Part shown: positions 1 through 64,000 of the stretch, one piece after another
Position numbering within the stretch: the stretch's first letter is position 1
Layout: every line of letters begins with the position of its first letter
Source: a bacterium
GTDB lineage: Bacteria; Patescibacteriota; Saccharimonadia; CAILAD01; BJGX01
NCBI GenBank assembly: GCA_029778565.1
Contig: JAKOQC010000187.1
Location: forward strand, 2,615-66,614
Reading direction: 5' to 3'
Length of the DNA stretch: 64,000 nt
The notes under the pieces: model-generated
What the model saw: the letters and a program-made list of their open reading frames with translations, nothing else
The model's database searches: none
Told to the model about the DNA's origin: nothing
Made by a program: the position numbers and the translations under genes

Positions 1-1
1 A

Positions 2-415
2 ACCAAGTATCGAAAAGCCCAGAAGGGTACCAACAAAGGCCTTGCTAATAGAGGTGCCAATATTGACTTTGGCCGCTATGGGCTAAAGAGTCTCGACAAT
101 GAACGTATCACCTCACGTCAAATCGAAGCAGCTCGTCGTGCTATGACTCGTTACGTAAAACGTGGTGGTAAAATCTGGATCCGTATTTTTCCTGATGTGC
201 CAGTTACCCGTAAGCCTGCCGAAGTAAGAATGGGTTCTGGTAAAGGTGCACTCGATCACTACGTGGCGAGAGTACAAGCTGGTAAGATTCTTTTTGAAAT
301 GGATGGTGTGGACGAACCTACTGCTAAAGAAGCTATGCGACTGGCTGCCATGAAATTACCTGTAAAAACCAAGTTTATGGTAAAAGCGCACTCAGGAGAA
401 ACCCATGAAGGCTAA
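2..415 (+). CDS. rplP: 50S ribosomal protein L16 (5'-truncated by window edge)
   Basis: Frame-2 translation from nt 2 gives [13 protein letters not shown]...[21 protein letters not shown]..., typical L16; sits at the head of the L29-S17-L14 series. Confidence 0.9.
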
Positions 416-608
416 AGAATTACACAATAAATCACAGAAAGAGTTGCAAAAAGACTTAGCTGATCTGCGCGAAAAATATGCGAAGACATTAATTGATATG
501 AGAACTAAAGAAGTAAAAAACGTAAAGACGCTTCATGGCATTAAGAAAGATATTGCCAGAGTATTAACTGTACTCAAAGAGCAAGAATTGCAAGGAGAAA
601 AGAAATGA
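405..608 (+). CDS. rpmC: 50S ribosomal protein L29
   Basis: 67 aa, K/E-rich helical protein in conserved position after L16. Confidence 0.85.
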
Positions 609-850
609 ATCGCGTACTAACCGGCACAGTAGTGTCAGATAAGATGGACAAAACCGTTGTTGTTGAAGTAGTTCGCAGCAAAACCCATCCAATTTATAAA
701 AAACGCTACTCGGTCACCACTAAATTTAAAGCTCACGACGAAAAAAATGCCTGCAAAGTAGGAGATAGTGTTGAGATAGTAGAAACTCGACCAATGAGCC
801 ATGATAAGCATTTTGCTGTCAGCAAAGTGTTAAGTAAGGTAGGAGCATAG
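605..850 (+). CDS. rpsQ: 30S ribosomal protein S17
   Basis: 81 aa; [18 protein letters not shown]...[19 protein letters not shown] matches S17; 4-nt overlap with rpmC. Confidence 0.9.
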
Positions 851-852
851 CT

Positions 853-1221
853 ATGATACAGGCTGAAACCCGATTACGAGTAGCTGATAATACTGGAGCA
901 AAAGAAATTGCTTGTATTAAGGTACTCGGCGGTAGTCGCCGTCGTTATGCCCGAGTGGGTGACATTATAGTGGCTTCGGTAAAGACCGCTACTCCAACTG
1001 GTACGGTAAAGAAAAAAGAAGTTGTACAAGCTGTAGTGGTTCGTACCACAAAGCAGATTGTACGCCGCGATGGTAGTGTGATTCGTTTTGACGAAAATGC
1101 TGCAGTTATTATTGATAAAGCCAAGCTACCACGAGGCACTCGCATTTTTGGTCCTGTCTGCCGTGAGTTGCGCGAAGCTGGTTATATGAAGATTATTTCA
1201 CTCGCACCGGAGGTACTCTAG
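853..1221 (+). CDS. rplN: 50S ribosomal protein L14
   Basis: 122 aa; [18 protein letters not shown]...[14 protein letters not shown] is the canonical L14. Confidence 0.95.
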
Positions 1222-1223
1222 CT

Positions 1224-1580
1224 ATGAAACTTCAGAAGAAAGATAAAGTAATGGTTATCTCGGGCCGCGATAAAGGTAAAACCGGTACTGTGAGTGTTGT
1301 TTTGCCAAAAACCAACCAGGTGATTGTGGAAGGCGTTAATGTTGCGAAACGACACACCAAGCCAAGCCAATCAAACCCTAAAGGTGGTATTGTTGAACTA
1401 ACCAAACCCATCTTGGCTGCAAAAGTTATGGTACTTGATCCTACCAGTGGCAAGCCAGCGAGAATTGGCTATAAAGTTGGTAAAGATGGTAATAAAGAGC
1501 GGATATTCAAGGTTTCGAAGTTTAAAAACACCAAGAATGCTACTAAGAAGCCGGTAGCCAAAAAAGGAGCAAACAAATGA
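1224..1580 (+). CDS. rplX: 50S ribosomal protein L24 (KOW)
   Basis: 118 aa; KKDKVMVISGRDKGKTGTV KOW motif; position after L14. Confidence 0.9.
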   Translation: MKLQKKDKVMVISGRDKGKTGTVSVVLPKTNQVIVEGVNVAKRHTKPSQSNPKGGIVELTKPILAAKVMVLDPTSGKPARIGYKVGKDGNKERIFKVSKFKNTKNATKKPVAKKGANK

Positions 1581-2125
1581 ATCGTTTAGCTCAAACTTAT
1601 CAGACTAAAGTACGTGGTGATTTGCAAACTCAGTTGGGGCTCGATAATGTTCACCAAATACCAAAAATTGAAAAAATTGTGGTAAATGTTGGTGTTGGTA
1701 AAGCTGTTGCAGATAGTAAGTATCTCGATATGGCAGTCGAAAACCTTACCGCTATTACTGGTCAAAAACCAGTAATTACCAAGGCTCGTCACTCAATCGC
1801 ATCATTTAAACTTCGCGAAGGTATGCCAATTGGTGCCAAAGTAACGTTGCGTGGTGAGTATATGTGGAACTTCTTAGACCGACTCATTTCTATTGTTATT
1901 CCTCGAATGCGCGATTTTCGTGGTTTATCAGTAAAAAGTTTCGATCCTCAAGGCAATTACAGTATTGGTTTTTCAGATCAGACAGTATTTCCAGAATTAA
2001 GCCAAGACGATAATGCCGCAGGAGGAAGTTTGCAAGTAACAATAACAACAAGTGCAAAAAACCCAGAACAAGCTGAAGCACTCTTACGGGGATTGGGTTT
2101 CCCACTTGAGAAAGGAACAAAGTAA
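1577..2125 (+). CDS. rplE: 50S ribosomal protein L5
   Basis: 182 aa; conserved L5 core ([23 protein letters not shown]...). Confidence 0.95.
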
Positions 2126-2394
2126 TGGCCAGAAAAGCACTTATAGAACGAGAAAAGAAAAGAGAAGCTATGGCTGCAAAATATGCTGCCAAGCGAGCTC
2201 AATTAAAAGCCGAAGGCGACTTAGAAGGTTTGGCCAAATTGCCACGCAATGCTAACCCTATTCGTCACCACAATCGCTGTGCACAAACTGGACGTAGCAA
2301 GGGTTATATACGAGACTTTGGCCTTTCTCGCATTACGTTCCGTGAGCAAGCCAGCAAGGGTAATATACCAGGTTTAACGAAGTCGAGTTGGTAG
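2125..2394 (+). CDS. rpsN: 30S ribosomal protein S14 (long, non-zinc form)
   Basis: 89 aa ending ...[11 protein letters not shown]; no CxxC motif; position between L5 and S8. Confidence 0.9.
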
Positions 2395-2404
2395 GAGAAT
2401 TATT

Positions 2405-2794
2405 ATGATGACAACAGATCCAATTGCAGATATGCTTACTCGAATCCGAAACGGATTGCATTCAGGTAAAGAAACCGTCTTGGTACCAAGTTCTAAGATG
2501 AAGCTTTCGATTGCCCAAATTCTTCTAAACGCTGGTTATATTTCTGATGTAAAAGAAGTTAAACAAGACAACTTCACTTACATTGCTCTTAAGCTAAATC
2601 AGCCCAAAAAACCAATCACTAAGTTACAACGAGTTTCTAAACCTGGGCGACGTATGTATACACCAAAAAGTGAAATTCCATCAGTCTTAGGTGGTCGTGG
2701 TATTGTTATTCTTTCTACCCCAGCTGGAGTTTTAACCGGTAGTGATGCACGCAAAAAAGGCGTGGGTGGCGAATTAATTTGTAAGGTATGGTAG
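2405..2794 (+). CDS. rpsH: 30S ribosomal protein S8
   Basis: 129 aa; MTTDPIADMLTRIRNG... S8 signature. Confidence 0.9.
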   Translation: MMTTDPIADMLTRIRNGLHSGKETVLVPSSKMKLSIAQILLNAGYISDVKEVKQDNFTYIALKLNQPKKPITKLQRVSKPGRRMYTPKSEIPSVLGGRGIVILSTPAGVLTGSDARKKGVGGELICKVW

Positions 2795-2798
2795 AGCT

Positions 2799-3362
2799 AT
2801 GAGTAGAATAGGCAAACAACCAATTGAATTACCAGAAAATGTTACTGTCACTATTGATGGTTTAAGTGTTAGTGTTGCTGGTCCTAAGGGCGAGCTAAAG
2901 CAAAAATTAATGAATGGTTTTGTAATTGAACAAAAAGAAACCCGTCTTGAACTAACGATTGCAGACAAAGAAAAAGAAGCCGAGCTTGGCCAGTATTATG
3001 GACTAATGCGCACACTGGTAGCTAATATGGTAGCCGGTGTTTCTGAAGGTTTTACTAAAGTATTAGAAGTAAATGGTGTTGGCTTTAGGGTAAACCTACA
3101 AGGTCAGAAACTCGAACTTAATCTTGGTTTTTCTCACCCGATTGTTTACACTGCACCAGAAGGAATAGAACTGGCAGTTGATCAAAACCAAAATACTATT
3201 ACTGTGAGTGGTATCGATAAACAACTTGTAGGTGAAGTTGCCGCTCAGATACGATCGTTTAAAAAGCCAGAACCATACAAAGGAAAAGGTATTAAATATC
3301 AGGGCGAGCACATTCGACGCAAAGCCGGTAAAGCTGCCGCCAAAGCCGGAGCAGGAGCATAA
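2799..3362 (+). CDS. rplF: 50S ribosomal protein L6
   Basis: 187 aa; MSRIGKQPIELPENVTVTIDG... two-domain L6. Confidence 0.9.
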   Translation: MSRIGKQPIELPENVTVTIDGLSVSVAGPKGELKQKLMNGFVIEQKETRLELTIADKEKEAELGQYYGLMRTLVANMVAGVSEGFTKVLEVNGVGFRVNLQGQKLELNLGFSHPIVYTAPEGIELAVDQNQNTITVSGIDKQLVGEVAAQIRSFKKPEPYKGKGIKYQGEHIRRKAGKAAAKAGAGA

Positions 3363-3366
3363 TACT

Positions 3367-3726
3367 ATGAATAAACAAGTTTTACTTCAAGACAGACGCA
3401 GACGAGCGAGAAACAGAGTACGCTCAACTATTAGCGGTACAAGCAAACGACCTCGTTTGAATGTGAGTATTAGCCTGGTTAATGTTACTGCTCAACTGAT
3501 AGATGATACTAAGGGTGTAACATTACTATCAGCTACATCAATAGGAAAAAAAGAAATGCACGGTAAAAATTTAACCGAAAAAGCCCACTTAGTAGCTGAG
3601 CTTATTGCAAAAGATGCTAAGACGAAAAAAATTAGTGAAGTTGTTTTTGACAGGGGCCCACGCAGTTATCATGGTCGAGTACAAGCATTTGCCGAAACAG
3701 CCCGTAAAAACGGATTAAAATTTTAA
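3367..3726 (+). CDS. rplR: 50S ribosomal protein L18
   Basis: The track ORF starts at 3232 and overlaps rplF. The internal ATG at 3367 gives MNKQVLLQDRRRRARNRVRS..., the usual L18 N-terminus. This start is 5 nt after the rplF stop. Confidence 0.85.
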   Translation: MNKQVLLQDRRRRARNRVRSTISGTSKRPRLNVSISLVNVTAQLIDDTKGVTLLSATSIGKKEMHGKNLTEKAHLVAELIAKDAKTKKISEVVFDRGPRSYHGRVQAFAETARKNGLKF

Positions 3727-3735
3727 AGGATATCT

Positions 3736-4266
3736 ATGAACGATAATAGACAAAATCAATTCCAAGCTGGCCGAGAGGCCTCAGAGTACGAAGAAAAGAT
3801 CTTAGCTCTTGATAGGGTTACACGTGTTGTAAAGGGTGGTCGTCGTTTCCGTTTTCGAGCAACTGCCGTAATTGGTGATGGTAAAGGAAAAGTAGGCGTT
3901 GGCGTTGGTAAGGGTGGTGATGCCCCTAGCTCGATTGTTAAAGCTGTGGCTAAGGCTAAGCGAGCGATGATAGAATTTCCTCTACAAGATACAACTATCC
4001 CACACGAAATCCAGGTAAGTTATGGTGGGGCAACCGTATTTATGAAACCAGCTGCTCCAGGTACTGGAGTAATTGCTGGCGGAACTGTCCGAGCGGTTTT
4101 AGAAGCTGCCGGCGTAAGTGATATTCTTACCAAATCACTCGGTTCGAGTAGTAAAATTAACAATGCCTATGCCACAATCGAAGCACTTAAACAGCTTCAG
4201 CAACCAACTTCTACAGTTGAAAAAGCACAGAAATCAGCTAAGAAAAAAGAAGGTAGTAACGTATGA
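3736..4266 (+). CDS. rpsE: 30S ribosomal protein S5
   Basis: 176 aa; dsRBD plus S5 C-terminal domain ([23 protein letters not shown]...). Confidence 0.9.
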
Positions 4267-4760
4267 AACTCCATGAATTAAGCATAGAAGCAAAACCTGC
4301 CAAACGCCGACGTGGTCGAGGTATCGCTGCTGGTCTTGGTAAAACCTCTGGTCGTGGAACCAAAGGACAAAATTCTCGTACTGGTGGTGGAGTAAAACTC
4401 GGATTCGAAGGTGGACAGACCAAATTTAGCATGCGCTTGCCAAAAAACCGAGGTTTTAAAGCGAAAAATCCTACAAATTACCAGATAGTTACAACCGATC
4501 AACTAGCTAAGATTGGTAAAGTTAGTGTAGGTGTTGATGATTTTGTTGCTGCTGGTATGGCTCGCAAAAACCAAAAAATCAAACTCTTGTTTGCCTCTAC
4601 GCCAGAAAAGAAATATACTGTTTCCGTAGATGCTGCAAGCCAGAAAGCTATTACTGCAGTAGAAAAAGCTGGTGGAAAAGTTGTATTGCCAGAAAAAAAA
4701 CCAGTAGCTACCAAACAAGCTCAAACTTCTACACAAGAGAGTAAAACAGCAAAAAATTAG
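4263..4760 (+). CDS. rplO: 50S ribosomal protein L15
   Basis: 165 aa; [36 protein letters not shown]... It follows rpsE directly with a 4-nt overlap, so no L30 gene lies between them. Confidence 0.9.
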
Positions 4761-4777
4761 ACAACTAAGGAGGATAT

Positions 4778-6094
4778 TTGAACCCACGGGTGCTGTCGCA
4801 GCTGTATAAGAACAAATCTTTACGCAACCGATTACTGGTAGTATTGGTAGTTTTGGCTGTATATAGTTTATTAGCTCACTTGCCAGTGCCAGTGCCAGAT
4901 ACCGCTAAATTACAAACTTTCTTATTACGTCTGTTTCAAAGCAATCCACTTCTTGGTTTTGCTAACTTATTTACTGGTGGTGCACTCTCTAGCTTCTCAA
5001 TATTACTCATGGGGCTAGGGCCTTACATTAATGCCTCGATTATTCTGCAGCTACTTGGTCAGGTGGTTCCGCAGTTAGAAGCGCTGCAAAAAGAGGGTGA
5101 AGCCGGTCGTCAAAAGCTTAATCACTACACACGTCTTCTAACTCTCCCTTTAGCACTTATTCAGTCGGTTGCAATGATAACTCTAGCCAGAACATTATCG
5201 GTACAAATTGCCGGTGTAGACCTTATTGGTAGCCCAAGCGCCCTACAATGGGTGCTAATGGTGTCCTCTATAACAGCTGGGAGTATGTTGCTCATGTGGC
5301 TGGGTGAGATTATTAGTGATAAAGGTATTGGTAACGGTATTAGTATTCTTATTCTTGCTGGTATCGTCTCAAATCTGCCTACTCAATTGGCTCAACAATT
5401 TAGTATTGCTTCTGCTGATTCGACTCGCGTTTTTTCACTTATTGGCTTCGCTATTTTTGCAGTTGCCATGGTTTTCTTTGTGGTGATGCTCAACGAAGGT
5501 CAGCGTAATATTCCAATCTCATATGCCAGGCGAGCTTCAGCTACGAGCCAATACGCCGGGGTAGATACACATCTACCTATAAAGCTTATTACTGCTGGTG
5601 TAATTCCAATTATCTTTGCTCTTGCATTTCTTTCGATTCCTGGCTTTCTTGGCCAGTTGTTAGCAAATGCAAAAACTGCTTGGGTGGCCAACGCTGCTCA
5701 CTTTATGCAGCAGAACTTTCAGGCTACAAAACCACTCTACACGGTAGTCTACTTTATTTTGGTGTTTGTGTTTACGTACTTTTACACCGCAGTGGTCTTT
5801 AAGCCGGCCGAAATTGCCGAAAACCTACAAAAACAGGGTGGATTTATTCCGGGTGTGCGACCAGGCAATGAAACTGCGCGTTATTTAAAAAAGATTATTA
5901 CCCGTTTGACGCTTTTTGGAGCCCTTTCGCTCGGTTTCTTGGCTATTCTGCCATTTATACTTGAAAGAGCCTTTAATACCTCTACAATCTTGAGTATAGG
6001 GGGCACAGGCTTACTGATTATCGTTTCGGTAATCATCGAAACCTTAAAACAGATAGAATCACATGCTCTCATGGCAACGTATGAAAATTATTAG
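4778..6094 (+). CDS. secY: preprotein translocase SecY
   Basis: 438 aa with 10 predicted TM segments. TTG start, preceded by AAGGAGG at about 4765-4771. Confidence 0.9.
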   Translation: MNPRVLSQLYKNKSLRNRLLVVLVVLAVYSLLAHLPVPVPDTAKLQTFLLRLFQSNPLLGFANLFTGGALSSFSILLMGLGPYINASIILQLLGQVVPQLEALQKEGEAGRQKLNHYTRLLTLPLALIQSVAMITLARTLSVQIAGVDLIGSPSALQWVLMVSSITAGSMLLMWLGEIISDKGIGNGISILILAGIVSNLPTQLAQQFSIASADSTRVFSLIGFAIFAVAMVFFVVMLNEGQRNIPISYARRASATSQYAGVDTHLPIKLITAGVIPIIFALAFLSIPGFLGQLLANAKTAWVANAAHFMQQNFQATKPLYTVVYFILVFVFTYFYTAVVFKPAEIAENLQKQGGFIPGVRPGNETARYLKKIITRLTLFGALSLGFLAILPFILERAFNTSTILSIGGTGLLIIVSVIIETLKQIESHALMATYENY

Positions 6095-6134
6095 TAAATA
6101 ATATGGGTTTTATGCGAGAAAATCGAAAAAAAGG

Positions 6135-6166
6135 CTTTACTTTTACAGATAGACCCTCTATAATAC
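6135..6166 (+). promoter_or_regulatory. putative sigma70-like internal promoter (TTTACT-N17-TATAAT) upstream of infA
   Basis: Hexamers read directly in the 92-nt secY-infA spacer. No adk/map are present here. Confidence 0.3.
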
Positions 6167-6186
6167 AAACCTGATACGCAATTCTC

Positions 6187-6417
6187 ATGAATCAAACAAA
6201 GGAAGACAAAGGTGTTATTGAAGTCGAGGGCGAAGTCTTAGAGGCTCTGCCCAATGCTACTTTTAAAGTTCGACTAGAAAACAATCATGAAATATTGGCT
6301 CATATCTCGGGCAAGATGCGTATGCATTACATCAAAATCTTACCGGGCGACACCGTAACGGTCGAAATGAGCCCATATGATTTAAACAAAGGCCGCATAA
6401 CATATCGGCATAAATAA
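6187..6417 (+). CDS. infA: translation initiation factor IF-1
   Basis: 76 aa; S1-like OB fold sequence [29 protein letters not shown]. Confidence 0.9.
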
Positions 6418-6429
6418 CGAAGGAAGTTC

Positions 6430-6543
6430 ATGAAAGTACGAGCTGGTGTAAAAAAAATGTGTGAAAAGTGCAAGATTATCCGTCGCAAAGGTCGAGTGAC
6501 GGTAATTTGTGATAACCCACGACATAAGCAGAGACAAGGGTAA
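6430..6543 (+). CDS. rpmJ: 50S ribosomal protein L36
   Basis: Translated by hand because it falls below the ORF-track cutoff. The product is [37 protein letters not shown] (37 aa) with the C-x2-C...C-x-H zinc ribbon. It sits between infA and rpsM. Confidence 0.8.
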
Positions 6544-6545
6544 AG

Positions 6546-6932
6546 ATGGCACGTATAGCAGGTACTAACATTCCAGAACAAAAACGTGTTGAGGTATCAC
6601 TAACCTACATTTATGGTATTGGTCTTTCAACTAGCCAAAAGATTTTAGAACAACTCAAGATTAATCCAGACACTCGCGTAAAAGATCTTAACGAAAAAGA
6701 ACTAGGCGCAATTCGAGAATATATCGACAAAAACCTAACTGTTGAAGCCGACCTTTCTCGTGTTGTTACCGGAAATATAAAGCGTTTAAAAGAAATTGGT
6801 GCCTATAGAGGCTTACGACACAAAGCTAGCCTGCCAGTACGAGGTCAACGTACCAAAACCAATGCCCGTACCAAGCGTGGTAAAAAAGTAACCGTTGGTT
6901 CAGGACGTAAAAAGGCAGCAGCTAAGACTTAA
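6546..6932 (+). CDS. rpsM: 30S ribosomal protein S13
   Basis: 128 aa; [26 protein letters not shown]. Confidence 0.9.
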
Positions 6933-6947
6933 GAGGAAAATTAACCT

Positions 6948-7340
6948 ATGGCAACTACATCAACCAAAACCCGAAGAAAGAAAACAAAGCGCAATCTACC
7001 TAAAGGTACATTGCATATTCAAGCAACGTTTAATAACACTATTGTAACTGTTACAGACGAAGCTGGTAATGTAGTGGCTTGGAAATCTTCAGGTTCGGTT
7101 GGTTTTAAGGGTAGCCGAAAGAGCACACCATATGCAGCTCAAATCGCTACCGAAAAAGTTTTAGAAAAAGCCAAAGAATTTGGCCTCAGCAAGATAGAAG
7201 TAATTGTTAAGGGTATTGGTTCTGGTCGTGACTCAGCTATTCGAGCACTTATGGCTTCAGGTATCGAAATTTCGGCCATTCGCGATGTTACCGGCCTTGC
7301 TCATAATGGTTGTCGACCAAGAAAGGCACGGAGAGTCTAA
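6948..7340 (+). CDS. rpsK: 30S ribosomal protein S11
   Basis: 130 aa; [18 protein letters not shown]...[11 protein letters not shown]. Confidence 0.9.
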
Positions 7341-7954
7341 TGGCACGAACACTTACTCCAGTTGGTAAACTCTCACGCCGCGAAGGCATCGAGCTTCACC
7401 CTAAAGCCGTAAAGATTATGACCCGTCGACCCTATGGCCCAGGGCAGCACGGACAAGGTCGCCGCAGTAAGCCAAGCGATTATGCCTTGCAGCTTCGAGA
7501 GAAGCAAAAAGTAAAACGCCTTTATGGTATCTTAGAAAAACAATTCCGTCGCTACGTTAACCAGGCCGAACGTATGCAGGGTGTAAGCGGCGAAAATCTC
7601 TTGCAGCTACTCGAACGACGTCTTGATAATGTAGTATATCGAGTTGGTTTAGCCCCCAGCCGCCAAGCAGCTCGACAATTAGTAACACACGCTCACATTA
7701 CCCTCAATGACAAAAAAGTGGACGTGCCATCAATTCTTGTTAAGCCGGGCGATAAAATCGCCGTTAAATCTAGCTCTCTGAAAAAACCATATTTTGTTTC
7801 GATTGCTGAAACACTTAATGCCAATAGCGTTGCAGCTAGCTGGCTGAAGTTTGACAGCAAGAAGATGAGTGCCGAAATCACTGGTTTGCCACTTCGCGAA
7901 GAAGTTGGTGTAGAGATACACGAACAATTAATTATTGAATATTATTCACGCTAA
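7340..7954 (+). CDS. rpsD: 30S ribosomal protein S4
   Basis: The track ORF starts at 7310 inside rpsK. The ATG at 7340 gives [16 protein letters not shown]..., the usual S4 N-terminus. Confidence 0.85.
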   Translation: MARTLTPVGKLSRREGIELHPKAVKIMTRRPYGPGQHGQGRRSKPSDYALQLREKQKVKRLYGILEKQFRRYVNQAERMQGVSGENLLQLLERRLDNVVYRVGLAPSRQAARQLVTHAHITLNDKKVDVPSILVKPGDKIAVKSSSLKKPYFVSIAETLNANSVAASWLKFDSKKMSAEITGLPLREEVGVEIHEQLIIEYYSR

Positions 7955-7977
7955 CATTAAGTAAAAGGAGCCCCACC

Positions 7978-8928
7978 GTGCTATACGATATCAACTTACC
8001 AGAAATAAAAGAAACTGAGAATGCAGCCAATGCATCGACCTTTGTGGTTGAGCCGCTGTTTCCTGGCTATGGTATGACTTTAGGTAACTCAATGCGCCGA
8101 GTTTTACTTTCGAGTCTTGCTGGTGCAGCTATTACAGCTGTTAAAATAGAAGGTGCAAGTCATGAATTTTCTACCATTTCTGGTGTTCGTGAAGATGTAA
8201 TCGAAATTATTCTTAATCTCAAGCAGATTCGCTTAAAAAGCACTCATGAAGAACCAGTAATGGTTACTCTAAAGAAAACCGGTAAGGGTGAAGTAACAGC
8301 TGGTGATATTTCGGTTCCTGCAGGCGTAGAAATTGCTAACCCAGATCTTGTTATTGCAAGTCTCGATAATTCAAAAAGTAAAATTGAGATGGAATTGCAA
8401 GTTGAACAGGGCCGAGGATACGCTCCTGTAGAAAACCGCGCTGCAGAGAAACTACCAGTAGGTATGATTGCGATTGATGCTATTTATACTCCAATTAAGC
8501 GTGTACGGTATTCAGTAGAAAACACCCGTGTTGGTCAGATGACCGATCTTGATAAACTTGTTTTAGAAGTTGAAACCGACGGTACAGTAAGCCCACGTGA
8601 TGCAGTTTCTGCTGCCGCCGAAGTACTTGTTGGTCATTTTCAGGTTCTTGCAGGACACGATGTAGTAAGTGTTGGTGCTTCTGGCATTGTTACTGCTGCC
8701 GAAAAGCAAGAAGCCGATATGGCACAGATTTCTATTGACGAAGTTAACTTTAGCCCACGAACCACCAATGCTTTAATGAATAATGATATTAAGACTATCA
8801 AAGACATTATGGATCTCAAGCCAGGTGAGCTTAAAGAGCTTAAAGGTTTTGGGCAAAAAGCTTTTGAAGAAGTGCTTGATAAACTCGAAGAGCTTGGTGT
8901 AAGTCGTAATGCAGGGGGCCAGGAGTAA
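7978..8928 (+). CDS. rpoA: DNA-directed RNA polymerase subunit alpha
   Basis: 316 aa with GTG start. NTD dimerisation region and a C-terminal domain (FSPRTTNALMNNDIKTIKD...). Confidence 0.9.
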   Translation: MLYDINLPEIKETENAANASTFVVEPLFPGYGMTLGNSMRRVLLSSLAGAAITAVKIEGASHEFSTISGVREDVIEIILNLKQIRLKSTHEEPVMVTLKKTGKGEVTAGDISVPAGVEIANPDLVIASLDNSKSKIEMELQVEQGRGYAPVENRAAEKLPVGMIAIDAIYTPIKRVRYSVENTRVGQMTDLDKLVLEVETDGTVSPRDAVSAAAEVLVGHFQVLAGHDVVSVGASGIVTAAEKQEADMAQISIDEVNFSPRTTNALMNNDIKTIKDIMDLKPGELKELKGFGQKAFEEVLDKLEELGVSRNAGGQE

Positions 8929-8934
8929 TACCTA

Positions 8935-9459
8935 ATGCATTTTCACGGTACAAAACTTAACCACAAGAAACTCTCGCGCACAGCTGGTGCTCGTCGAGCG
9001 CTTTTGCGTGGCTTGCTTGATAGTTTAATTTTGTACGAGCGAATTGAAACTACCGAAACCAAAGCGAAGGCGTTGGCCCCATACTTTGAAGCTCAAGTAA
9101 CCCGTGCTAAAAAACAAACTCTTGCTGCTTATCGACAGATTTTAGCCGAAACCATTAACCCAGTTGCAGCACAAAAATTATATTATGATTTGGTAAATGG
9201 ATTTAGTAGCCGACAGGGTGGATACACTAGAATTATTAAGACTGCTCCTCGACTTGGTGATGGTGCCAAAATGGCAGTTATTGAACTTGTTTTAGACGAA
9301 GGCTACAAGCCAAAAGAACAACCAAAACAAGAAGCAGATAGTACAACTGCTAAACCTACACAAGCAAAAAAACCAGCCAAGAAAGCCACTAAAGCTAAAG
9401 AAGCTGTAACAACCAAAATTACTACTGGGAAAAAAGCTAAAAAAGAGGCCAAGAAATGA
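8935..9459 (+). CDS. rplQ: 50S ribosomal protein L17 with Lys/Ala-rich C-terminal extension
   Basis: 174 aa. The L17 core ends near ...KMAVIELV and is followed by about 55 aa of K/A/T-rich tail. Confidence 0.85.
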   Translation: MHFHGTKLNHKKLSRTAGARRALLRGLLDSLILYERIETTETKAKALAPYFEAQVTRAKKQTLAAYRQILAETINPVAAQKLYYDLVNGFSSRQGGYTRIIKTAPRLGDGAKMAVIELVLDEGYKPKEQPKQEADSTTAKPTQAKKPAKKATKAKEAVTTKITTGKKAKKEAKK

Positions 9460-9893
9460 TAAAGACCTACTCACAAAAACCAGCCGAAGTAGACCAGAAA
9501 TGGTATATTATTGATGCCAAAAACCAAACTCTAGGACGACTAGCTACGCAAATTGCTACACTCTTAACCGGTAAAGACAAACCAAGCTATAGCCCACACG
9601 TAGTTGGTGGTGATGTGGTTGTGGTTATTAATGCAAAAAATATTGCAGTTACCGGTAAAAAATTAACCGATAAGATGTATTATCGCCACTCCGGATATCC
9701 GGGTGGTATTAAAGAAGAAAGTCTTGCAGAAGCTCTAGAAAAGCATCCAAATCGAGTTATTGAACATGCTGTGGCCGGTATGTTGCCTAAGAACAAATTG
9801 CAGGCAGTAATGTTAAAAAATCTTAAGGTTTATGCAGACGATCAGCATCCCCATGCCCCACAAAAACCAATTGAATTGAAACTGGAGAAATAA
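9456..9893 (+). CDS. rplM: 50S ribosomal protein L13
   Basis: 145 aa; KWYIIDAKNQTLGRLATQIA... Confidence 0.9.
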   Translation: MIKTYSQKPAEVDQKWYIIDAKNQTLGRLATQIATLLTGKDKPSYSPHVVGGDVVVVINAKNIAVTGKKLTDKMYYRHSGYPGGIKEESLAEALEKHPNRVIEHAVAGMLPKNKLQAVMLKNLKVYADDQHPHAPQKPIELKLEK

Positions 9894-9894
9894 G

Positions 9895-10302
9895 ATGGCA
9901 GAAGCAACTAAAGCAAAAAATTATTATCCTGGAGTAGGTCGCCGAAAAGAATCGGTAGCCACCGTTAGAGTAAGTAATGGTAAAGGAATTATTACCGTTA
10001 ATGACATGCCTGCCGAAAAATACTTTACTAATCCAACGTATCTTCAGACCATCAAATCAGCCCTAGTTTTACTTAATAAAGAAAAAACTCTCGATGTTTC
10101 TGTACGCGTAAGAGGTGGTGGTTCTACTGGTCAAGCAGAAGCTGTACGTCTCGGCATTGCCCGTGCACTTGTTGAAATGAGCGAAGATTTTCGTACTAGC
10201 TTACGCAAAGAAGGTCTCCTAACTCGCGATGCACGTGTAAAAGAACGCAAAAAATACGGACTTAAGAAAGCACGTAAAGCTCCACAATTTAGCAAACGAT
10301 AA
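9895..10302 (+). CDS. rpsI: 30S ribosomal protein S9
   Basis: 135 aa ending ...KKARKAPQFSKR. Confidence 0.9.
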   Translation: MAEATKAKNYYPGVGRRKESVATVRVSNGKGIITVNDMPAEKYFTNPTYLQTIKSALVLLNKEKTLDVSVRVRGGGSTGQAEAVRLGIARALVEMSEDFRTSLRKEGLLTRDARVKERKKYGLKKARKAPQFSKR

Positions 10303-10310
10303 CCTTACAA

Positions 10311-10345
10311 ATAACCTCTTCCTAAAAAAGAAGAGGTTATTTGTT
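10311..10345 (+). terminator. rho-independent terminator after rpsI
   Basis: Perfect inverted repeat AACCTCTTC ... GAAGAGGTT followed by a T-rich tract. Confidence 0.6.
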
Positions 10346-10392
10346 TTGAGCAAGTATACCCAAGATTATTTCGCTTGGGGTATAATAGGGCT

Positions 10393-11379
10393 ATGCTTAT
10401 TTCCAAAAAGACACTGTTTTGGCTGATAGTTATTATTATACTTATTTTTGGTACTTCTGTTGTAGTTTTGAGTATATTTGAAAATATTGCACCTTCTGAG
10501 GCGCTCTATCGGACAGTCTATATAAGTGTTTCTCATCATGATGCGTTTGATATGCAAGATTGGGTGGGTAGGGCAGTAGTAATTAGCCTGATTGTTTCGA
10601 GCCTGGTCATTATAGCCTATTTGCTCAAAACTATTGGAGAATATATCATTAATATAGGAGACGGTCTCAACCGTAATAAAGTAAAGGCGAAACTCGTAAA
10701 TATGAAAGATCACTACATTATTTGTGGACTCGGGAGAGTTGGGCATAATATTGCCAAAGAATTAGCACTAGAAGGAGTAAAATTTGTTGGTATTGATAGC
10801 GACCCAGAACGCGTTAAAGATGCAGTAGCGCGTGGCTACACGGCTTTTGTAGGTGATGCTACACAAGATGAGGTACTCAAAAAAGCTAAAGTCGACAAAG
10901 CCAGGGGTTTGGTAGCTAGTCTTGGCCAAGATTCTAATAATTTGTTTGTAACCCTCAGTGCGCGCCAACAAAACCCAGACCTATACATTGTTTCTCGCTC
11001 TAATCACAGTGAGAATGTGGCGCATATGCAGCGTGCAGGTGCCGATAAGGTGGCTCAGCCTAATCAAATTGGTGGTTTTCATATGGCAACCATGTTAACC
11101 CGCCCCGGGGTAGTTGATTATTTAGAGGTAATTAACAAAAATCATGCCGGCGAGTTAGAGGTAGAAGAAATAATTGTTGCTAAACACTCTAAAGTAGTTG
11201 GTGACAAACTTGGACAGCTCTTAAAAGAATCTGACTATAGCGTGACCGTGTTAGCGATTAATACAGTAGAGGGCAAGAGTATCGTTAGCCCTCCTGCTCA
11301 TACACGCATTAATGCAGGTGATAAATTAATTGTAATGGGTAAATCTAATCAGTTGGCTGGACTGGGTAAAATAATATAG
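10393..11379 (+). CDS. RCK/TrkA-domain membrane protein (two N-terminal TM helices, then TrkA-N and TrkA-C)
   Basis: Rossmann motif ICGLGRVGHNIAKEL...VGIDSD. No GYG selectivity filter was seen. The ATG at 10393 is preferred over the track's TTG at 10375. Confidence 0.65.
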   Translation: MLISKKTLFWLIVIIILIFGTSVVVLSIFENIAPSEALYRTVYISVSHHDAFDMQDWVGRAVVISLIVSSLVIIAYLLKTIGEYIINIGDGLNRNKVKAKLVNMKDHYIICGLGRVGHNIAKELALEGVKFVGIDSDPERVKDAVARGYTAFVGDATQDEVLKKAKVDKARGLVASLGQDSNNLFVTLSARQQNPDLYIVSRSNHSENVAHMQRAGADKVAQPNQIGGFHMATMLTRPGVVDYLEVINKNHAGELEVEEIIVAKHSKVVGDKLGQLLKESDYSVTVLAINTVEGKSIVSPPAHTRINAGDKLIVMGKSNQLAGLGKII

Positions 11380-11382
11380 ACC

Positions 11383-12279
11383 ATGAAGCAAGTTGAATAT
11401 TTAACGGGGGAAGTTGATTCTGGATTGCGTTTAGATGCGGTATTAGCCAGGAATTTTTCTGATATTTCTCGCTCTGCCTGGCAACAAAGCCTAAAATTGC
11501 ATCCGGCTGTTGTAGACAATCAGACCGTGAATGGTAGCTATAAAGTAAAGCCAAACCAAAGAATATTGGTTAATATACCAATCCTCAAAACAACCCAAAT
11601 TAGTCTAGTATCTCCAAAAGTAATACCCGACATTATCTACCAAGATGATGACGTTATTGTTATTAACAAACCAGCTGGTCTTATAACACACCCTACAGAC
11701 ACTCAACCAACTCTACCATCTGTGGCCGGTGCTTTTGCTGATAGTATTACAGATAGCGACCCTATGCGGCCTGGTATTGTTCACCGGCTAGATAAAGACA
11801 CGAGTGGGGTGATGATTTTGGCGCGTAATGAAGCAGCCAAAACATATTTGCAAAAACAGTTTCACGATCGCAAAGTGAGTAAACACTATATTGCTCTGGT
11901 ACAGGGCAGGCTCGAGCGACCCTCGGCCCGAATAGATCTTCCATTGAGAAAAAGTAATCAACGACCTAATACGATGCAGGTTCATGCTGGTGGTCGCACA
12001 GCGGTGAGCGAATACCATGTGACTGCAGAGTATACAAATGCAACCTTAGTCAATGTTACAATTCTGACTGGGCGAACACATCAAATTCGCGCTCACTTTG
12101 CGCATATTGGCCACCCCGTTGTTGGTGATACAAGATACGGTAAGCATTCTCGGCCAAACGGGCTTTCGCGTCAGTTTTTGCACGCTAGCAGCCTAGTGTT
12201 GGTGTTACCATCAGGAAAAACACAGACATTTACAAGCGATTTACCTATAGATTTAAAAAATTACTTAGAGCAACTATGA
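11383..12279 (+). CDS. RluA-family 23S rRNA pseudouridine synthase (RluD-like)
   Basis: S4-like N-terminus and the catalytic motif HRLDKDTSGVMILA. Confidence 0.8.
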   Translation: MKQVEYLTGEVDSGLRLDAVLARNFSDISRSAWQQSLKLHPAVVDNQTVNGSYKVKPNQRILVNIPILKTTQISLVSPKVIPDIIYQDDDVIVINKPAGLITHPTDTQPTLPSVAGAFADSITDSDPMRPGIVHRLDKDTSGVMILARNEAAKTYLQKQFHDRKVSKHYIALVQGRLERPSARIDLPLRKSNQRPNTMQVHAGGRTAVSEYHVTAEYTNATLVNVTILTGRTHQIRAHFAHIGHPVVGDTRYGKHSRPNGLSRQFLHASSLVLVLPSGKTQTFTSDLPIDLKNYLEQL

Positions 12280-13070
12280 ATACTATGTGGCCAACCAACT
12301 CCCAAGTAGGTAAACGATTAGATTTAGCAGCGCAGAATCCGGCACATGCCTATATCTTTAGTGGTCAGAAGGGGTATGGTGCGCGGGTTTTGGCAGATGT
12401 ATTTGCAGCCAAACTACTCAGTTTAGAATATGTTTCTTCTACCGCACCATTACACCACCCCAATATTGTTTATATAGCACCACAAGAAGGTAAGAAGAAA
12501 ATTAGCATTAGCCAGATTCATAGCCTTATTCATAATGCCTCGCAGACAAAGTTTAGCCAGAATCTGCCCAGAATTTTTATTATCGACAGGGCTGAGCAAC
12601 TTAGCCTAGAGGCGTCAACTGCCCTCTTAAAGACTCTAGAAGAACCAAGTTTGGGTACAATTTTTATTCTAACAACCTATAGTCTGCATAGCATATTACC
12701 AACAATTCGCTCTCGGGCTGTTACTATAACCCTCCCTAAGCTGAGTAATGCTGAAATGCAGCAATACCTAAGTAATAACTCGGCAATTTCAGAGCAAGAC
12801 TCCATAGATCAGTTTAAAAATAGTAGTGAAGAAGCTCGCCAATTTGCGACTGGTACAGTATCAGAAAAATTGGCCGTTGCCAAGCAGGTGGCAGAAAAGC
12901 AAGAAGCATCAGATTTTCTCGATAGGCTATGCTATACTTTACCCACAGAATCGTCTATACTTGTTAGAGCATTTAACCAAGAGAGGATAATGGAGGCCGA
13001 AAAACAAATCGGCTCTAATGTCAACCAACGTTTCGTACTCGAAAACTTGGCTCTGCAGTGGAGTAACTAG
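12276..13070 (+). CDS. holB: DNA polymerase III delta' subunit-like AAA+ protein
   Basis: Degenerate Walker A (YIFSGQKGYG), box VII-like motif ...IRSRA, and LLKTLEEP. Confidence 0.7.
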   Translation: MNTMWPTNSQVGKRLDLAAQNPAHAYIFSGQKGYGARVLADVFAAKLLSLEYVSSTAPLHHPNIVYIAPQEGKKKISISQIHSLIHNASQTKFSQNLPRIFIIDRAEQLSLEASTALLKTLEEPSLGTIFILTTYSLHSILPTIRSRAVTITLPKLSNAEMQQYLSNNSAISEQDSIDQFKNSSEEARQFATGTVSEKLAVAKQVAEKQEASDFLDRLCYTLPTESSILVRAFNQERIMEAEKQIGSNVNQRFVLENLALQWSN

Positions 13071-13071
13071 T

Positions 13072-13761
13072 ATGATTGCCGAAGTTATTATTATATTTCT
13101 TATCGCCGGAGTTACCCTTGGTGCAATTTTGTATCGTAAGAATGCCCTGGCTACCTTTTTAATTAACAACCTTTCGGCTACTCCACCCAGCCAAGACGTT
13201 GCACTTGATACTTTGCTTGAGATAGCAGGACGATATTATGCTGAAAAAAATTATCTTTCAGCAGAAAAAGCGTATCTTAAAGTGCTAAAAGTAGATCATA
13301 AGAATAGTCTGGCATATAGCCGACTAGGGTTTATATATTCGCATCTTGGCAATACCGATGATGCAATTGAGTGTTTTAAGATTGTTGCCGATACCTATCC
13401 AAACGCAGCTAGTTACCATAATCTAGCCATGATGTATTTTAAGAATCGGGATTTTGCTCATTCGGCCGAAGCCCTAGAAAAATCACTCAGTATGGAGGAA
13501 CACTTTAGCCGACTGATTAATCTAGCACGGATATACCGTGCCATGAACAAATATGACAAGCAAATAGAAACCCTAAAACGAGCACATGATATAGAACCAA
13601 ACAATATCGAGGCAATGCAACTTTTAGCCGAAGCCTACTTGCATGAAAAAGATGAAAAATCGGCTCGAGTGCTGTTTCGCAAAATTCTTAAGGTAGAACC
13701 AGACAATATGCGTGCCCGTGCTGGTTTACAACCTTCTAGACAATTGAAAAAAGCGCGTTAG
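13072..13761 (+). CDS. membrane-anchored TPR-repeat protein
   Basis: N-terminal TM helix followed by several 34-aa TPR-like repeats (AYSRLGFIYSHLGNTDDAIECFK...). ATG at 13072 preferred over the overlapping 13018. Confidence 0.55.
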   Translation: MIAEVIIIFLIAGVTLGAILYRKNALATFLINNLSATPPSQDVALDTLLEIAGRYYAEKNYLSAEKAYLKVLKVDHKNSLAYSRLGFIYSHLGNTDDAIECFKIVADTYPNAASYHNLAMMYFKNRDFAHSAEALEKSLSMEEHFSRLINLARIYRAMNKYDKQIETLKRAHDIEPNNIEAMQLLAEAYLHEKDEKSARVLFRKILKVEPDNMRARAGLQPSRQLKKAR

Positions 13762-13838
13762 TTTGCTAAGATATAATCTGATTTTAAGCTTTAAAAGCGT
13801 TTGCTTTAGATTTTAAAATTACTTTGTAACTTATATAT

Positions 13839-13925
13839 GCAGGGATACCGAAGTGGTCAAACGGGGCAGACTGTAAATCTGCTGGCTTTATGCCTTCGGG
13901 GGTTCGACTCCCTCTCCCTGCACCA
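13839..13925 (+). tRNA. tRNA-Tyr (anticodon GTA), long variable arm, CCA encoded
   Basis: Acceptor stem GCAGGGA/TCCCTGC. Anticodon loop CTGTAAA. Variable arm 13 nt. 3' end ...ACCA. Confidence 0.85.
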
Positions 13926-14000
<75 letters not shown>

Positions 14001-14075
14001 CGTCGATTTGTTGCTTTCACTTTCGTAGAACACCTAGCGGTATTCTGCTTCAGTTCTCACTACAAATCTCCTTAT

Positions 14076-14101
14076 CGAAAGAAAATCAGGATTTTCTTTC
14101 G
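14076..14101. repeat. perfect 11-bp inverted repeat (CGAAAGAAAAT cagg ATTTTCTTTCG) in the tRNA spacer
   Basis: Read directly. There is no flanking T-run, so it may be a processing or regulatory hairpin. Confidence 0.4.
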
Positions 14102-14205
14102 TAACAATTCAAATCTTTGGATTTGAATTGAAAAAGAGAAACACAGCGAAAGCTGATATAATAATTTTCAGAATTATTATGCAAGCTGGAGCTTTGTTTG
14201 GATGT

Positions 14206-14282
14206 GCCGGCGTAGCTCAATTGGTTAGAGCAGCTGTTTTGTAAACAGCAGGTTGCGGGTTCGAGTCCCATCGCCGGCTCCA
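14206..14282 (+). tRNA. tRNA-Thr (anticodon TGT), CCA encoded
   Basis: Acceptor GCCGGCG/CGCCGGC. Anticodon arm GCTGT-TTTGTAA-ACAGC. The T-stem has one C-A mismatch. Confidence 0.7.
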
Positions 14283-14300
14283 TAAAAATGTTATCTACTT

Positions 14301-14486
14301 ATGTGGGAAAAAATTGACTCTAGTCTGAATATTCTCCCAGAAAATAATCCACCAGCGTATTTGGCGGACTGTTTTTTGCGAGAAGACCCACGTGTTAGAT
14401 CTATGAGTCTAGTAGTGGGTTTGGCATTGATTGTAGCTAAGCTAACGGTAGTGTCATTAATAATACTTTTTGCGTTTTATAGATGA
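14301..14486 (+). CDS. small hypothetical membrane protein (61 aa)
   Basis: The ORF stop overlaps the next gene's ATG, and the C-terminus is hydrophobic. No homology was recognised. Confidence 0.3.
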   Translation: MWEKIDSSLNILPENNPPAYLADCFLREDPRVRSMSLVVGLALIVAKLTVVSLIILFAFYR

Positions 14487-14704
14487 GCAAAAGCAAACAA
14501 TCAAAACCAAAAGAGCTAGTGCTCGATACAAAAGACAAGAAGTTTGCCGGCGTTGCGGGTGGTATTGCCAAATATTTTGATGCCGACCCGGCTTTGGTAC
14601 GCGTAGTAGCAGTAATTTTAGTAATACTAACCGGAATTATTCCAGGAATAATTATCTATGGTGTATTTTATTTACTCATGAAAAACACCGACACAAAACA
14701 GTAG
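14483..14704 (+). CDS. PspC-domain membrane protein
   Basis: 73 aa. FAGVAGGIAKYFDADPALVRVVAVIL matches the PspC domain and is followed by a TM helix. Confidence 0.6.
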   Translation: MSKSKQSKPKELVLDTKDKKFAGVAGGIAKYFDADPALVRVVAVILVILTGIIPGIIIYGVFYLLMKNTDTKQ

Positions 14705-14706
14705 GC

Positions 14707-15123
14707 TTATTGGCTGAGATTACCAATATAGTAGTCTTTTAGCATTTCGTCAGCAGTTGGTGAATGGGACTTACCTCTACCACCCTGTGTATCAAAGGCC
14801 CTGGTGGCTTCTTTACCGCAATAAGGTATTATTTGTGAAACTCCACCCGGGTGGTCGGGAATAAATTTAGTTACATCATACACTTTGTTATTAATAAGCA
14901 GCCAACAGTTACTTTCTGATGAGTGTTTGGCAATCTCTGCGATGGTATAGGTTGTAGTAGTTTGGCTTGTGGAAGGTGTAGTAGACCCGCCAGTAGTATT
15001 GGTATCGATTGGTTTGGTAGCCGAATCAGACTCTTTTAGTTGTTTTTGTAAAAAGCCCAAGACAAATATTCCACCGAGAATGAGGGTACATATGGCTACA
15101 ACAACAAAAACGGTCTTTTTCAT
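14707..15123 (-). CDS. membrane-anchored cytochrome b5-like heme-binding protein
   Basis: N-terminal TM helix, Thr-rich linker, and a C-terminal cyt-b5 fold with the HPGG motif (KFIPDHPGGVSQI...ATRAFD). 4-nt overlap with the upstream gene. Confidence 0.7.
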   Translation of the reverse strand: MKKTVFVVVAICTLILGGIFVLGFLQKQLKESDSATKPIDTNTTGGSTTPSTSQTTTTYTIAEIAKHSSESNCWLLINNKVYDVTKFIPDHPGGVSQIIPYCGKEATRAFDTQGGRGKSHSPTADEMLKDYYIGNLSQ

Positions 15124-16403
15124 GATAAAGCAAACTCCTCAGATGTAATTAAGTTGTTATTAATGCCCGCACGGACAAAATCTTTACGCACAGTCTTCAT
15201 CATTGGTGGTGGCCCACATATCCAAATTGCAGCATGAGAGTCTTTTGTTTGCGCAGCTATACTACTGGCGCTAAACTGGGGTTGTTTTTCACTGTTAATA
15301 AGATGCAAGCGAAAATTTGTTTTTGTTTTTGCGATAGCTTTTAGCTCGTCTATAAAATATGCTTGAGACTCAGAGCGAAAACTATAATACAAATCAACAG
15401 TTTGATTGTTTAGAGCCTTTGCCATCGCAATAAACGGTGTTATGCCTATACCACCAGCTATCCAAACTTGGTGTGTATATTTATCAATATCACGTCCAAA
15501 CTCGCCGTAAGGCCCTTCTACACTAACAATATCTCCAGCCCGCACATTACTTAGTGCATTGGTGTAGTCACCAAGCTGTTTTATACCAAATTGAAGAGTT
15601 TTTTCACTCGGTATAGAAGTTAGGCTAAAGGGATGATATTGCTTAGGCAAATTACTATTATTAATCTTAATAAAAGCAAATTGTCCTGGCACATATTGCT
15701 TAATGCCATTATCTGAAGACAAGCTAAGCTTTATTATATCGGCTTCTTTTTTTGTCGACTGAACAGTATACTGCCAGCGTTTACGAAAACTTTTATGAAA
15801 AATAGAACGATAGCCAATAACAGTAAGTGCCAACAGCACCCAAATAGTGCCAAAAATAATCAGTGGAGTAGATTGGCTTATATCGCTGCCAGCTATAAAA
15901 AAGCCATGGTATGCACCCAAAAAGAAAACCAAGCCAATGATAATTTGCAGTTTTACAAACCATTCATGTTTGATGCTGATATATATACTAATTAACACTG
16001 CAATGTACACTATACCTAGTGTTGCTTCGCCGGCTAATTGCGGAAGATTTAGAGATGGTTTTAAGAATTGATACCCCTGAGCAAGAGAAATGGTTGAGTA
16101 CCGCAGGGTAATAAGGGTTGGGTGAATCAGTAAGAGCATAAATGCCCAACTGCCAGTTATGTGGTGCCAGCGGTATAGATTAGGTAGGCCGCCATAAATT
16201 TGCTCAAAGACTTTAAGTCTTGTACTGAGGAATATATTCCAACCAAATAGTGAGAAACCTGCAATAGCACAGAGCTTACCTAAGGTATTTAGTGTTTCAC
16301 CGGTAGTGGCAAATGCCAATGGTTGAGTTACAAGCCATAAACCAACAGGAAACAGCGCAACTATAAATGTAACAATAGTAGGTCGTATATTCCTTTTTTG
16401 CAT
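15120..16403 (-). CDS. NOX/ferric-reductase-like flavocytochrome (FRD transmembrane domain plus FAD/NAD(P)H-binding FNR-like domain)
   Basis: Six TM helices with His pairs (WHHITGSWAFMLLLIHP). HPFS FAD motif. GGIGITP NAD(P)H motif. C-terminal CGPPPM. Confidence 0.75.
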   Translation of the reverse strand: MQKRNIRPTIVTFIVALFPVGLWLVTQPLAFATTGETLNTLGKLCAIAGFSLFGWNIFLSTRLKVFEQIYGGLPNLYRWHHITGSWAFMLLLIHPTLITLRYSTISLAQGYQFLKPSLNLPQLAGEATLGIVYIAVLISIYISIKHEWFVKLQIIIGLVFFLGAYHGFFIAGSDISQSTPLIIFGTIWVLLALTVIGYRSIFHKSFRKRWQYTVQSTKKEADIIKLSLSSDNGIKQYVPGQFAFIKINNSNLPKQYHPFSLTSIPSEKTLQFGIKQLGDYTNALSNVRAGDIVSVEGPYGEFGRDIDKYTHQVWIAGGIGITPFIAMAKALNNQTVDLYYSFRSESQAYFIDELKAIAKTKTNFRLHLINSEKQPQFSASSIAAQTKDSHAAIWICGPPPMMKTVRKDFVRAGINNNLITSEEFALS

Positions 16404-16540
16404 GTAATATAATGATACCAGTATTTCGGTCCTTTTTTATAGTATTACTATGAATGCTGAAATATCGCTGAATGGTTAGCATAACTATAAATATTAATCA
16501 TTTTCTGATAAAATGAGCTAGTTCGACAGATAGAATATCG

Positions 16541-16586
16541 TTAGCCATTAAACCAATTACACTAAAGGGGTGTAGCTCAGTTGGCT
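16541..16586 (+). repeat. direct repeat copy A (leader plus first 21 nt of tRNA-Trp)
   Basis: 46 nt identical, bar one T/C, to 16667..16712: TTAGCCATTAAACCAAT(T/C)ACACTAAAGGGGTGTAGCTCAGTTGGCT. Confidence 0.8.
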
Positions 16587-16636
16587 GTCGAGCGTTAGTG
16601 AGCACAATAGATAATTCTAGTCGGTATCCGACGCTC
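16566..16636 (+). pseudogene. degenerate tRNA-Trp remnant
   Basis: Starts as tRNA-Trp (AGGGGTGTAGCTCAGTTGGCT) then diverges. The anticodon arm is replaced by an insertion and a GTCGG-tat-CCGAC hairpin, with no T-arm or CCA. Confidence 0.5.
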
Positions 16637-16666
16637 AAAGATAGAACATTCAAAAAACAAATATTA

Positions 16667-16712
16667 TTAGCCATTAAACCAATCACACTAAAGGGGTGTA
16701 GCTCAGTTGGCT
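16667..16712 (+). repeat. direct repeat copy B (leader plus 5' part of the intact tRNA-Trp)
   Basis: See copy A. Confidence 0.8.
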
Positions 16713-16768
16713 AGAGCGTCGGTCTCCAAAACCGAAGGCCGCGGGTTCGACTCCTGCCACCCCTGCCA
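16692..16768 (+). tRNA. tRNA-Trp (anticodon CCA), CCA encoded
   Basis: Acceptor AGGGGTG/CACCCCT. Loop CTCCAAA. T-arm GCGGGTTCGACTCCTGC. Confidence 0.85.
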
Positions 16769-18340
16769 TTGTGAAATTACAGCCGAAATAGCGGCTGTTT
16801 TCGCTTTTATAGAAGGGAATTCTTTAGTTCTAACCAACTCTAATTCTTTCTCCAGTGCGGGGTATGCTTTTGCGATTGGTACAAGCCATGGATGAGGTGT
16901 AATAGTAAGTTTTTTATCTTTTAGTTGTAATTCTGTGCCCAGTTCTAACATTATTTGTTTGCGCTTTGAGCTATCACCAAATTTGAAGTTTGAATGTGCG
17001 TGAGTGGCAAAATTAATGGCAGTTGTAGCAATATCCGCCCAATCTTTAGAGCGTTGCTCTGTATCTCTAAGCTTTATAGTTAATTGTTCAATCTTTTCTT
17101 CTAGTATTTCTTTCTTCTCAATAAATTTGGATTCTGTTATTAAATTGCGTGTTGCTAAGTCTATTAAGCTATCTAATTGGTTTTGGGCGGCCAATATGCT
17201 CTTATGTTGCATTTCATATATATCAGTTCTTTTATTTGATTCCTCACTATTTAATCTCTGGATTACCTTAAGAGCCCATTGTTCGAACTCTGGCAAAATA
17301 GTATACTCCGATAATATTTTCTCCATTTCTATTTCAAGTACAGATTCTTCAATAAATCTAGTTTGACTACAGTTGAGCTTTCGTTTTTTCCGAGTACAAT
17401 GGTAATACTTATAAGTCTTAAGTTTGTTACTTGATTTTATTAGCTTAGTTTTTTCTTCAGCGGTAATTGCACATCCACATTCTCCACATTTCATTAAACC
17501 TGAATAGGCGAAGTCATGGCTACTTGCTCTTGGCTTTCCTTTTTTACCCAGTATAATTTGCGCTCGATCGAATTCTTCTAAAGAAATCATAGCTTTGTGC
17601 TTGCCCTCGTAAACAACATCATTTCGCACAAGTTTGCCTGCATAAAATTGATTAGTAAAAATTTTGTAAACAGTGCTTAAGGCAATTGGTTTACCACCAC
17701 TTTTTCTGTGCTTTGGCGTAATGTAACCCCATTCATTTACAGCAATGTCCCAAATTTTATGCACGGGTAATTGATCAATTAATAAAAGATCCCACATTCT
17801 TCTTATAAGAGGGAACCTAACCTTATCAATGTCGGCCATTTTAGTTACTAGGTTATTTGTATATCCTTGAGGTACAAGGCCCGTAGGGCCTCCCAAGGAG
17901 AGTTTTGTGTCATTGCCGCGCTTTACATCCCTACTAAGCTTTGCAGACTCGTATTGCCCCTGCGAAAGTGCCATTTGTAACATCCAAATGCCTTCTGGTG
18001 AGTTATCAAAATGGTAAGAACAAAATTTGAGATCTTTGATAATTGATTTTCTAACCCTAGATGTTATTCGGGCTGCATCTACTTCGTTACGAGATAAGCG
18101 ATTAGGGTGCCATGCAATAATAGCATCGGCTTCGCCATTATCAATAACCTCTAGCATTTGGTAAAAATCATCTCTAACATCTTCTGTAAACGCAGATTTG
18201 TGTTCCTCAAAGTGTTTTACAATGTGTAAATCAGAAAACTGCTCTTGTATCTTTTGTTTTTGCGCATATGTAGATAGAACCTGTCTTTCAGGATCTTCTG
18301 TTGATTTGCGCGTATAAGCTATGTATCGTAGTTTTTTCAT
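16703..18340 (-). CDS. large serine recombinase (resolvase/invertase catalytic domain, recombinase domain, zinc ribbon, coiled coil)
   Basis: N-terminal YTRKSTEDPERQ with the Ser nucleophile. Central recombinase domain. CGECGC...YYHCTRKK zinc ribbon. The start is taken at MKKLRYIAYTRKST (18340). The 3' end runs antisense across tRNA-Trp. Confidence 0.85.
   Translation of the reverse strand: MKKLRYIAYTRKSTEDPERQVLSTYAQKQKIQEQFSDLHIVKHFEEHKSAFTEDVRDDFYQMLEVIDNGEADAIIAWHPNRLSRNEVDAARITSRVRKSIIKDLKFCSYHFDNSPEGIWMLQMALSQGQYESAKLSRDVKRGNDTKLSLGGPTGLVPQGYTNNLVTKMADIDKVRFPLIRRMWDLLLIDQLPVHKIWDIAVNEWGYITPKHRKSGGKPIALSTVYKIFTNQFYAGKLVRNDVVYEGKHKAMISLEEFDRAQIILGKKGKPRASSHDFAYSGLMKCGECGCAITAEEKTKLIKSSNKLKTYKYYHCTRKKRKLNCSQTRFIEESVLEIEMEKILSEYTILPEFEQWALKVIQRLNSEESNKRTDIYEMQHKSILAAQNQLDSLIDLATRNLITESKFIEKKEILEEKIEQLTIKLRDTEQRSKDWADIATTAINFATHAHSNFKFGDSSKRKQIMLELGTELQLKDKKLTITPHPWLVPIAKAYPALEKELELVRTKEFPSIKAKTAAISAVISQWQGWQESNPRPSVLETDALAN
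16778..16810 (+). terminator. hairpin (ACAGCCG-aaata-GCGGCTGT) plus T-tract after tRNA-Trp
   Basis: Read directly. A near-identical stem recurs at 20486. Confidence 0.5.
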
Positions 18341-18481
18341 TGTTATACCAAAATGGACGGCTCTGGTAGATCCAATCACATACTGAAACAGCTGTTTACT
18401 GGCAGAGCCGCCCATTAAGGCAGCAAAAAAGCCGTTTCAATGTATTATGTTTTGGATCTACATAACCATTATCCTCCTATG

Positions 18482-18613
18482 TTATTCATTTATCAATTCG
18501 ATCATCCTAATCATATGTTCAGCCTGCTCATTTGCTTCCTGCAAAGATAGAACAGTGCCATATTCTCTATAGTGTATGTCTATGTATTTCTCTAATTCTT
18601 CGTCCGTTAACAT
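18482..18613 (-). CDS. hypothetical 43-aa protein (MLTDEELEKYIDIHYREYGTVLSLQEANEQAEHMIRMIELINE)
   Basis: Hand-translated. Its ATG lies 2 nt after the stop of the upstream RHH gene. It is acidic and helical, so a recombination directionality factor is one possibility. Confidence 0.3.
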   Translation of the reverse strand: MLTDEELEKYIDIHYREYGTVLSLQEANEQAEHMIRMIELINE

Positions 18614-18615
18614 TG

Positions 18616-18783
18616 TTATTCTCCAGTGTCATCGTTTGCGTATATATCTAAGTTATTAACATCGATATAATTTGCTACAAGTTCATTAATAATTTGTGTC
18701 ATAGAAACATTCGTATTAGCTGAATGTATTTTTAATATTCTATGTAGCTCTGTATTTAACCTAGCGTATTTGCTCTTTTTCAT
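18616..18783 (-). CDS. ribbon-helix-helix (CopG/Arc-like) DNA-binding protein, 55 aa
   Basis: Hand-translated: MKKSKYARLNTELHRILKIHSANTNVSMTQIINELVANYIDVNNLDIYANDDTGE. A basic beta-strand is followed by two helices. RBS GGAGAAAG lies 6 nt upstream. Confidence 0.5.
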   Translation of the reverse strand: MKKSKYARLNTELHRILKIHSANTNVSMTQIINELVANYIDVNNLDIYANDDTGE

Positions 18784-18799
18784 TGTTCTTTCTCCTTAC

Positions 18800-19035
18800 A
18801 GTGTTTATTTGTTGTGCCTAATAGCTCCACTGAGTAGCTACCCTCCCTTCTCTCCAATCCCTCTGCCCGAATGCGGGTGTCTAGTGCCTGCCCTATCAAA
18901 AGGTGATAGTTCCTGCCAGTACCCATTCGGTATAGAGTAAATTGTCGGTTGGTCGGTTCGTAGTCCCTGGAATTAACCACCTGCTACGACTCAGGCCCGA
19001 AGCGATTACTCGCTCTATAACCTAGTATGTATAGG
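18800..19035. other. GC-rich, hairpin-dense non-coding block (candidate structured RNA or long leader)
   Basis: Clearly higher G+C than its flanks. Several perfect local hairpins (CCCG-aatg-CGGG; CTATCA-aaagg-TGATAG; AGCGA-ttact-CGCT). No convincing ORF. Lies upstream of the RHH gene on the minus strand. Confidence 0.25.
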
Positions 19036-19244
19036 GCTTGACAAGTTGTTAGGTTAATTTGGAAGAAAATTAATAAATAGTAAAAATACCTTTATAAAGG
19101 CAAAATAAATACACATAAGCCTCTAACTGTCAGTTTTTTTTTTATGTTAATTTATATCTGTTAAGATATAAAAAGTAGTAATTATATATGTTCTAAAAAG
19201 CATATATTTTACAGAGTGAAAGGGTACTAATAGGTGTACTAGGA

Positions 19245-19273
19245 GAATAAAAAAAGCCCCCAGTAGGGGCTAG
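19245..19273 (-). terminator. rho-independent terminator for the 19317..20033 gene
   Basis: AGCCCC-cagta-GGGGCT stem with an A8 tract on the plus strand (T-run on the minus strand). Confidence 0.6.
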
Positions 19274-19316
19274 CAAAATTTATTGACTGGACTATTAGAT
19301 CAACCTACATCAATGG

Positions 19317-20033
19317 CTAGTTCTTAACATAGAAGTCCATAAGTTTTCCACCGCGATATCTTAAGTCCATATTAACGCTATCCGCTGGCCAGACTTCGTA
19401 ATTGATGATGTAATGGCCTGCTACAGGAAAATCTAAAGCCCCACCACAAACTGGCACGCCAGCGTCTGGATAAACTGTAGGGTTTGCCGAGAAACTACCA
19501 CCAGGTATCGAGAAGGTTCCATCTGGACCAGCAGTTATGGAACAATCCTTTAGTGGTAGAAATGTGCCTGTTACATTATCCTTAGCGACTATAGATAGTA
19601 CTAGGCCTGCAGGCAGAGGGCAGGGATTGCTCGCTGTTCCACAGGTTGTTATATTCTTCTGGTAAATATAAACTCCCCAATTTGTTACTTTTGGAGCTGG
19701 GGCGGAAGGTGATGGCTGTGCCTGATTACCACCCTTATTTGAACTAGTACTTGCAGAGCCTGTATTTGAACCCGTACTAGAACTAGGATTGGTGCTATTT
19801 GGATCTGGGTTATTAGCTAATAATGATTTGTCTTGAGAATTATTAGAAGTATCACCTCCAGATTTGTTTTCTGCATTCTGCTTATTGATAGAGGCGTGAG
19901 TATGATTTCGTCTAGCGTAAATTGCGCCAGTAGTTAATAATGCGGCTACTGACACCAACCCTATAAAAGCGAGCGACGATAAAATAAGATGACCTTTTGC
20001 AGAAACAATGACCTTACTAATAAATGTTTTCAT
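19317..20033 (-). CDS. membrane-anchored hypothetical protein with S/T/N/G-rich linker and Cys-containing C-terminal domain
   Basis: N-terminal TM helix, about 80 aa of low-complexity linker, then a domain of about 120 aa with 6 Cys. No family recognised. Confidence 0.55.
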   Translation of the reverse strand: MKTFISKVIVSAKGHLILSSLAFIGLVSVAALLTTGAIYARRNHTHASINKQNAENKSGGDTSNNSQDKSLLANNPDPNSTNPSSSTGSNTGSASTSSNKGGNQAQPSPSAPAPKVTNWGVYIYQKNITTCGTASNPCPLPAGLVLSIVAKDNVTGTFLPLKDCSITAGPDGTFSIPGGSFSANPTVYPDAGVPVCGGALDFPVAGHYIINYEVWPADSVNMDLRYRGGKLMDFYVKN

Positions 20034-20280
20034 GTTAGTTGAATCTTGCTCTATTTCTTATTATTTGTCAATATACGTACTCCTTCTATGCCTTGTTAAT
20101 AACCAGTTGACAAGTGTGCTAAAATAACATACAATCTTGATGATATAAAAATCAAAACATCCCTCAAGGATGTTTTTTATATTCAAACAAGAATAAATTA
20201 GTTGTACAATAATGTTTACATACGTAGTATTACGCTGTAATATATAAGCATAAGCATATAAGCTTACTGGCAGGTGATAC

Positions 20281-20310
20281 AAAAAAAGCCCCTAATAGGG
20301 GCTTTTTTTG
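20281..20310. terminator. bidirectional hairpin A7-AGCCCC-taat-AGGGGCT-T7
   Basis: Read directly. Same stem family as 19255. No obvious gene ends here. Confidence 0.4.
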
Positions 20311-20319
20311 TTAAGAAGA

Positions 20320-20348
20320 TTGTAAGCATATCCGAAATGTGATATTAT
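20320..20348 (+). promoter_or_regulatory. sigma70-like promoter TTGTAA-N17-TATTAT upstream of the tRNA-like gene
   Basis: Hexamers and 17-nt spacer read directly. The hexamers end about 35 nt before the tRNA 5' end. Confidence 0.4.
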
Positions 20349-20383
20349 GGTTCCAATCTTGTGGTATCTGGCGTCTCATTGGG

Positions 20384-20459
20384 GCGTTAGTACAGCGGCA
20401 GTACAGGTAGCTTTATCACCTGCCAGACAGGAGTTCGAATCTCCTACGCTCCACCAAGT
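20384..20459 (+). tRNA. non-canonical tRNA-like gene (76 nt, CCA encoded, aberrant anticodon arm)
   Basis: Acceptor GGGGCGT/ACGCTCC. D-arm GTAC-agcggca-GTAC. T-arm AGGAG-ttcgaat-CTCCT. The only good anticodon-region helix (CAGGT/ACCTG) encloses a 9-nt loop AGCTTTATC and collides with the D-stem, so no 7-nt loop with a standard anticodon can be drawn. Confidence 0.5.
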
Positions 20460-20485
20460 GGGGCCGCCCAGACTCACGAGGTAGC

Positions 20486-20512
20486 AAACAGCCGCGAAAG
20501 CGGCTGTTTTGC
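20486..20512 (+). terminator. terminator hairpin AAACAGCCGC-gaaa-GCGGCTGTTT plus T-run
   Basis: Read directly. Paralogous to the hairpin after tRNA-Trp. Confidence 0.55.
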
Positions 20513-20621
20513 ATATAAAAGTATAATTGCTATAAAATTATGTCTACCAATCAGATTGGCCTATTGTTAAGGTTCTATGTGTGCCTTATAATCTACATAT
20601 AACAAATTTAATTTTTATCCA

Positions 20622-21269
20622 ATGATATATTGTACTAACTGTGGTAAACAGATTGATGATGATAGTAAATTTTGCCCTTTTTGTGGTGCCGCGGTAGTAG
20701 AAAATGAACAGGCAGACGTAGAAGATAACACTCAACAGAATAGTCCGCTTTGGGATAAGTTTGTCGAGATTAGAGATGCCAAGGGTGAGAAGCGAGAGAA
20801 ATACCTAAACTTTATTCCAGATGCCACCTGGACAGTTATGAAAAACATGCGTGAGAACGTATTAGACGAGCTGAAACAGGCATATCCTGAAGAAATCGGC
20901 AATTTGCCTTATAAAGACGTAGAAATTATTCTTAGCTTCTTCTCAATTGCCCAAAGAGATGGATATATAGTAAAACTATCAAACAGGCTTCTCAAAGACT
21001 CAAGAATCAAAAAAGCCAAAGACTTAACCGTAGACCATCTTGTCTCTCGTTGGCAGAGAGAGCTTGATATGGATGTTGAAAAAGTTACTGAGCCAGAAGA
21101 GCTAAACATATTGAATCTTATTAGTGTGTTTGATATTGACCAAGTTCTAGAGGACGAGAAAATAAAAGAACTTCCAAATAAAGTTATTGAGTCAATCAAA
21201 ACGGACTTTTATAAACTGACTTACTGGGGGTTCATTTTGGCACTTGTTGAGGAGAAACTTCAAAAATGA
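20622..21269 (+). CDS. zinc-ribbon-domain protein (N-terminal CxxCG...CPFCG), cytoplasmic
   Basis: 215 aa. First of four translationally coupled genes with ATGA overlaps. Confidence 0.55.
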   Translation: MIYCTNCGKQIDDDSKFCPFCGAAVVENEQADVEDNTQQNSPLWDKFVEIRDAKGEKREKYLNFIPDATWTVMKNMRENVLDELKQAYPEEIGNLPYKDVEIILSFFSIAQRDGYIVKLSNRLLKDSRIKKAKDLTVDHLVSRWQRELDMDVEKVTEPEELNILNLISVFDIDQVLEDEKIKELPNKVIESIKTDFYKLTYWGFILALVEEKLQK

Positions 21270-21868
21270 CATCAAAGTATTGTCCAAAGTGTGGTGCTAA
21301 ACTTGCACCTGGTGCAAAGTTTTGTGCTAAATGTGGGCATCCAGTTAAGCAAGAGGAAACAAACGTCGTAAAAAAAGAGCCAGAAGACACCAAGTCAGTT
21401 GCTAGTTCCACGGATAGTACCCAGAATAAGTATGAAGGTGTAAATGGCTGGCTGTTGTTATATACAATTGGTCTAGTAGCAGGCATTGGATTCAGTATCT
21501 TTAACTTTATATCTTATGTTGCATTGGCATTAAAGTTTGACGTAAATGCTGAGGGTGCGAGTGTCGTTATTGGAATATACCTTATACTTGGTTTTGGTTT
21601 CGCAATTTTGCTTGCTATCCAAAGCATTGCACTAGTTCAAATTATCCGTAGGAAGAAGTCAGCTAAGATTTTTGTAGTAATATCATTGGTTTACGGTTTT
21701 CTATTATATCTTGCTGATGCTGGGATTGCGGGCTGGGCGTACGAGCTTGCAAAAGAGACCGCTCCATCTGACCTTTATGGTGGTGCGGGAAGAGCATTTT
21801 TCGCTTTAGCTATTTGGCTACCTTACTTCTTGGTTTCGAAACGAGTTAAACAAACCCTAGTAAAATGA
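21266..21868 (+). CDS. zinc-ribbon-domain membrane protein
   Basis: 200 aa. N-terminal CPKCG...CAKCG followed by 4 to 5 TM helices. Confidence 0.55.
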   Translation: MTSKYCPKCGAKLAPGAKFCAKCGHPVKQEETNVVKKEPEDTKSVASSTDSTQNKYEGVNGWLLLYTIGLVAGIGFSIFNFISYVALALKFDVNAEGASVVIGIYLILGFGFAILLAIQSIALVQIIRRKKSAKIFVVISLVYGFLLYLADAGIAGWAYELAKETAPSDLYGGAGRAFFALAIWLPYFLVSKRVKQTLVK

Positions 21869-22479
21869 AAAAATGTGGTCACTGTGGGGCAGAAAACCCC
21901 GATTCTGCCAAATTCTGCAAGAAATGTGGCGAGTCTCTGGATGATGCTGTAGAGGGTGAGATTGTTGATGCCCCAAAAGCAATAAAGAAAGAGAGCAAAG
22001 TAAAGACCATCTTTGAAGGTATAGGCGGCTTCCTGATTATGTTGGTTGTCTTTGCGGCACTAATTTTTCTAATCTTTGCATTTATAAAAGGTGCAACTTT
22101 CCTTAGTGAAAAGCTGTTGCCGATTCTAGTAAAAATAGTTATTCCACTTTTAATAATAGAGTTATGTGTTGTTTTACCTTTAGCCTTATCAAAAAAACTA
22201 AAAGGTACAGCGGGAGTAATCGTTTATATTGGCTCATATGTATATGGCTTAACAGCATGGTTAATAGGCTTTATTGTGACCTTATACTATTGGGGAGTTT
22301 TCTGGGTGATAGTCGGCCTTTTCATAGCTGGAATTGGGGTAGCGCCTTTTGGGATAGTGGCAGGAGGCCTTAATGGCCAGTGGGCAGTAGTATTTAACTT
22401 AATTGTACTAATTGTGTTAACCTACGGCTCCAGAATGCTTGGTGCGAAGCTAGCCGAAGATGCTGACGAAGGTGTATGA
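21865..22479 (+). CDS. zinc-ribbon-domain membrane protein
   Basis: 204 aa. N-terminal CGHCG...CKKCG followed by multiple TM helices. Confidence 0.55.
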   Translation: MKKCGHCGAENPDSAKFCKKCGESLDDAVEGEIVDAPKAIKKESKVKTIFEGIGGFLIMLVVFAALIFLIFAFIKGATFLSEKLLPILVKIVIPLLIIELCVVLPLALSKKLKGTAGVIVYIGSYVYGLTAWLIGFIVTLYYWGVFWVIVGLFIAGIGVAPFGIVAGGLNGQWAVVFNLIVLIVLTYGSRMLGAKLAEDADEGV

Positions 22480-22775
22480 AGAAGACAGACACAACTCTTT
22501 GGGTATCTATTGGAATAATTGCATCTGTAATTGTTATTATCTTTGTTGTCGTTATTCTAGTAATTGCGAGCAAAGGGTCAAGTACTGATTCGATAACCGA
22601 TACTTGTTCAAATCCACAAATTAAGGGCAACATTAGCAAATCTGGTGAAAAAATCTATCACAAGCCTGGTGATATGTATTACTCACAAACCGAGATAAAC
22701 GAAAGTGCTGGTGAAAAAATGTTTTGTACTGAAAAAGACGCCCAAGACGCTGGCTGGCGACATTCTAAGATTTAA
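22476..22775 (+). CDS. small membrane-anchored protein with conserved C-terminal module (GNISKSGEKIYHKPGDMYY...FCTEKDAQDAGWR)
   Basis: 99 aa: TM helix plus a 60-aa domain. From memory, the motif resembles a short module found at the C-termini of some Firmicutes secreted nucleases. This is unverified. Confidence 0.45.
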   Translation: MKKTDTTLWVSIGIIASVIVIIFVVVILVIASKGSSTDSITDTCSNPQIKGNISKSGEKIYHKPGDMYYSQTEINESAGEKMFCTEKDAQDAGWRHSKI

Positions 22776-22839
22776 GAAATAAAAACATTAGACTATTTTT
22801 TGGTATACTAATGTTAATAATACTTATCTAGGAGAGTGT

Positions 22840-23760
22840 ATGGATAAAGAAAACCATAAGTTAGAAAAGGCTGAAGATAAACAAGTAAAACTAGATGAAC
22901 AGGGGAATAAGTCTGAAGATGGAATTGATAAACTTCAAACGAAACCATGGTATAAAAAAACCTGGGTAATAATACTAGCCTTGGTATTATTTTTCCCGTT
23001 AGGCCTTTTGCTGACTTGGCTATCCGATTGGAAATTATCAATGAAAATACTCGCAACTGGTATAGTGATTGTCTTATTTTCACTACTTATTTACTCAAGC
23101 ATCACAGCAAAACCTCTTATTACAGTTAATAGTCCGAATAATGGTCAAGAAATAGAAACAGAAAGTATTGATATTACTGGTAACGTCAATCCCGCTTGGT
23201 CCAAGCTCCAAGTTAACGATATGAACGTAGAATTAAAACCCGATGGTACGTTTAGTTCCAATGTTAAATTGCAACAGGGACAAAATACAATCAAATTATC
23301 AGCAATAAACTCTGGTAAGACAACAGAGTTAACAGTAGGGGTTAAACGATTAACTGCTGCAGAAATCGCAGCTCGAAAAGTTGCTGAAACTCCAAAACAA
23401 GCAACCCCAACTCCCACAGAAAAAGAACTAAGCTACAGCGTAATCAGTGAAAATAAACGAGGAACCTTAAATCGAGTAGAGGTTTATACTACGGAAACAT
23501 CAGATGACAGATTGATTAAACTAAATGATAAACTATTAGATCAATATAAACCTGGCCTAACCATACTATATATTGATTACTTTAATGATAAAACGGTTGC
23601 AAGCGATTATTTTAGTAAGCAAAACGACCCGAATATTAGTGAAGCAGAGAAGGATCAACTCTATACACATTACATTGCTAACTTGGTCTATAATACTAAT
23701 AGTGGGTTAAAAGAATTAGTTAGACAGGGTGATAATCAGAAAGTATTGAAAACATACTAA
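22840..23760 (+). CDS. membrane-anchored hypothetical protein with Ig-like beta domain
   Basis: 306 aa. Basic N-terminus, two TM helices, then a beta-rich segment (ITVNSPNNGQEIETESIDITGNV...) and an alpha/beta C-terminal domain. Confidence 0.5.
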   Translation: MDKENHKLEKAEDKQVKLDEQGNKSEDGIDKLQTKPWYKKTWVIILALVLFFPLGLLLTWLSDWKLSMKILATGIVIVLFSLLIYSSITAKPLITVNSPNNGQEIETESIDITGNVNPAWSKLQVNDMNVELKPDGTFSSNVKLQQGQNTIKLSAINSGKTTELTVGVKRLTAAEIAARKVAETPKQATPTPTEKELSYSVISENKRGTLNRVEVYTTETSDDRLIKLNDKLLDQYKPGLTILYIDYFNDKTVASDYFSKQNDPNISEAEKDQLYTHYIANLVYNTNSGLKELVRQGDNQKVLKTY

Positions 23761-23849
23761 GCCAGTACTTGTGGCTTTGTTAGTATAATTGCGTTTCTAA
23801 CTTCTTCTATAGTGCCCTGCCAAAGTACTAAAGTACTTATGCTTAAATC

Positions 23850-24356
23850 ATGAAAAATAATACAACGGTTAAATGCCCAAGTTGCGGGAAAGAAGTAATT
23901 GGCCTCGAGCGTGAGGTTCGTACTGTATATCCAGACGATGCTGCAGAGATTATCAAAGATGACCCAGACAGCAAAAAGATTGAAACGTGGGGCCCAGATT
24001 TTATACGTCTCGGCAAACAACGCTACTTTGTACGCGTTATGTTACCAGTAAAATTAGATGTTGGTCATGAGTTTAGGTTTGGCGTTTGGATGGAGGTTGG
24101 TCAAGAGACAATTACTGATTTAAAAAAGGTCTGGAATAGCTCTGAATATGTAAAGGTTAGCTTTGAAGGAATACTTGCAAACGCTGTTCCCCCATGGGGA
24201 GATACAATCCTTGGTGCTGAATGTAAGGCAGAAGTTCGTGATGCTAAAAGTGTACCCTTTATTAAATCTTCTAATAATTTAGAGCTTTCAGAAATACTAA
24301 GCAAGCCTACGTCAGTTCATGAAATAGAAACAGTTATAGCGGATGTTTGGAAATAA
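23850..24356 (+). CDS. DUF2199-like protein (N-terminal CPSCG zinc knuckle)
   Basis: 168 aa. The pattern VKCPSCGKE...RFGVWMEV recalls the DUF2199 family. Assigned from memory. Confidence 0.45.
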   Translation: MKNNTTVKCPSCGKEVIGLEREVRTVYPDDAAEIIKDDPDSKKIETWGPDFIRLGKQRYFVRVMLPVKLDVGHEFRFGVWMEVGQETITDLKKVWNSSEYVKVSFEGILANAVPPWGDTILGAECKAEVRDAKSVPFIKSSNNLELSEILSKPTSVHEIETVIADVWK

Positions 24357-24505
24357 TTCCTAAACTGTTAAAATACATATAGTAGTCCTAATATTGTCCA
24401 AAACGCCGTTCCAAGATAAAACCAGCATATGCCTGGTTTTTTATTACTTTTATGGCAATAAATTGCAAACAAAAATATGTTAAGATATAAGTTAATATAA
24501 GCTTT

Positions 24506-25564
24506 ATGAAACAAAAGAAGAATACAGATAGTTCTACAATAACTAGGTTATGTATTGTAATAAGTTGTTTTGTGTTGGCAGCTGTAAGCTTTTCGGTTTG
24601 GTACCAGCGCAATACTCAATTGGCAACATATAATTTAGTACAGTCAAAAATTAGTGAGCTCGAGGCACTACAAAAAGAAAACGAATTACAAACTGTTGAT
24701 ACACAAAAGCTACATCAGCAAGCAGAAACTGCCAAACAACAGATAAATAAGTTTGATTTTATTGCATCGTATCGAAATCTAGAACAATTAAAAAGCCTAA
24801 CCACTACCGATCAAGCTTTGCTTGATGAGGCAATATATAAACGCCAGGCCGAAGAGGCTGCACAGGCAGCCCTGGCCAAAAAAAGAGAAAGTGCGGTTGC
24901 TGCCAGCGGTAGCACCAATCAGCCGGGAACATTTGTACTGCCAATAGTTATGTATCATAAGCCACCAGCTAATTTTGCCGAACAAATGGAGGTGCTTAAG
25001 AATAAAGGCTATACAACGGTCCATATGAATGATGTAGCCAGTTTTATTGCTGGTCGAGCAAAACTACCACCAAAAGCTGCGGTTATTACATTTGATGATG
25101 GCTTTGCGGTGCAAAAAGATGTGATGGGTATATTACAAAAGAACAATCAAAAGGCTACACTTTATCTTATTGAAGGGGGTGGCATGAGCCATTATTGTAT
25201 TGGTCTTTTACGCAAAAACACTGCCTGTGGTGATGCTTATCTGTCTGTTCAGGATGTAAAGAATATGTTGAGTTCTAACTTGATCGAAATTGGTGACCAC
25301 ACCGTCGACCATCCCAACATGGCAGCGTTATCTCAGGCTGATCAACAGTTTCAGATAATAACCAACAAAGCTTTTTTAGAACAGACATTTGGGGTGCCAA
25401 TTACCACCTTTGCTTATCCATATGGTAATTATAATGGCACAACTGTTCGCTTACTGAAACAAGATGGGTTTTTGACAGCAGTAACAACCCAACCCGGTGT
25501 AGTACAAAGCTTTGATGAGCCATTATTGTTACGAAGAATACGTTCGACACTAGAGCTTCCCTAG
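24506..25564 (+). CDS. polysaccharide deacetylase (NodB homology domain) with N-terminal TM and coiled coil
   Basis: TFDDG, HTVDHP and FAYPYG motifs. Confidence 0.75.
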   Translation: MKQKKNTDSSTITRLCIVISCFVLAAVSFSVWYQRNTQLATYNLVQSKISELEALQKENELQTVDTQKLHQQAETAKQQINKFDFIASYRNLEQLKSLTTTDQALLDEAIYKRQAEEAAQAALAKKRESAVAASGSTNQPGTFVLPIVMYHKPPANFAEQMEVLKNKGYTTVHMNDVASFIAGRAKLPPKAAVITFDDGFAVQKDVMGILQKNNQKATLYLIEGGGMSHYCIGLLRKNTACGDAYLSVQDVKNMLSSNLIEIGDHTVDHPNMAALSQADQQFQIITNKAFLEQTFGVPITTFAYPYGNYNGTTVRLLKQDGFLTAVTTQPGVVQSFDEPLLLRRIRSTLELP

Positions 25565-25606
25565 ACAAGCGGTTAACCAACTTTCCCTTATGATATAATT
25601 ATACTT

Positions 25607-26284
25607 ATGCTTAAGACAGAGGGCCTGAAAAAGATTTATCATATGGGCGAGGTTATTGTACCGGCGCTGAATAATGTCTTTTTAGAGGTAGAAGATGGTG
25701 AAATGCTTTGTATTATGGGTAAATCTGGTTCTGGCAAGAGTACTTTGCTCCATATGCTTGGGCTGATTGATTCACCTACTAAGGGAAAGGTACTTTTTAA
25801 AGACCAAGATGTTAGTAAATTGTCTGAGTCTCGACGGTCTAAGATTCGTTTAAGTCAGATGGGCTTTGTGTTTCAGGAATATGCCTTGTTACCAGAGCTA
25901 ACAGCTGTAGAAAATGTGTATTTGCCAGCTAAAATGTTAGGTCGTTGGCCAAGTGAGTATCAAGACAGAGCCGCAACCTTGCTCGAATCGCTAGGTCTGC
26001 TCGATAGAATGCACCATCGCCCTCGTGAGCTTTCGGGCGGACAGCAGCAACGCGTGGCGATTGCTCGAGCAATGGTAAACAAACCCGAAATAATCTTTGC
26101 TGACGAACCAACTGCAAACTTAGATACAGCATCGGGTAAACAAGTAATGGATGCTCTGCGTTGGCTTAATGAGCAATTTGGTACTACAATCGTGTTTGTT
26201 TCTCACGATGCCGAAGATAAACTTTATGCCAAACGTGTTATTTATCTCTATGACGGCAAACTTTCAGAAGAGGAAGAAGATTAG
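25607..26284 (+). CDS. ABC transporter ATP-binding protein (MacB/LolD-type)
   Basis: Walker A GKSGSGKST, signature LSGGQQQRVAIARA, Walker B FADEPTANLD. Confidence 0.9.
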   Translation: MLKTEGLKKIYHMGEVIVPALNNVFLEVEDGEMLCIMGKSGSGKSTLLHMLGLIDSPTKGKVLFKDQDVSKLSESRRSKIRLSQMGFVFQEYALLPELTAVENVYLPAKMLGRWPSEYQDRAATLLESLGLLDRMHHRPRELSGGQQQRVAIARAMVNKPEIIFADEPTANLDTASGKQVMDALRWLNEQFGTTIVFVSHDAEDKLYAKRVIYLYDGKLSEEEED

Positions 26285-26286
26285 CT

Positions 26287-27492
26287 ATGCGAACCTTGCA
26301 AGTTGCATTGTTTATAGCTAGTAGATCTATCTTTCGGGGAAATTTTTGGCTTGGTGTAATGACAATTCTTATGATGGTATTGGTGTATCTAAATCTGCTG
26401 TTTGCACCATCATTATTACAGGGTGTAATTTTTCAGATGAACTCAAAATTACGTGATACGTTAGTGGGAGATATTACTGTAGAGAGCTCAACGCCCGGAG
26501 AGCTCATCTCTAACTCTTCTAAATTAGTTGATCAAATAACAACTATTGAAGGAGTAGATGCGGTAACTCAATCACGCACTCTCTCGGCCCAACTGCAACT
26601 CGCAAGCGAAAGAGGAACAGCAGAAGTATCGGGTATTGATGTTGAAAGCTTTAAAGATGTCTATTCTATTCCTAAATATATGATAGAAGGGAGTTTTTTA
26701 ACGCCCGGTGATAAAGACCAGATAGTACTTGGTGCGCAAATTGCCGGTGCTGGTAAGGCCAAGCTCGAACTGTACTCAGATAGCTTAAAAAATGCTCACG
26801 CAGGGGATGTGGTGACAGTAAAATTTGCCAATGGCGTAACTAAAAACTATACGGTAAAGGGTATTTATCAAACCGAGTTTGTACAGGCAGACTTAAAAAC
26901 ACTTATTACCGCCAGTGAGTTTACCCAGGTAATGCCAAGCAGTGTAGACAAAGCTAGTGCAATAAATGTAAAGCTCAAGCCAGGCGCTAATCAAGATAAA
27001 GTAAACCAACAAATACTCGCACTAAACTCAAATATTAAGACACGAACCTGGCAAGAGAGAGCCGGCTTTGTACAGAGCTATACCGAAAGTATACAGGTAA
27101 TTAATAAAATCTTGCGTGCAGTGGCTTTAGTAGTTGGTTTCTTAACAATCTTTATTATTACCTATGTCGATGTGGTAAACAAAAAGCGTCAAATTGGTAT
27201 AGAGAGGGCTATTGGTATTTCACCCCCAACGATTATTTTGGCTTATGAGCTTAGAGCATTGTTTTATACGTTTGTTGGCGCAGTAATTGGTGCAGTGCTG
27301 TTTATTACCGTAGTAGTTCCATTAGAGGCACGCTATCCATTCCATTTTCCTTTAGGGAATGTGTATTTAGATGTAAATACAGGCTTTATGATACGCAATG
27401 TGTTAATTTTATTACTCGTAAGTGTAGCGAGTGCCACGTTACCAGCCTGGCGAGCGGTATATGGAAAAATAGTTGAAGCCATCTGGGGATAG
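26287..27492 (+). CDS. ABC transporter permease, FtsX/MacB-like (4 TM, large periplasmic domain)
   Basis: 401 aa. One TM helix, a periplasmic domain of about 230 aa, then three TM helices. Follows the ATPase after a 2-nt gap. Confidence 0.8.
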   Translation: MRTLQVALFIASRSIFRGNFWLGVMTILMMVLVYLNLLFAPSLLQGVIFQMNSKLRDTLVGDITVESSTPGELISNSSKLVDQITTIEGVDAVTQSRTLSAQLQLASERGTAEVSGIDVESFKDVYSIPKYMIEGSFLTPGDKDQIVLGAQIAGAGKAKLELYSDSLKNAHAGDVVTVKFANGVTKNYTVKGIYQTEFVQADLKTLITASEFTQVMPSSVDKASAINVKLKPGANQDKVNQQILALNSNIKTRTWQERAGFVQSYTESIQVINKILRAVALVVGFLTIFIITYVDVVNKKRQIGIERAIGISPPTIILAYELRALFYTFVGAVIGAVLFITVVVPLEARYPFHFPLGNVYLDVNTGFMIRNVLILLLVSVASATLPAWRAVYGKIVEAIWG

Positions 27493-27516
27493 GAACCCAC
27501 GTGTTACAATACTTGC

Positions 27517-28119
27517 ATGCAAGAAAGCCAAGCCAATAACAAATCTTCTCAAAATCGATATTTTGTCGAGCTTATTGCTCGCGCACAAGACGGCGATGAA
27601 GATGCTTTTGAGGAGCTCTATAATGAATATTTTACTCGGCTATATCGATATGTTTTGATACGAGTTGGTAGTGACGACGAAGCAGACGATATTACCCAGT
27701 TGGTGTTTCTAAAGTTTTACAAAAATCTTACCAATTGGCGCGACCAGGGCTATGATCCTTCGGCATACCTCTACACCATAGCAAGGAGTGTAATTGCAGA
27801 CTATTTTCGCTCGAAAGCACGTAAGGGCAAGAAAGTAGAAAGTTCTGATGCGGTTTTGGAAATTATTGCTGATCCGTCACAAAATTTACAGGCCGGCGTT
27901 ATATCTAATGAAGAGAAGGCGAATTTATATACAGCCCTTCAGCAACTTCCCGAAAACTATCAAGAAGCATTGCTTTTGCGCTACATGGAAAATCTATCAA
28001 GCAAAGAAATAGCACAAATAATTGGCAAAAGTGATGTAGCTACGCGAAAATTGCTCAGTCGTGCTGTAGCAGCATTAACAGAAATAATGCAATTACAAAG
28101 CAAGGAAAATGAAGTATGA
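27517..28119 (+). CDS. ECF-type sigma-70 factor
   Basis: Region 2 (FEELYNEYFTRLYRYV) and region 4 HTH (LSSKEIAQIIGKSDVATRKLLSRA). Confidence 0.8.
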   Translation: MQESQANNKSSQNRYFVELIARAQDGDEDAFEELYNEYFTRLYRYVLIRVGSDDEADDITQLVFLKFYKNLTNWRDQGYDPSAYLYTIARSVIADYFRSKARKGKKVESSDAVLEIIADPSQNLQAGVISNEEKANLYTALQQLPENYQEALLLRYMENLSSKEIAQIIGKSDVATRKLLSRAVAALTEIMQLQSKENEV

Positions 28120-28592
28120 AGTCAACACAAGAAGATAGGGCCGAACAAAACGCACAACAATTGCGAGAGTTTTCTCGTATCTCGCCCAATAAGCGCTCTC
28201 TATTGCGAGATATTGTTAACTCAGCCCCAAGTAATATTAGTCGAGATAACCGACTAGACAATTATTTTGCCGCCGAAAATGAGCAACCTCAAACGACTGG
28301 TTTAGCCAAACGACCATTGTTTCGAGCGTATGCCGGTATAGCAGTAGCTCTGGTGTTGGTTGTTGGCGGTAGTATAGTTTGGTTTGGTCGACAAAGCAGA
28401 ACTTCAGACACACAAAATCAGTCATCACAAGTTGCGGCAAATGGTAAGGTAGCCAATGCTATTAATGCAATTACTCAGCAGGCACAAACAGAATTACAAA
28501 CGGCTCAAACTGCAACTATAGACACTGCAAATTTGGATGCAGTTAATACACAGCTTGGGCAAATGCAGGAGGCAGTAAATGAAAAATTTTAG
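28116..28592 (+). CDS. putative anti-sigma factor (single-pass membrane protein)
   Basis: Coupled by a 4-nt overlap to the ECF sigma. Cytoplasmic N-terminus, one TM helix, Q/T-rich ectodomain. Confidence 0.4.
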   Translation: MKSTQEDRAEQNAQQLREFSRISPNKRSLLRDIVNSAPSNISRDNRLDNYFAAENEQPQTTGLAKRPLFRAYAGIAVALVLVVGGSIVWFGRQSRTSDTQNQSSQVAANGKVANAINAITQQAQTELQTAQTATIDTANLDAVNTQLGQMQEAVNEKF

Positions 28593-29367
28593 TAAAAAAT
28601 TAGTAACCAGTATAGTGACTATTCTAATTACTTTATCTAGCGGTATGACTGCTGCACTACCCGTAAGGGCTGCTAATTCCGAAACCATTCCCGCTGCGCC
28701 ACTGTTTTGCAGTAGTCTAAATACTATTGGTTCACAGATAGAATTAAAACTAAATAACGTTTCTAAACAGTCGCTACCAAATATATATGATCCCACACGT
28801 TTGTCTAACCGTCATTCTGCTATAAAAAAAGAGCTGGCAGAAAAACGTGCGCAGTGGGATAACCAACGAGATGAGCAGTACAACAAGATGTTATCGTTAG
28901 CACAAAATGATGCACAAAAAGCCGCTATTGAGTCATTTAAAACAAGCGTAGAGACTGCAATACTTGTGAGACGTAATAGTGTAGACAATGCAATTAGTGT
29001 ATATTTTAGTCAGACGTCAGATGAGTTAAGTAGTGAGTCTACACAACCCACTAAAGATCGCCAAGATTTTATAACTGCTGTTAAAAATGCTATAACTACT
29101 GCTCAGTCAGATTGTCAAACTAACAAGCCAGCCAGTGAAATTCGTTCGACATTTCAGACGAATCTTTCAGCTGCTCGTACTCGGCTTCAAACCTCAAGAC
29201 AAAATATAGGTGAGATTAAGACACAACTCGAAAATATTCGTAAGCAAGAGGTGCAGAGTATCAATGAAGCAGTTACTGTGTTTCAAGAAAGTATGACTAA
29301 GGCTCGCCAAACACTTATAGATGAATTAAAAAAATCAGGGGCTAACACGGACCAGTTTGCTATTTAA
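28579..29367 (+). CDS. secreted hypothetical protein (signal peptide, helical, Q/S/T-rich)
   Basis: Signal peptide ...ALPVRA-AN. No recognisable domain. Confidence 0.45.
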   Translation: MKNFSKKLVTSIVTILITLSSGMTAALPVRAANSETIPAAPLFCSSLNTIGSQIELKLNNVSKQSLPNIYDPTRLSNRHSAIKKELAEKRAQWDNQRDEQYNKMLSLAQNDAQKAAIESFKTSVETAILVRRNSVDNAISVYFSQTSDELSSESTQPTKDRQDFITAVKNAITTAQSDCQTNKPASEIRSTFQTNLSAARTRLQTSRQNIGEIKTQLENIRKQEVQSINEAVTVFQESMTKARQTLIDELKKSGANTDQFAI

Positions 29368-29412
29368 ATCTGATAACCGGCATAATTTTGTTTTTTACGC
29401 TACAATAAGGAT

Positions 29413-29976
29413 ATGAAGAACCGTATTGTGATTGGAATAGCTGGTCATCCCTCTGGAGGAAAGGATACTGTTGCACGGTATTTAGTAAAAAAATATGGCT
29501 TTGTACATATTTCTACAAGCGATATTTTGCGCCAATATATAAAAGATCATCAATTAGGTGATCTCAGTCGCGAAAATATGAACAAGGTTGTTACAAAACT
29601 GCGCCAGCAATTTGGGACCGATTTTTTAGTACGCGACATTTTAGATACTAATAAAGATAGTAAGCTGGTTTTGAGCGGATTGCGCAGTAGTGGAGAAGCC
29701 AAGGCTATTATTGCTGTTGGTGGAATTTTGGTAGCGGTGGATGCCAGCTTACAAGTTCGGTATAAACGGGCGCTGCAACGGGGTAGAATTGGTGAGAACA
29801 TTAGCTTTGATGAATTTGTAAAAGAACAAGAAAAAGAAGATAATCCTCATAATCCAAATGCACCAAGTGTTGCATCAGTAACTTCGGTAGCACAAGAACA
29901 TATCGATAATTCTAGTACTCGGGCGCATACGCACGCACAGGTTGATGCATTAATGAAGCGTTTAAACATTTCATAA
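29413..29976 (+). CDS. P-loop kinase of the dephospho-CoA-kinase/adenylate-kinase-like (archaeal UPF0200-type) family
   Basis: IGIAGHPSGGKDTVARYL P-loop and overall pattern resemble archaeal UPF0200 proteins. Assigned from memory. Confidence 0.5.
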   Translation: MKNRIVIGIAGHPSGGKDTVARYLVKKYGFVHISTSDILRQYIKDHQLGDLSRENMNKVVTKLRQQFGTDFLVRDILDTNKDSKLVLSGLRSSGEAKAIIAVGGILVAVDASLQVRYKRALQRGRIGENISFDEFVKEQEKEDNPHNPNAPSVASVTSVAQEHIDNSSTRAHTHAQVDALMKRLNIS

Positions 29977-30028
29977 ACAGGTTCCTCACTTGCTTCTATA
30001 GTGCTAATGGTTATACTAGGTAGTAAGT

Positions 30029-31348
30029 ATGAAACCCCAAAATAATTCAATACTGCGAATTTATGGCATATTTATTGCTGTATCGATAATTTGTTTTGGG
30101 GGAATAATTGCAGGATTTGTATTTCAGAGCCAAGTAATTTTTTGGCTGTCATTATTGTTTTTCGCAACACTGGGGATTGTGCGCATACTTATTATTATTC
30201 ATTCCTTACAATTAGCCAACAAAAACCAAGAGCAGCGTAACAATAACCTCAGTAAAGAACAGGCACAGCTACAAGCTCTTATAAATAGTCTAGGAGAGGC
30301 AATCTTAGCGGTTAATACAAGTGGCGAGGTTACGTTGTTTAACGCTGCAGCACTAGAACTGATTGACTCGCACACAGAGCTTATAGGTAAAAAAATCAAT
30401 TCGGTTTTTCCCCTAATTGATAGTAAAAACCAGCCAGCGGATGTACTCGATTCGGTAATGACAGCAGGCAAAATTAGTGTACGTGATGATTTACGTGTGG
30501 TGCTACCCAAGGCAGATCCAATCGAAGTGTATACCATGGTTACACCAATTAATCAGTCTGGTGAGATAGTTGGGGCAATTATTCTGGCGCGCGATGTTTC
30601 GCAACAAAAGTCATTACAAGCCCAAAAAGACGAATTCTTAAGCGTGGTTAGCCACGAATTACGCACACCAGTAGCGATAGTTGAGGCTGATTTGTCTACA
30701 GTACTTTTACCGGGGTATGCCGATTTACCAGAAAAAGCGAAAAAACTCCTTCATTCTGCAGCTCAGAATATTACGTATCTTTCGGGGCTGTTACAAGATA
30801 TTTCCGATCTTTCTCATGCGGAGCGACATATGTTGGATGTTGAATTACAAACTGTTGACATCCAAAAACTTGCCAAAGAGTTAGCTGATGATTTTTCTAC
30901 TCGCGCTCAAAAAGCCAAGCTCGAATTTAAACTTGATATTGATCCAAATACACCATCAATCGTTAGTTCGACGCAGAGAATTACTGAGATTATTGTTAAC
31001 TTTTTGACCAATGCTATTAAGTATAGTAGCGGAGTTGGAAAAACAGTTACATTACATGTAGGGCCATCTAACCAACTCCCGGGTGGAGTGGTTGTTGAAG
31101 TGAAAGATGAGGGTTTGGGTATTTCAGAGGCTGATCAAGCCAAATTATTTACCAAATTCTTTCGATCTAGCAGTGACGCCGTACAGGCAATAAAAGGTAC
31201 CGGTATGGGGCTATATATTACCACTCAGCAGGCGAAAAAAATTGGTGGAGAAATACACCTAGAAAGTCAGCTAGGAAAAGGAAGTACGTTTTACCTCGTA
31301 TTACCAAGCAAGGTACCGGCTAACCTCATTAGTAGGACGATGAGTTAA
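30029..31348 (+). CDS. sensor histidine kinase (2 TM, PAS, HisKA, HATPase_c)
   Basis: H-box VSHELRTPV. G-boxes KDEGLGIS and GTGMGLYI. Confidence 0.8.
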   Translation: MKPQNNSILRIYGIFIAVSIICFGGIIAGFVFQSQVIFWLSLLFFATLGIVRILIIIHSLQLANKNQEQRNNNLSKEQAQLQALINSLGEAILAVNTSGEVTLFNAAALELIDSHTELIGKKINSVFPLIDSKNQPADVLDSVMTAGKISVRDDLRVVLPKADPIEVYTMVTPINQSGEIVGAIILARDVSQQKSLQAQKDEFLSVVSHELRTPVAIVEADLSTVLLPGYADLPEKAKKLLHSAAQNITYLSGLLQDISDLSHAERHMLDVELQTVDIQKLAKELADDFSTRAQKAKLEFKLDIDPNTPSIVSSTQRITEIIVNFLTNAIKYSSGVGKTVTLHVGPSNQLPGGVVVEVKDEGLGISEADQAKLFTKFFRSSSDAVQAIKGTGMGLYITTQQAKKIGGEIHLESQLGKGSTFYLVLPSKVPANLISRTMS

Positions 31349-33360
31349 AATGCCTCGGTTCTATTTTGCCAACGTGGTTTTAAGAGTTCATACTCTATCA
31401 TAGAACCAAAAAGTAGTAATAACTCTATGGTGCAGCCCAGCGGAAACAGGAGAGTAGAGACAATGCTCTGCCGAGAAGAGATCGTAATAATTAATCGATT
31501 AATATAACTTAATAAAACTGCAGCCGCTAGAATAAATACACCCTCATACATACCAAATATTAAGAGTATAACAAGCAGCAGGGTGGGTAATACAAATGCA
31601 ATAAAGCCGCCCAAAAGCAAACACACCGTAAGTGGCATAGAAAAATGTAGAGCTGGGTAAAATCGGCGAAGATTACCACTGACAATCAAACGACTACTGG
31701 CATGATTCTGACTCGTAGCTACATCAGACCCAAGATAAAAACCGGTATCGAGTTTTTTCATTTTAGCTGCCGCAGCTAGATCAAAATCTTCTAAAGGACT
31801 CTTGCGAACTAGAGAGAATCCTCCCATGGCTTCAATGCTCGAGCGTAAAAAAGCTACCAAGCTCGAGCTAGCATTGGCGACTTTCGGATGGGTACGGGCA
31901 AGTAGGGCAGAAGGATATGCTCCAAGCATAAAGAAATGATTTTGACTAAGGATAAGTTGTTGGCCAAGACTCTTGTTTTGATCTGCCGGCAAGACCGAAA
32001 CCAAACTTTTCTTTTGTTCATTAATAAGTCCTACCAAAATAGAGAGAGCTTTTGGTAGAAGTACAGTATCTGCAGAAATTAAGACTATTACTTCACCACT
32101 AGCCTTTTCTAGTAACGCCTCGGCAGCCCAAGAGTGGATTGTCCAGCCTGGCTTGCGAGGTGGAATATCAATAATTTGCAAACGGGGGTCTTGAAATCCT
32201 TCAAGTATTTTTGCGGTATTATCACTCGAGCCAAGATCGGCCATAATAATTTCAAAGTTAGGATAATCTTGTCCTACTGCTGCAAGCAAAGTAGAAGATA
32301 TATTATCTGCTTGGTTGTAGGTGTAGGCAAGAATAGATACCATGGGGAGTTCGCTGTGCGGTTTGGTTTTTGGCCGGCGGAATTTTACTAAATTATATAT
32401 AGTAAGAACTAATTGGAGTATAAACAAACAGAGCAAAAAGCCACCAAAAAGAGTTATATATTTATCACTCACATTAAAGGGGTCATAGACATATAAGAGT
32501 AGTTGAGATAAAAAGAATCCAACCAAAATATTAAGCCACATAAAATTCTTCCACGCTCTCCGAAATTGCATACTGTGGGCATCAGATCGGAACTTATAAA
32601 AAAAGCTCATATTTAGTGCATAGAGCGAGAGAAAGATAGCGGCAACAAGGCCATAAGGGAAATATGCAATAGCTACAATAAGACAGGTTAGAACGTAGAG
32701 CCAAAAGCTGTAACGGGTTGTTCTTTTAGCACCCATTACCGTGGCAATTGAGGCAATATTGGCAGCTCTATCTGGCTTGATATCTTGAATAGAACCCATC
32801 GCTTGCGATGCCATACCCCATAACATAAAGGCTATAATTGCTGGCCAATACATATTGGTTGTATTACCATACAGCAATCCAAAGATGAGCGGGCTTACAA
32901 AATGCAAAGCAGAGTTAATAGAATCTAAAAACGGAATTTCTTTAAACCTGAATGGTTTGGCAGAGTAGGTAAAACAAAAAAGAACAGTTAAGCCCAACAT
33001 TATTCTGGCGACGTTGCTGCTTGAATACAGCAAGTAACCAAGAAATGGAATATTCGCTGCAGCTATTACCAGCCACAGGGCTTGATGTTTTTTCTTATCA
33101 ACCAGACCTCCTTCGACAGAATTTTTCCGTGGATTTTTAATATCCGATTCGTAGTCATATATATCATTGATACCATAGAGTAGTAAATTGTAAGCAAACA
33201 AAAAATAGAGTGTGCCAAGAATAAATTCAAGATTGATAGTTCTGGCCGCCAGTAAATATCCAACCGCAAATGGTGCAGCAGTATTTATCCAGCTAACCGG
33301 ACGACTGGTAGCAAAAATCTCACGTATGGTAAGCTGAGAGTTATTTTTTTCGCTCTTCAT
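31345..33360 (-). CDS. fusion protein: UbiA-family prenyltransferase (lycopene elongase CrtEb-like) plus family-2 glycosyltransferase (CrtX-like) plus C-terminal TM helices
   Basis: N-terminal 290 aa carries NDIYDYESD (NDxxDxxxD) and DIKPD, with about 8 TM helices. Residues 340-560 show GT2 motifs (VSILAYTYNQ...EIIMADLGSSDNT). It is last in the crtYe-crtYf-crtEb order. Confidence 0.6.
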   Translation of the reverse strand: MKSEKNNSQLTIREIFATSRPVSWINTAAPFAVGYLLAARTINLEFILGTLYFLFAYNLLLYGINDIYDYESDIKNPRKNSVEGGLVDKKKHQALWLVIAAANIPFLGYLLYSSSNVARIMLGLTVLFCFTYSAKPFRFKEIPFLDSINSALHFVSPLIFGLLYGNTTNMYWPAIIAFMLWGMASQAMGSIQDIKPDRAANIASIATVMGAKRTTRYSFWLYVLTCLIVAIAYFPYGLVAAIFLSLYALNMSFFYKFRSDAHSMQFRRAWKNFMWLNILVGFFLSQLLLYVYDPFNVSDKYITLFGGFLLCLFILQLVLTIYNLVKFRRPKTKPHSELPMVSILAYTYNQADNISSTLLAAVGQDYPNFEIIMADLGSSDNTAKILEGFQDPRLQIIDIPPRKPGWTIHSWAAEALLEKASGEVIVLISADTVLLPKALSILVGLINEQKKSLVSVLPADQNKSLGQQLILSQNHFFMLGAYPSALLARTHPKVANASSSLVAFLRSSIEAMGGFSLVRKSPLEDFDLAAAAKMKKLDTGFYLGSDVATSQNHASSRLIVSGNLRRFYPALHFSMPLTVCLLLGGFIAFVLPTLLLVILLIFGMYEGVFILAAAVLLSYINRLIITISSRQSIVSTLLFPLGCTIELLLLFGSMIEYELLKPRWQNRTEAF

Positions 33361-33646
33361 TTTGTATAAATCTTTCCAGTAAGGCCGGGCCTAGTAAAAC
33401 AACGACCAACAAATAGCCAAAGTCTTCGATTGGTATCGAGCCAATTCGAATGCCCAAAACCAAGTTCTTATTATACTCTACAATTGGTAATGCAGTCAGG
33501 TAAGTATCGAAAATCAGCATTGCGATTGTTAGTATCAGCACTAATAACAACAAAACATTTCGCTTGGGTAGTTGAAGTTTTAGCAATAAAAAAAGTGATA
33601 CAGAAAAGAGTAGAAGAATAATAATAAGACTACTATATTTAAACAT
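33341..33646 (-). CDS. lycopene cyclase-domain protein (heterodimeric CrtYf/CrtYd-like subunit)
   Basis: 101 aa, three TM helices, and the PxE(D/E) motif IPIEDFGY. Confidence 0.55.
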   Translation of the reverse strand: MFKYSSLIIILLLFSVSLFLLLKLQLPKRNVLLLLVLILTIAMLIFDTYLTALPIVEYNKNLVLGIRIGSIPIEDFGYLLVVVLLGPALLERFIQNEERKK

Positions 33647-33974
33647 TACTACCTTTCTGCTGTAGGCTTATCAAGCGATAAACTATTAAGGTTACATAAC
33701 TTAATAAGAAAAGGAAAACCAGCTCTTCTATTGGTAGGTTTGGCGAGATAATATGTAACCCAGTTACATAGCGTTGATTGGTGAAAAAAATGTCCAGTTT
33801 TATACCGGCTATGTCGGCCAAAAGGAGAATAGTAATGAGAATAAGAATGGTTTTTATGGCAGCTTTGGCGTGATAAAAGAATACAAGTTTGTATTTGGCA
33901 TCAGCGAAAAATAATCCACATACCCCGACTAACAAAAAGACAAGATAAAACCAATGTCTAGAGACAATATTCAT
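33639..33974 (-). CDS. lycopene cyclase-domain protein (heterodimeric CrtYe/CrtYc-like subunit)
   Basis: 111 aa, three TM helices, and the motif LPIEELVFLFL. Confidence 0.55.
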   Translation of the reverse strand: MNIVSRHWFYLVFLLVGVCGLFFADAKYKLVFFYHAKAAIKTILILITILLLADIAGIKLDIFFTNQRYVTGLHIISPNLPIEELVFLFLLSYVTLIVYRLISLQQKGSNV

Positions 33975-34028
33975 ATTAGTAATTATACGCTACCTAACTT
34001 TGTATAAGAGACGTGTTATGATAATTAA

Positions 34029-35516
34029 ATGAAAAAATCGGTTGCTATTATAGGTGGAGGTATAGGTGGGCTGTGCACTGCTGCACGCCTGCTTAAGAAC
34101 GGCTATGAGGTTACTATTTATGAAAAAGAAGACAAGGTGGGTGGCCGAGCCCATAGAATAGAAAAAGATGGTTACATCTTTGATACTGGACCGACACTGT
34201 TAATGATGACAGATGTACTTTACGATACCTTTGCCTATTGTGGCAAAAATTTTGATGACTATATTACACTGCTACAGCTCGAGCCGAATTACCGCGTAGC
34301 GTTTGGAGATAAAAGTACAATAACTGTCAGTAGTAATTTACCAAAATTTCAGGCAGAACTTGCTAAGTTTGATCCAAAAGCACCAGAACAATTTTTGCGC
34401 TTTTTTTCTGATATAGCCGAAATGTATCGAATTTCACGTGCTGACTTTATCGATAAAAATTTTAATTATATAACCGACTTTCTCAATCTTCGCTCGGGTA
34501 CTCAGCTCTTACGAAAACGTGGTTTATCAAAACTCTACCCATTCGTTTCGCGCTATTTTACCGATGAGCGTTTGCGACAATTATTTAGTTTTCAGAGCAT
34601 GTATCTTGGCGTGAGTCCATATGAGGCACCAGCAATTTATTCAATAGTGAGCTATATGGAAACCGGCCTGGGCATTTGGTACCCGAAAGGCGGTATGTAC
34701 TCGCTTAGTCTAGCATTACAAAAGCTAGTAAAAGATTTGGGAGGCAAGATAGAACTTACATCGCCAGTGAAACAGGTATGTATAGAAAACAAACGAGCGG
34801 TTGGTGTAGAACTAGAGACAGGTAAAATACAAAAAACCGATATTGTAATAGCCAATGCCGATCTGATTTATGCGTATAAAAATCTTATTCCTGCTAGCGC
34901 ACGTAAAAAAATGCCAGATACTCGTCTGGATAACTACAAACAAGCTAGTTCGGCGCTATTGTTCTACTGGGGTGTAGATGATGAATGCAAGGATATGTTG
35001 CATCATAATGTTTATCTGTGCAAAGATTTCAAGGCTAATCTAGAGGAAATTCTAACACAAAAGGTATTACCCAAAAACCCATCTTTTTATACATATATAC
35101 CAACCAAGACCGACCCCAGTCTGGCGCCAAAAGGCAAACAAGTATTTTATGTTTTAGTACCTGTACCTAATTTAGAGAGTAATGTTAATTGGGAAAAAGG
35201 GATCGCTAGAATTCGTAAACAAGTGTTGGCGCGTTTAAAGAGCGAATTTAACCTTGATATTGCAAATAAAATTACCACCGAAACCATCTTTACCCCCGAA
35301 GATTTTGCCCAGAAATTTAATCTCAGTAATGGTTCGGCGTTTGGATTGAGCCACCATTTCTTTCAATCGGGTGCTTTTCGCCCTCTTAACTTTAGTAAAG
35401 AGATAGCCGATATGTACTTTGTGGGTGCCAGTACATACCCCGGAGGCGGCATTCCAATGGTTACACTTAGCGCTAAGCTTGTAACAGAAAGAATTCTAAG
35501 CGATAATGGTCATTAA
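34029..35516 (+). CDS. crtI: phytoene desaturase
   Basis: FAD dinucleotide fold VAIIGGGIGGLCTAARL and CrtI-family length and pattern. Divergent from the crtY operon. Confidence 0.85.
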   Translation: MKKSVAIIGGGIGGLCTAARLLKNGYEVTIYEKEDKVGGRAHRIEKDGYIFDTGPTLLMMTDVLYDTFAYCGKNFDDYITLLQLEPNYRVAFGDKSTITVSSNLPKFQAELAKFDPKAPEQFLRFFSDIAEMYRISRADFIDKNFNYITDFLNLRSGTQLLRKRGLSKLYPFVSRYFTDERLRQLFSFQSMYLGVSPYEAPAIYSIVSYMETGLGIWYPKGGMYSLSLALQKLVKDLGGKIELTSPVKQVCIENKRAVGVELETGKIQKTDIVIANADLIYAYKNLIPASARKKMPDTRLDNYKQASSALLFYWGVDDECKDMLHHNVYLCKDFKANLEEILTQKVLPKNPSFYTYIPTKTDPSLAPKGKQVFYVLVPVPNLESNVNWEKGIARIRKQVLARLKSEFNLDIANKITTETIFTPEDFAQKFNLSNGSAFGLSHHFFQSGAFRPLNFSKEIADMYFVGASTYPGGGIPMVTLSAKLVTERILSDNGH

Positions 35517-35522
35517 TAAATT

Positions 35523-36599
35523 ATGGTAGATAAAAACTTAGTTGAGTTTATTGGCTATGTAAAAGACGAGACAGACAAACGTCTGGAGGAGATTTTTAAT
35601 ACTAAAATAGCTCGTGCTGCCGAGTTAGACAGTGAATATAAAAAATTATTGATCGAAACAAAAAAGCAAGTTTTACGTGGTGGTAAACGCTTACGGCCAG
35701 CCCTGGCTGTACTGGGCTACAAAATTGCCGGTGGCAAAAAAGTAGAGACCATGATTGATGCTGCTGTTGCCCTCGAGATTTTTCATAACTATTTGTTAAT
35801 ACATGACGATTTTATGGATAGAGATGACAGACGTCATGGTGGCCCCAATATTACCGGTGTATATAAGAAAAAACTCCAAAAAGTTGTTCAGCCGAGTAAC
35901 TTACAGCACATTGCTGACAGCCAAGCAATTCTAGCTGGTGATATTTGTTGCGGACTTAGTTATGAGGTTATAACCCAGACAGATTTTGACGCAGAGAGTA
36001 AGTTGCGTGCGGTTGATCGATTAAACCAGGCAGTTTTTGAAGTAGCCGCCGGCCAACAGCTCGATATTTTGGCAAGCTTTATGCAAAAAGTTTCAATGCG
36101 TCATATTCTTAAAATTAACTATTACAAAACAGCTGGCTATTCAGTAATAATGCCATTACAGTTTGGGGCAATTATGGCAGGTAATGGTAGTAAACTCCAT
36201 CCAATTATTGAAGAATATGGAGAGGGAGTAGGGATTGGGTATCAATTAGTTGATGACGTTATTGGAATGTTTGGGAGTGAAAGAGTAATAGGTAAGCCGG
36301 TAATTTCTGATTTGCGTGAAGGCAAACAAACATTGTTGTATTTTTATGGCATGGCACTCAGTGACGATACGCAAAAAGCATTTCTAGAAAAGTCTTTCCG
36401 TAACCCGAATGCGAATATGGCTATGCTAAAACAGGTTCGCGCTATTTTAGAAGATAATGGTGCTAAGGCTAAGACGCTTTTGCTAGCCAAATCTAAAGCC
36501 GATGAGGCCACGAAAATAGCACCCAAACTAACTAGCAATCCAGAGCTACAAAAGCTTCTTATCTCGTTTGCTAATTATTGTGTCGAGCGAAATTATTGA
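35523..36599 (+). CDS. crtE: polyprenyl (geranylgeranyl) diphosphate synthase
   Basis: First DDxxD (IHDDFMDRDD) and second (LVDDVIG) aspartate-rich motifs. Confidence 0.85.
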   Translation: MVDKNLVEFIGYVKDETDKRLEEIFNTKIARAAELDSEYKKLLIETKKQVLRGGKRLRPALAVLGYKIAGGKKVETMIDAAVALEIFHNYLLIHDDFMDRDDRRHGGPNITGVYKKKLQKVVQPSNLQHIADSQAILAGDICCGLSYEVITQTDFDAESKLRAVDRLNQAVFEVAAGQQLDILASFMQKVSMRHILKINYYKTAGYSVIMPLQFGAIMAGNGSKLHPIIEEYGEGVGIGYQLVDDVIGMFGSERVIGKPVISDLREGKQTLLYFYGMALSDDTQKAFLEKSFRNPNANMAMLKQVRAILEDNGAKAKTLLLAKSKADEATKIAPKLTSNPELQKLLISFANYCVERNY

Positions 36600-36600
36600 T

Positions 36601-37440
36601 ATGGACAACCAAAAAGTTTACAACCAGCTAGCCTATCAGACCAGCGGGCGAGTTACGGCTGCGTATTCTACATCGTTTTCTCTGGCTATAACCTTGGTAG
36701 ACAAATCTATGAGAGCGCATATTTATGCAGTATATGGCCTCGTTCGGCTGGCTGATGAAATAGTCGATAGTTTTCGTCCTCACGATGCACGACAATTACT
36801 CGAAAAACTTGAGCATGAATTATATGCTGCCTTAGATAGCGGGTATAGTACTAATCTCCTTATTCATTCATTTGCGAAGACTGCCAAAGCTTATCACTTC
36901 GAGCTTGGTCTCATTCGAGCATTTTTTGCAAGTATGCGTATGGATCTTACCAAAACAGAGTATACCCAAAAAGAATACCAAGACTATATTTATGGATCGG
37001 CCGAGGTAATTGGGCTTATGTGTCTGCATATTTTTACTGATAATGATAGTAAGCTGTATTCCAAGCTTCAACCATCTGCGCGGGCACTAGGTTCAGCATT
37101 TCAAAAAATTAATTTTTTGCGAGACATGGCTGCCGATCATAATCAGCTAGGGCGAATGTATTTTCCTGGAGTTAACTTTAAAACTATGAGCAATACTGAC
37201 AAACGAGCAATAGTTAGCGACATATCGCGAGATATTCAAAAAGCCAGACGTGGCTTGATAGGTTTGCCAAAAACAAGTCGCTATGGAGTATTGTTGGCGC
37301 TCTATTACTATGAAGCCTTAATAAAGAAGCTCGAGAGCAATTCAATAGAAATTATTAAGGCTAAACGCCTTCGCATAGCAAGTCTACACAAGCTTTGGCT
37401 ATATTCTTTAGTTCGGATACAAAAAGTCTTTAATATCTAA
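36601..37440 (+). CDS. crtB: phytoene synthase
   Basis: Squalene/phytoene synthase motifs YAVYGLVRLADEIVD and RDMAADHNQLGRMYFP. ATG at 36601 preferred over the overlapping 36568. Confidence 0.8.
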   Translation: MDNQKVYNQLAYQTSGRVTAAYSTSFSLAITLVDKSMRAHIYAVYGLVRLADEIVDSFRPHDARQLLEKLEHELYAALDSGYSTNLLIHSFAKTAKAYHFELGLIRAFFASMRMDLTKTEYTQKEYQDYIYGSAEVIGLMCLHIFTDNDSKLYSKLQPSARALGSAFQKINFLRDMAADHNQLGRMYFPGVNFKTMSNTDKRAIVSDISRDIQKARRGLIGLPKTSRYGVLLALYYYEALIKKLESNSIEIIKAKRLRIASLHKLWLYSLVRIQKVFNI

Positions 37441-37461
37441 GAAACCGAGTATAATGTAGCT

Positions 37462-38808
37462 ATGAAAACCCCTCATTCTGATGAAGAAATAATTGTGGAC
37501 GGTATTCGTTATAATGTTGCTAACGGTAAGGTAATAGAAGATCAGAATGTGCGTCAACAGGGGCGTGGTCTAGACAGTATACACAAGCAACAGGTTAGTG
37601 TTTCGTCTGCTAGACAAAATGGGCCAGTTAGGCTTACTGATAGAGCTGCAATTATTGATTTGCCACAACGTAGACGCAAAAAAACACAGCGAGCTAAAAA
37701 GGCTATCTCCGTAGATGCGACCGGGCCAAGTTATGCTAATTACTTTGTCAGCGCACTTTTGCCTCGTAGTTTTTCGTCAGCAGCTTGGATATTTAGTGTG
37801 TTACGGGGAATATCTAGTCCGCTCGCCTGGTTACTAATTGCATTACCAATTTTTATCTTACAGACCCAAAATCTTGTTAATGAAAACATCAATCAACTCC
37901 TAGACCGCACTCATCAATTAACCCAAAATGGGGTGGTTTTTCATGCAACCGGGGCCATTATTTTTGCAGTGGTAGTATCGGCCGTTATTCTATTTGTTCG
38001 TGTTGTTTGTAATGCAATCGCACTCCATTTACGTATTACAACGCTTTCTGGTAAGCCAGCACGATTATGGCCAGCCACTAAGTTAGTTTTTCATAATAGT
38101 CTCAAGATGTTATTTCATGGCAGTATACAGATCTTATTGCTCAGCCTGGTTAGTTTACTAGCACTGATAAGTATTTTCTGGGCAGTGTTTATACCACATG
38201 GTCACACACTGACTGTTTTTTCTCCATATATCGTAGGAATGATTGTTTTTGTTTGGATAGCAATACTGTGTTTGCTTCATGCTAAGCACTGGTTACAGTC
38301 TGCAATACTCAGTAGTAGTTTACAGACTAAGTCAATTCAGCAACGAAGTTGGCAAGCGGTAACAGCTTATCCACTACGAGGCGGAATTCTTGCTGCAAGT
38401 AGTGTATTATTATCTTTCGGTATTATTGTTTATGGTGTATGGGCAGCACTCAAAGCTATTAATTGGCTAAGTCGAGCTACTGTACCTTCGAATACTCGAT
38501 TTATTTTATTGATGAGTAGTATATTTATTGGGGTAGTACTGGTGGGGTATATTCAGCAAACTCTCTGGAGCGCCTACGCCAGTTGGCTAAATACGCGCTA
38601 CACTCCAAGCTTATTTGTTTTAGCGACAGAGTCAAACATTAAGAAAACTACCTGGTGGCCTATATGGGTATCAACCTATCTTTTTGTTATGTTACTTTCT
38701 CTCTTTGCGTTGGGTATATTATTTGTTTTACCCACAATTAATGTCTGGGCAGTAACACTTTCTCAGAAAATACCGACCAAGATTGAAATTCCGCGGGTGA
38801 ATAGATAA
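37462..38808 (+). CDS. hypothetical polytopic membrane protein (R/Q-rich cytoplasmic N-terminus, about 10 TM helices)
   Basis: No recognised family. Directly downstream of crtB. Confidence 0.5.
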   Translation: MKTPHSDEEIIVDGIRYNVANGKVIEDQNVRQQGRGLDSIHKQQVSVSSARQNGPVRLTDRAAIIDLPQRRRKKTQRAKKAISVDATGPSYANYFVSALLPRSFSSAAWIFSVLRGISSPLAWLLIALPIFILQTQNLVNENINQLLDRTHQLTQNGVVFHATGAIIFAVVVSAVILFVRVVCNAIALHLRITTLSGKPARLWPATKLVFHNSLKMLFHGSIQILLLSLVSLLALISIFWAVFIPHGHTLTVFSPYIVGMIVFVWIAILCLLHAKHWLQSAILSSSLQTKSIQQRSWQAVTAYPLRGGILAASSVLLSFGIIVYGVWAALKAINWLSRATVPSNTRFILLMSSIFIGVVLVGYIQQTLWSAYASWLNTRYTPSLFVLATESNIKKTTWWPIWVSTYLFVMLLSLFALGILFVLPTINVWAVTLSQKIPTKIEIPRVNR

Positions 38809-38825
38809 CGAATAGAAAAATTGGG

Positions 38826-38855
38826 TTGACAAATAAGGACTATTTAGGCTACAAT
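38826..38855 (+). promoter_or_regulatory. putative promoter TTGACA-N18-TACAAT for secE-nusG-rplK-rplA
   Basis: Hexamers read directly in the 120-nt spacer. Confidence 0.3.
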
Positions 38856-38928
38856 AACAGGGTAGAAAGCCACCGAACACCGGGCTTTTTTAAATTACAC
38901 GCAATTTCTTGATATAATATAAACAAGT

Positions 38929-39117
38929 ATGAAAAAGTTTACCGATTATTTAACTGCGTCTTGGGCAGAACTTCGTAAAGTAGTTTGGCCTAGTCGCAAG
39001 CAAGCTATCCAGCTGACAGGTGCTGTTATTATTGGCGCTTTCTTAATCGGTATATACCTTACAGTATTCGGGTATATTTATCAGTCTATATTGCAAAAAT
39101 TGTTATTTAAATCATAA
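38929..39117 (+). CDS. secE: preprotein translocase SecE
   Basis: 62 aa, single TM helix, upstream of nusG. Confidence 0.8.
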   Translation: MKKFTDYLTASWAELRKVVWPSRKQAIQLTGAVIIGAFLIGIYLTVFGYIYQSILQKLLFKS

Positions 39118-39133
39118 AGAACAAAGGGACCCC

Positions 39134-39673
39134 ATGAAAAGCTCAAACAAGCAAGCAAATTGGTATGTTATTCACACCTACTCAGGCTATGAAGACCAAG
39201 TTGCTGATCAACTAAAACAGCGTATCGAGTCGATGGATATGCAAGATAAGATTTTTAGTATTACCGTACCAAAAGAAAAGCAAATAGAAATTAAAAATGG
39301 TAAGCGTCGTACCGTAGAGCGCAAAATCTTTCCAGGTTACATCTTAGTAGAAATGATTGTTACCGAAGATAGTTGGTTCGTAGTGCGTAACACTCCTAAC
39401 GTAACCGGCTTTGTTGGTACCTCTACAACTCCGTCGCCACTAAGCGATGAAGAAGTAGCAGCTATCCAGAAACGTATGGGTATAGAAGAGCCTAAGTTTA
39501 GTATCGACTTTTCTATTGGAGAATTGGTAAATATTACCGATGGACCATTTAAGGGCTTTGATGGTACCGTTAACGAAATAGATGAGCAAAAAGGTAAGAT
39601 TAAGGTGTTGGTGAGTATGTTTGGCCGTGAAACCCCTGTAGAACTCGACTCACTTCAAGTAAACAAATTGTAA
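39134..39673 (+). CDS. nusG: transcription termination/antitermination factor NusG
   Basis: NGN domain (WYVIHTYSGYEDQV) and KOW (GELVNITDGPFKGFDGTV). Confidence 0.9.
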   Translation: MKSSNKQANWYVIHTYSGYEDQVADQLKQRIESMDMQDKIFSITVPKEKQIEIKNGKRRTVERKIFPGYILVEMIVTEDSWFVVRNTPNVTGFVGTSTTPSPLSDEEVAAIQKRMGIEEPKFSIDFSIGELVNITDGPFKGFDGTVNEIDEQKGKIKVLVSMFGRETPVELDSLQVNKL

Positions 39674-39681
39674 TAATAACA

Positions 39682-39752
39682 CGTGGGACCCGCTTAAAAA
39701 TGCCGGGGCTAGTACCACAAAGGAGATAATTATGGCAGAAGCAAAAAAAGCA
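39682..39752 (+). repeat. leader repeat 1 (about 71 nt; includes SD and first 7 codons of rplK)
   Basis: CGTGGGACCCGCTTAAAAATGCCGGGGCTAGTACCACAAAGGAGATAATTATGGCAGAAGCAAAAAAAGC. Confidence 0.75.
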
Positions 39753-40166
39753 ATCGCAAAAGTAAAGATGGTATTACCAGGTGGAGGTGCAACACCTGCG
39801 CCACCAGTTGGCTCTAACTTGGGTCAACACGGGGTAAACATGATGGATTTTATTAATCCATTTAATGAGCAAACTCAAGATAGAAAAGGTCAACCAACAC
39901 CAGTATTGGTAACAATTTACGAAGATAAGTCGATGACCTTTGTTATTAAAGGTACCCCTGCAAAAGTACTTATTAAAGAAGCCCTAAAGCTGAAAAAAGG
40001 TTCTGGTGTACCGAATAAAGAAAAGGTCGGTAAACTAACCGATGCACAACTTACCCAAATTGCCGAAGCAAAAATGGCCGATCTTAATGCCAACGACATT
40101 GAAGCCGCCAAGAAGATCATTGCTGGCACCGCTCGTGCGATGGGTGTAGAAGTAGAGAAAAAATAA
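39732..40166 (+). CDS. rplK: 50S ribosomal protein L11
   Basis: 144 aa; PGGGATPAPPVGSNLGQHGVN. Confidence 0.9.
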   Translation: MAEAKKAIAKVKMVLPGGGATPAPPVGSNLGQHGVNMMDFINPFNEQTQDRKGQPTPVLVTIYEDKSMTFVIKGTPAKVLIKEALKLKKGSGVPNKEKVGKLTDAQLTQIAEAKMADLNANDIEAAKKIIAGTARAMGVEVEKK

Positions 40167-40175
40167 TCTAACAAG

Positions 40176-40246
40176 CGTGGGACCCTCCTAAAAAGGTTGG
40201 GGTTAGTACCACAAAGGAGATAGTTATGGCAGAAGCAAAAAAAGCT
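40176..40246 (+). repeat. leader repeat 2 (about 71 nt; includes SD and first 7 codons of rplA)
   Basis: CGTGGGACCCTCCTAAAAAGGTTGGGGTTAGTACCACAAAGGAGATAGTTATGGCAGAAGCAAAAAAAGC. About 85% identical to repeat 1. Confidence 0.75.
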
Positions 40247-41167
40247 AAAACCGAAGAAGTAGCTGAAAAAGCTGAAGACAAAAAAGTTATAGCAAAGTCA
40301 AAAGTTAAACCAACCGAGGTATTGGCCAAGGCTGGCAAACGCAGTAAAAAAGTGCAAGAAGCAGAAGCAGAAAAAGCAGCCAAAGAAGCAAAAAAGGCTG
40401 AAGGTAAAGTAAAAACTGCTGCCGAAGCCGAAAAACCAAAGCCAGTACAAAAACCTCACGTGGTACGGTACAGCAAGAATCAAAAAGCTGCTCGTGAGCT
40501 ATTAGAAAAAGATAAACTCTATTCTCTTAACGAAGCTGTAGAGCTATTACCAAAGCTTTCTAAAGTAAAATTTGACGCCACTGCTGAGTTGCACGCAACG
40601 CTTAACATTGACCCTAAACAAGCCGACCAAATGGTACGGGCTGCTGCTGCTCTGCCAGCAGGTACTGGTAAGACTGTACGCGTTGCCGTACTGGCCGGCG
40701 ATAAAGATTCTGCCGACGCTAAAAAAGCTGGTGCCGATATAAGCGATGCCGCTGAGCTACTCAGTGCTATTAGTAAAGGCAAATTCGACTTTGATATTTT
40801 AGTAGCCACACCAGAAAAAATGCCAGAACTTGGTCGCTATGCTAAAACTCTCGGACCAAAAGGCTTAATGCCATCACCAAAAAGCAATACAGTTACCGCC
40901 AAGCCGGCCGAAGTAATTGCCGAAATTAAAAAAGGTCGAGTAGAGCTGAAGAATGATCCGAACGGAATTGTACATGTAAGCTTTGGTAAACTAAGTTTTT
41001 CTAGCAAAGACTTGCTTGCCAATCTTAAATCTGTTTTGGCAGCCTTGCAAAATGCTCGCCCAACCGGTGTAAAAGGTGTCTATATTAAATCTCTCTTCGT
41101 TACTTCATCTATGAGTCCATCAATTAAACTTGATGTTACTGAGGCTATTAAAGAAGCCAAAAGCTAA
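40226..41167 (+). CDS. rplA: 50S ribosomal protein L1 with about 80-aa K/A/E-rich N-terminal extension
   Basis: 313 aa. The L1 core begins near ...ARELLEKDKLYSLNEAVELLPKL. The N-terminus is low-complexity (AEKAEDKKVIAKSKVKPTE...). Confidence 0.85.
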   Translation: MAEAKKAKTEEVAEKAEDKKVIAKSKVKPTEVLAKAGKRSKKVQEAEAEKAAKEAKKAEGKVKTAAEAEKPKPVQKPHVVRYSKNQKAARELLEKDKLYSLNEAVELLPKLSKVKFDATAELHATLNIDPKQADQMVRAAAALPAGTGKTVRVAVLAGDKDSADAKKAGADISDAAELLSAISKGKFDFDILVATPEKMPELGRYAKTLGPKGLMPSPKSNTVTAKPAEVIAEIKKGRVELKNDPNGIVHVSFGKLSFSSKDLLANLKSVLAALQNARPTGVKGVYIKSLFVTSSMSPSIKLDVTEAIKEAKS

Positions 41168-41187
41168 GAGTAAAAATAATACAAAAA

Positions 41188-41218
41188 AACAGCCCAATCT
41201 TTGGGGCTGTTTTTTTGT
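41188..41218 (+). terminator. rho-independent terminator after rplA
   Basis: ACAGCCC-aatcttt-GGGGCTGT plus T7. Confidence 0.55.
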
Positions 41219-41286
41219 TATGCTTGGTAGTTACTTGTTTTGTTTGCTAAGCTAGTAAAGACCTCGTACCTTACCAAGGAGCCAAA

Positions 41287-41904
41287 ATGGCTATCGAAGC
41301 AGGAATTTTTAGTAATGGTTCATGTTTTGATCAACGATATATTCCAGATTTTGAACAGCTAGCAAGACTTGTTGCACATATGAAAGGTATTGGCCTTAGA
41401 ATTGTTCTTACATCAGGGTCGTTCGACTTCTTTCATCTTGGTCACGCCTTTTATCTAGAGAAGGCACGGGAACAGGGTGATGTGTTGATCGTTGGTGTTG
41501 ATAGTGATGCAAAAATCGCCCGCAAGAAGGGACCAAATCGGCCACTATATCCTCAGGATGAGCGTTTGCAAATTCTTGTTCGTCAACGATCTGTTGATAT
41601 TGTTACTCTTAAAGAAGCTACTGACGAAAAATGGGTATTGATTAAAACGCTTAAGCCTGATGTTTTGGTTGCTACACAAGAAACATACACCGATGCTGAG
41701 ATAGAAGAACTTCAGCAATATTGTGGCGAGGTAAAGGTTTTGGAGCCTCAAGCCCAAACTTCTACTAGTAAGCGACTGCGAGATCTTAATCTGGAGCTTG
41801 CGAGTGACATTGGTGAGCGTCTTGCAGAGCGAATCCCTGGCTTGCTCCAAGAAGTCCTCGACGAGGCAGTTGGCCGTCATGACAAGCCAAAGGTGAATCC
41901 ATGA
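41287..41904 (+). CDS. cytidylyltransferase-like nucleotidyltransferase (RfaE domain II / TagD family, HxGH)
   Basis: GSFDFFHLGH motif and IVGVDSDAKIARKKGPNRPLYPQDER. Confidence 0.6.
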   Translation: MAIEAGIFSNGSCFDQRYIPDFEQLARLVAHMKGIGLRIVLTSGSFDFFHLGHAFYLEKAREQGDVLIVGVDSDAKIARKKGPNRPLYPQDERLQILVRQRSVDIVTLKEATDEKWVLIKTLKPDVLVATQETYTDAEIEELQQYCGEVKVLEPQAQTSTSKRLRDLNLELASDIGERLAERIPGLLQEVLDEAVGRHDKPKVNP

Positions 41905-42740
41905 GTACTGTATTGGTTCTATATATGCCAGTTATTCATGAAACCTACCTAGAGTTAATTGATAGCCAACGTTGGGATGAGATATTTATTATCGAAAATA
42001 GTTTGGCAATTGAGCTTGTAGATAGTCTCCGCAAAGACCTTCGTGCTCTTAATGCAGAGACAGTAAAGTCGATATTGGTCCGTCGCGATGGTGCTCGACC
42101 TGCATTTGTAGTGTCTGGGGCCACGGCAATTTTTGATCAATCGACACAATTTGTTTTGCCCGATGAAGATGTAAGTCATGCTTTTGCAAAGAGATTTTTA
42201 CATGGCAGAGAAGTAGAGTTTAGAAATGTGTTTTTGCGATACGATAGAAAACGAACTACCGAACCGTTTGAGCCAAACCCAGATGAGGTTATCACAACCG
42301 ATCAGTTTGCTCGAGACATGATAGCTCGTTGTGATGAACTGGCAACCAAAAGCCCCGACTGGTGGCGTCAAATTGGTGGTCTTATTGTTAAAGAAGGCAA
42401 GATCATAGAAGAGCTACAAATGTTTAACGAGGCCAAACCGTTTGGTATGGTACCATACGAACTTGGTGATCCACGTAGTAACTTTAAGAAGGGTCTTCAT
42501 CCAGACTTGACCCTGGTATTGCATGTCGAACAGGGCCTGGTAAGTGAGGCTGCCCGACTGGGGATTGCTCTCGAAGGCGCGGATCTCTATGTGAGTACTT
42601 TTCCGTGCCCTTGGTGCGCCACAGCTGTGGCCTATAGTGGTATTGGTAGAGTCTATTACCGTGATGGCTATGCTATGCTCGATGGAGAAGAGATTCTCAA
42701 GAGCAACGGTGTCGAGCTCATTCGCGTTGTGGAGCCATAA
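41901..42740 (+). CDS. CMP/dCMP-deaminase-domain protein with about 140-aa unassigned N-terminal domain
   Basis: The C-terminal half carries the zinc motifs HVEQ and PCPWC. 4-nt overlap with the upstream gene. Confidence 0.6.
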   Translation: MSTVLVLYMPVIHETYLELIDSQRWDEIFIIENSLAIELVDSLRKDLRALNAETVKSILVRRDGARPAFVVSGATAIFDQSTQFVLPDEDVSHAFAKRFLHGREVEFRNVFLRYDRKRTTEPFEPNPDEVITTDQFARDMIARCDELATKSPDWWRQIGGLIVKEGKIIEELQMFNEAKPFGMVPYELGDPRSNFKKGLHPDLTLVLHVEQGLVSEAARLGIALEGADLYVSTFPCPWCATAVAYSGIGRVYYRDGYAMLDGEEILKSNGVELIRVVEP

Positions 42741-42751
42741 AAATACCCCGA

Positions 42752-43735
42752 TCAATCGAATTGATCGGGGCTTTTGTTATCTTGAGGTACAGAACTCATT
42801 TTGAATCTAACTGGTGTGTGATTGGGATTATCGACATCACCAACTTTAATGTGCGCATGCAGATGTGCAACGCTGCCACCAGTGCGGCTCATGTCGCCAA
42901 AACGCATACCAAGGGCACCATAGTCTAGGCCGTAACTATGTATTACCCAAGAAATCATCAGTCCAAAGTCGGTTTTGGCGGCTAGACTAAGTTCATCGAA
43001 ATTTTCAACATGACTTTTTGGAATAAGCAGTAAATCTTCAATAGTGCCCTTATAAGGGTTATCATTTTTAGTTACTATCCAGTGTGGTGATTGATTTGCA
43101 ATTGGGTTCTGATGGTACCAAGCCAGCCACTGTGGACAGAAAGGGCAGATACCATCATTCAGAATCTCTTCCATATACCCGGCTTGGTTGTCGAACCGGG
43201 CAGCTGGTAAGTATAGGAGCGGCGGTGAGGGTGGATATTCACTTGCCGGGCTGTAACGTAGAAATACATACTCCAGACCACTTACGTCATCTTTTTGGAT
43301 ATTACCAGCTTCTGTAACAATCCAGTCGCTGGGCGAAGTAAACGGAAAAACGGCATCACCGTTTTCAATATGAGTATTTACCAGAGTTAGCTCAATAGCG
43401 TCTACCACACCAGCATCAAATGCTGCCTGGTAGATTTGCTGCCCACCAATAATGAAAATCGGTTTGTTCCAGTCAGAGGCAACTTCAAGTGCTTTCTCGA
43501 AGTTACTGACCGTCCAAACATCTTCTGGTGCTGTAGCAAGAGAACTTGAGACCACAATATTTACTCTATTAGGCAAAGGTTTGCCAATACTTTCATAGGT
43601 CTTGCGACCCATAATAACAACATTACCAGTCGTTAACTCTTTAAACCTCTTAAGATCGGCAGGTATATGCCAAGGAATCTGTCCGTCTTTACCGATTACG
43701 CGATTACGGCTGCGGGCCGCGATTACGGTAATCAT
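42752..43735 (-). CDS. folA: dihydrofolate reductase fused to a C-terminal HIT (histidine-triad) domain
   Basis: Residues 1-160 form a typical DHFR (MITVIAARSRNRVIGKDGQIPWHIPADLKRFKELT...). Residues 170-327 carry CPFC and the triad HLHAHI. Confidence 0.75.
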   Translation of the reverse strand: MITVIAARSRNRVIGKDGQIPWHIPADLKRFKELTTGNVVIMGRKTYESIGKPLPNRVNIVVSSSLATAPEDVWTVSNFEKALEVASDWNKPIFIIGGQQIYQAAFDAGVVDAIELTLVNTHIENGDAVFPFTSPSDWIVTEAGNIQKDDVSGLEYVFLRYSPASEYPPSPPLLYLPAARFDNQAGYMEEILNDGICPFCPQWLAWYHQNPIANQSPHWIVTKNDNPYKGTIEDLLLIPKSHVENFDELSLAAKTDFGLMISWVIHSYGLDYGALGMRFGDMSRTGGSVAHLHAHIKVGDVDNPNHTPVRFKMSSVPQDNKSPDQFD

Positions 43736-44691
43736 GGCAACACCGGAATTTCGCTAATTGGCTCATGCGGATCATAATCGGAGAGTACAAACAGCTCTCC
43801 ATGTAGTTTATGAATCGCATCGGAATCGTGTGGCACAGGTGGGCTCCATTCGAAGACATCGGGGCCGAAATGTATAGTCGGTAAACGTCGAGGTTCGCGC
43901 TCTAACATCTGCTCGACATACTTCATTTGCCCTTCGTAAATATGTGCATCGACGATGTAGTGAATATATTCGCCTGGCTCGAAGCCAGTAATATCACAAA
44001 GCAGTAGCATGAGAGCAGCATATTGCACCAAGTTAGATGGCACACCAATCGGCACATCACCGCTACGTTGCTTCATGTGCAGATTGAGCTTGCCATTGAG
44101 AATTCGCACTTGCACCCAGCCATGACACGGGGCAATAGTAGCTTTGTTAACTCTACCAGAATCACGCGCTAGCCCAGCACTATGCCAGGGGCTAACCACA
44201 TGTGTTCTGTCATTTGGAAATTCACTAATTTGCTGTACTAAATGGGCAAACTGATTATATGGGGTACCATCAAAGTCTGGCCAATCATGAAACATTGGTC
44301 CATAACTGGCAGGACCAATATCACCGGTGGGCAAGCCACGCTTGCTGCACTTGGCCTCGGTACCCCAATCACCCCACCAGGTAACACCCCAGCGTTCGAA
44401 ATCTTCGATGGTATGTACACCATTTATCATAGCGCCAAGCTCGTTGATAGCTTTGCGCCAAAAAGCAATTTTACGTTCGGTAATAAGTGGAAATCCATCA
44501 CGCAAAATATCAAAGCGCATTTGTACACCAAGCAGTGTTTTAGCACGCTCACCTTGGCGGGTAACCTCGCTCCACTGACCTCGATCCATAATTGCTGCTA
44601 AGACATCTCTGTATTGTGTATTTGGTTCACGTTCTTCATAGGGCAAATAATCGAGCTTTAGGTATCCCATGCAAGAAACCCTTTCTGTCAA
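43732..44691 (-). CDS. thyA: thymidylate synthase ThyA-family enzyme (divergent, 319 aa)
   Basis: Catalytic APCH. QRSGDVPIGVPSNLVQYA corresponds to QRSCDVFLGLPFNIASYA in E. coli ThyA, with the Asn retained. DAHIY. Several insertions. 4-nt overlap with folA. Confidence 0.75.
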   Translation of the reverse strand: MTERVSCMGYLKLDYLPYEEREPNTQYRDVLAAIMDRGQWSEVTRQGERAKTLLGVQMRFDILRDGFPLITERKIAFWRKAINELGAMINGVHTIEDFERWGVTWWGDWGTEAKCSKRGLPTGDIGPASYGPMFHDWPDFDGTPYNQFAHLVQQISEFPNDRTHVVSPWHSAGLARDSGRVNKATIAPCHGWVQVRILNGKLNLHMKQRSGDVPIGVPSNLVQYAALMLLLCDITGFEPGEYIHYIVDAHIYEGQMKYVEQMLEREPRRLPTIHFGPDVFEWSPPVPHDSDAIHKLHGELFVLSDYDPHEPISEIPVLP

Positions 44692-44786
44692 AGACCACCT
44701 CTGTAGGTCTGCTCGATTGTACTATATAGACCACAAACCTGTAAAGTGATAGAATTGTGCCAGCACCTACTAAAATGTGAGGGAAC

Positions 44787-45269
44787 ATGACCGATACTCA
44801 AATAGTTCCAGTGGTCTCGTGGGATGAAATTCAAAAATTCTTGCCAAGAATTCAAATGGGTGTAAGTGGTGAAGCAATAATGCCGGTTTTCGTACAAGAT
44901 CTTACATTGAGCTTTGATCTAGATAGACAAGAATTTGTACTAAGTCGGGATAGGTTTGGTTATTTGCCGGCTGATGAAGTTCGTCGTAATGACATTCATC
45001 AGCTTGAAGTAGGATTAACAAAATTTCTGATTCAGTATTACCAAGGCGAGCTCGAAGCTGCTGTACGGGCTGCAACATATCAAATGTTTTTGCAGCTTTG
45101 TAAGCAGATTCCTTACCCTCAAGGCTGCCAATGTGGAAATTATCCCCATGGCCAGGCACTCGACTGTCACGTGCATATGGATAATCCGTGCCACTTCTTT
45201 GGCGACTTCAACTTCACCTGCACCTGCGACGAGCAGAAAGAGGCCAAAAATGCCGCACATTCATCCTGA
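44787..45269 (+). CDS. hypothetical protein with C-terminal Cys/His cluster
   Basis: 160 aa with C-x-C...C-H-x-H...C-H...C-x-C near the C-terminus. No family recognised. Confidence 0.4.
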   Translation: MTDTQIVPVVSWDEIQKFLPRIQMGVSGEAIMPVFVQDLTLSFDLDRQEFVLSRDRFGYLPADEVRRNDIHQLEVGLTKFLIQYYQGELEAAVRAATYQMFLQLCKQIPYPQGCQCGNYPHGQALDCHVHMDNPCHFFGDFNFTCTCDEQKEAKNAAHSS

Positions 45270-45747
45270 GCTTGATTTTTGCGCCGTAACTTACATTGTG
45301 AATGATAACAAAGTGTTGCTATGTCATCACATCAAACTTGGGGTCTGGGTTCCGCCAGGTGGGCATGTTGAACCTGGTGAAACCATTGATGCTGCCCGTG
45401 ACCGAGAAATCAAAGAAGAGACTGGGCTCGATGTCACCATCATCGGGCCAAAACCAGGCTTTGTAATTGCAGGTATGGAGTCGCTAGTGGCACCGCGTTA
45501 CACTGATGTGCACCCAATTGCTTGCGAGTTTCCTAATCACCGCCACCAGGCATTTGTGTACTTTGGCACAGTCGATGTGCGTAACGAAGTTTTGCAAGAA
45601 GACGAGCACCATGAACTACGCTGGTTTTCTATGCACGATCTCGAGCGCTATCATGACCCAGAAGCGCCGATTCCAGACAATGTTTCTTGGTATGCAAGCG
45701 TTGCCCTCGAAGAGCTGGGGTACCATGGGGCGACGAGGATTTTTTAG
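45250..45747 (+). CDS. NUDIX hydrolase
   Basis: Nudix box GGHVEPGETIDAARDREIKEETGL. Start taken at MPHIHPE (45250). Confidence 0.75.
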   Translation: MPHIHPELDFCAVTYIVNDNKVLLCHHIKLGVWVPPGGHVEPGETIDAARDREIKEETGLDVTIIGPKPGFVIAGMESLVAPRYTDVHPIACEFPNHRHQAFVYFGTVDVRNEVLQEDEHHELRWFSMHDLERYHDPEAPIPDNVSWYASVALEELGYHGATRIF

Positions 45748-45787
45748 CCAGATAGGCAACTATCTGGTTTTTTTATATAATAAAGCT

Positions 45788-47023
45788 ATGAATCAAATTC
45801 AAAAACTTACGGACACCGAAAACGAGCGGCAAAAAAGTACTCTAAATTTAATTGCGTCAGAAAATTATCCAAGCCCCAAGGCTTTGACTCTCCTTGGCTC
45901 TATTTGGAATGATAAGTATGCCGAGGGTTATCCTGGTAAACGCTATTACGCAGGTAATGTAAATGCCGACAGTCTCGAAGAATTTGTTCAGGCTAAGGCA
46001 CTAGAAGTGTTTAATGCCCGAGAAGATTATGGTGTAAATGTACAGGTACTCTCTGGTAGTCCTGCGAATGCAATGGTGTATTTTACTGTTTTAGAACCTG
46101 GTGATACAGTACTTAGCCTTAATTTGAATAGTGGTGGACATCTTAGTCATCTGCATACCACTAGCAGCTACGTAAAATTCTTTAAGCACTTTACCTATAG
46201 CTTGCGTGGAGGTAAGTTACACGAAGCTGAGTTCGAACAAGCCCTAAAAGAGCATAAACCGCGTTTGGTAGTGATTGGTTATAGTAGCTATCCAGCCCAA
46301 TACGAATTTACACGACTGTGCCAGTTGGCTCATGCATATGGGGCGCTTGTTTTGGCCGACATTAGCCATATCGCTGGGCTCGTAGCTGCCGGTCAGCACT
46401 CTTCGCCATTTCATAGTGGTGCTAGCGGAGCAGATTTTGTAACTACTACTACTCACAAAACTTTGCGAGGACCTCGTTCTGCACTAGTGTTTGCCAAAAA
46501 AGAGTATATGCCAGCAGTAAATAAAACTGTATTTCCCGGAACAAGTGGGGGTCCGCACCTTAATCAAATAGCTGCAGTTGGCCAGAGTCTACTAGAGGTA
46601 TTGGGCGAGGAAACTTATCCCGATAAAACCCCATTTAATGAATATATACAAGATGTTTTAAAAAATGCCAAAGCCCTCGAGTCTGGACTGAAACAGGCTG
46701 GTGTGCATGTAACTATACCGACTGCAACCCACTTGGTATTGGCTAAATTACCAGAAGAAGTAGATAGCCTTACCTTGCAAAACGATCTCGAAGAGGTGGG
46801 AATTATTACTAATCGCAATGCAATACCTGGTGATGAAAAATCTCCCTGGCGACCAGGCGGTCTGCGACTTGGTAGTGCTGCACTTACTTCTAGAGGAATG
46901 AAGCATGATGACTTTTTAATGCTTGGTGAAGCTATAGGGAGCTTTATTATGGGTAAAAAAGATAAGGCAGAACTTAGCATTGTTACAAAAGACCTACAGA
47001 AAAGCCTGAAGTGGTATTATTAA
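45788..47023 (+). CDS. glyA: serine hydroxymethyltransferase
   Basis: 411 aa; YAEGYPGKRYYAG and TTTTHKTLRGPR (PLP lysine). Start at 45788. Confidence 0.9.
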   Translation: MNQIQKLTDTENERQKSTLNLIASENYPSPKALTLLGSIWNDKYAEGYPGKRYYAGNVNADSLEEFVQAKALEVFNAREDYGVNVQVLSGSPANAMVYFTVLEPGDTVLSLNLNSGGHLSHLHTTSSYVKFFKHFTYSLRGGKLHEAEFEQALKEHKPRLVVIGYSSYPAQYEFTRLCQLAHAYGALVLADISHIAGLVAAGQHSSPFHSGASGADFVTTTTHKTLRGPRSALVFAKKEYMPAVNKTVFPGTSGGPHLNQIAAVGQSLLEVLGEETYPDKTPFNEYIQDVLKNAKALESGLKQAGVHVTIPTATHLVLAKLPEEVDSLTLQNDLEEVGIITNRNAIPGDEKSPWRPGGLRLGSAALTSRGMKHDDFLMLGEAIGSFIMGKKDKAELSIVTKDLQKSLKWYY

Positions 47024-47207
47024 TTGAATAATACCCCAAAAGCTGCTATAAATAAGATTGCACCTTTAGTATAAACACACAGAGGAGAGTGCAATGCAGT
47101 GGAGATACATGTGGAAAGAAGTTGTCTGCGATCTCTTTGCTGGTGAATGGAAGTTGTGGAGTTGGCGATAAGCCACGTCACGAATTCGGCTCACGAGGGA
47201 GGAGTTA

Positions 47208-47624
47208 ATGAGCACAAAAGGCTCTGTATACGTAGCAGGTAAAGTTGGTGCTGGCACTGATGGAGTAAAGTACCTTCTCGCAGACTTGCGTAATCTTGGG
47301 TATGAAGTAACGTACGATTGGACCGATGCTTCTGGGGTTAAAAAGCCCTACCTTGCAAATGCAGCGAGGAATCGACCGTTTGCCGAAAATATGCTGCAGG
47401 GTGCTCACGACTGTGACATCTTTATTTTACTGGTGGCAGATAACCAACTCGGTGCACTTATCGAGCTTGGTATTGCCCTTGGCTCTTCATTAGAACGAAA
47501 AAATTTTCGGGCCTTTATTGTAACCGAAGGCATGGAGACATATCGCGAATCGATATTCTATTGCCTCGATTCCGTCACAATCGTTCATTCTCTAGATGAG
47601 TTAATGGCTTTGCTCAAAGATTAG
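47208..47624 (+). CDS. nucleoside 2-deoxyribosyltransferase-like (NDT/SLOG-fold) protein
   Basis: 138 aa; VYVAGKV...CDIFILLVADNQLGALIELGIALG fits the NDT family. Confidence 0.5.
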   Translation: MSTKGSVYVAGKVGAGTDGVKYLLADLRNLGYEVTYDWTDASGVKKPYLANAARNRPFAENMLQGAHDCDIFILLVADNQLGALIELGIALGSSLERKNFRAFIVTEGMETYRESIFYCLDSVTIVHSLDELMALLKD

Positions 47625-47640
47625 TCTTTGAGTTTTTTTA

Positions 47641-47669
47641 TTGACTAAATCTCTAATATTTGCTATTAT
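47641..47669 (+). promoter_or_regulatory. sigma70-like promoter TTGACT-N17-TATTAT ahead of the rplJ leader
   Basis: Hexamers read directly. Confidence 0.4.
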
Positions 47670-47828
47670 TACTACTGATTACCAAAGACTGTAGCTGTGT
47701 AAAACACTTAATTTGCTGCAAGAGGTTACGATCAATATAGATTGTTTACAAACCAGAGGTCTTTGGCATGTGTCCAAAGATTTTTTGTTTGGTAATCAAG
47801 TACATTAACTAAATAAGGTGTTATACAT
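47670..47828 (+). promoter_or_regulatory. rplJ leader with attenuator-like hairpin (TCTTTGG-catgtgt-CCAAAGA-T6)
   Basis: 160-nt untranslated leader with a strong hairpin plus U-run about 45 nt before rplJ. Consistent with L10-leader autoregulation. Confidence 0.35.
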
Positions 47829-48365
47829 ATGGCAAAAACACGAGAGCAGAAAGAACAGGCTGTTAGCTCGCTAACAGAGGCTTTTTCTGCAAGTAAACTT
47901 GCTGTGTTAACAGATTACCGTGGCTTGAATGTACCAGAAATTTCTGCGTTGCGTGCCAACTTGCGCGAAGCAGGCATTCCATTTACGGTAGCCAAAAACA
48001 CACTGGTAAAAATAGCGCTTGTCAATGCCGATAAGAAGGTAGAAGACACCTCAGTCCTAGTAGGTCCGGTAGCAATTGCTTTTGGCCCTGACGAAGTTGA
48101 GGCCGCACGAATCGTTTTTGAATATGCCAAAACGAATCCTGCCCTAGAAATACTTGGTGCCATCGACGAAAGCGGTAACGTATTAAGTACCGAAGACGTT
48201 GTAGCCCTAGCCAAACTACCAAGTCGCGAACAATTGCTAGCACAAGTAGTTGGTACAATTGCCGCTCCACTAAGTGGATTTGTACGAGTGCTCAATGGTA
48301 ATGTTTCGGGCTTAGTCTATGCATTACAGGCTGTGGCAGATAAAAAAGCACAAGAAGCTAGTTAA
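47829..48365 (+). CDS. rplJ: 50S ribosomal protein L10
   Basis: 178 aa. Confidence 0.9.
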   Translation: MAKTREQKEQAVSSLTEAFSASKLAVLTDYRGLNVPEISALRANLREAGIPFTVAKNTLVKIALVNADKKVEDTSVLVGPVAIAFGPDEVEAARIVFEYAKTNPALEILGAIDESGNVLSTEDVVALAKLPSREQLLAQVVGTIAAPLSGFVRVLNGNVSGLVYALQAVADKKAQEAS

Positions 48366-48396
48366 AAATTATTAAGATACTCTAAGGAGAATAAAA

Positions 48397-48870
48397 ATGG
48401 CAGAAGAAACTGCAAAACCAGAAGTAAAAGAAGAAGCACCAGCTGTAGAAGCTGCTGCAGAAACAACTGAAGACAAAAAAGAAGTACCTGCTAAGTTTAA
48501 AAGCTTGGTAGACGAAATTGATAAACTCAGCGTGCTCGATCTTTCAGAATTCGTTAGTGTTTTAGAAGATCACTATGGCGTTAGCGCTGCTGCTCCAGTA
48601 GCTGTTGCTGCTGCAGGTGCTGCTGCTGGCGGTGGCGAAGAAGCTGCCGAAGAAGGCAAGAGTAGCTATAACATTATGCTAACTGCAGCTGGTGATAAGA
48701 AGATTGATGTAATTAAGGCTGTTCGAGAAATCTCTGGCCTTGGTTTAGCCGAAAGTAAAGAAGTAGTTGACGGTGCTCCTAAGATGGTAAAAGAAGATGT
48801 TCCAGCCGAAGAAGCTGAAGCAGCCAAAAAGACCCTCGAAGAAGCCGGTGCTACTGTAGAACTTCAATAA
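48397..48870 (+). CDS. rplL: 50S ribosomal protein L7/L12 with about 30-aa acidic N-terminal extension
   Basis: 157 aa. C-terminal domain [24 protein letters not shown]. Confidence 0.9.
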
Positions 48871-48889
48871 TTTCATTCATTTGAATGCA

Positions 48890-48918
48890 AAAAGACCCTA
48901 AGAAGGGTCTTTTTGTTT
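48890..48918 (+). terminator. rho-independent terminator after rplL
   Basis: AAGACCCT-aaga-AGGGTCTT plus T-run. Confidence 0.65.
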
Positions 48919-48999
48919 GGCTTTTGTTTTATGTTTTGTTACAATAAAGGCAAGTAATTTTGAGTAATTTTAGTAAAAATACAAAAAGGGGCTTTAAAA

Positions 49000-49569
49000 A
49001 TGAACAAAAAAGACGAAGAAAAATTACAAGCACTCTCAGACCAGATGCATGCAGCGCAAGAGAGCTTGCAGCAAGTAACAGAAATGTTAAAACAAATGGG
49101 GTTAAATGCCAAAGATCTACCAGCTCCGCGCGAAGATGGCGCTCCTTCTGTTGGTGTAAGTGTGCCACGGGCTGCAGATACCGCCGATACTGTTGCGGGT
49201 AAGATTATAGAAGGGCATTTTGATGGTCAGAATATGATTGGCCCAGATGGCAAAACCTACCCGGTGCCAGCTAACTATGCTTCTAAATCAAAGCTTGTTG
49301 AAGGCGACTTACTTAAGCTAACCATTGCTGTAGATGGGAGCTTTATCTATAAGCAAATTGGCCCTGTCGAACGTAAAAAACTTATTTCTAAAATTGGTTT
49401 GGATAATGGTCAGTATGTTGCTATAGTGGGCGATCATCACTATAGAGTTCTTTATGCGAGCGTAACGTATTTTAAAGCCCAAGTAGGCGATGAAGTGACT
49501 ATAGTAGTTCCAGCTACTGGTGGAGATGAAGCTAATTGGGCAGCTATAGAAGCTGTTATTGGCTCTTAG
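49000..49569 (+). CDS. hypothetical protein (coiled-coil N-terminus, beta-rich C-terminus)
   Basis: 189 aa. No family recognised. Confidence 0.45.
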   Translation: MNKKDEEKLQALSDQMHAAQESLQQVTEMLKQMGLNAKDLPAPREDGAPSVGVSVPRAADTADTVAGKIIEGHFDGQNMIGPDGKTYPVPANYASKSKLVEGDLLKLTIAVDGSFIYKQIGPVERKKLISKIGLDNGQYVAIVGDHHYRVLYASVTYFKAQVGDEVTIVVPATGGDEANWAAIEAVIGS

Positions 49570-49730
49570 CTTATAGCCTTTGTTTAGAGCGAATCACTTC
49601 GTTGAATTCTGTACGAACAAAATCTCACGAGTGATAGGTAGAATTGCCAAAATCTAAAATCAAAAAACCTATAATCAAGCTAAGCGCGTAGTATAATAAA
49701 TGAATAGATAAAAAGAGGGGATAGTTTTTT

Positions 49731-51170
49731 GTGTCGCAATTAGCTTTGTATCGCAAATATCGTTCTGGCGACCTAAGCGATGTGGTGGGTCAGAAACATA
49801 TTACACAAACCTTAGACGCTGCACTAAAGCAGGGTAAACTCTCACATGCTTATCTTTTTACTGGTCCGAGAGGAGTAGGTAAGACCTCGGTGGCACGTAT
49901 TTTGGCCCGAGCTATTAATGGGCTTGATAAATTAGATGATAATCCTAACTATTTAGACATAATCGAAATAGATGCAGCCAGTAATAGAGGTATCGATGAG
50001 ATTCGAGCTTTGCGTGAAAAAGTGGCAGTGGCACCGGCAAAACTACAATACAAAGTCTATATTATTGATGAAGCCCATATGCTTACCCGCGAAGCTTTTA
50101 ATGCGTTACTAAAAACCCTCGAAGAGCCACCTGCCCATGTCGTGTTTATTTTGGCAACTACTGAAGCACATAAATTACCCCAAACTATTATTTCACGCAC
50201 CCAGCGGTATGATTTTCATGCTATAAGCGAAGATGAAATTGTTGCTCGTCTAAAGTACATTGCCGCGCAAGAAAAGATACAGATTACCGAACCTGCCTTG
50301 CGGTTAGTTGCACAAATGGCAAATGGCGGAATGCGTGATGCAGTTAGTCTGCTTGATCAGCTTTCCGTACTGACAGAAAAAATCGATGAGAAAATTACTA
50401 GTCAGTTTTTGGGGTTAGCCCTTAGCTCTGAGCTTGGTGAGGTATTAGATTTAGCTTGGCAAAACAAGCCCGAATTGGCATTACAAAAAGTATCAGCAAT
50501 AACTGTGAATGGCGTTGCTCCTGGTGAGCTAATTTTGCAGTTACAGCGCATGGCACGAGAACACTTGATAGCAGAAGTGCAAAAACCGGCCAATCAGAAA
50601 AAGATTCAGTTTTACACTAACGCACTCGAGGTACTGCATACCGCCATGAATCAGCTAATCTATACAGCTAACAGTGCTATTCCGCTAGAACTCGCGATTG
50701 TAAAAATGGGTTACAATCTTAATTCTACACAGGCCAAACCAGCACAGTCGGCGGCTAAAGCCCCACAGACTATCAGCCAGACTCACGCAGCCAGCCAAAC
50801 AGTGTTGCCAGAGCAAAAATCAGCCTCAACGACAACGAATACCGATGCAGTTGCACTGTGTGATAAAGCCCTGAGCGCAATTAAAGAACATAACAATTCA
50901 CTGTATGCTCTCTTACGCTCGGGCGGGGCACATGTAGAGGGCAATAAACTCTTGGTAAATTGCCGATTTGCATTTCACCAAAATCGTATCGAAGAACACC
51001 ACAACCGAGCTTTAATAGAAAAAGTTATGAGCAAAACATTTAATAGAACCATTCAGCTGAGTTGCAGTTTAGATAATAAGCCAGAAGTAGCACCAAAAGC
51101 AGATGCCAGTAGTGAGCTGGTAAACTCGGCAATGGCAATACTTGGTGGGGAGCTTGTTGATGGCCAATAA
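49731..51170 (+). CDS. dnaX: DNA polymerase III subunit gamma/tau
   Basis: GTG start. Walker A GPRGVGKTS, plus IIDEAHML and ISRTQRYDF. Confidence 0.85.
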   Translation: MSQLALYRKYRSGDLSDVVGQKHITQTLDAALKQGKLSHAYLFTGPRGVGKTSVARILARAINGLDKLDDNPNYLDIIEIDAASNRGIDEIRALREKVAVAPAKLQYKVYIIDEAHMLTREAFNALLKTLEEPPAHVVFILATTEAHKLPQTIISRTQRYDFHAISEDEIVARLKYIAAQEKIQITEPALRLVAQMANGGMRDAVSLLDQLSVLTEKIDEKITSQFLGLALSSELGEVLDLAWQNKPELALQKVSAITVNGVAPGELILQLQRMAREHLIAEVQKPANQKKIQFYTNALEVLHTAMNQLIYTANSAIPLELAIVKMGYNLNSTQAKPAQSAAKAPQTISQTHAASQTVLPEQKSASTTTNTDAVALCDKALSAIKEHNNSLYALLRSGGAHVEGNKLLVNCRFAFHQNRIEEHHNRALIEKVMSKTFNRTIQLSCSLDNKPEVAPKADASSELVNSAMAILGGELVDGQ

Positions 51171-52509
51171 TACTACTACCAATCGGGCCGACAAACTACC
51201 ACCACAAAATGTAGAGGCCGAGCAAAGCGTGTTAGGATCGCTACTTATAGATAAAGACGCCATTATTAAAGTAGCTGATATTGTATCGAGCGAAGATTTT
51301 TATATTACTAAGAATGGTCAGATATTTGAAACTGTTCTTGGTCTTTACGAACGAAGAGAACCAATAGATGTAGTTACACTTTCTGATGCGCTGGCCAAGA
51401 AAAAGATTCTCAAGCAAATTGGTGGTGCCAGTTATTTAACCGATTTAGCTAATGGAGTTCCGAGTAGTGCCCATGCCGCACAATATGCCAAGATTGTAGC
51501 CGACAAAGCAACTTTGCGCCGACTCATAGAGGCTGCCAATTCTATTAACAACCTTGCTTACGAAGAAACAGCTGCTCTTGATAGTGTGCTTGATGAAGCT
51601 GAGCAAAATTTATTTGGCGTGAGCCAAAAACACCTTAAGCAAAACTTTACTCCAATTTCTGATGTGTTAACCGAAAGCTTTGAGCGCCTCGATGGTTTGC
51701 ATAAAGACAAGCAAACACTTCGAGGTGTACCTACAGGCTATAAGAGTTTGGATAATTTGCTGGCCGGGTTACAAAAATCAGATTTAATTATCTTGGCAGC
51801 ACGTCCTAGTATGGGTAAAACGAGCTTTGCTCTAAATATTGCTCAACACGTTGCTACCAAAGAGGGGATACCTGTGGGGATTTTTAGTTTAGAAATGAGT
51901 AAAGAGCAGCTCATTGACCGGCTATTATCATCAGAAGCAGGCATAGATAGCTGGAAGTTACGCACAGGCAACCTAGAAGATAGGGATTTCGAAAAAATTA
52001 ATAAAGCTATGGGGGTATTGGCTGATGCACCTATTTTTATTGATGACTCGCCCATGGCGAATGTTATGGAGATGCGTACCAAAGCACGTCGTCTACAGTC
52101 TGAACACGATCTTGGTTTGATTGTGATTGACTATTTGCAGCTAATGAGTGGTCGAAATAGTGGAGGCGACAACAGGGTACAAGAGATTTCTGAAATCTCT
52201 CGTGGACTGAAAGGTTTAGCTCGTGAAATTAATGTACCCGTTATTGCACTTTCTCAGCTAAGCCGTACGGTAGAAATGCGTTCACCTAAAATACCGCAGC
52301 TTTCTGACTTACGTGAATCGGGTAGTATTGAGCAAGATGCAGATGTAGTAATGTTTATTTATCGTGAAGATTATTATGAAAAAGATTCTGAGAGAAAAAA
52401 TATTGCAGATATCTTAGTAAAAAAACATCGTAATGGTCCAACAGGCGAAGTAGAACTGTTCTTTGTACCAGAGCAAATGTTATTTAAGAATCTCGATAAA
52501 ACACATTAA
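51160..52509 (+). CDS. dnaB: replicative DNA helicase DnaB
   Basis: Walker A ARPSMGKTSFALN, plus IVIDYLQLM and RESGSIEQDAD. Confidence 0.9.
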   Translation: MANNTTTNRADKLPPQNVEAEQSVLGSLLIDKDAIIKVADIVSSEDFYITKNGQIFETVLGLYERREPIDVVTLSDALAKKKILKQIGGASYLTDLANGVPSSAHAAQYAKIVADKATLRRLIEAANSINNLAYEETAALDSVLDEAEQNLFGVSQKHLKQNFTPISDVLTESFERLDGLHKDKQTLRGVPTGYKSLDNLLAGLQKSDLIILAARPSMGKTSFALNIAQHVATKEGIPVGIFSLEMSKEQLIDRLLSSEAGIDSWKLRTGNLEDRDFEKINKAMGVLADAPIFIDDSPMANVMEMRTKARRLQSEHDLGLIVIDYLQLMSGRNSGGDNRVQEISEISRGLKGLAREINVPVIALSQLSRTVEMRSPKIPQLSDLRESGSIEQDADVVMFIYREDYYEKDSERKNIADILVKKHRNGPTGEVELFFVPEQMLFKNLDKTH

Positions 52510-52563
52510 TTTCGCCTCAGCTAGACGCAGACAGGTATTTTTGGGTATACTAGCATAAGTACT

Positions 52564-53100
52564 ATGAGCAACAAGACACCCCAGAAACCCAAACACAATG
52601 AGGCAATGCAGGTTGGCCGATTTGGATTAGTAGGAATACTGAATACCGTTGTAGATTTTGTTGTTTTAAACATCTTGGCAGCAACGGTTTTACCAAAGAG
52701 TCTAGTGCTAGGGTCGGTAACAATTTTTGGCACAAATTATACTGTTACTGGTCTGATAGTGGCAGGGTTGATTTCTGGAACTATTGCGATGATTAATAGT
52801 TTTATTTTCAATATGCGTTTTACTTTTCGAGCGCGTAAGGTAGATGCCTTGCATGCCACGTACTTCTTTGTGCTGACAATGATTGGTGTGTATGTTTTTC
52901 GCCCCATCTTGTTAAAGTTCTTCACTGATGTCTGGACGTGGCCAGTACTTACGGCTGACCATATCTCTACCTTCTTACATCTGCCACTTAGCCAGCTATT
53001 CGTAGAGCGTAATGTAGCACTTGCCGTAACTATTCTCTTGGTGTTGGTGTATAATTATTTGGTATACAAATATATCGTCTTTACCAAAGATAATAAATGA
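52564..53100 (+). CDS. GtrA-family membrane protein (polyprenol-P-sugar flippase-like)
   Basis: 178 aa, 4 TM helices; RFGLVGILNTVVDFVVLNIL. Confidence 0.65.
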   Translation: MSNKTPQKPKHNEAMQVGRFGLVGILNTVVDFVVLNILAATVLPKSLVLGSVTIFGTNYTVTGLIVAGLISGTIAMINSFIFNMRFTFRARKVDALHATYFFVLTMIGVYVFRPILLKFFTDVWTWPVLTADHISTFLHLPLSQLFVERNVALAVTILLVLVYNYLVYKYIVFTKDNK

Positions 53101-54659
53101 AATCTAAATCTTCGCCATTTCTGACATTCTTCCGCTCACATGCAGGCCTTCTGCTTTTAATTGCTGTACTCCTCATAGCTACGGTATTTCGTCTGTATCA
53201 CCTCAATACCTTACCACCCGGTCTTCATCCTGATGAGGCTGCGAATGGGCTCGATATTGTGCAGCGTATATTTCACCACGACTGGCGAGTAATTTATGCA
53301 ACTAATGGGCCGAGAGAAGCGCTGTTCTTTTATTTGCAAGCACTATTTGTATGGGCGCTCGGTAATTCAATCTTTGCGCTCAGACTAGCACCGGCATTAC
53401 TGAGTATTGCAACAGTGGTGATGGTATATCTTTATACTAAAGATTGGTTTGGCCGACGTACTGGATTACTCGCAGCTTTCTTAATTGCTGTAAATCCTTG
53501 GGTGGTTACAATAGGAAGAGATGGTTTTAGGGCTGGAATGACGCCCCTTATTATAGCTGCAGTTGCCTTTCTTGGGGGGAGAGCATATACCCGCCAAAAA
53601 GTAGGGTATTTTATTGCTGCCGGAGCTGTGTTTGGTCTTGGATTTTATACCTACACAGCGTTTTTAATGTTCTCACTGGTGCCGATTGGGGGCCTCGGCT
53701 ATCTGGCAATTCGCAATCGTGCTTGGTTAAAGACAAATTGGAAAAATCTACTTATTTCTGCTGCAGTTGCCCTAGTAGTACTATTGCCACTTGGTATAAC
53801 TATTGTTCGCAACCCTGGTGCCTCTACTGCCCGAGCTGGTGGCACTAGCTTCTTAAATAAAGACCTCAATGGTGGTAAACCGGTGCAGACATTATTTATT
53901 GGCGCTGGCAAAACACTCATGCAATATAATTTTGTTGGCGATCAGAATAGCCGCCATAATCTACCTGGTGAACCATTAGTGAATACGTTTGTGGGTATTA
54001 TGCTAATTCTTGGGTTGCTCGTAGCTTTTAGTAGGATTGGCAGAGCCAAATATGCTGCAGTAATTGCAATGTTTTTTGTAATGATGTTTCCAGCGATTCT
54101 TACCGCCGAAGGCTTACCTCATGCCTTGCGTAGTATTGGTACGGCCGCCAGCGTATTTACTCTAGCTGCTATCGGTATAGATTATCTATTAACTCGTTGG
54201 TATAAAACATTTCCTATTAACGCCCCTGCTCGCTCGGCAGGCGCAATAATGATCGCCCTGTTGCTGTTTCTTACCCTCGTGCAGGGATGGCGCCAATATT
54301 TTGTTGCTTGGGCACAAGACCCAGCCACTTATCAGGCTTACAGTGAAAATATGGTGCAAATTGGTAGGTATGTACTTCTTAGTGGTAAGAATAAGACCAA
54401 CTATATTATTGCCGGTGGTTACGAAACTATGCCGGCTGAATATTTACTTGCTAATAAACAGTCGTATACGCTACTCGATAAGAATGGTTTACAAAGCTTA
54501 CCTTTGCAGGCTTCACCACAGCTATATGTATTCCCAGCTGGCGATAATAGTGGCGGCATAATTGAAGTTTTAAAAGCAAAATATCCCAACGGAACCCTAA
54601 CGCCACATTATTCGAGCTTTAATAATGCATTGCTATTTTATAGTTTTGAGGTACAGTAA
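53097..54659 (+). CDS. GT-C fold membrane glycosyltransferase (ArnT/PMT-like)
   Basis: 520 aa, more than 10 TM helices, first-loop motif LHPDEAANG. Confidence 0.6.
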   Translation: MKSKSSPFLTFFRSHAGLLLLIAVLLIATVFRLYHLNTLPPGLHPDEAANGLDIVQRIFHHDWRVIYATNGPREALFFYLQALFVWALGNSIFALRLAPALLSIATVVMVYLYTKDWFGRRTGLLAAFLIAVNPWVVTIGRDGFRAGMTPLIIAAVAFLGGRAYTRQKVGYFIAAGAVFGLGFYTYTAFLMFSLVPIGGLGYLAIRNRAWLKTNWKNLLISAAVALVVLLPLGITIVRNPGASTARAGGTSFLNKDLNGGKPVQTLFIGAGKTLMQYNFVGDQNSRHNLPGEPLVNTFVGIMLILGLLVAFSRIGRAKYAAVIAMFFVMMFPAILTAEGLPHALRSIGTAASVFTLAAIGIDYLLTRWYKTFPINAPARSAGAIMIALLLFLTLVQGWRQYFVAWAQDPATYQAYSENMVQIGRYVLLSGKNKTNYIIAGGYETMPAEYLLANKQSYTLLDKNGLQSLPLQASPQLYVFPAGDNSGGIIEVLKAKYPNGTLTPHYSSFNNALLFYSFEVQ

Positions 54660-55444
54660 TGTCGGTTGTAGAGAAAACGTCATCACAACCTGATTTAACG
54701 ATTGTCATTCCTGCATATAAAGAAGCTAAACGAATTGGTCCGACATTAGAGAAACTCGCCGAGTTTTTGCACAGTTACTCACCAAGTGTGGAAGTGATTG
54801 TAGTAGATAGAGGTAGTAGTGATGATACTCAAAAAGTAGCGATGAGTTATGCTAAAAAATTCAAATGGTTTTCTGTGCTTGACATTGGTCCCCAAACTGG
54901 CAAAAAGTCATATAAAGGAGAACAGGTAAAGAAAGGTATGTTGGCAGCCCAGGGTGAGTATGTGATGTTTATGGATGCCGATTTAGCTACACCGCTAAAA
55001 TATCTTAATACTGTCGAAAGCCTGATGAAGAAAAAGCAGGCGGTGGGAATATGTGTCAGAAATTTACATAGCAGCCACAAAGGGTTGAGAAAACTCATCT
55101 CATCAAGCGGAAACTTCTTGGTTCAATTAATGATTCTACCGGGTATTAATGACACCCAGTGCGGATTTAAAGTATTTTCGAATGAAGCTACCAAAAAGAT
55201 TTTTCCTTTACAAACTCTTAAGGGCTGGGGATTTGATATGGAAGTTTTAGCTATTGCTCGTCAACAAGGCTATCAGATAGAACAGTTTGATGTGCCGGAC
55301 TGGCAAGATGTAGAGGAGGGTAGTAAGGTTTCGGGTGGTAGTAAATTCTCAGCAGCCAAAGCTGCTCTACAAACTTTGCCAGACGTTTTTCATATTAAAT
55401 GGGGTTTAATTCGTGGTCGTTACAAAAAAGCTCCCCAATCATAA
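54659..55444 (+). CDS. polyprenol-phosphate glycosyltransferase (GT2; GtrB/ArnC/DPM1-like)
   Basis: IVIPAYKEA...VEVIVVDRGSSDDT and FMDADL. Confidence 0.8.
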   Translation: MSVVEKTSSQPDLTIVIPAYKEAKRIGPTLEKLAEFLHSYSPSVEVIVVDRGSSDDTQKVAMSYAKKFKWFSVLDIGPQTGKKSYKGEQVKKGMLAAQGEYVMFMDADLATPLKYLNTVESLMKKKQAVGICVRNLHSSHKGLRKLISSSGNFLVQLMILPGINDTQCGFKVFSNEATKKIFPLQTLKGWGFDMEVLAIARQQGYQIEQFDVPDWQDVEEGSKVSGGSKFSAAKAALQTLPDVFHIKWGLIRGRYKKAPQS

Positions 55445-56885
55445 GTGGTTGTGGCTAGTTTTAGTCACAATACTCGGCGGAATTATTCGACTAAGTTTTA
55501 TTGCTAAATCAAGTATTTGGCACGACGAAGGCTTTTCTATAATGCTTGCTAAGCGATCAACCCAAGAGATATGGGTTGGTTCGGCAAGAGATGTTCATCC
55601 ACCATTGTATTACGAGCTACTACATATTTGGATGAAACTGTTTGGTAGTAGCGAAGTAGCCATTCGAAGTCTTAGCACACTCGCAGGTGTGTTGATAATT
55701 CCTTTAGGGTACGTAATTGTAAAGAAGATTGCTGGTTTGCGAGCGGCAGTTTTGGCAAGCTTTGTACTAGCACTAGCTCCTTTTCTAATTCGCTATAGCC
55801 AAGAGGCTCGTATGTATGGTCTACTTGGTTTATTCTTACTCTTGGCATTGTATGCGGTAATGCAGATTGCAGAGAGACCCAAACGCACCTGGCCGTATGT
55901 GCTCTACGTCGCAACAATTGCGGCCGGTCTTTACACACACTACTTTACAGTATTGGCGGTGTTAGCTTTTTGGCTGTATTTTGTATTACTCGACAAACCA
56001 AAGACTAGGCAGATAGGGAAAACTATTTGGCTTTCACTGCGGTGGTGGTTGGCCAATCTTGCCGCAGTAGTGTTGTTTTTGCCCTGGGTGCCAAACCTAC
56101 TAGCACAATTACGTCGCGGGCAAGGTCTGAGTTGGTTACCACCAGCTACCTTACGCACTCTTCCAGATACTATTTGGCAGTTCTTTAGTTTTACCGATGG
56201 GAGAGCATTATTTGTTTTACTCTATTGGCTGGTTCCATTAATAGTACTTGTGGCTGGTGTTTACATTTGGCTGCGTGACAAAACTGAGCATAAATTTTCA
56301 CGGCTGTTAGTACTATACAGCTTTTTGCCAATTGCAATTGGGCTCTTAATATCAATCAAAAAACCAATCTTTCACGAACGTTACTTTGCCTTTGCTGCTA
56401 TTGGTATCTATTTAATTCTGGTTGTGGCTCTCGATTGGCTAGCAGGTAAGCGCACATGGTTGTTTGCGGTATTATCTAGCTTAATAGTACTTATTGAATG
56501 TATTGGTGTACGTAATGTTTATTTTCAGGCTAATCACCAAATGGGTAATGCAATGCAGACACTTAACCAAGGCTATCGAACAGGTGATGTATTGGTAGCC
56601 GGAGAATTATATGTCTATTTTGATGGTAGCTATTATAATACTACTGGCCAAACGATGTATCTCTATACCGCTGGTATGCCACCAAATGGATATGGCGAGT
56701 CGGGACTTTTATACAATAAAAATGTTTATCTAAACTCATTTACTTCTATACCTGCTGGCAGTAGGCTGTGGTTAATCGGTAAGACTGGCGACCATGCTTA
56801 TTACAATTCAATTCCCGCCAATTGGAAGCTTTTAGAAGAAAAAATAGCCGGGTATAGCGAGGTACGTCTGTATCAGGTACAATAG
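55413..56885 (+). CDS. second GT-C fold membrane glycosyltransferase (ArnT/PMT-like)
   Basis: 490 aa, more than 10 TM helices, motif IWHDEGFS. The start is uncertain; the 55413 ATG overlaps the previous gene by 32 nt. Confidence 0.55.
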   Translation: MVVTKKLPNHKWLWLVLVTILGGIIRLSFIAKSSIWHDEGFSIMLAKRSTQEIWVGSARDVHPPLYYELLHIWMKLFGSSEVAIRSLSTLAGVLIIPLGYVIVKKIAGLRAAVLASFVLALAPFLIRYSQEARMYGLLGLFLLLALYAVMQIAERPKRTWPYVLYVATIAAGLYTHYFTVLAVLAFWLYFVLLDKPKTRQIGKTIWLSLRWWLANLAAVVLFLPWVPNLLAQLRRGQGLSWLPPATLRTLPDTIWQFFSFTDGRALFVLLYWLVPLIVLVAGVYIWLRDKTEHKFSRLLVLYSFLPIAIGLLISIKKPIFHERYFAFAAIGIYLILVVALDWLAGKRTWLFAVLSSLIVLIECIGVRNVYFQANHQMGNAMQTLNQGYRTGDVLVAGELYVYFDGSYYNTTGQTMYLYTAGMPPNGYGESGLLYNKNVYLNSFTSIPAGSRLWLIGKTGDHAYYNSIPANWKLLEEKIAGYSEVRLYQVQ

Positions 56886-56978
56886 GGGTATTGAACATTA
56901 TTGCCCTAGCCAAACCACCCTACACAGGGTAAGAAATAGTGTTCTAAATATTCTTTAGATAACAAGAGGAGAGAAACT

Positions 56979-57287
56979 ATGTCAATGATGGATAAAGCTA
57001 AATTAGCCGGTAAGGCTATGAAGCTACAAAAAGAATTAAAACGCATGCAGATAGAAGCCGAAGCGGGTGATGGAGACGTGAAAGTTACTGCCGGTCTCAG
57101 TATTGGTCAAGCGAGCATGAATGTCGAAATTCGCTCAATCGAGTTTTCTGAAAGTGTTACCGACGACACCGATAGACTCGAAAGATTACTTATTTCGGCT
57201 ATCAATCAGGCCAACAAAGAATTAATGGCCGAAGCTACTACCAAGATGCAAGAAATTGCTGGTAATCTCAATATACCTGGAATGTAA
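56979..57287 (+). CDS. ybaB: YbaB/EbfC nucleoid-associated protein
   Basis: 102 aa, typical YbaB, located upstream of recR. Confidence 0.85.
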   Translation: MSMMDKAKLAGKAMKLQKELKRMQIEAEAGDGDVKVTAGLSIGQASMNVEIRSIEFSESVTDDTDRLERLLISAINQANKELMAEATTKMQEIAGNLNIPGM

Positions 57288-57310
57288 AAGAATCCTTTGG
57301 AGGGGAAGCG

Positions 57311-57910
57311 TTGAATTCAGATGTTTTACCAGAGAGTGTTTCGAATCTTATCGAAGAATTCTCTAAGTTGCCATCAATTGGTCCAAAATCGGCCGAGCGA
57401 TTGGTATTTTATTTGCTTAAACATGATGGCAACAAAGAACTTGGCCAAGCAGCAATCGATCTAAAAGAGGGCTTGGTGCGTTGTAGTATTTGTCAGAATT
57501 TTTCTACCGAACATATTTGTAAGCTGTGTGCCAACCCAAGTCGTGACCCTAAACTAATCTGTGTAGTAGCTCAGCCACTCGATATTGTTGCTATAGAAAA
57601 AACTGGCCTCTACCGAGGCAGGTATCATGTCTTGCACGGTGTTATTAGCCCTATCGACGGTATTGGCCCGGAAGATATTGAGATAGAAAGCTTGCTAAGT
57701 AGAGTAGAAAGTGAAAAACCTGATGAAATTATTTTGGCAACTAACCCAAATTTAGAAGGCGAGACTACCGCACTGTATATCTTAAAAAAACTGCAAGACA
57801 ATTCGGTAAAAGTGACAAAATTAGCCCATGGCCTGCCTATGGGTAGCGACGTAGAATATGCCGATCAAATGACCCTGGGCCGTGCCCTCGATAATAGACA
57901 GGCCTTTTAG
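57311..57910 (+). CDS. recR: recombination protein RecR
   Basis: HhH, C4 zinc finger CSICQNF...CKLCAN, and Toprim. Confidence 0.9.
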   Translation: MNSDVLPESVSNLIEEFSKLPSIGPKSAERLVFYLLKHDGNKELGQAAIDLKEGLVRCSICQNFSTEHICKLCANPSRDPKLICVVAQPLDIVAIEKTGLYRGRYHVLHGVISPIDGIGPEDIEIESLLSRVESEKPDEIILATNPNLEGETTALYILKKLQDNSVKVTKLAHGLPMGSDVEYADQMTLGRALDNRQAF

Positions 57911-57944
57911 ATATTTTGCTGCTTATCAGGTATAATAAGCAGAT

Positions 57945-58478
57945 ATGAAATTCAAAAAAGACATTTTAATGATCGATTTCGAGACGACAGATGGTCGCCC
58001 CGCGTTTGCCAAGCCGATTCAGCTAGCAGCAATTTTACTCGACAAAGATACCCTAAAAGAAAAGAAAGATTTCTCTACATATATTCAGCAAGATCTCACT
58101 AAAGCTGACCCTCGTAGCTTGCAAATTCATGGTATTACCCAGGATGATCTAAAAGATGCACCAGATCAAAAAGAAGTAATGCAACGATTTTTAGATCACT
58201 TTGGCACCGATGTTTTCTTAAGTTGCTGGACCACATTACTCGATGCGCGTATGCTCGAAGATATGCTGGCCTCAATTGGGAAAGATTTTATGACGTATGA
58301 TTATCATATTCTCGATGTCTGGGCTATTGCCTATGCCGAGCTAGTTAAACAGGGTAAAGGAAACATTTCTAATTCGGTTCATACCTTTGCCGAGTTTGGC
58401 TTGCCACCGAGAGGCCACCACGATGCGCTCGAAGACTGCCGCCACGCGGCTGAAGTATTACGCAAAATTATGCTCTAA
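57945..58478 (+). CDS. DEDDh 3'-5' exonuclease (DnaQ/RNase T-like)
   Basis: Exo I LMIDFETT and Exo III HHDALED. Confidence 0.7.
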   Translation: MKFKKDILMIDFETTDGRPAFAKPIQLAAILLDKDTLKEKKDFSTYIQQDLTKADPRSLQIHGITQDDLKDAPDQKEVMQRFLDHFGTDVFLSCWTTLLDARMLEDMLASIGKDFMTYDYHILDVWAIAYAELVKQGKGNISNSVHTFAEFGLPPRGHHDALEDCRHAAEVLRKIML

Positions 58479-58535
58479 GAAAATTATTACAATCACGCAC
58501 CAGTCGTCGTGATATGATACATATAAGGAAACCCC

Positions 58536-59915
58536 ATGTTAAGACTATATAATGCTCTTACTAAGAGTAAAAAACTATTCAAGCCAATAAAAGCCAAACA
58601 CGTTACCATGTATAGTTGTGGTCCTACCGTATACGACCATGCCCATATTGGTAATTTGCGAGCGTATATTTTTGCCGATACACTGCAGCGAGTGTTACGA
58701 GTAATAGAGGGTTATACTGTTGACTGGGTAATGAACATTACCGATGTTGATGACAAAATGATTGCCAGAATTCAACGTGATTACCCTAAAGAGGATCCGA
58801 ATATGGCGCTTGGTATTCTGGCCGACAAATATACCGATATTTTCGTAGATGATATCGAAAAAGTAGGCATTCATCGAGCCGACATAGCTAAGCTACCAAG
58901 GGCGACTGACCATATAAAAGGTATGCAAGCGCTTATTACCAAATTGCTACGCGAAAAGATAGCCTATGAGAGCGATGGCAGCTTTTACTTTAGTCTCGAT
59001 GCGTATAAAAAATCGGGCAAAAAATATGGAGTATTGGTAGATTTAGATTATCAGGCCAAAGCTAGGGTAACGGACGATCAAGACCAAAAAGAAGGGGTGG
59101 CCGATTTTGTACTCTGGAAAGCTGAAAAGAAGGGTGAGCCATTTTGGGATTTTGACTATCTTGGTAAAAATTATCCGGGTCGACCTGGCTGGCATATAGA
59201 ATGCTCGGTAATGAGTACCCAGTATTTAGGGCAAGTATTTGATATCCATACAGGTGGGGTAGACTTAAAGTTTCCACATCACGAAAACGAGATTGCGCAG
59301 TGTGGTGGGCACCAGGCGAACTTTTTTGTGCATAACGAGCATTTGCAAGTACAAAGTAAGAAGATGAGTAAAAGTCTTGGTAATATTACCAAACTATCAG
59401 ATATAACAGATCCACTGGCATTTCGTCTGCTTTGCTTGCAAGCGCATTACCGCAGCCAAATGGACTTTTCTGCGGACGCCTTGCAGTCAGCTCATGAGAG
59501 ACTGAACAATTTGCGCGCTTATGCCGATCAATTAGTGCTGGCGAGCGAGCATCAGCTACCAGCTGTGGATGAGTCTGGTATAACATCGCAATTTTGGCAA
59601 ATCTTTAGCGCGAGTCTCGAAGACGACCTCAATACTTCTGCTGCACTCGCAGCACTGGCAGCAATAGAGGGCAAGGTATTTAGTCGTCAAACCCTTGAGT
59701 TACTTCAAAAGGTAGATGCTGTGCTTGGTTTGCAATTAATAAACGAAGTATCAATTAGTTCAGAAGCGCGAGCCACGCTTGCAGATTATCAAAACGCTCG
59801 CGAAGCTAAAGAATATGTAGCATCAGATAAATTGCGCGAAGAGTTAAAGACAAAATATTTGTTGCAAGTTTCTGATACACCCTACGGACCTTTGGTACAT
59901 AGAGTTCGCAAATAA
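58536..59915 (+). CDS. cysS: cysteine--tRNA ligase
   Basis: HIGN (HIGNLRAY) and KMSKS (KMSKSLGN). Confidence 0.9.
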   Translation: MLRLYNALTKSKKLFKPIKAKHVTMYSCGPTVYDHAHIGNLRAYIFADTLQRVLRVIEGYTVDWVMNITDVDDKMIARIQRDYPKEDPNMALGILADKYTDIFVDDIEKVGIHRADIAKLPRATDHIKGMQALITKLLREKIAYESDGSFYFSLDAYKKSGKKYGVLVDLDYQAKARVTDDQDQKEGVADFVLWKAEKKGEPFWDFDYLGKNYPGRPGWHIECSVMSTQYLGQVFDIHTGGVDLKFPHHENEIAQCGGHQANFFVHNEHLQVQSKKMSKSLGNITKLSDITDPLAFRLLCLQAHYRSQMDFSADALQSAHERLNNLRAYADQLVLASEHQLPAVDESGITSQFWQIFSASLEDDLNTSAALAALAAIEGKVFSRQTLELLQKVDAVLGLQLINEVSISSEARATLADYQNAREAKEYVASDKLREELKTKYLLQVSDTPYGPLVHRVRK

Positions 59916-59954
59916 AAAGAAAACCACCCAAATTACTTTGAGTGGTAGGTAGGC

Positions 59955-60347
59955 CTAACGTTGGCGATAACGTCGGCAGGAACTAATTCCGATATGAAAA
60001 GAAGAAAACCACAGCAGGTTAGCTTCGACAATATGAGCACAAGAAGGCACAACTTCTACGAGAACGAGTTGTGGTAAGTGCTCGGTAAGCTCATCGAACA
60101 TTCTGCACGAAAAAGAGGTGCTAATATGTACAAAGTCTCTGTCGGGAGGAATTCTATCCAAAGACTGTTCAGTAGGTGTCCACATATACATTTGCTTCTT
60201 TGGTGAACGTTCTGTGGGAATAATGATTCGCTCTTCCCCGAGCGAATATTTTCCTCTGCTACGTCCCATACAGATAGAACATGTCCGTTTCAGGACTGGT
60301 TCGAAGAAATGAGTTTCACACATTTCTTCAGATTCAACCAGGCTCAT
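59955..60347 (-). CDS. hypothetical Cys-rich protein (130 aa)
   Basis: Longest ORF in a locally GC-rich segment. Eight Cys in total. No family recognised. Confidence 0.35.
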   Translation of the reverse strand: MSLVESEEMCETHFFEPVLKRTCSICMGRSRGKYSLGEERIIIPTERSPKKQMYMWTPTEQSLDRIPPDRDFVHISTSFSCRMFDELTEHLPQLVLVEVVPSCAHIVEANLLWFSSFHIGISSCRRYRQR

Positions 60348-60416
60348 TCATGTCTCCTGAATCTGTCAGTGAACCTAGATATATTAACATATTTAAATAT
60401 TAATGTAAATATAATT

Positions 60417-60446
60417 AAAAACCCCAATCTTTCGATTGGGGTAAAT
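60417..60446 (-). terminator. rho-independent terminator (CCCCAATC-tttc-GATTGGGG) for the small zinc-finger gene
   Basis: Read directly. A-run on the plus strand gives a T-run on the minus strand. Confidence 0.5.
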
Positions 60447-60599
60447 TCAACCCTTGCCAGAGCCCTTGCACTTCTGGCACTTGCCAGAACCGTTGCAGTG
60501 GCTGCAGTTTCTGGCAGCCGGGGTGTAGAAGATGCCCTTGCCGCCGCAGTTGTCACACTTTCCAGTGCCATCACACTTCTCACATGCATGGTATGCCAT
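60447..60599 (-). CDS. 50-aa peptide composed of four CxxCxGxG repeats (DnaJ CR-type zinc-finger-like)
   Basis: Hand-translated: MAYHACEKCDGTGKCDNCGGKGIFYTPAARNCSHCNGSGKCQKCKGSGKG. GC-rich codons. Terminator immediately downstream. Confidence 0.4.
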   Translation of the reverse strand: MAYHACEKCDGTGKCDNCGGKGIFYTPAARNCSHCNGSGKCQKCKGSGKG

Positions 60600-60618
60600 G
60601 TTTCCGTTCCTTTTCAGC

Positions 60619-60636
60619 TAGGTGGGGTGGGTGGGT
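60619..60636 (+). other. G-tract element GGTGGGGTGGGTGGGTTT (potential G-quadruplex)
   Basis: Four G-runs of 2 to 4 separated by single T. Read directly. Confidence 0.3.
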
Positions 60637-60813
60637 TTCTGGTGTAGCGCTTATAGCGCCATCTTAGGCCAAACCAACAAAAGCAAATCCAGAGAATTCC
60701 GCCGATAATATTACTCATCGTCGGGCAGGTCTCTAAACCGTTTGCGCACAGGCGATAAGACCAGAGCAAACAAGAGAACCACAAAAACAATAAAGAGTAG
60801 TATAGAATACCAA

Positions 60814-60936
60814 CTACTCATCACTCTCAACCTTTTCCTTCTTACGAGGAATTCTTACGTCACTACGGATTGCAATCCAGACAGCCGGAATAACCATCAG
60901 CCAGACCACAATCATAATTACACGGGCCTCAATCAT
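60814..60936 (-). CDS. 40-aa hydrophobic micro-protein (MIEARVIMIVVWLMVIPAVWIAIRSD...)
   Basis: Hand-translated. Its ATG overlaps the upstream stop as ATGA. Two further overlapping micro-ORFs of 36 aa and 18 aa follow. Confidence 0.3.
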   Translation of the reverse strand: MIEARVIMIVVWLMVIPAVWIAIRSDVRIPRKKEKVESDE

Positions 60937-61247
60937 CTTTGCCGCCTTCGCTCTCTTTGGTACTCTTGTTCGGCTACAATCAGGTCAACATCAAGATCGA
61001 TAGCCCTCACTACATCATCCTTAGCCGCTTCGCGATCAAACCGGCCACCAGGCGTAATAGGTTTAGTATTGTTGCCAATGTAACTAAACCAAATGTTGCA
61101 TGCAGATCCTTCACCAAGCTGTACATGGCCAAGCTCCATACCAACTTCGCTAAGGTAGCGACAAGTTCTTGGGGTGTTCAACCAATAAGGCTCATTATGA
61201 ACAGCAGGAGCAAATTCGTAATCAGGTGTATCTGGTGTACTCGACAT
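60933..61247 (-). CDS. hypothetical soluble protein (about 104 aa)
   Basis: Start taken at MSSTPDTPD with GGAGGG upstream. No family recognised. GC-rich. Confidence 0.4.
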   Translation of the reverse strand: MSSTPDTPDYEFAPAVHNEPYWLNTPRTCRYLSEVGMELGHVQLGEGSACNIWFSYIGNNTKPITPGGRFDREAAKDDVVRAIDLDVDLIVAEQEYQRERRRQR

Positions 61248-61353
61248 CAACCCTCCAATATGTGAGGTGCAAAAACTAGGCATAATTATACAAAAAAAAT
61301 ATTAATCTGACAAGTTTTATTACTCAAATTACTATAAGCGGTATAATATAGGT

Positions 61354-62574
61354 ATGCATAAGATAAAACTATCTAATACTGAGCATATAGATAATTACAA
61401 AAAACTCCTTCCAGCAGAAGATATCGATAGTTTATATTCTCTAGCCGCCAAACTAAAAGGTAAGAAAATTGTCGAGATTAATGCGACGAGTTTTGGTGGA
61501 GGAGTAGCCGAGTTGCTACGTAGCCAAATACCGCTTATGCGAGAGCTCGGTCTAGATATTGATTGGTATGTATTACCAGCCAACGATCAGTTTTTTAATA
61601 TCACCAAGCAACTGCACAACTGTTTACAGGGAATATGCCCGCTTCACCCAAATGTCGATATAGAATATTACCAAGCCTACTTAGATGATGTTGCCAAGAA
61701 CCTACCCGAGGCCGACATATATATATTGCACGATCCACAAACACTTGGTCTCGCACAACATTTACAAAATAAAAAAGTAATTTGGCGCTGTCACATCGAT
61801 CTCACTGCCGCCGAAGACTCTACGCACAACTGGCTAACACAACATTATCAATACTTCTCTAAAGTTATTTTCTCGCTCGAATCGTATATGGCTGGTATAG
61901 AAAAAAACAAGGCAGCTATTGTCTACCCAGCTATTGACCCATTTAGCAAAAAAAATTACCTACTCAGCGACCAAGAGTGTCAAAAAATTATTACCCAGCA
62001 CCCTATCGATATAAATAAGCCATATATATTACAAGTTTCTCGATTTGATAAGTTTAAAAATCCACTCGGGGTGTTACATATATTTTCTGAGCTACAAAAA
62101 CAAATGCCAGAGATGCAATGTATATTAATGGGAAACTATGCCACTGACGACCCCGAGGGCCAAGAGTATTATAAATCGGTGCATAAGCTAGCAAAACAGA
62201 TTGATCCTTATAATATTCATATTATTGTGCAAACTGACGATATAACCATTAATGCTTTTCAGCGTCGGGCGGCCGCAGTTATACAAAACTCTAACAAAGA
62301 AGGGTTTGGCTTGACCGTTACTGAAGCTCTCTGGAAACAGAAAATCGTGTTTTCTCGGCCGGTGGGTGGCATAACATTGCAGATACTTAACAATAAAACA
62401 GGCTATTATCTGGTGGATGAAGATAGTCTATCGGCCAACGAAATTGTTAAGGTTTTAAGAGGTGGTGAAAAACATTCAGCAATAGTTACTCGTGCTGGTC
62501 ATGAGTTAGTAAAAAAGAAATTTATTACCCCAATAATGGTACGAGATTATTTACGTGCCTACACGTCTATCTAG
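61354..62574 (+). CDS. GT4-family glycosyltransferase, trehalose-synthase (TreT)-like
   Basis: N-terminal INATSFGGGVAELL and a C-terminal GT-B domain (EGFGLTVTEA). Confidence 0.65.
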   Translation: MHKIKLSNTEHIDNYKKLLPAEDIDSLYSLAAKLKGKKIVEINATSFGGGVAELLRSQIPLMRELGLDIDWYVLPANDQFFNITKQLHNCLQGICPLHPNVDIEYYQAYLDDVAKNLPEADIYILHDPQTLGLAQHLQNKKVIWRCHIDLTAAEDSTHNWLTQHYQYFSKVIFSLESYMAGIEKNKAAIVYPAIDPFSKKNYLLSDQECQKIITQHPIDINKPYILQVSRFDKFKNPLGVLHIFSELQKQMPEMQCILMGNYATDDPEGQEYYKSVHKLAKQIDPYNIHIIVQTDDITINAFQRRAAAVIQNSNKEGFGLTVTEALWKQKIVFSRPVGGITLQILNNKTGYYLVDEDSLSANEIVKVLRGGEKHSAIVTRAGHELVKKKFITPIMVRDYLRAYTSI

Positions 62575-62749
62575 ACACAGCAGTAGAGACGCAACCACTA
62601 GTATTTTTAGCTAGGATATGCTATATTAAGGGCACTAGAAAGCCGCCATAGAAAGCTAGTTTAATATTAATAAGTCAGTGCAAAAGAGGAGCGGCAGACT
62701 TTTAACAGTTTACCTCTAGCCAAGACAGAAGAAAAAGGTAAATAGTTAG

Positions 62750-63007
62750 ATGTCAAAAAAATTATTTGTAGGAAATCTTTCTTACGGAGTTACCGACGAA
62801 TCATTAAAAGAATTTTTTGAAGGTGTTGGTACCGTAGAATCAGCCAAAGTAATAACTGATCGCGAAACTGGCCGCTCACGTGGCTTTGGTTTTGTAGAAA
62901 TGAGCAACGAAGATGAAGCTAAAAAAGCTATCGATGAGCTCAACGAAAAAGAACTAGACGGACGCGCTATTAGCGTTAACGAAGCTCGACCACAAGAAGA
63001 ACGCTAA
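62750..63007 (+). CDS. RRM-type RNA-binding protein
   Basis: RNP-2 KLFVGNL and RNP-1 RGFGFVEM. Confidence 0.85.
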   Translation: MSKKLFVGNLSYGVTDESLKEFFEGVGTVESAKVITDRETGRSRGFGFVEMSNEDEAKKAIDELNEKELDGRAISVNEARPQEER

Positions 63008-63030
63008 AAAGCTTTCTTTCTTATTAAAAA

Positions 63031-63056
63031 ACCGACTGTTAAAAGTCGGTTTTTTA
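63031..63056. terminator. bidirectional terminator ACCGACT-gttaaa-AGTCGGT flanked by A and T runs
   Basis: Lies between convergent genes. Confidence 0.65.
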
Positions 63057-63063
63057 GTACTAA

Positions 63064-63483
63064 TTATTTTTTCTTTTTACCAAGCTTTTCTTGAAGTTCT
63101 TTAATACTTGGTTTTGGTTCGTCTAAGACTTCTAGCCTCATTGATTGACGCGAAAACCCAATTTGCAACATACCAATGGGAGAGCCAGGAATAAGCCAAA
63201 ATGTTGAGTAGGCAAAACTTTTACGAAAAACCCTGCCTAAGCGATACGCCACCGCAACAGAATAAACCGCTCCTACACCCGGAGTAAGAGAGAGTGCAAA
63301 CCAACTTTGTGGTAAACGTAATACCCTAATTAAGCAAGCAAAATTATACATAGGCACTATGGCATGCCAGGCCGGTTCTCCAAGCTTACGAAAAACCATG
63401 CTTAAGCCAAGTGCATAACAGAGGTAGAGAAAAATAGCGATAATAATAACAGCTATACTGGCATTAATAAGGGCTTGGATCAT
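63064..63483 (-). CDS. hypothetical membrane protein (3 to 4 TM, K-rich C-terminus)
   Basis: 139 aa. No confident family. Confidence 0.5.
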   Translation of the reverse strand: MIQALINASIAVIIIAIFLYLCYALGLSMVFRKLGEPAWHAIVPMYNFACLIRVLRLPQSWFALSLTPGVGAVYSVAVAYRLGRVFRKSFAYSTFWLIPGSPIGMLQIGFSRQSMRLEVLDEPKPSIKELQEKLGKKKK

Positions 63484-63529
63484 GTATTAATAGTAGCACA
63501 AGCAGAGGGTAATGGTGATTTAAACAATA

Positions 63530-63558
63530 TTGATAACCAGATAAAAGAGAGGTATAAT
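63530..63558 (+). promoter_or_regulatory. sigma70-like promoter TTGATA-N17-TATAAT for tRNA-Gln
   Basis: Hexamers read directly. The -10 ends 10 nt before the tRNA. Confidence 0.45.
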
Positions 63559-63568
63559 ATAGCCTTAT

Positions 63569-63643
63569 TGGGGAGTGGCCAAGTGGTAAGGCAGCGGCTT
63601 TTGGTGCCGCCATTCGGGGGTTCGAATCCCTCCTCCCCAGCCA
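63569..63643 (+). tRNA. tRNA-Gln (anticodon TTG), CCA encoded
   Basis: Acceptor TGGGGAG/CTCCCCA. Loop TTTTGGT. Closely resembles E. coli tRNA-Gln in its D-arm GCCAAGTGGTAAGGC. Confidence 0.85.
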
Positions 63644-63650
63644 ACAAAAG

Positions 63651-63673
63651 AGACCTAGTAAGGTCTTTTTTGT
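63651..63673 (+). terminator. terminator AGACCT-agta-AGGTCT-T6
   Basis: Read directly. Confidence 0.6.
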
Positions 63674-63704
63674 TATACTACATACAGAAAGAACGATTTA
63701 GACT

Positions 63705-64000
63705 ATGAACCCGACTGAACAAATAGACAATTTAATAACATCACTAAAAGACTGGCGTGGACCAATGCTTGCCAAGTTTCGCCAACTTATTCACGAAGCT
63801 GACCCTGATGTTGTAGAAGAGTGGAAATATATGGGTTCGCCTTGCTGGTATCATAATGGCAAATTAATTTCTGTTGGTAATGCTTTTAAGACGAGCGTTA
63901 AAATAGGTTTCTTATACGGCGCTAGCCTGTCAGACCCAGAAAAAGTGTTTAATGATGAACTCGCTGGAAACCAACGCCGAGCTATTAAACTTTTTGAAGG
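63705..64000 (+). CDS. hypothetical protein, 3'-truncated by window edge (possibly DUF1801-like)
   Basis: Open frame from the ATG at 63705 to the window end: MNPTEQIDNLITSLKDWRGPMLAKFRQLIHEADPDVVEEWKYMGSPCWYHNGKL... Confidence 0.4.
   Translation, partial: MNPTEQIDNLITSLKDWRGPMLAKFRQLIHEADPDVVEEWKYMGSPCWYHNGKLISVGNAFKTSVKIGFLYGASLSDPEKVFNDELAGNQRRAIKLFE

What the first reader, a model, noticed from the sequence alone, without database searches (positions are those of the whole stretch)
16533..16810. tRNA-Trp locus with a degenerate upstream duplicate of its own leader and 5' half
Forty-six nucleotides (26 nt of leader plus tRNA positions 1-21) occur twice, 126 nt apart. The upstream copy continues as a decayed tRNA whose anticodon arm is replaced by an insertion and a new hairpin. 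The downstream copy is an intact tRNA-Trp whose 3' half lies inside the C-terminal coding region of a large serine recombinase on the opposite strand. This is the footprint expected when an integrative element targets a tRNA gene and supplies a replacement gene segment, possibly more than once.
Basis: seen in the sequence. Interest (0 to 1): 0.6.

Follow-up and report, generated by a model that had tools for sequence, protein, structure and literature searches.

The report
Recombinase island docked on tRNA-Trp end
A small mobile island in a Saccharibacteria (TM7) genome has inserted at the last three bases of the tRNA-Trp gene using a serine recombinase whose own gene contains the insertion site, while the half-copy of the tRNA just upstream is a separate, older structure that also occurs in relatives lacking any recombinase.

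Summary
A 53-nt leader plus tRNA 5' segment occurs twice, 126 nt apart. tRNA-Trp is intact, and a 570-aa large serine recombinase (LSR) ORF runs antisense through 66 nt of it.

Comparison with a related genome (L005) shows a 7,645-bp insertion (16769-24413) exactly after the tRNA's CCA. It does not lie inside the tRNA and does not end at 20.4 kb.

The LSR belongs to a large Patescibacteria clade. In most members the ORF reads antisense into a tRNA 3' end, in frame with CCA read as Trp. Members with no tRNA at the ORF's 3' end (checked in L008, L140) instead carry a conserved tail (W-x-G-V-V-x-D-V-R-T). That tail motif occurs only twice in the window, at 23822 and 24413, each abutting a CCA. 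So attP lies inside the recombinase gene, and integration swaps the enzyme's tail. The tRNA is not rebuilt; it only receives a new terminator, encoded antisense within the LSR gene.

The upstream duplicate occurs without a recombinase (L005) and is absent from a near-identical strain (L002). A tRNA-Pro locus elsewhere (L011) has the same GGCT|GTCGAGC junction in a tandem array. I read it as the scar of a different, D-loop-targeting element. A plain tandem duplication remains possible.

The parts
16534..16586 (+). Upstream copy: native leader (33 nt) plus tRNA-Trp positions 1-20, ending ...GTTGGCT. It is non-functional and is best read as an attL-like junction or pseudo 5' fragment.
   Evidence: The repeat is shown. 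The copy is intact in the window and L005 but decayed in L007 (6 of 20 changed) and L013 (5 of 20). Rfam does not recognise it as tRNA.
16587..16659 (+). Spacer. It begins with a 23-nt junction-specific stretch, GTCGAGCGTTAGTGAGCACAATA. The rest aligns, with indels, to native tRNA-Trp upstream DNA (GATAA..CTAGT..hairpin GTCGG-TAT-CCGAC..AGATAGAA).
   Evidence: The hairpin block is native upstream sequence in L014. Identity to L007 rises from 83% to 94.5% exactly at 16586/16587.
16660..16691 (+). Second leader (leader'), directly preceding the functional tRNA-Trp.
   Evidence: It is 96-97% identical in L005 and L007, although their own native leader is unrelated.
16692..16768 (+). Intact tRNA-Trp(CCA). 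Its 3' end, CCCTGCCA (16761-16768), is the identity block shared with the element's attachment site.
16703..18415 (-). Large serine recombinase gene (likely start at 18340, giving 545 aa). The last 22 codons (WQGWQESNPRPSVLETDALAN) are the antisense reading of the host tRNA.
   Evidence: Pfam domains, PHROG integrase family phrog_95 at 1e-64, distant match to the solved A118 integrase structure, translation.
16779..16808 (+). Intrinsic terminator (hairpin ACAGCCG-AAATAG-CGGCTGT followed by TTTTCGCTTTT) for tRNA-Trp. The element supplies it, and it is encoded antisense within the LSR codons K-A-K-T-A-A-I-S-A-V.
   Evidence: Terminator scan. The same geometry is present in L135, L008 and L140. 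Codon covariation E2/S6 versus A2/A6 is shown.
16769..23822 (.). Element E1 (7,054 bp), the most likely current mobile unit. It carries the LSR, an Arc-like ribbon-helix-helix protein, a 238-aa protein, tRNA-Ile(TAT), three zinc-ribbon membrane proteins, a 99-aa protein and a Glucodextran_B-domain protein.
   Evidence: Most of it is 98-99.5% identical to L007, while host genes are about 81% identical. In L007 it ends at the same CCCTGCCA and is followed by a second LSR.
23757..23822 (-). Coding sequence for the recombinase's tail in the excised, circular form (WQGTIEEVRNAIILTKPQVLP*), ending in CCCTGCCA. This is the P arm of attP and the attR core of E1.
   Evidence: It is one of only two matches to the family tail motif in the six-frame translation of the window. 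In L007 it is read through by the second LSR.
23823..24413 (.). Remnant of an older element (E0): a DUF2199 gene (23850-24356) plus an orphan recombinase tail (24363-24413, minus strand, WNGVLDNIRTTICILTV*) ending in CCA.
   Evidence: Host DNA resumes at 24414 by alignment with the empty site in L005.
24418..24440 (+). Original host terminator of tRNA-Trp, now displaced 7.6 kb downstream. The polysaccharide deacetylase gene follows at 24506.

Best explanation
Two unrelated things sit at this tRNA-Trp gene of a Candidatus Saccharibacteria genome.

(A) The island (shown). A 7.6-kb block of foreign DNA is inserted exactly after the tRNA's 3' CCA. It consists of element E1 (16769-23822) and the stump of an older element (23823-24413). 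E1 moves by a large serine recombinase whose attP lies inside the last ~20 codons of its own gene.
- In the excised circle, the ORF would end with a conserved tail encoded by the element's far end.
- After integration, the ORF instead reads antisense into the tRNA, with CCA read as a Trp codon, and acquires a meaningless tRNA-derived tail.
- The tRNA is left intact because the crossover lies within CCCTGCCA at its very end.
- The element replaces only the tRNA's terminator, using a hairpin plus T-run that is encoded antisense within the recombinase gene.

Whether the tail swap controls the direction of recombination or the enzyme's stability is inferred only, not tested.

(B) The upstream half-copy. 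It was not made by this recombinase (shown). Its origin is inferred: it is most likely the scar of a different integrative element that cut tRNA genes in the D-loop (GGCT|A) and carried its own complete tRNA-Trp with promoter. After integration, recombination between the two identical tRNA 3' portions would delete the rest of that element. What remains is host leader, tRNA 1-20, a 23-nt element end (GTCGAGC...), the imported promoter/leader, and then the tRNA. Repeated cycles would produce arrays like the one at a tRNA-Pro gene in locus L011.
For: For (A):
- The empty site in L005 reads tRNA-Trp CCA, then AATTAACCAGC...terminator, then the deacetylase gene. The window aligns with it once 16769-24413 is removed.
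- L007, the same species as L005 (96.8% identity in the flanking gene), carries E1. E1 is 98-99.5% identical to the window's copy although host genes are 81% identical. This indicates horizontal transfer.
- The geometry-derived pattern W-x4-[DEG]-[SL]-N (antisense CCA, acceptor stem and T-loop) is present in the tails of 86 of 119 close homologues and 45 of 139 50%-cluster representatives. It occurs 0 times in 124,000 aa of the rest of these proteins.
- Direct DNA confirmation comes from tRNA-Trp (window, L007, L009) and tRNA-Asn (L135).
- The two homologues checked that lack a tRNA at their 3' end (L008, L140) carry the tail W.G[VI][VI].[DE]VRT.
- That motif occurs only twice in all six frames of the window, at 23822 and 24413, each abutting a CCA.
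- A predicted terminator lies inside the LSR ORF, with compensatory codon pairs across the family.

For (B):
- L005 has the tandem without any recombinase.
- L002, 99.7% identical to the window in the flank, lacks it.
- LSR-occupied tRNAs in L009 and L135 lack it.
- Identity between the window and L005/L007 jumps at 16586/16587 from ~83% to 95-100%. The closer relative L013 has a more diverged junction, and L014 has a diverged upstream region.
- L005 and L007 carry a window-type leader' next to an unrelated native leader.
- The same junction GGCT|GTCGAGC, with a 24-nt junction-specific stretch, recurs in 3.1 tandem 107-bp units upstream of tRNA-Pro in L011.
- There is a precedent for elements that break a tRNA gene and carry their own copy: tRNA-dependent lysogeny (PMC10865867).
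Against: Against (A):
- No circular form or exact attP sequence of E1 was observed. The 'free-form' tails are inferred to mark unintegrated elements. L008 is not demonstrably circular.
- It is not settled whether E1 ends at 23822 or 24413.
- Tail classification rests on sequence patterns, and the covariation count is not corrected for phylogeny.

Against (B):
- No intact D-loop-targeting element and no orphan tRNA-Trp 3' fragment were found.
- Only one additional locus (L011) shows the junction motif.
- The spacer is partly homologous to native upstream DNA, which a plain tandem duplication would also give.
- The decayed upstream copies in L007 and L013 show the structure is old in some lineages, so recombination or gene conversion must be invoked under any model.
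- Similarity of the 23-nt stretch to tRNA positions 21-43 is not above chance.
Confidence: 0.6

Rival explanations
1. The neighbouring serine-recombinase element integrated inside tRNA-Trp and supplied a replacement segment. The upstream duplicate and the tRNA/recombinase overlap are both direct footprints of that event.
For: A recombinase gene overlaps the tRNA, and a 5' duplicate lies 126 nt upstream. The block from 16587 through E1 is shared at high identity with L007.
Against: L005 has the duplicate but no island. The island's junctions are CCA|TTGTGA and CCA|AGATAA at the tRNA's 3' end. The window holds no displaced tRNA 3' fragment. The tail motif places attP at the CCA codon. LSR islands at other tRNAs have no 5' duplicate. 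The D-loop junction shows no similarity to the LSR's att arms.
Confidence: 0.05
2. The upstream copy is a plain tandem duplication of about 100 nt (promoter, leader and the 5' part of the tRNA), produced by slippage or unequal exchange in an ancestor. It was then shaped by decay of the upstream unit, gene conversion, deletion between the repeats (L002), and homologous-recombination transfer between lineages. No mobile element was involved.
For: The spacer aligns with native upstream sequence (GATAA..CTAGT..CGAC..AGATAGAA). The hairpin block is native in L014. The upstream copy is decayed in L013 and L007, as expected for an old pseudogene. L002's leader looks like a recombinant of the two window copies. 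No candidate recombinase was found.
Against: It does not explain why the junction GGCT|GTCGAGC and a 23-24-nt junction-specific stretch recur at an unrelated tRNA-Pro locus. It does not explain why identity to the real tRNA drops abruptly at the same D-loop position in every copy. It does not explain why L005/L007 carry a window-type second leader at 96% identity while coding flanks are 81% identical. It requires crossovers within about 20 nt.
Confidence: 0.28
3. The duplicated unit is maintained because it is functional, for example as a second promoter or a structured leader RNA (a tRNA 5' half-like RNA, or a segment antisense to tRNA positions 22-30) that regulates tRNA-Trp expression or processing.
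For: The spacer plus leader' is far better conserved between the window and L005/L007 than the neighbouring intergenic DNA. The spacer contains CCGACGCTC, complementary to tRNA positions 22-30. The L011 unit contains 15 nt antisense to tRNA-Pro positions 18-32.
Against: Predicted folds are not more stable than shuffled sequence (z-scores -1.5, -0.95 and +0.9). No Rfam family matches. No promoter-like site was detected in the unit on the + strand. The nearly identical strain L002, as well as L006 and L014, do without it. Conservation does not track phylogenetic distance (L013 and L014 are diverged).
Confidence: 0.07

Closest known systems
Large serine recombinases / serine integrases of phages and integrative elements (A118/LI integrase, phiC31, Bxb1)
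   Same: It has the same domain set, Resolvase, Recombinase and zinc ribbon. It has a catalytic-serine motif, YTRKST. It gives a distant sequence match to the solved A118 integrase. The identity between attP and attB is short. The gene sits at the end of the element, next to the attachment site.
   Different: Identity to any phage integrase in the GenBank phage collection is at most 27%. The target is the 3' end of a tRNA gene; according to the reviews read here, tRNA genes are the habitual targets of tyrosine integrases (PMC9262239). attP lies inside the enzyme's own ORF, so integration exchanges its C-terminal ~20 residues. An antisense terminator for the target gene is built into the coding sequence.
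Integration-dependent immunity of mycobacteriophages (BPs, Brujita; Broussard et al. 2013, as reviewed in PMC9262239)
   Same: attP lies within an element-encoded protein-coding gene. Integration at the 3' end of a host tRNA gene changes that protein's C-terminus, and the tRNA stays functional.
   Different: In those phages the gene is the repressor and the enzyme is a tyrosine integrase. The removed part is an ssrA-like degradation tag, and a 35-bp common core rebuilds the tRNA 3' end. Here the gene is the serine recombinase itself. The common core is 3-8 nt. The swapped tail has a conserved W.G-VV-x-DVRT motif and no -LAA-type ending.
tRNA-dependent lysogeny (Guerrero-Bustamante & Hatfull 2024, PMC10865867)
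   Same: For the upstream half-copy, the proposed element breaks a host tRNA gene without rebuilding it and brings its own tRNA of the same isotype.
   Different: No such element is present here, only a 126-bp putative scar. The known cases use tyrosine integrases in actinobacteriophages. Loss of the element by recombination between the tRNA copies, and the build-up of tandem scars, are my inference.
Classical tRNA-gene genomic islands (Williams 2002 classes; Islander/TIGER)
   Same: It is an island at a tRNA gene that is sporadically present among close relatives, carries its integrase at the tRNA-proximal end, and occurs in tandem arrays with remnants.
   Different: Those islands use tyrosine integrases and are flanked by direct repeats of the tRNA 3' portion (tens of nt) that rebuild the gene. 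Here the only repeat is CCCTGCCA / CCA.
SSV-type archaeal integrases (attP inside the int gene)
   Same: The attachment site is embedded in the integrase ORF and the target is a tRNA gene. I state this from general knowledge and from the review listed, which I did not read in detail.
   Different: They are tyrosine recombinases, and integration splits the int gene into two distant parts. Here only the extreme C-terminal tail is exchanged, and all recognised domains stay intact.

Membership tests
Large serine recombinase (serine integrase) | N-terminal resolvase-type catalytic domain with a serine nucleophile | tested here: met
   PF00239 at E=1.6e-17, residues 32-171. The motif Y-T-R-K-S-T-E-D-P-E-R-Q is visible in the translation.
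Large serine recombinase (serine integrase) | C-terminal recombinase domain and zinc-ribbon domain | tested here: met
   PF07508 at E=1.8e-6 and PF13408 at E=4.2e-9. PHROG integrase phrog_95 at 1.3e-64. Match to A118 integrase chains 4kis/6dnw at E~1.5e-5.
Large serine recombinase (serine integrase) | Short att sites that share only a central crossover dinucleotide, with no long flanking direct repeats | tested here: met
   The junctions share only CCCTGCCA (E1) or CCA (outer junction). The window holds no second copy of the tRNA 3' half. The exact dinucleotide could not be determined.
Large serine recombinase (serine integrase) | Catalyses attP x attB integration, and excision requires a directionality factor | not testable with these tools
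   Indirect evidence only: an occupied site (window, L007) versus an empty site (L005) in related genomes. No directionality factor was identified. An Arc-like 55-aa protein lies next to the LSR.
Classical tRNA-targeting island that rebuilds the tRNA (tyrosine-integrase type) | The island is flanked by direct repeats of the tRNA 3' portion, one of them displaced to the far end | tested here: not met
   The 25-nt tRNA 3' probe with up to 3 mismatches matches only once in 64 kb.
Classical tRNA-targeting island that rebuilds the tRNA (tyrosine-integrase type) | Tyrosine recombinase encoded next to the tRNA | tested here: not met
   The only recombinase in 16.7-24.4 kb is of the serine type.
Integration-dependent immunity system | attP lies inside the repressor gene, and integration removes an ssrA-like tag | tested here: not met
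   attP lies in the recombinase gene. The tails end ...PQVLP and ...ICILTV, with no -LAA-like tag. The analogy is in logic only.
tRNA-dependent lysogeny-type element (applied to the upstream half-copy) | The host tRNA is interrupted and not rebuilt at the junction | tested here: met
   The upstream copy stops at tRNA position 20 and continues with unrelated sequence. It is not recognised as tRNA.
tRNA-dependent lysogeny-type element (applied to the upstream half-copy) | The element carries its own tRNA of the same isotype | tested here: inconclusive
   In L005/L007 the functional tRNA-Trp has a foreign (window-type) leader and sits in a block of 95-100% identity. This fits an imported gene, but homologous recombination could also produce it.
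tRNA-dependent lysogeny-type element (applied to the upstream half-copy) | An integrase and the rest of the element lie between attL and attR | tested here: not met
   Only 126 bp lie between the copies. No intact element was found in the scans.

The most novel reading that the evidence does not exclude
This reading has two parts. First, Patescibacteria host a very large clade of serine recombinases that dock on the CCA end of tRNA genes, with attP embedded in their own coding sequence. Integration would then toggle the enzyme between a form with the conserved 'VVxDVRT' tail and a form with a tRNA-derived tail. That would be a built-in switch of direction or stability, needing no separate factor, combined with a dual-coded terminator. 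Second, a so far unseen class of D-loop-targeting elements replaces the promoter and 5' end of tRNA genes. These elements would leave 'promoter + tRNA 5' fragment' scars that pile up into arrays.
Probability: 0.3. Interest if true: 0.75.

Novelty: new variant of a known kind. Interest (0 to 1): 0.55.

Why it matters
- **Unusual target for a serine integrase.** Serine integrases are valued genome-engineering tools and are generally described as targeting protein-coding genes or intergenic sites. A large natural clade aimed at the universally conserved 3' ends of tRNA genes would broaden the known target repertoire. It could also give candidate integration tools for Patescibacteria, which are hard to manipulate genetically.
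- **A possible self-contained switch.** Embedding attP in the enzyme's own ORF means the integrated and free states encode different proteins. This is a simple, testable way to make recombination state-dependent.
- **Annotation.** Hundreds of 'recombinase' ORFs in databases carry spurious tRNA-antisense C-termini. These tails mark attL precisely and could be used to map islands automatically.
- **The upstream half-copy.** If it is a scar, mobile elements can overwrite the promoters of essential tRNA genes in reduced genomes.

Tried and rejected
1. I looked for a displaced tRNA-Trp 3' half that would mark an intragenic crossover. There is none in the window.
2. I considered the anticodon-loop motif TCCAAAAC near the right junction (24397-24404) as the crossover. 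I rejected it because the sequence after it is not tRNA, and because alignment with L005 puts the junction at CCA.
3. I first placed the right junction at 24421. I corrected it to 24413 after alignment.
4. I tested whether the upstream copy continues as a decayed tRNA. Its similarity to tRNA positions 21-43 is not above shuffled sequence, and Rfam finds no partial tRNA.
5. I tested for a structured RNA in the 126-nt unit or the L011 unit. The folds are not significantly more stable than shuffles.
6. Exact look-ups of the LSR with two different start codons found nothing. The gene was reached through its homologue P0001 instead.
7. A JGI metagenome scan for the spacer hairpin found nothing. A viral-contig scan with the LSR also found nothing.
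8. A degenerate D-loop pattern in viral contigs gave 120 hits, all chance matches in coding DNA. The exact junction has no viral hits.
9. L010 and L012, from the junction scan, are chance matches in high-GC coding DNA.
10. L008 shows no terminal overlap, so I cannot call it circular.
11. Literature searches for serine recombinases targeting tRNA genes in Patescibacteria, or with attP inside the integrase ORF, found no description. The library is limited, so this is not proof of novelty.
Full report
**1. The observation**

The window carries tRNA-Trp(CCA) at 16692-16768. A 53-nt stretch, made of 33 nt of leader plus tRNA positions 1-20, occurs at 16534-16586 and again at 16660-16712. The two copies are 94% identical and 126 nt apart. 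The 20-nt tRNA part occurs exactly twice in 64 kb, against 0.01 expected.

A 570-aa ORF on the minus strand (16703-18415) has the three domains of a large serine recombinase (LSR). Its last 22 codons are the antisense of the tRNA. The description is therefore correct.

One claim did not hold. The upstream copy cannot be shown to continue as a decayed tRNA. After GGCT it reads GTC GAGCGT, and the sequence that follows is no more similar to the tRNA than shuffled sequence. Rfam sees no partial tRNA there.

**2. Organism and host context**

The left flank encodes a ferric-reductase-like protein, cytochrome b5 and PspC, and carries tRNA-Tyr/Thr/Thr. Relatives of the ferric reductase were found in Candidatus Saccharibacteria metagenome-assembled genomes. 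Short Logan contigs identical to the window come from SRR15686344.

The relatives used below, with ferric-reductase identity to the window where measured, are as follows.

| Locus | Identity to window | Notes |
|---|---|---|
| L002 | 99.7% nt in the flank | Near-identical strain |
| L013 | 84% nt | |
| L005 and L007 | 81% nt | 96.8% identical to each other, so one species |
| L014 | 76% nt | |
| L006 | 79% aa | |

**3. Where the foreign DNA is**

In L005, tRNA-Trp is followed after about 90 nt by a terminator and a polysaccharide deacetylase gene. In the window the same deacetylase is at 24506. Removing 16769-24413 makes the window colinear with L005.

- The left junction is ...CACCCCTGCCA|TTGTGAAATT.
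- The right junction is ...CGCCGTTCCA|AGATAAAACCAGC.
- Host DNA, including the original terminator at 24418-24440, resumes at 24414.

There is no second copy of the tRNA 3' half. The tRNA was therefore neither split nor repaired. The insertion lies at its last three bases.

G+C content of 17-25 kb is 36-39%, against 40-42% in the flanks. The cargo has no phage structural or replication genes. It comprises an Arc-like small protein, three zinc-ribbon membrane proteins, a Glucodextran_B-domain protein and DUF2199.

L007 carries the island with the LSR at 98.4% identity and other parts at 99-99.5%, although host genes are only 81% identical. This indicates recent horizontal transfer. L005, of the same species, is the matching empty site.

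**4. Why the recombinase overlaps the tRNA**

The LSR has more than 1,900 relatives at E<=0.001 among the scored word-index candidates. It has 1,126 50%-cluster representatives at E<1e-30. Those hits that carry source names are mostly labelled Patescibacteria.

tRNA geometry predicts what an ORF entering a tRNA antisense and in frame with CCA should read. The prediction is W, four residues, [D/E/G] (positions 61-59), [S/L] (58-56), then N (55-53). This exact pattern is in the last 70 residues of 86 of 119 full-length close homologues and 45 of 139 representatives. It never occurs elsewhere in these proteins (0 in 124,000 aa).

DNA confirms the arrangement in two cases.
- P0003's gene ends in tRNA-Trp in L009.
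- P0010's gene ends in tRNA-Asn in L135, with the same CCA|TTGTGA...hairpin...TTTT arrangement.

A minority of homologues continue after the Trp with a conserved protein motif, W-x-[GS]-[VI]-[VI]-x-[DE]-V-R-T. In the two whose DNA I read (L008, L140), no tRNA lies at the gene's 3' end.

I searched the six-frame translation of the whole window for that motif. It occurs only twice, both on the minus strand and both starting at a CCA.
- At 24413, the island/host junction, it reads WNGVLDNIRTTICILTV*.
- At 23822 it reads WQGTIEEVRNAIILTKPQVLP*.

Joining either end to 16769 continues the LSR reading frame exactly. This is the expected signature of an attP lying inside the 3' end of the recombinase gene. 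The circle would encode the conserved tail, and the integrated copy encodes a tRNA-derived tail.

**5. One element or two**

The site at 23815-23822 is CCCTGCCA, identical to the tRNA's 3' end (16761-16768). In L007 the shared island ends at exactly this point. It is followed by a second, unrelated LSR (515 aa, 23% identical) whose ORF reads into that same tail. That is the arrangement expected for two elements integrated in tandem.

The closest relative with the VVxDVRT-type tail (P0002, 59% identical) has ACCCCTGCCA at its Trp codon. I therefore take E1 to be 16769-23822 (7,054 bp), with an 8-nt core. On this view 23823-24413, made of DUF2199 plus an orphan tail, is the stump of an earlier element.

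The alternative is that the unit is the whole 7,645 bp and 23822 is an internal secondary site. I could not exclude this.

**6. A terminator written into the recombinase gene**

Ten nucleotides after the CCA lies a 7-bp hairpin followed by TTTTCGCTTTT (16779-16808). This is a predicted intrinsic terminator on the tRNA strand. On the other strand the same bases encode K-A-K-T-A-A-I-S-A-V.

The same geometry is present in L135, L008 and L140, with different stem sequences. Among homologues with the T-x5-V motif, residue 2 and residue 6 covary as base pairing predicts. The counts are E with S 19 times, A with A 9 times, E with A twice, and A with S never. These counts are not corrected for relatedness.

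The element thus replaces the tRNA's displaced terminator. It probably also shields its recombinase gene from convergent read-through; this last point is inferred.

**7. The upstream half-copy is a separate matter**

Its distribution among relatives is as follows.

| Locus | Upstream tandem | Island or LSR |
|---|---|---|
| L005 | Present: tRNA 1-20, the same spacer and leader', then the tRNA | None within 10 kb |
| L007 | Present, upstream copy decayed | E1 present |
| L013 | Present, upstream copy decayed | Not covered (the contig ends in the spacer) |
| L002 | Absent; the intact tRNA follows the leader directly | Not covered (the contig ends within the tRNA) |
| L006 | Absent | Not covered (the contig ends at the tRNA's 3' end) |
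| L014 | No half-copy, but the spacer's hairpin block is native upstream DNA | 5-kb insert with no recombinase |
| L009, L135 | Absent | LSR-occupied tRNAs |

The duplicate is not a by-product of this recombinase.

It is nonetheless not an ordinary old duplication, for three reasons.

(i) Between the window and L005/L007, identity is 81% in the flanking gene and 83-85% in the intergenic DNA and upstream copy. It jumps to 95-96% in the spacer plus leader' and 100% in the tRNA, and the step falls exactly at 16586/16587. Meanwhile the closer relative L013 has 5 changes in the first 22 nt of its spacer. L014's upstream region matches at only 58 of 89 aligned columns. Conservation therefore does not follow phylogeny. 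The block seems to have been shared recently between lineages.

(ii) In L005/L007 the second leader is of the window's type, while their own native leader is unrelated.

(iii) A search of JGI metagenomes for the junction 22-mer found one real hit, L011. There, 3.1 tandem 107-bp units lie upstream of an intact tRNA-Pro. Each unit consists of a leader, tRNA-Pro positions 1-20 ending GGCT, then GTCGAGC and a 24-nt junction-specific stretch. tRNA-Pro and tRNA-Trp share the D-arm GTAGCTCAGTTGGCTAGAG. No recombinase is adjacent in L011.

**8. Proposed origin of the half-copy (inferred)**

I propose an integrative element that recombines in the D-loop, does not rebuild the tRNA, and carries its own tRNA of the same isotype with promoter. 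This would be analogous to tRNA-dependent lysogeny (PMC10865867).

After integration, the element's tRNA and the displaced host 3' portion would be 56-nt direct repeats. Recombination between them would remove the rest of the element and leave exactly the 126-bp structure seen here. Repetition would build arrays as in L011.

This model explains four things:
- the fixed junction;
- the 23-24-nt element-end stretch;
- the foreign leader;
- the step in identity.

It is weakened because no intact element was found and only one other locus supports it. In addition, a plain duplication followed by gene conversion and homologous exchange can account for most of the features apart from the shared junction motif. 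I put the scar model at about 0.45, plain duplication at about 0.28, and a functional RNA or promoter at about 0.07. The fold z-scores for the unit (-1.5 to +0.9) give no support for a structured RNA.

**9. Comparison with known systems**

The enzyme is a bona fide large serine recombinase by domain content. It is at most 27% identical to phage integrases in GenBank. Reviews I read state that in mycobacteriophages tRNA-overlapping attB sites are used exclusively by tyrosine integrases (PMC9262239).

The closest logical precedent is integration-dependent immunity. There, attP sits in the repressor gene and integration at a tRNA 3' end removes a degradation tag. Here the affected gene is the recombinase itself, the enzyme class differs, and the tail carries a conserved motif rather than an ssrA-like tag.

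My literature searches found no description of this clade or arrangement. The searchable library is incomplete, so I rate this a new variant of a known kind.

**10. Caveats**

- Circular forms were not observed.
- Tail classes rest on sequence patterns.
- Logan contigs are short, and the absence of the tandem in L002 rests on one contig type seen in two samples.
- The functional meaning of the tail swap is untested.

Noticed in passing
window 20381-20456 and 20488-20510: The island carries an odd tRNA called tRNA-Ile(TAT) (Rfam 48.6 bits). Its anticodon stem has a C-C mismatch next to the loop, and position 37 is a C. Thirty-one nt downstream lies a hairpin plus T-run, ACAGCCGCGAAAGCGGCTGTTTT. 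Its antisense reads K-T-A-A-F-A-A-V, the same motif as the recombinase's 3' end. It looks like a captured tRNA together with a remnant of an old recombinase/tRNA junction. The tRNA is conserved in L007.
   Followed up: partly
L007 3112-4659 (equivalent to just right of window 23822): In genome GCA_964570715.1 a second, unrelated large serine recombinase (515 aa, 23% identical) lies immediately after E1. It comes with an HTH_17/MerR-like small gene and reads into E1's tail-coding end. This indicates tandem elements at one tRNA.
   Followed up: partly
L011 5720-6176 (JGI Ga0210057_1000004): Upstream of tRNA-Pro(TGG) there are 3.1 tandem 107-bp units of leader, tRNA 1-20 and GTCGAGC. Each unit contains 15 nt antisense to tRNA-Pro positions ~18-32. 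The first, most upstream copy is interrupted by a 36-nt GC-rich hairpin insertion (CCTACCTGCCCTGTCTGCCGACAGGCAGGCGGCTGG).
   Followed up: partly
L014 5263-9680 (GCA_009613035.1): At the same position, between tRNA-Trp and the deacetylase gene, this relative has a different ~4.4-kb insert. It carries a HEAT-repeat protein, a methyltransferase and two glycosyltransferases, with no recombinase and no tail motif. The site is a general hotspot for variable DNA.
   Followed up: no
window 39682-39751 and 40176-40245: A 70-nt stretch, 90% identical, precedes and includes the start codons of both rplK (L11) and rplA (L1). Both proteins begin MAEAKKA, and L1 has a ~100-aa lysine-rich N-terminal extension. 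This may be a duplicated regulatory leader.
   Followed up: no
window 31345-37440: This is a carotenoid-type gene set in a Saccharibacteria genome. It comprises a UbiA prenyltransferase/glycosyltransferase fusion, two lycopene-cyclase-like small proteins (only the first of the two matched the Pfam family), a phytoene-desaturase-like amine oxidase, a polyprenyl synthetase and a phytoene synthase.
   Followed up: no
L005 vs L007, about 65 nt spanning the native leader and upstream tRNA fragment (L005 ~9810-9875): Two genomes of one species differ at about 15 of 65 positions in this patch but are nearly identical on both sides. The patch appears to have been exchanged by recombination with a more distant lineage.
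   Followed up: partly
window 16703-16768 and homologues P0001-P0388: Many database recombinase proteins of this clade carry C-terminal residues such as ...DSNPRHPA or ...ESNPRPSVLET. These are read-through into tRNA genes. Contigs often break right at the Trp codon, which truncates the ORFs.
   Followed up: yes

What the first reader, a model, noticed from the sequence alone, without database searches (positions are those of the whole stretch)
16703..20512. About 3.7-kb putative integrative element bounded by tRNA-Trp and a tRNA-like gene
The element encodes a serine recombinase (545 aa), a 43-aa protein and an RHH regulator, all on the minus strand. A GC-rich hairpin block follows, then a membrane-anchored Cys-domain protein with its own terminator. 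Two hairpin families recur. AGCCCCnnnnnGGGGCT is at 19255 and 20287. ACAGCCGnnnnnCGGCTGT is at 16782 and 20488. The right boundary is a tRNA-like gene with an abnormal anticodon arm. There are no phage structural genes, so this would be a minimal recombinase-only island. The 43-aa acidic protein next to the recombinase is a candidate directionality factor.
Basis: inference. Interest (0 to 1): 0.55.

Follow-up and report, generated by a model that had tools for sequence, protein, structure and literature searches.

The report
Serine-integrase island at tRNA-Trp end
The recombinase block is real, but it is only the left half of a 7,054-base mobile element inserted at the last bases of a tRNA-Trp gene in a Saccharibacteria genome, and its recombinase belongs to a large, undescribed group whose own gene end contains the attachment site.

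Summary
Element E1 spans window 16769-23822 (7,054 bp), not 3.7 kb. The tRNA-Ile(UAU)-like gene is internal cargo.

Three comparisons fix the ends:
- A related Saccharibacteria genome has an empty site.
- Two contigs with essentially identical flanks differ by exactly 7,054 nt, with an 8-bp core (CCCTGCCA, the tRNA-Trp 3' end) at both junctions.
- E1 is 97-100% identical across hosts whose flanking DNA is 68-88% identical.

The large serine recombinase (LSR) carries attP inside its own 3' coding end. Its Trp codon TGG is the antisense of the tRNA's CCA. When integrated, its last 18 residues are antisense tRNA. Joining the two element ends rebuilds the tail seen in relatives whose C-termini are not tRNA antisense (WQGTIEEVRNAI...), including one relative on a 4.47-kb circular contig. 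Of 120 homologues, 88 end in tRNA antisense.

A terminator hairpin lies inside the recombinase coding sequence and replaces the tRNA's displaced terminator. It is present in 9 of 9 relatives.

The locus is a hot spot holding a second LSR element (E2) and recombinase-less single-gene cassettes.

Verdict: a new variant of a known kind. Integration activity, directionality and the role of the 43-aa protein remain inferred.

The parts
16692..16768 (+). tRNA-Trp(CCA), the integration target; intact after integration
   Evidence: ARAGORN and Rfam 70.8 bits. Sequence identical to the tRNA at the empty site in L005.
16761..16768 (.). attL common core CCCTGCCA (last 8 nt of the tRNA, including the encoded CCA)
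   Evidence: Same 8 nt at 23815-23822. The two alignment blocks of L020 against L004 overlap by 8 nt, which are the core CCCTGCCA in the junction sequences.
16779..16808 (+). Terminator hairpin ACAGCCG-N6-CGGCTGT plus T-run, 10 nt after the CCA. It lies inside the recombinase coding sequence (codons KAKTAAISAV on the other strand) and replaces the tRNA's displaced terminator.
   Evidence: Terminator scan. An equivalent hairpin plus T-run with different stem sequences is present in 9/9 family members and ranks among the 0-7 most stable of ~500 windows per gene.
16703..18340 (-). Large serine recombinase LSR1, integrated form, 545 aa. Residues 525-527 (WQG) are the core. The last 18 residues are antisense of tRNA-Trp.
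   Evidence: Pfam PF00239, PF07508, PF13408. PHROG integrase 1.7e-64. 1,948 homologues, mostly from Patescibacteria.
18482..18613 (-). 43-aa protein; shortest member of a conserved small-protein family always placed just upstream of the recombinase
   Evidence: Alignment A2 with the neighbours of LSRs in L003, L004, L007, L011, L013, L016.
18616..18783 (-). 55-aa ribbon-helix-helix (Arc-like) regulator
   Evidence: PHROG 3180 Arc-like repressor 6.1e-05; Pfam ParG 0.009, below cutoff.
18800..19040 (.). GC-rich structured non-coding block upstream of the regulator operon, followed by a 23%-GC stretch. Function unknown (leader, ncRNA or origin).
   Evidence: GC 0.49 vs 0.23. Minus-strand fold z = -2.07. 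No Rfam hit. 94% identical to L004, against 82-87% for its neighbours.
19317..20033 (-). 238-aa membrane-anchored secreted protein (cargo) with terminator at 19255-19271
   Evidence: ORF list and terminator scan. No Pfam or PHROG match.
20381..20456 (+). Cargo tRNA-Ile(UAU)-like gene with a C.C mismatch in the anticodon stem and C37. Internal to the element, not a boundary.
   Evidence: It lies inside the 7,054-nt present/absent segment.
20488..20510 (+). Terminator of the cargo tRNA; same 7-bp stem as the hairpin at 16779
   Evidence: Repeat family D3, 87% identity.
20622..23760 (+). Five cargo genes: 215-, 200- and 204-aa N-terminal zinc-ribbon proteins (the 200-aa one with a DUF2569 membrane domain), a 99-aa protein, and a 306-aa Glucodextran_B-domain protein
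   Evidence: Pfam and PHROG. The 200-aa gene is only 41% identical between copies of the element that are otherwise 97-99% identical.
23757..23822 (-). Tail A: the detached 3' end of the recombinase gene (WQGTIEEVRNAIILTKPQVLA*). Its stop overlaps the 306-aa gene by 4 nt.
   Evidence: One of only two matches to the family tail motif in all six frames of the 64 kb. Joining it to 16769 rebuilds the family's non-tRNA C-terminus.
23815..23822 (.). attR common core CCCTGCCA
23823..24413 (.). EB: a 591-bp recombinase-less cassette or remnant. It holds a DUF2199 gene (23850-24356, +) and a second tail (WNGVLDNIRTTICILTV*, 24360-24413, -) ending in CCA.
   Evidence: Absent from L005 and L019. Pfam DUF2199 2.3e-15. 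Tail motif. Its left end AAGTACTTATGCTTAA recurs after a core in L017 and L026.
24420..24445 (+). The original terminator of tRNA-Trp, displaced 7.65 kb from its tRNA
   Evidence: In L005 the same hairpin follows the tRNA after 4 nt.

Best explanation
Window 16769-23822 is a 7,054-bp integrative element (E1) of a Saccharibacteria bacterium. A large serine recombinase inserted it at the 3' end of tRNA-Trp.

Shown:
- The element is present or absent as one exact unit, flanked by the 8-bp core CCCTGCCA.
- It is nearly identical in hosts that have diverged.
- The recombinase gene runs across the left junction, so the integrated enzyme ends in antisense tRNA.
- The other half of its 3' end sits at the right junction.
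- Joining the two ends restores the C-terminus seen in relatives that do not end in tRNA antisense, one of them on a circular 4.47-kb contig.
- A terminator hairpin is conserved inside the recombinase coding sequence, just after the CCA.

Inferred:
- The circular form carries attP inside the recombinase gene, centred on the Trp codon TGG (the antisense of CCA).
- The recombinase pairs attP with the tRNA's acceptor/T-arm half-site and exchanges strands within or next to the CCA. The tRNA stays intact and receives the element's terminator.
- The right half of the target site is loosely specified, so new elements can stack next to the tRNA in front of resident ones.
- The RHH protein represses the operon.
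- The 43-aa protein, the tail swap, or both help set direction.
- Transfer between cells relies on something outside the element.
For: Boundaries:
- Empty site. In L005 the tRNA-Trp is followed after 4 nt by its terminator and the orthologue of window 24420 onwards. Homology to the window stops exactly at 16768.
- Polymorphism. L020 and L004 are 100.000% identical over the left flank plus tRNA (2,019 nt) and 99.978% over 4,601 nt of E2. L020 and L019, from the same L004 contig, are 99.994% identical over 17.5 kb of E2 and the right flank. They differ by a 7,054-nt insertion, with the 8-nt core at both joints.
- The window copy has the same length.

Mobility:
- In 200-nt windows, E1 is mostly 97-100% identical between the window and L004. 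Host flanks are 68-88% identical.
- At protein level, LSR is 98.9% identical against 82% for ferric reductase.

Site inside the gene:
- 88 of 120 homologues end in W-x4-DSNPRP-type tRNA antisense.
- About 17 have non-tRNA tails; 10 match the (V/I)V(E/D/N)DVRT consensus, and the others (e.g. P0002, P0005, P0119) resemble it more loosely.
- ARAGORN confirms that the recombinase 3' end overlaps tRNA-Trp in L007 and L015, and tRNA-Asn in L008 and L010.
- L003 has a 30-nt terminal overlap, so it is a 4,466-bp circle. Its recombinase has an intact tail, and CCCCTGCCA sits at the Trp codon.
- The tail motif occurs only twice in the 64 kb, both times at the predicted place and strand.

Second LSR clade:
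- E2 behaves the same way. Its detached tail (WQGIADALQTAAITSNEDYNLKSLVDTFELSGELLAV*) lies at its far end, next to the native terminator, and matches the non-tRNA tails of its relatives.

Terminator:
-.
Against: - No circular E1 and no E1 attP junction was found. Exact searches of metagenome and viral contigs gave nothing.
- No enzymology was possible. The crossover position is only narrowed to the 8-bp core.
- The att arms show no clear dyad symmetry.
- E1 has no recognisable replication, transfer or virion genes, so how it moves between cells is unknown.
- Conservation of the tail could reflect the DNA site, the protein, or both.
- E1 is always found next to the tRNA but with a different right-hand neighbour (E2 in L004, EB in the window). 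So either attL of a resident element serves as its target, or E1 came first. The order of events is not resolved.
Confidence: 0.88

Rival explanations
1. One reading: a minimal 3.7-kb recombinase-only island bounded by tRNA-Trp and the tRNA-Ile-like gene, with the paired ACAGCCG hairpins marking its ends.
For: The two hairpins share an identical 7-bp stem, and each follows a tRNA. Identity to L004 dips between 18400 and 19300.
Against: - The segment that is present or absent is 7,054 nt and runs to 23822.
- L005 lacks everything from 16769 to about 24416.
- No core or tail motif lies near 20512.
- High identity to L004 continues to the right of the tRNA-Ile.
Confidence: 0.02
2. The whole 7.65 kb missing from L005 (16769 to about 24416) is one element, and the internal core and tail at 23815-23822 are an internal relic.
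For: L005 lacks the whole stretch. The only contig of the window's own strain also carries E1 and EB together.
Against: - In L004/L019, E1 occurs without EB and ends at the same core.
- EB has its own tail and CCA.
- EB's left end recurs after a core, next to unrelated genes, in L017 and L026.
Confidence: 0.07
3. E1 is a fixed island that no longer moves. On this view the L020/L004 difference arose from homologous exchange between strains, not from recombinase action.
For: - No circular form was found.
- The integrated recombinase has a foreign C-terminus that might disable it.
- The element is mosaic: RHH 85%, 200-aa gene 41%.
Against: - The junctions fall exactly on an 8-bp core, with no longer homology available.
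- The recombinase ORF is intact and 98.9% conserved.
- The same architecture appears in a circular relative.
- E2 is 99.95% identical in hosts that are only ~69% identical.
Confidence: 0.05
4. E1 is a defective derivative or satellite of a filamentous (inovirus-like) phage that uses the same recombinase family and depends on such a helper to spread.
For: All four relatives found in IMG/VR carry ORFs that look inovirus-like on my reading of their sequences, not by any profile search: a P-loop ATPase, a possible replication protein and small hydrophobic proteins. They sit next to an LSR of this family that, in three of the four, ends in tRNA antisense. This would explain transfer without any transfer genes.
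Against: E1 and the circular L003 have no Zot-like ATPase, Rep or coat gene by Pfam or PHROG. No sequence similarity to those contigs exists outside the recombinase.
Confidence: 0.12

Closest known systems
Serine integrases of phages A118, phiC31, Bxb1 and TP901-1 (large serine recombinases)
   Same: Same three-domain build. Short common core rather than long repeats. Recombinase gene placed at one end of the element, next to the attachment site.
   Different: - At most 27% identity to any isolated phage integrase.
- Only a weak match to A118 among solved structures (1.4e-05).
- The target is a tRNA 3' end rather than a protein-coding gene.
- attP lies inside the recombinase's own coding sequence.
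Streptococcal ICEs integrated in rumA, whose attR lies inside the serine integrase gene (PMC4701971); also Mx8 tyrosine integrase intP
   Same: The integrase C-terminus differs between the excised and integrated forms because the site lies within the gene.
   Different: - The target here is the CCA end of tRNAs, not rumA.
- The elements are 4.5-8 kb with no conjugation genes.
- The feature is shared by two large clades of Patescibacteria recombinases.
- The coding sequence also hides a terminator for the target tRNA.
Filamentous phage phiRSM1/3 of Ralstonia (resolvase-type serine recombinase, 13-bp core at the tRNA-Ser 3' end; PMC4471427) and Mycobacterium AICEs with serine recombinases in tRNA-Leu (PMC3218068)
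   Same: [quoted passage not shown]
   Different: - phiRSM uses a small resolvase/invertase-type enzyme, with attP between two genes.
- Here the enzyme is a large serine recombinase with attP inside the gene.
- The core is 8 bp.
- The hosts are Saccharibacteria.
Tyrosine-integrase genomic islands at tRNA genes
   Same: Use of a tRNA 3' end, preservation of the tRNA, a hot spot with tandem elements, and cargo of accessory genes.
   Different: - No tyrosine recombinase.
- No long duplicated tRNA segment (8 bp only).
- The element replaces the terminator, not part of the tRNA.

Membership tests
Large serine recombinase (serine integrase) | N-terminal resolvase catalytic domain with the active-site serine | tested here: met
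   PF00239 1.6e-17, residues 32-171. Motif YTRKST; the S and the R two residues before it are invariant in the 32-sequence alignment.
Large serine recombinase (serine integrase) | Recombinase domain followed by a zinc-ribbon domain | tested here: met
   PF07508 1.8e-06 and PF13408 4.2e-09. Four invariant Cys. Matches A118 integrase C-terminal-domain chains.
Large serine recombinase (serine integrase) | Coiled-coil motif inserted in the zinc-ribbon domain that controls direction | not tested
   No structure prediction or coiled-coil analysis was run.
Large serine recombinase (serine integrase) | attP x attB exchange at a short core, leaving attL/attR without long repeats | tested here: met
   8-bp core CCCTGCCA at both junctions; empty and filled sites compared. 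The chemistry itself was not tested.
Large serine recombinase (serine integrase) | Excision needs a separate directionality factor | not testable with these tools
   The 43-aa neighbour is conserved in position, but its function is unknown.
Integrases with the attachment site inside their own gene (Mx8 intP, rumA ICEs) | Integrated and excised forms encode different C-termini | tested here: met
   Integrated form...SQWQG+WQESNPRPSVLETDALAN. Rebuilt free form...SQWQG+TIEEVRNAIILTKPQVLA, matching the non-tRNA tails of relatives.
Inovirus prophage | Morphogenesis ATPase (pI/Zot), rolling-circle Rep, coat proteins | tested here: not met
   None found by Pfam or PHROG in the nine E1 proteins.
Integrative conjugative or mobilisable element | Relaxase/oriT or type IV secretion genes | tested here: not met
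   No such Pfam or PHROG hit in E1. oriT was not searched for.
Tyrosine-integrase tRNA island | Tyrosine recombinase and a duplicated tRNA 3' segment | tested here: not met
   The only recombinase is serine-type. The repeat is 8 bp.

The most novel reading that the evidence does not exclude
The tRNA-Trp 3' end of these Saccharibacteria may act as a serine-recombinase cassette platform.

What was seen:
- Autonomous elements (E1, E2) and recombinase-less single-gene cassettes stack head-to-tail at the CCA.
- Each unit ends in a recombinase-tail remnant plus the core.
- Three cassettes with unrelated genes share the left end AAGTACTTATGCTTAA: window EB, L017 EC and the second unit in L026.
- The cassette genes point the same way as the tRNA and sit ahead of its native terminator. 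They could therefore be read from the tRNA promoter, much as integron cassettes are read from Pc.

What this would imply:
- The cassettes would be moved in trans by resident recombinases.
- The swap of the recombinase C-terminus on integration would act as the switch between integrating and excising forms.
Probability: 0.22. Interest if true: 0.75.

Novelty: new variant of a known kind. Interest (0 to 1): 0.6.

Why it matters
- **Gene flow in Patescibacteria.** These bacteria have tiny genomes, and little has been described about how they exchange genes. E1 is 97-100% identical across hosts whose flanking DNA is 68-88% identical. E2 is 99.95% identical across hosts about 69% alike. So small recombinase-driven elements are moving between species now.
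- **A rarely reported design.** The recombinase gene, the attachment site and a replacement terminator for the target tRNA overlap in the same ~60 bases. Integration rewrites the enzyme's C-terminus. This links the rarely reported use of tRNA targets by serine recombinases with the rare placement of a site inside the integrase gene. It does so across hundreds of homologues.
- **Practical use.** The rebuilt attP and the tRNA-Trp attB are short and defined. They could form the basis of an integration vector for Saccharibacteria. They also add an unexplored clade to the pool of serine integrases used in genome engineering.

Tried and rejected
- **Free form or other right-hand partners of E1.** An exact search for the tail-A junction found nothing in metagenome contigs or viral contigs.
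- **Close relatives of LSR1 in IMG/VR.** None were found. A profile search found four distant, inovirus-like contigs.
- **Dyad symmetry of attP/attB.** The best arms match 9-10 of 20 positions, no better than elsewhere in the same sequences. This says nothing either way.
- **GC-rich block as a known RNA.** No Rfam match at E <= 1. Fold z is -2.07 on the minus strand and -0.82 on the plus strand. Two sequences give no covariation. Left unexplained.
- **Formal covariation count for the terminator hairpin.** The ungapped MAFFT alignment puts the hairpins in different registers, so I used per-sequence folds with a within-gene control instead.
- **tRNA-Ile terminator as a relic attL of another element.** Rejected. 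The spacing to the CCA is 31 nt rather than 10, the TTGTGA arm is absent, and no recombinase remnant follows.
- **My first guess for E2's far end in L017.** I had placed it at 6138-6516. That was wrong, because DsbA, the cation-efflux gene and BacA are E2 cargo. The true end is L017 3586.
- **Source contig of the window.** The look-up via P0241 found no record.
- **E1-less variant of the window's own strain.** None was found. The only contig has E1 plus EB.
- **Literature.** Ten searches found no description of this clade or architecture in Patescibacteria. Durrant et al. 2022 does not mention tRNA.

Full report
**1. What is at the coordinates**

The minus-strand ORF at 16703-18415 is a large serine recombinase. 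It matches Pfam Resolvase, Recombinase and Zn_ribbon_recom, all above their cutoffs, and PHROG 'integrase' at 1.7e-64.

Upstream on the same strand lie:
- a 43-aa ORF;
- a 55-aa Arc-like RHH protein;
- a 49%-GC non-coding block at 18800-19040, next to a 23%-GC stretch;
- a 238-aa membrane-anchored protein with its own terminator.

Both hairpin pairs exist, and all four hairpins look like terminators. The 'tRNA-like gene' at 20381-20456 is called tRNA-Ile(UAU). It scores lower in Rfam than its neighbours (48.6 bits), has a C.C mismatch in the anticodon stem, and has C at position 37. So the listed features are real.

The recombinase ORF does not stop before tRNA-Trp. It runs 66 nt into it on the opposite strand, and it also runs across the 16779 hairpin.

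**2. A family signature points to the mechanism**

The recombinase has 1,948 homologues at E <= 0.001, mostly from Patescibacteria. I read the C-termini of the best 120.
- 88 end in W-x4-(D/E)SN(P/Q)RP-type peptides. This is what a tRNA 3' end encodes on its antisense strand: TGG is the antisense of CCA, and DSN is the T-loop.
- About 17 end in a different tail; 10 match the consensus W-x-G-(V/I)V(E/D/N)DVRT-x-I, and the others resemble it more loosely.

ARAGORN confirms the overlap directly. The tRNA is tRNA-Trp in L007 and L015, and tRNA-Asn in L008 and L010.

The closest homologue apart from the L004 copy is P0002 (59% identity). It has the non-tRNA tail and sits on a Logan contig whose ends overlap by 30 nt (k-1). 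That makes it a 4,466-bp circle. At its Trp codon the DNA reads CCCCTGCCA, the 3' end of tRNA-Trp.

So the non-tRNA tail, at least in this circular relative, is that of a free form. The attachment site sits inside the recombinase gene at the Trp codon.

**3. Finding the true right end**

The family tail motif occurs only twice in all six frames of the 64 kb. Both matches are on the minus strand, to the right of the block.
- 23822-23757: WQGTIEEVRNAIILTKPQVLA*
- 24413-24360: WNGVLDNIRTTICILTV*

The first is preceded on the plus strand by CCCTGCCA (23815-23822). The same 8 nt end tRNA-Trp (16761-16768). Joining 23822 to 16769 rebuilds a recombinase ending ...KAKTAAISAVISQWQGTIEEVRNAIILTKPQVLA. 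This is the family's non-tRNA C-terminus, and again 545 aa.

**4. Comparative proof**

- **Empty site.** In Ca. Saccharibacteria STL-PAT10 (L005) the identical tRNA-Trp is followed after 4 nt by a terminator and then the orthologue of window 24420-34028. Homology to the window's left side stops at exactly 16768. The window's copy of that terminator sits at 24420-24445.
- **Presence/absence in one background.** L020 (Logan SRR25435979) matches L004 (GCA_964570715.1) at 100.000% over 2,019 nt of left flank plus tRNA, and at 99.978% over 4,601 nt of E2. It matches L019, from the same GCA_964570715.1 contig, at 99.994% over 17.5 kb of E2 and the right flank. L020 lacks a 7,054-nt segment. The two alignment blocks overlap by 8 nt, which the junction sequences show to be CCCTGCCA. 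The window segment 16769-23822 is also 7,054 nt.
- **Recent transfer.** Between the window and L004, E1 is mostly 97-100% identical, while host DNA to the left is 68-88%. At protein level, LSR is 98.9% identical, against 82% for ferric reductase and 74% for cytochrome b5.

Its right end, however, is 3.3 kb beyond the tRNA-Ile-like gene, which is cargo.

**5. The embedded terminator**

Integration separates tRNA-Trp from its native terminator by 7.65 kb. Ten nt after the CCA the element supplies ACAGCCG-N6-CGGCTGT-TTTT. This lies within the codons KAKTAAISAV.

All nine family members for which I had DNA (39-59% protein identity) have a hairpin plus T-run at the same place, with different stem sequences. 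In each gene this is among the 0-7 most stable of about 500 antisense windows, 3-5 SD below the mean. E2's unrelated 3' end carries one too.

The T-run and stem explain the conserved protein motif (K/N)KAKTEAL. The hairpin after the cargo tRNA-Ile has the same stem. But it sits 31 nt from that CCA and has no recombinase remnant beside it. I read it as the cargo tRNA's own terminator.

**6. A hot spot with stacked units**

- **E2.** In L004/L019 a second recombinase (LSR2, 515 aa, a different clade) is fused to E1's tail A. Its element, E2, runs 7.9 kb and carries DsbA, a cation-efflux protein and BacA. It ends in its own detached tail (WQGIADALQTAAITSNEDYNLKSLVDTFELSGELLAV*), then CCCTGCCA, then the native terminator. 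That tail matches the non-tRNA tails of LSR2 relatives. The LSR2 family shows the same split: 40 end in tRNA antisense, 58 stop right after W-C-G, and a few carry IVDAFQT tails.
- **E2 transfer.** E2 is 99.95% identical in L017, whose host genes are only about 69% identical. There it sits directly at tRNA-Trp.
- **Position of E1.** E1 is always the unit next to the tRNA. Its right neighbour is E2 in L004 and a 591-bp unit (EB) in the window. Either E1 integrates into tRNA plus whatever follows, so that the right half-site is loosely read, or E1 arrived first. The L020/L004 pair is a single event on either view.
- **Recombinase-less cassettes.** EB (23823-24413) holds one DUF2199 gene and tail B, and is absent from L005 and L019.
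  - L017 has a comparable unit after E2: a 127-aa HAD-like gene, WQGLVS*, CCCCTGCCA, then a terminator.
  - L026 has tRNA-Trp, a 229-aa gene, WQGQVNEVSNLLMI*, CCCCTGCCA, and then another unit.
  - Three of these units start with AAGTACTTATGCTTAA.
  - They are either deletion remnants or non-autonomous cassettes. I cannot tell which.

**7. What E1 carries and how it might travel**

The cargo is:
- a 238-aa secreted or anchored protein;
- the odd tRNA;
- three N-terminal zinc-ribbon proteins, one of them with a DUF2569 membrane domain;
- a 99-aa protein;
- a 306-aa Glucodextran_B-domain protein.

No replication, conjugation or virion gene was recognised. The 200-aa gene is only 41% identical between copies of the element that are otherwise near-identical. 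That suggests allele replacement or strong diversifying pressure on a surface protein.

All four relatives found in IMG/VR carry ORFs that look inovirus-like, on my reading of their sequences and not by any profile search. So the recombinase family serves several kinds of small circular replicon. Transfer of E1 by a helper or by DNA uptake is inference only.

**8. The 43-aa protein**

It aligns with the small ORF directly upstream of the recombinase in L003, L007, L011, L013 and L016, as well as in L004's copy of E1. The shared pattern is M-x-LTD-x-E-I...(F/Y)G-x-x-(L/I)S-x-x-EA...(I/V)RL. The gene is therefore real and linked to the recombinase. A directionality role is plausible but untested.

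The tail swap is another candidate switch, by analogy with Mx8 and the rumA ICEs (PMC4701971). But the tail codons are also the P arm of attP, so their conservation may be a DNA constraint.

**9. Comparison with what is known**

- PMC3218068 calls serine-recombinase integration into tRNA genes rare. It names phiRSM1 (tRNA-Ser; see also PMC4471427) and a group of Mycobacterium AICEs (tRNA-Leu).
- A site inside a serine integrase gene has been noted for streptococcal rumA ICEs (PMC4701971).
- I found no description of either feature in Patescibacteria, nor of the embedded terminator.
- The enzyme is at most 27% identical to isolated phage integrases. Its only match among solved structures is weak, to A118.

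I class this as a new variant of a known kind.

**10. Limits**

- All evidence is comparative.
- No E1 circle or attP junction was found.
- The crossover is located only to within 8 bp.
- L003's circularity rests on a k-1 overlap.
- L020 is a short-read contig, although the same tRNA|E2 junction occurs independently in the L017 MAG.

Noticed in passing
window 16534-16586 and 16660-16712: A 53-nt direct repeat (94% identical). The 34 nt upstream of tRNA-Trp plus its first 19 nt are duplicated 126 nt further upstream, giving a 5' tRNA fragment that ARAGORN does not call. L004 and L005 give matching hits to the upstream repeat, so they probably carry it too. One Logan contig (L002) lacks the 126 nt, which may be a real variant or a collapsed repeat.
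   Followed up: partly
window 18800-19040: A 49%-GC block next to a 23%-GC stretch, upstream of the RHH-43aa-recombinase operon. It is better conserved against L004 (94%) than the genes beside it (82-87%). Minus-strand fold z = -2.07, no Rfam match, and no covariation from two sequences. It could be a leader, a small RNA or an origin.
   Followed up: partly
window 20381-20456; L003 1084-1158: Both small elements carry an abnormal tRNA. E1 has tRNA-Ile(UAU) with a C.C mismatch and C37. The circular relative has a 75-nt 'tRNA-Ser(UGA)' with no long variable arm, a body 79% identical to the window's tRNA-Thr(UGU), and two mismatches in the anticodon stem. Each is followed by a hairpin with a CGAAAG loop. 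Their role is unknown.
   Followed up: partly
window 21266-21868 (also 22476-22775 and 18616-18783): Between two copies of E1 that are otherwise 97-99% identical, the 200-aa zinc-ribbon/DUF2569 membrane protein is only 41% identical. The 99-aa protein is 70% identical and the RHH regulator 85%. This looks like module replacement or fast evolution inside the element.
   Followed up: partly
window 23823-24413; L017 about 3040-3586; L026 572-1448: Recombinase-less single-gene units flanked by the tRNA-Trp 3'-end core. Each ends in a short remnant of a recombinase tail. Three begin with AAGTACTTATGCTTAA but carry unrelated genes (DUF2199; a 127-aa HAD-like gene; an unknown ORF).
   Followed up: partly
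L019 2012-9916 = L017 3586-11490: E2 is a 7.9-kb element with a second clade of large serine recombinase, an HTH_17 (excisionase-like) protein, and DsbA, cation-efflux and BacA cargo. It is 99.95% identical in two hosts whose ribosomal-protein operons are about 69% identical.
   Followed up: yes
L013-L016 (IMG/VR contigs): Contigs that look inovirus-like on my reading of their ORFs (a P-loop ATPase, a possible replication protein, small hydrophobic proteins); no profile search was run on them. Each carries a recombinase of this family, and three of the four end in tRNA antisense; ARAGORN calls an overlapping tRNA gene (tRNA-Trp) only in L015.
   Followed up: partly
L006 position 1; L001 and L002 ends: Several short-read contigs of related strains break at or inside tRNA-Trp. 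This fits a repeat or a variable insertion at this locus.
   Followed up: no
L024 2649-7142: In another relative, tRNA-Trp has its own terminator. It is followed by four genes (HEAT-repeat, methyltransferase, two glycosyltransferases) that are absent from the window, L005 and L019. No core or tail remnant was seen in the two short stretches inspected at either end of this region.
   Followed up: partly
window 47664-47795: Rfam ribosomal protein L10 leader (47.6 bits, just above the gathering score). Ordinary.
   Followed up: no

What the first reader, a model, noticed from the sequence alone, without database searches (positions are those of the whole stretch)
20384..20459. tRNA-like gene with canonical acceptor, D and T arms but no standard anticodon stem-loop
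The gene has a clean 7-bp acceptor stem, a GTAC/GTAC D-stem, an AGGAG/CTCCT T-stem with TTCGAAT loop, and an encoded CCA. A promoter lies upstream and a terminator downstream. The anticodon region is one nucleotide too long. Its only stable helix, CAGGT/ACCTG, closes a 9-nt loop AGCUUUAUC and overlaps the D-stem. Possibilities include an expanded-anticodon-loop tRNA of the frameshift-suppressor type, a hybrid att-junction tRNA, or a tRNA-derived regulatory RNA.
Basis: seen in the sequence. Interest (0 to 1): 0.55.

Follow-up and report, generated by a model that had tools for sequence, protein, structure and literature searches.

The report
Alanine-type tRNA with antisense partner
A small mobile element in a Saccharibacteria genome carries a well-formed tRNA gene that should accept alanine but has an oversized nine-base anticodon loop, and beside it lies a short RNA gene exactly complementary to that loop; the same pairing recurs at three unrelated loci, which suggests a risky tRNA held in check by its own antisense RNA.

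Summary
ARAGORN and Rfam both call it a tRNA. The minimum-energy fold and the Rfam alignment give a standard cloverleaf. Its anticodon stem GGUAG/CUGCC closes a 9-nt loop (CUUUAUCAC), and the variable loop is 4 nt. Three other metagenome tRNAs share this architecture, and all five stem pairs show compensatory changes.

ARAGORN's label "tRNA-Ile(UAU)" is therefore misleading.

The gene is cargo of a roughly 7-kb serine-recombinase element at tRNA-Trp in a Candidatus Saccharibacteria genome. A second MAG has the element at 96-100% identity although its chromosome is only about 80% identical.

A 13-nt segment 134 nt upstream, directly followed by an intrinsic terminator, is perfectly complementary to the anticodon loop and 3' stem. 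The same layout occurs at three independent odd tRNAs (L122, L100, L103) and at none of the roughly 950 controls.

Best reading: an alanine-charged aberrant decoder restrained by a dedicated antisense RNA. The function is inferred, not shown. The hybrid att-junction idea is rejected.

The parts
20381..20456 (+). Odd tRNA gene, 76 nt with encoded CCA. Cloverleaf arm and loop lengths are 7/2/4/7/4/1/5/9/5/4/5/7/5/7/1. It carries G3:U70 and A73.
   Evidence: ARAGORN; Rfam 48.6 bits; MFE cloverleaf; identical copy in L116
20406..20424 (+). Anticodon arm: stem GGUAG (20406-10) with CUGCC (20420-24), and the 9-nt loop CUUUAUCAC (20411-19)
   Evidence: Compensatory changes at 5 of 5 stem pairs across window, L100, L097 and L107.
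20320..20348 (+). Promoter-like site for the tRNA (TTGTAA-17-TATTAT, TG before the -10)
   Evidence: 9 of 12 matches; a consensus match only
20486..20513 (+). Hairpin AAACAGCCGC/GCGGCUGUUU plus U-run downstream of the tRNA (putative terminator)
   Evidence: I9; sequence. Not flagged by the stricter scan.
20267..20279 (+). 13-nt segment CUGGCAGGUGAUA, perfectly complementary to tRNA nt 34-46 (UAUCACCUGCCAG, 20414-20426). Proposed seed of an antisense small RNA.
   Evidence: I4. One of only two such 13-mer inverted pairs in 64 kb. Duplex -26 kcal/mol against -13 to -17 for the other three tRNAs.
20279..20311 (+). Intrinsic terminator directly after the seed (16-bp perfect hairpin, A7/U7 flanks, bidirectional)
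   Evidence: I2; fold
20215..20243 (+). Promoter-like site that would start the antisense RNA near 20250, giving an RNA of about 60 nt
   Evidence: TTTACA-17-TAATAT, 9 of 12. A stronger site at 20107-20135 (11 of 12) would give an RNA of about 170 nt.
20246..20266 (+). Conserved scaffold AAGCATAAGCAT...ATAAGCTTA next to the variable seed, shared with L122 and L117
16587..23824 (.). Block shared at 96-100% identity (with internal dips) with MAG contig CAZMYX010000001.1, while the flanking chromosome is 65-88% identical. This is the integrative element that carries the tRNA.
   Evidence: Identity profile; junction alignments
16703..18415 (-). Large serine recombinase (Resolvase + Recombinase + Zn_ribbon_recom). 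Its last ~22 codons are read from the antisense strand of tRNA-Trp.
   Evidence: PHROG integrase phrog_95, E=1.9e-65. The same overlap with a tRNA is seen in L116, L117, L118 and L127.
16692..16768 (+). Intact tRNA-Trp(CCA) at the left end of the element
16541..16586 (+). Partial copy of the tRNA-Trp leader plus tRNA nt 1-21, ending at the junction GGCT|GTCGAGC. The copy is decayed in L116.
23815..23822 (+). CCCTGCCA, a repeat of the last 8 nt of tRNA-Trp (16761-16768), at the right end of the shared block
   Evidence: In L116 a second recombinase element starts right after it.
18616..18783 (-). 55-aa Arc-like/RHH repressor candidate of the element
   Evidence: phrog_3180, E=6e-5; weak RH3_dom hit

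Best explanation
The locus encodes a structurally intact tRNA whose acceptor stem carries the alanine identity set (G3:U70, A73). Alanyl-tRNA synthetase ignores the anticodon, so it should charge this tRNA with alanine. The anticodon loop is expanded to 9 nt (CUUUAUCAC) and contains no alanine anticodon.

The gene is cargo of a roughly 7-kb integrative element with a large serine recombinase, sitting at tRNA-Trp in a Candidatus Saccharibacteria genome.

A short RNA appears to be encoded 134 nt upstream. It consists of a conserved 5' scaffold, a 13-nt seed and an intrinsic terminator. The seed is perfectly complementary to the tRNA's anticodon loop and the 3' strand of the anticodon stem.

Proposed mechanism: the alanine-charged tRNA is an aberrant decoder. 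Candidate activities are missense reading, read-through of UAA, or reading of 4-5-base codons; which one applies is unresolved. The antisense RNA pairs with the anticodon arm and blocks decoding or exposes the tRNA to cleavage. A stable harmful tRNA with a labile antisense RNA would act like an all-RNA toxin-antitoxin pair that stabilises the element, or like a switch for regulated recoding.

Status of each step:
- Shown: the gene structure, its mobile-element context, and the recurrent, partner-specific complementarity next to terminators.
- Inferred from established identity rules: alanine charging.
- Inferred only: expression of the short RNA, RNA-RNA pairing in vivo, harmfulness of the tRNA, and the toxin-antitoxin or switch role.
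For: Structure
- tRNA calls by ARAGORN and Rfam.
- MFE cloverleaf with a 9-nt loop.
- L100 gives the same MFE cloverleaf and L097/L107 fit it in the pair count. All cells pair, all five anticodon-stem pairs change on both sides, and G3:U70 is invariant.
- The 9-nt loops of the window and L100 are identical at 7 of 9 positions.

Identity
- G1:C72, G2:C71, G3:U70, G4:C69 and A73 are read directly.
- G3:U70 is sufficient for AlaRS, and AlaRS does not read the anticodon (PMC11415595, PMC7609411).

Mobile context
- The recombinase has the domain triad and a PHROG integrase hit.
- Identity to L116 jumps from 65-88% to 96-100% at 16587 and ends at 23824.
- The tRNA is 76/76 identical in L116.
- Related recombinases also end inside antisense tRNA genes.
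- The host is Saccharibacteria.

Antisense partner
- The 13-nt perfect complement abuts a terminator.
- The homologous scaffold in L122 has a different 16-nt cassette that matches L122's own cargo tRNA, behind an 11/12 promoter on the antisense strand.
- Among 952 tRNAs, a copy of at least 13 nt of the anticodon arm in non-tRNA flanks occurs only in window, L116, L122 and one control.
- In a scan of 979 tRNAs that allows G.U pairs, four independent odd tRNAs (window/L116, L122, L100, L103) score at or above the 99th percentile. Only these have a terminator within 0-11 nt on the strand antisense to the tRNA.
- Each seed prefers its own tRNA: -25.5 to -38.1 kcal/mol against -9.6 to -19.5.
- The single mismatch in L100 becomes a G.U pair only in the tRNA:antisense-RNA orientation.

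Potential harm
- AUA (21.5 per 1000), GAU (34 per 1000) and UAA (17 of 38 stops) are all common in this host.
Against: - There are no expression, charging or decoding data.
- This exact tRNA is known from only two near-identical copies. The whole surrounding region is 99.5% identical, so its conservation says nothing about selection on the tRNA itself.
- Other 9-nt-loop alanine-type tRNAs (L097/L101/L107) and most odd alanine-type tRNAs have no detectable antisense partner.
- L122's cargo tRNA lacks the alanine identity set.
- The window's promoter for the short RNA is only a 9/12 match.
- It is unknown whether a 9-nt loop decodes anything efficiently on a ribosome.
- No element gene shows an obvious need for recoding.
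- No known defence or TA protein is encoded.
- L100 and L103 are short contigs of unknown taxonomy and context.
- In the window the two complementary copies are inverted in the DNA, and a recombinase is nearby, so a DNA-level role is not excluded.
Confidence: 0.45

Rival explanations
1. A non-decoding regulatory pair. The tRNA-shaped RNA never enters translation. It is a stable scaffold that sponges or is guided by the short RNA (or the reverse), for example to control the element's life cycle. The alanine-type acceptor stem is an evolutionary leftover.
For: - The anticodon arms of the cargo tRNAs are irregular and differ completely between related elements, while the partner seed changes with them.
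- L122's tRNA has no clear identity set and a weak anticodon stem.
- L117 carries a different structured RNA (LOOT, RF03000) at the equivalent place.
Against: - Three of the four partnered tRNAs keep the full alanine set, intact D and T arms and tertiary-pair nucleotides. The window's tRNA and L103's are followed by CCA in the DNA. This looks like selection for charging and ribosome or EF-Tu compatibility.
- No second target of the seed exists in the window.
Confidence: 0.22
2. A DNA-level recombination site. The 13-nt inverted copies (20267-20279 and 20414-20426) are sites at which a recombinase inverts the 134-bp segment holding the tRNA promoter and 5' half, switching the tRNA on and off.
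For: - A perfect 13-nt inverted repeat brackets the promoter and 5' half.
- A serine recombinase lies 2 kb away, with a weaker match to DNA invertases (phrog_125).
- Only two such inverted pairs exist in 64 kb.
Against: - In L122, L100 and L103 the two copies are direct, not inverted. They sit about 100-130 nt downstream of the tRNA, so recombination there would delete rather than invert.
- In all four loci the copy abuts a terminator whose U-run is on the antisense strand.
- L100's mismatch is tolerated only as an RNA G.U pair.
- The recombinase's own junctions are at tRNA-Trp.
- Both independent assemblies show the same orientation: the window's source (the Logan contig L001 is identical to it) and L116.
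Confidence: 0.12
3. A decaying tRNA-Ala pseudogene picked up by the element. The enlarged loop is mutational damage and the upstream complement is coincidence.
For: - It has the lowest Rfam score in the window.
- The acceptor stem is that of tRNA-Ala, and the loop could derive from CUUUGCAC by small changes (reading against viral tRNA-Ala genes).
- Conservation in L116 is uninformative.
Against: - All 21 stem pairs are intact. U8, A14, G18G19, the G15:C48 pair and the T-loop are kept, and promoter and terminator are present.
- The same rare architecture and a near-identical loop occur in L100 with compensatory stem changes.
- The complement next to a terminator recurs at four independent loci and in none of about 950 controls.
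Confidence: 0.08
4. A genuine tRNA-Ile(UAU) for AUA codons, as ARAGORN labels it.
For: ARAGORN's call. A35, U36, A38 and A73 would fit part of the isoleucine set.
Against: - It needs a C.C mismatch at 31:39, two nucleotides at position 26 and C37 in place of the purine that t6A requires.
- The acceptor stem has G3:U70.
- G4:C69, A12:U23 and A29:U41 replace the E. coli isoleucine pairs C4:G69, U12:A23 and C29:G41 (from my knowledge of the identity set, read).
- The relatives L100 and L097 would then read different codons.
Confidence: 0.03
5. A hybrid tRNA created at an attachment junction of the element.
For: The element belongs to a recombinase family that integrates at tRNA genes.
Against: - The gene is internal to the shared block. 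It lies 3.8 kb from one junction and 3.4 kb from the other.
- Its 5' and 3' halves pair perfectly.
- No partial copy of either half exists elsewhere in the window, apart from the 13-nt complement.
Confidence: 0.02

Closest known systems
Naturally encoded hybrid-identity (mistranslating) tRNAs, e.g. tRNA-ProX of Streptomyces, alanine-identity allo-tRNAs, and tRNA-Ala anticodon variants (PMC11415595, PMC7609411)
   Same: The identity elements for one amino acid (here G3:U70 and A73 for alanine) sit on a tRNA whose anticodon region does not match that amino acid. AlaRS recognises only the acceptor stem, which makes such hybrids chargeable.
   Different: - The anticodon loop has 9 nt instead of 7, so the codon read is unclear.
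- The fold is an ordinary 7/5 cloverleaf, not the 8/4 or 9/3 acceptor/T-stem fold of allo-tRNAs.
- No dedicated synthetase is co-encoded, unlike ProRSx.
- It is carried on an integrative element and paired with an antisense RNA, which I did not find described for any of these.
Frameshift-suppressor tRNAs with expanded anticodon loops (sufD, sufB2, sufJ; yeast mitochondrial tRNA-Thr(UAG) with an 8-nt loop; engineered 9-nt-loop tRNAs that read five-base codons). From my own knowledge, except that the yeast mitochondrial case is cited in PMC7609411.
   Same: Extra nucleotides in the anticodon loop on an otherwise normal tRNA body.
   Different: - Classical suppressors have 8-nt loops and arise by single-base insertion in a resident tRNA gene.
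- This one has 9 nt, is a separate horizontally moving gene with alanine identity, and has a similar 9-nt loop in an unrelated metagenome (L100).
- Suppressor activity has not been tested.
Type I and type III toxin-antitoxin systems (a labile RNA antitoxin beside a stable toxin on mobile elements)
   Same: - A short adjacent RNA with a terminator-proximal region specifically complementary to its partner.
- Location on a mobile element.
- Seed and target co-vary between elements.
   Different: - The partner is a tRNA, not a toxin mRNA (type I) or a protein (type III).
- Toxicity and differential stability are untested.
- No toxin ORF is involved.
Large-serine-recombinase integrative elements and prophages
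   Same: - Recombinase of 535-570 aa with the Resolvase + Recombinase + zinc-ribbon triad.
- The recombinase gene lies at the element's end.
- Cargo of small membrane 'moron'-like proteins and an Arc-like repressor.
   Different: - In four of the five family elements examined (Trp in the window/L116, L117 and L118; Asn in L127) the recombinase ORF runs into an antisense tRNA gene; no tRNA was found at that end in L122.
- The element has no phage structural genes and no conjugation genes.

Membership tests
tRNA (Rfam RF00005) | Cloverleaf with acceptor, D, anticodon and T arms, scoring above the gathering threshold | tested here: met
   48.6 bits against 29; MFE cloverleaf
tRNA (Rfam RF00005) | 7-nt anticodon loop with U33 and a purine at 37 | tested here: not met
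   The loop is 9 nt in the Rfam alignment and the MFE fold. The forced 7-nt reading has C37 and a C.C closing mismatch.
tRNA-Ala (AlaRS substrates) | G3:U70 wobble pair in the acceptor stem | tested here: met
   G at 20383 pairs with T at 20450. Invariant in window, L100, L097 and L107.
tRNA-Ala (AlaRS substrates) | A73 discriminator and a G1:C72, G2:C71, G4:C69 context | tested here: met
   Read
tRNA-Ala (AlaRS substrates) | Alanine anticodon NGC | tested here: not met
   The loop CUUUAUCAC contains no GC dinucleotide
tRNA-Ala (AlaRS substrates) | Aminoacylation with alanine by AlaRS | not testable with these tools
   Needs an in vitro or in vivo charging assay
tRNA-Ile(UAU) | UAU anticodon in a 7-nt loop with A37 (t6A), plus isoleucine identity pairs | tested here: not met
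   C37, a C.C mismatch at 31:39, G3:U70, G4:C69, A12:U23. The identity set is from my knowledge of the E. coli system.
Frameshift-suppressor tRNAs | Anticodon loop enlarged beyond 7 nt | tested here: met
   9 nt
Frameshift-suppressor tRNAs | Reads a 4- or 5-base codon, or shifts the reading frame | not testable with these tools
   Needs reporter assays. No frameshifted gene was found in the element.
Type I / type III toxin-antitoxin | An adjacent small RNA specifically complementary to, or binding, its partner | tested here: met
   13-16-nt complements next to terminators at 4 loci. Own-pair duplexes of -25.5 to -38.1 kcal/mol against -9.6 to -19.5 for cross pairs.
Type I / type III toxin-antitoxin | The partner is a toxic protein or its mRNA | tested here: not met
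   The partner is a tRNA gene. No ORF is involved.
Type I / type III toxin-antitoxin | Toxicity of one partner, relieved by the other | not testable with these tools
   Needs expression experiments
Large serine recombinase integrative element | Resolvase + Recombinase + Zn_ribbon_recom protein at the end of a block with defined junctions | tested here: met
Large serine recombinase integrative element | An empty attachment site in a related genome | tested here: inconclusive
   L126 shows the right-flank gene directly after a tRNA 3' end, but the tRNA is a different one (Gln type) in a distant relative.
Hybrid att-junction tRNA | The tRNA spans an element-chromosome junction | tested here: not met
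   The gene is internal to the shared block. The junctions are at 16586/7 and 23824/5.

The most novel reading that the evidence does not exclude
An all-RNA toxin-antitoxin-like module. The toxin is a mobile-element tRNA that alanyl-tRNA synthetase charges and that mis-decodes common codons, stops or reading frames. The antidote is a dedicated, labile antisense RNA that masks the tRNA's anticodon arm. The module is modular: related elements swap the tRNA and re-match the seed. It occurs in several bacterial lineages.
Probability: 0.3. Interest if true: 0.9.

Novelty: new variant of a known kind. Interest (0 to 1): 0.7.

Why it matters
- Reviews of hybrid-identity tRNAs state that how their hosts control them is unknown (PMC11415595, Outlook). 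A dedicated antisense RNA against the anticodon arm would be a concrete, testable control mechanism.
- If the tRNA is harmful, it would be the first case of a tRNA serving as the toxic half of an addiction or defence module.
- It would give a natural example of a 9-nt anticodon loop on a chargeable body. This matters for genetic-code engineering, because AlaRS ignores the anticodon, so the scaffold could be reprogrammed.
- It is also an annotation warning: standard tools label this gene tRNA-Ile(UAU), which could mislead inferences about AUA decoding and tilS dispensability in Saccharibacteria.

Tried and rejected
1. My own error. The patterns (viral; genome contigs) had one N too many on the 3' side and could not match the gene itself (shown). 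The single genome-contig scan was therefore wasted. It returned only an unrelated odd tRNA (L002). Whether relatives exist in the 185,579 reference genomes remains untested.
2. BLAST of the locus against phage and plasmid collections found no match.
3. The corrected pattern on viral contigs gave 91 ordinary tRNA-Ala genes and no relative. The loop-specific pattern gave 0 hits.
4. A comparison of the divergently transcribed neighbour proteins of the window and L100 found no similarity.
5. Homologues of the 238-aa neighbour (L119-L121) carry no tRNA.
6. Three short recombinase contigs (L123-L125) had too little upstream DNA to be informative.
7. L117, L118 and L127 have related recombinases but no cargo tRNA.
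8. I tested whether L117's LOOT RNA pairs with a nearby segment. It does not.
9. A permissive Rfam scan of 18.4-20.7 kb gave only sub-threshold terminator-driven hits such as isrK, STnc130 and tracrRNA.
10. The search for an empty site through DUF2199 was not clean.
11. PADLOC found no defence protein.
12. A literature search for a tRNA with an antisense partner found nothing.
13. The first control for flank matches was confounded by tRNA arrays. I redid it with masking.
Full report
**1. What is at the coordinates**

Its sequence is GGGGCGTTAGTACAGCGGCAGTACAGGTAGCTTTATCACCTGCCAGACAGGAGTTCGAATCTCCTACGCTCCACCA. ARAGORN calls it tRNA-Ile(TAT). Rfam's tRNA model scores it 48.6 bits against a threshold of 29, the lowest of the six tRNAs in the window.

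A promoter-like site (20320-20348) and a downstream hairpin with a short U-run (20486-20509) flank the gene.

**2. The anticodon arm**

Three registers were on the table.

| Register | Stem | Loop | Problems |
|---|---|---|---|
| ARAGORN's | GUAGC/CCUGC | 7 nt (UUUAUCA) | Two nt at position 26, a C.C mismatch, pyrimidine at 37 |
| Rfam alignment and MFE fold | GGUAG/CUGCC, directly after A26 | 9 nt (CUUUAUCAC) | None; variable loop is 4 nt (AGAC) |

The third register leaves every other arm canonical. It is also supported by comparison. A metagenome scan for alanine-type acceptor stems with an oversized middle part returned three further lineages with exactly the same arm and loop lengths: L100, and L097/L101 with their variant L107. 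On the ungapped 73-nt alignment of these sequences:

- All 84 cells pair.
- 11 pairs change on both sides.
- All five anticodon-stem pairs co-vary.

Anticodon-stem pairing was not part of the search pattern. So the statement "no standard anticodon stem-loop" is half right: the stem is standard and the loop is not.

**3. Amino-acid identity**

The acceptor stem reads G1:C72, G2:C71, G3:U70, G4:C69 with A73. G3:U70 is the major determinant for alanyl-tRNA synthetase and is sufficient on its own. The enzyme does not read the anticodon (PMC11415595 and PMC7609411). The loop contains no alanine anticodon. The ARAGORN label is therefore misleading, and the isoleucine identity pairs known from E. coli are absent (my knowledge of that set, read).

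What the 9-nt loop reads cannot be decided here. The possibilities are:

- UAU with C37, the forced 7-nt reading.
- UUA after C32-U33, which would read the UAA stop codon. UUA is conserved between the window and L100.
- AUC before A37-C38.
- A 4-nt anticodon (UAUC) or a 5-nt anticodon (UUAUC).

All candidate targets are frequent in this host: AUA 21.5 per 1000 codons, GAU 34 per 1000, and UAA at 17 of 38 stops.

**4. Genomic context**

A 570-aa large serine recombinase lies 2 kb upstream (16703-18415, minus strand). PHROGs identifies it as an integrase with E=1.9e-65. Its last codons are read from the antisense strand of tRNA-Trp.

Its homologues are mostly from Patescibacteria MAGs. Housekeeping proteins of the window cluster at 90% identity or more with proteins named Candidatus Saccharibacteria.

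A 99%-identical recombinase sits on NCBI MAG contig CAZMYX010000001.1 (L116). Aligning that locus to the window gives this profile:

| Window region | Identity to L116 |
|---|---|
| Chromosome left of 16.6 kb | 65-88% |
| From 16587 (recombinase) | 96-100% |
| 19.25-20.5 kb (238-aa gene, odd tRNA) | 99-100% |
| 21.25-22.75 kb (Zn-ribbon membrane genes) | 52-89% |
| 22.75-23.75 kb | 98-100% |
| Beyond 23824 | Homology stops |

The left break is the junction GGCT|GTCGAGC. It lies at the end of a partial copy of tRNA-Trp (nt 1-21), and that copy is decayed in L116. The right break follows CCCTGCCA, a repeat of the last 8 nt of tRNA-Trp. In L116 a second recombinase element begins there.

The odd tRNA is 76/76 identical in L116. 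Because the whole neighbourhood is 99.5% identical, this shows recent horizontal spread of a roughly 7-kb element. It does not show selection on the tRNA.

Related recombinases at 49-53% identity also end inside antisense tRNA genes: tRNA-Trp in L117 and L118, and tRNA-Asn in L127. None of these carries a cargo tRNA. The hybrid att-junction idea is therefore rejected, because the gene is internal to the element and both of its halves pair perfectly.

**5. The antisense partner**

A k-mer search showed that 20267-20279 (CTGGCAGGTGATA) is the exact reverse complement of tRNA nt 34-46 (20414-20426). This covers most of the loop, the 3' strand of the stem and two variable-loop bases. It is one of only two such 13-mer inverted pairs in the 64-kb window. 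It lies directly 5' of a perfect 16-bp terminator hairpin with a U7 tail (20279-20311).

The closest related element, L122, has a recombinase 59% identical to ours. It carries a different irregular class-I tRNA, called "Ser-UGA" but only 75 nt long. The 16-nt anticodon stem-loop sequence of that tRNA recurs 117 nt downstream, again abutting a terminator.

The two regions align as terminator, then a variable cassette, then conserved AAGCTTAT/ATGCTTATGCTT repeats. The scaffold is therefore homologous, and in each element the cassette matches that element's own tRNA. In L122 an 11/12 promoter on the strand antisense to the tRNA lies just upstream of the cassette.

**6. Controls**

A copy of at least 13 nt of the anticodon arm in the flanks occurs only in the window, L116, L122 and one control.

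In a scan of 979 tRNAs that tolerates G.U pairs, the median score is 9.4 and the 99th percentile is 14.6. Four independent odd tRNAs score 14.8-20.0: window/L116, L122, L100 and L103. Only in these is the complementary segment followed within 0-11 nt by a hairpin and U-run on the strand antisense to the tRNA. No high-scoring control has this.

- L100 has the alanine set and the 9-nt loop CCUUACCAC.
- L103 has the alanine set with an aspartate-type GUC anticodon in a 7-nt loop.
- Predicted duplex energies are -25.5 to -38.1 kcal/mol for the matched pairs and -9.6 to -19.5 kcal/mol for mismatched pairs.
- L100's single mismatch is a G.U pair only in the tRNA:antisense orientation.

The module is not universal. 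Most odd alanine-type tRNAs from the metagenome scan, including the 9-nt-loop group L097/L101/L107, have no detectable partner.

**7. Interpretation**

Shown:
- A structurally sound tRNA gene with a 9-nt anticodon loop.
- The alanine identity nucleotides.
- A location inside a recently transferred serine-recombinase element.
- A recurrent, partner-specific complementary segment next to terminators.

Inferred from established rules:
- Charging with alanine.

Inferred only:
- The complementary segment is the seed of a short transcript.
- That transcript pairs with the tRNA in vivo.
- The tRNA is harmful, or at least needs restraint.
- The pair acts as an addiction or abortive module, or as a recoding switch.

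The main rivals are a non-decoding regulatory RNA pair and a DNA inversion switch. The latter is weakened by the direct orientation of the repeats in three of the four loci. A decaying pseudogene is a further rival, weakened by the intact stems, the shared rare architecture and the recurrence of the partner.

**8. Relation to known systems**

The tRNA resembles natural hybrid-identity (mistranslating) tRNAs and expanded-loop frameshift suppressors. It differs in loop size, in being mobile-element cargo, and in lacking a dedicated synthetase.

The pairing resembles type I and type III toxin-antitoxin logic, but with a tRNA as the partner. I found no description of such a pair in the searchable literature. 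That library is incomplete.

**9. Limits**

- My mis-specified patterns wasted the only reference-genome scan. The distribution of relatives in sequenced genomes is therefore unknown.
- All functional statements are computational.
- The family evidence rests on four loci, and two of them are short contigs without context.

Noticed in passing
window 16541-16586 and 16667-16712: The leader plus the first 21 nt of tRNA-Trp are duplicated 126 bp upstream of the intact gene. The copy ends at the junction GGCT|GTCGAGC. It is decayed in the sister MAG (L116). This looks like the scar of integration into the tRNA-Trp D-loop, with the element supplying a replacement tRNA-Trp.
   Followed up: partly
window 16703-16768; L117 4709-4810; L118 9585-9668; L127 8567-8608: In four of the five elements of this serine-recombinase family examined (not L122, where no tRNA was found at that end), the last ~10-35 codons of the recombinase ORF overlap a tRNA gene on the opposite strand (Trp or Asn). 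The C-terminus of the protein is therefore encoded by antisense tRNA sequence.
   Followed up: partly
L116 1-4659: The sister MAG has a second, different serine-recombinase element (515-aa recombinase plus an HTH_17/MerR-like gene). It is inserted exactly at the right end of the first element, after CCCTGCCAAA. This suggests tandem accretion at a hot spot.
   Followed up: no
window 21250-22750: Inside an element that is otherwise 96-100% identical, the second and third zinc-ribbon membrane-protein genes and the 99-aa gene are only 52-89% identical between the two MAGs. This means either a mosaic origin or diversifying selection on membrane proteins.
   Followed up: no
window 41287-47023: Between rplA and the L10 leader/rplJ the ribosomal-protein cluster is interrupted by about 6 kb of nucleotide and folate genes: a cytidylyltransferase, a deaminase, a 327-aa DHFR, ThyA and SHMT. 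L1 itself is 313 aa, with an N-terminal extension.
   Followed up: no
window 16769-38900: About 22 kb separates tRNA-Trp from nusG (39134). Only the first ~7 kb is the recombinase element. The rest includes DUF2199, a polysaccharide deacetylase, an ABC transporter, an ECF sigma factor, a histidine kinase and carotenoid-type genes. It has a lower GC content (0.36-0.40) and may be older island material.
   Followed up: no
L117 1662-1778 (-): A LOOT RNA (RF03000, 62.5 bits) sits about 1.3 kb upstream of the recombinase in a related element, at the place where our element has the odd tRNA. The AAGCATAAGCAT motif also occurs nearby, at 1871.
   Followed up: partly
L102 2568-2724; L106 8262-8418; L110 6511-6667: Phage-like tRNA arrays contain two adjacent tRNAs with 8-nt anticodon loops (ARAGORN four-base anticodons CUUA and CGGA). 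The CUUA tRNA has an alanine-type acceptor stem and the same D-loop (AGCGGCA) as our tRNA. The arrays also hold a tRNA-Ile(UAU). No antisense partner was found.
   Followed up: partly
window 20457-20465: The 3' trailer AGUGGGGCC is complementary to the tRNA's 3' acceptor strand and CCA (GCUCCACCA). It could form an alternative hairpin in the precursor (fold).
   Followed up: no
L002 1655-1733: A Saccharimonadia MAG (JAYRIB010000042.1) has an odd tRNA that ARAGORN cannot assign (two-base 'anticodon' CC). It was found by accident with my faulty pattern.
   Followed up: no
L015 11017-11033 and 11301-11317: This is the one control outlier. A viral-contig tRNA-Asn has a 17-nt direct copy of its anticodon arm 280 nt upstream, without a terminator. 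It may be an unrecognised tRNA fragment.
   Followed up: no
window 62697-62709 and 63035-63047: This is the only other perfect 13-nt inverted pair with a 20-400 nt spacer in the window (GACTTTTAACAGT). It lies about 500 nt upstream of tRNA-Gln (63569).
   Followed up: no
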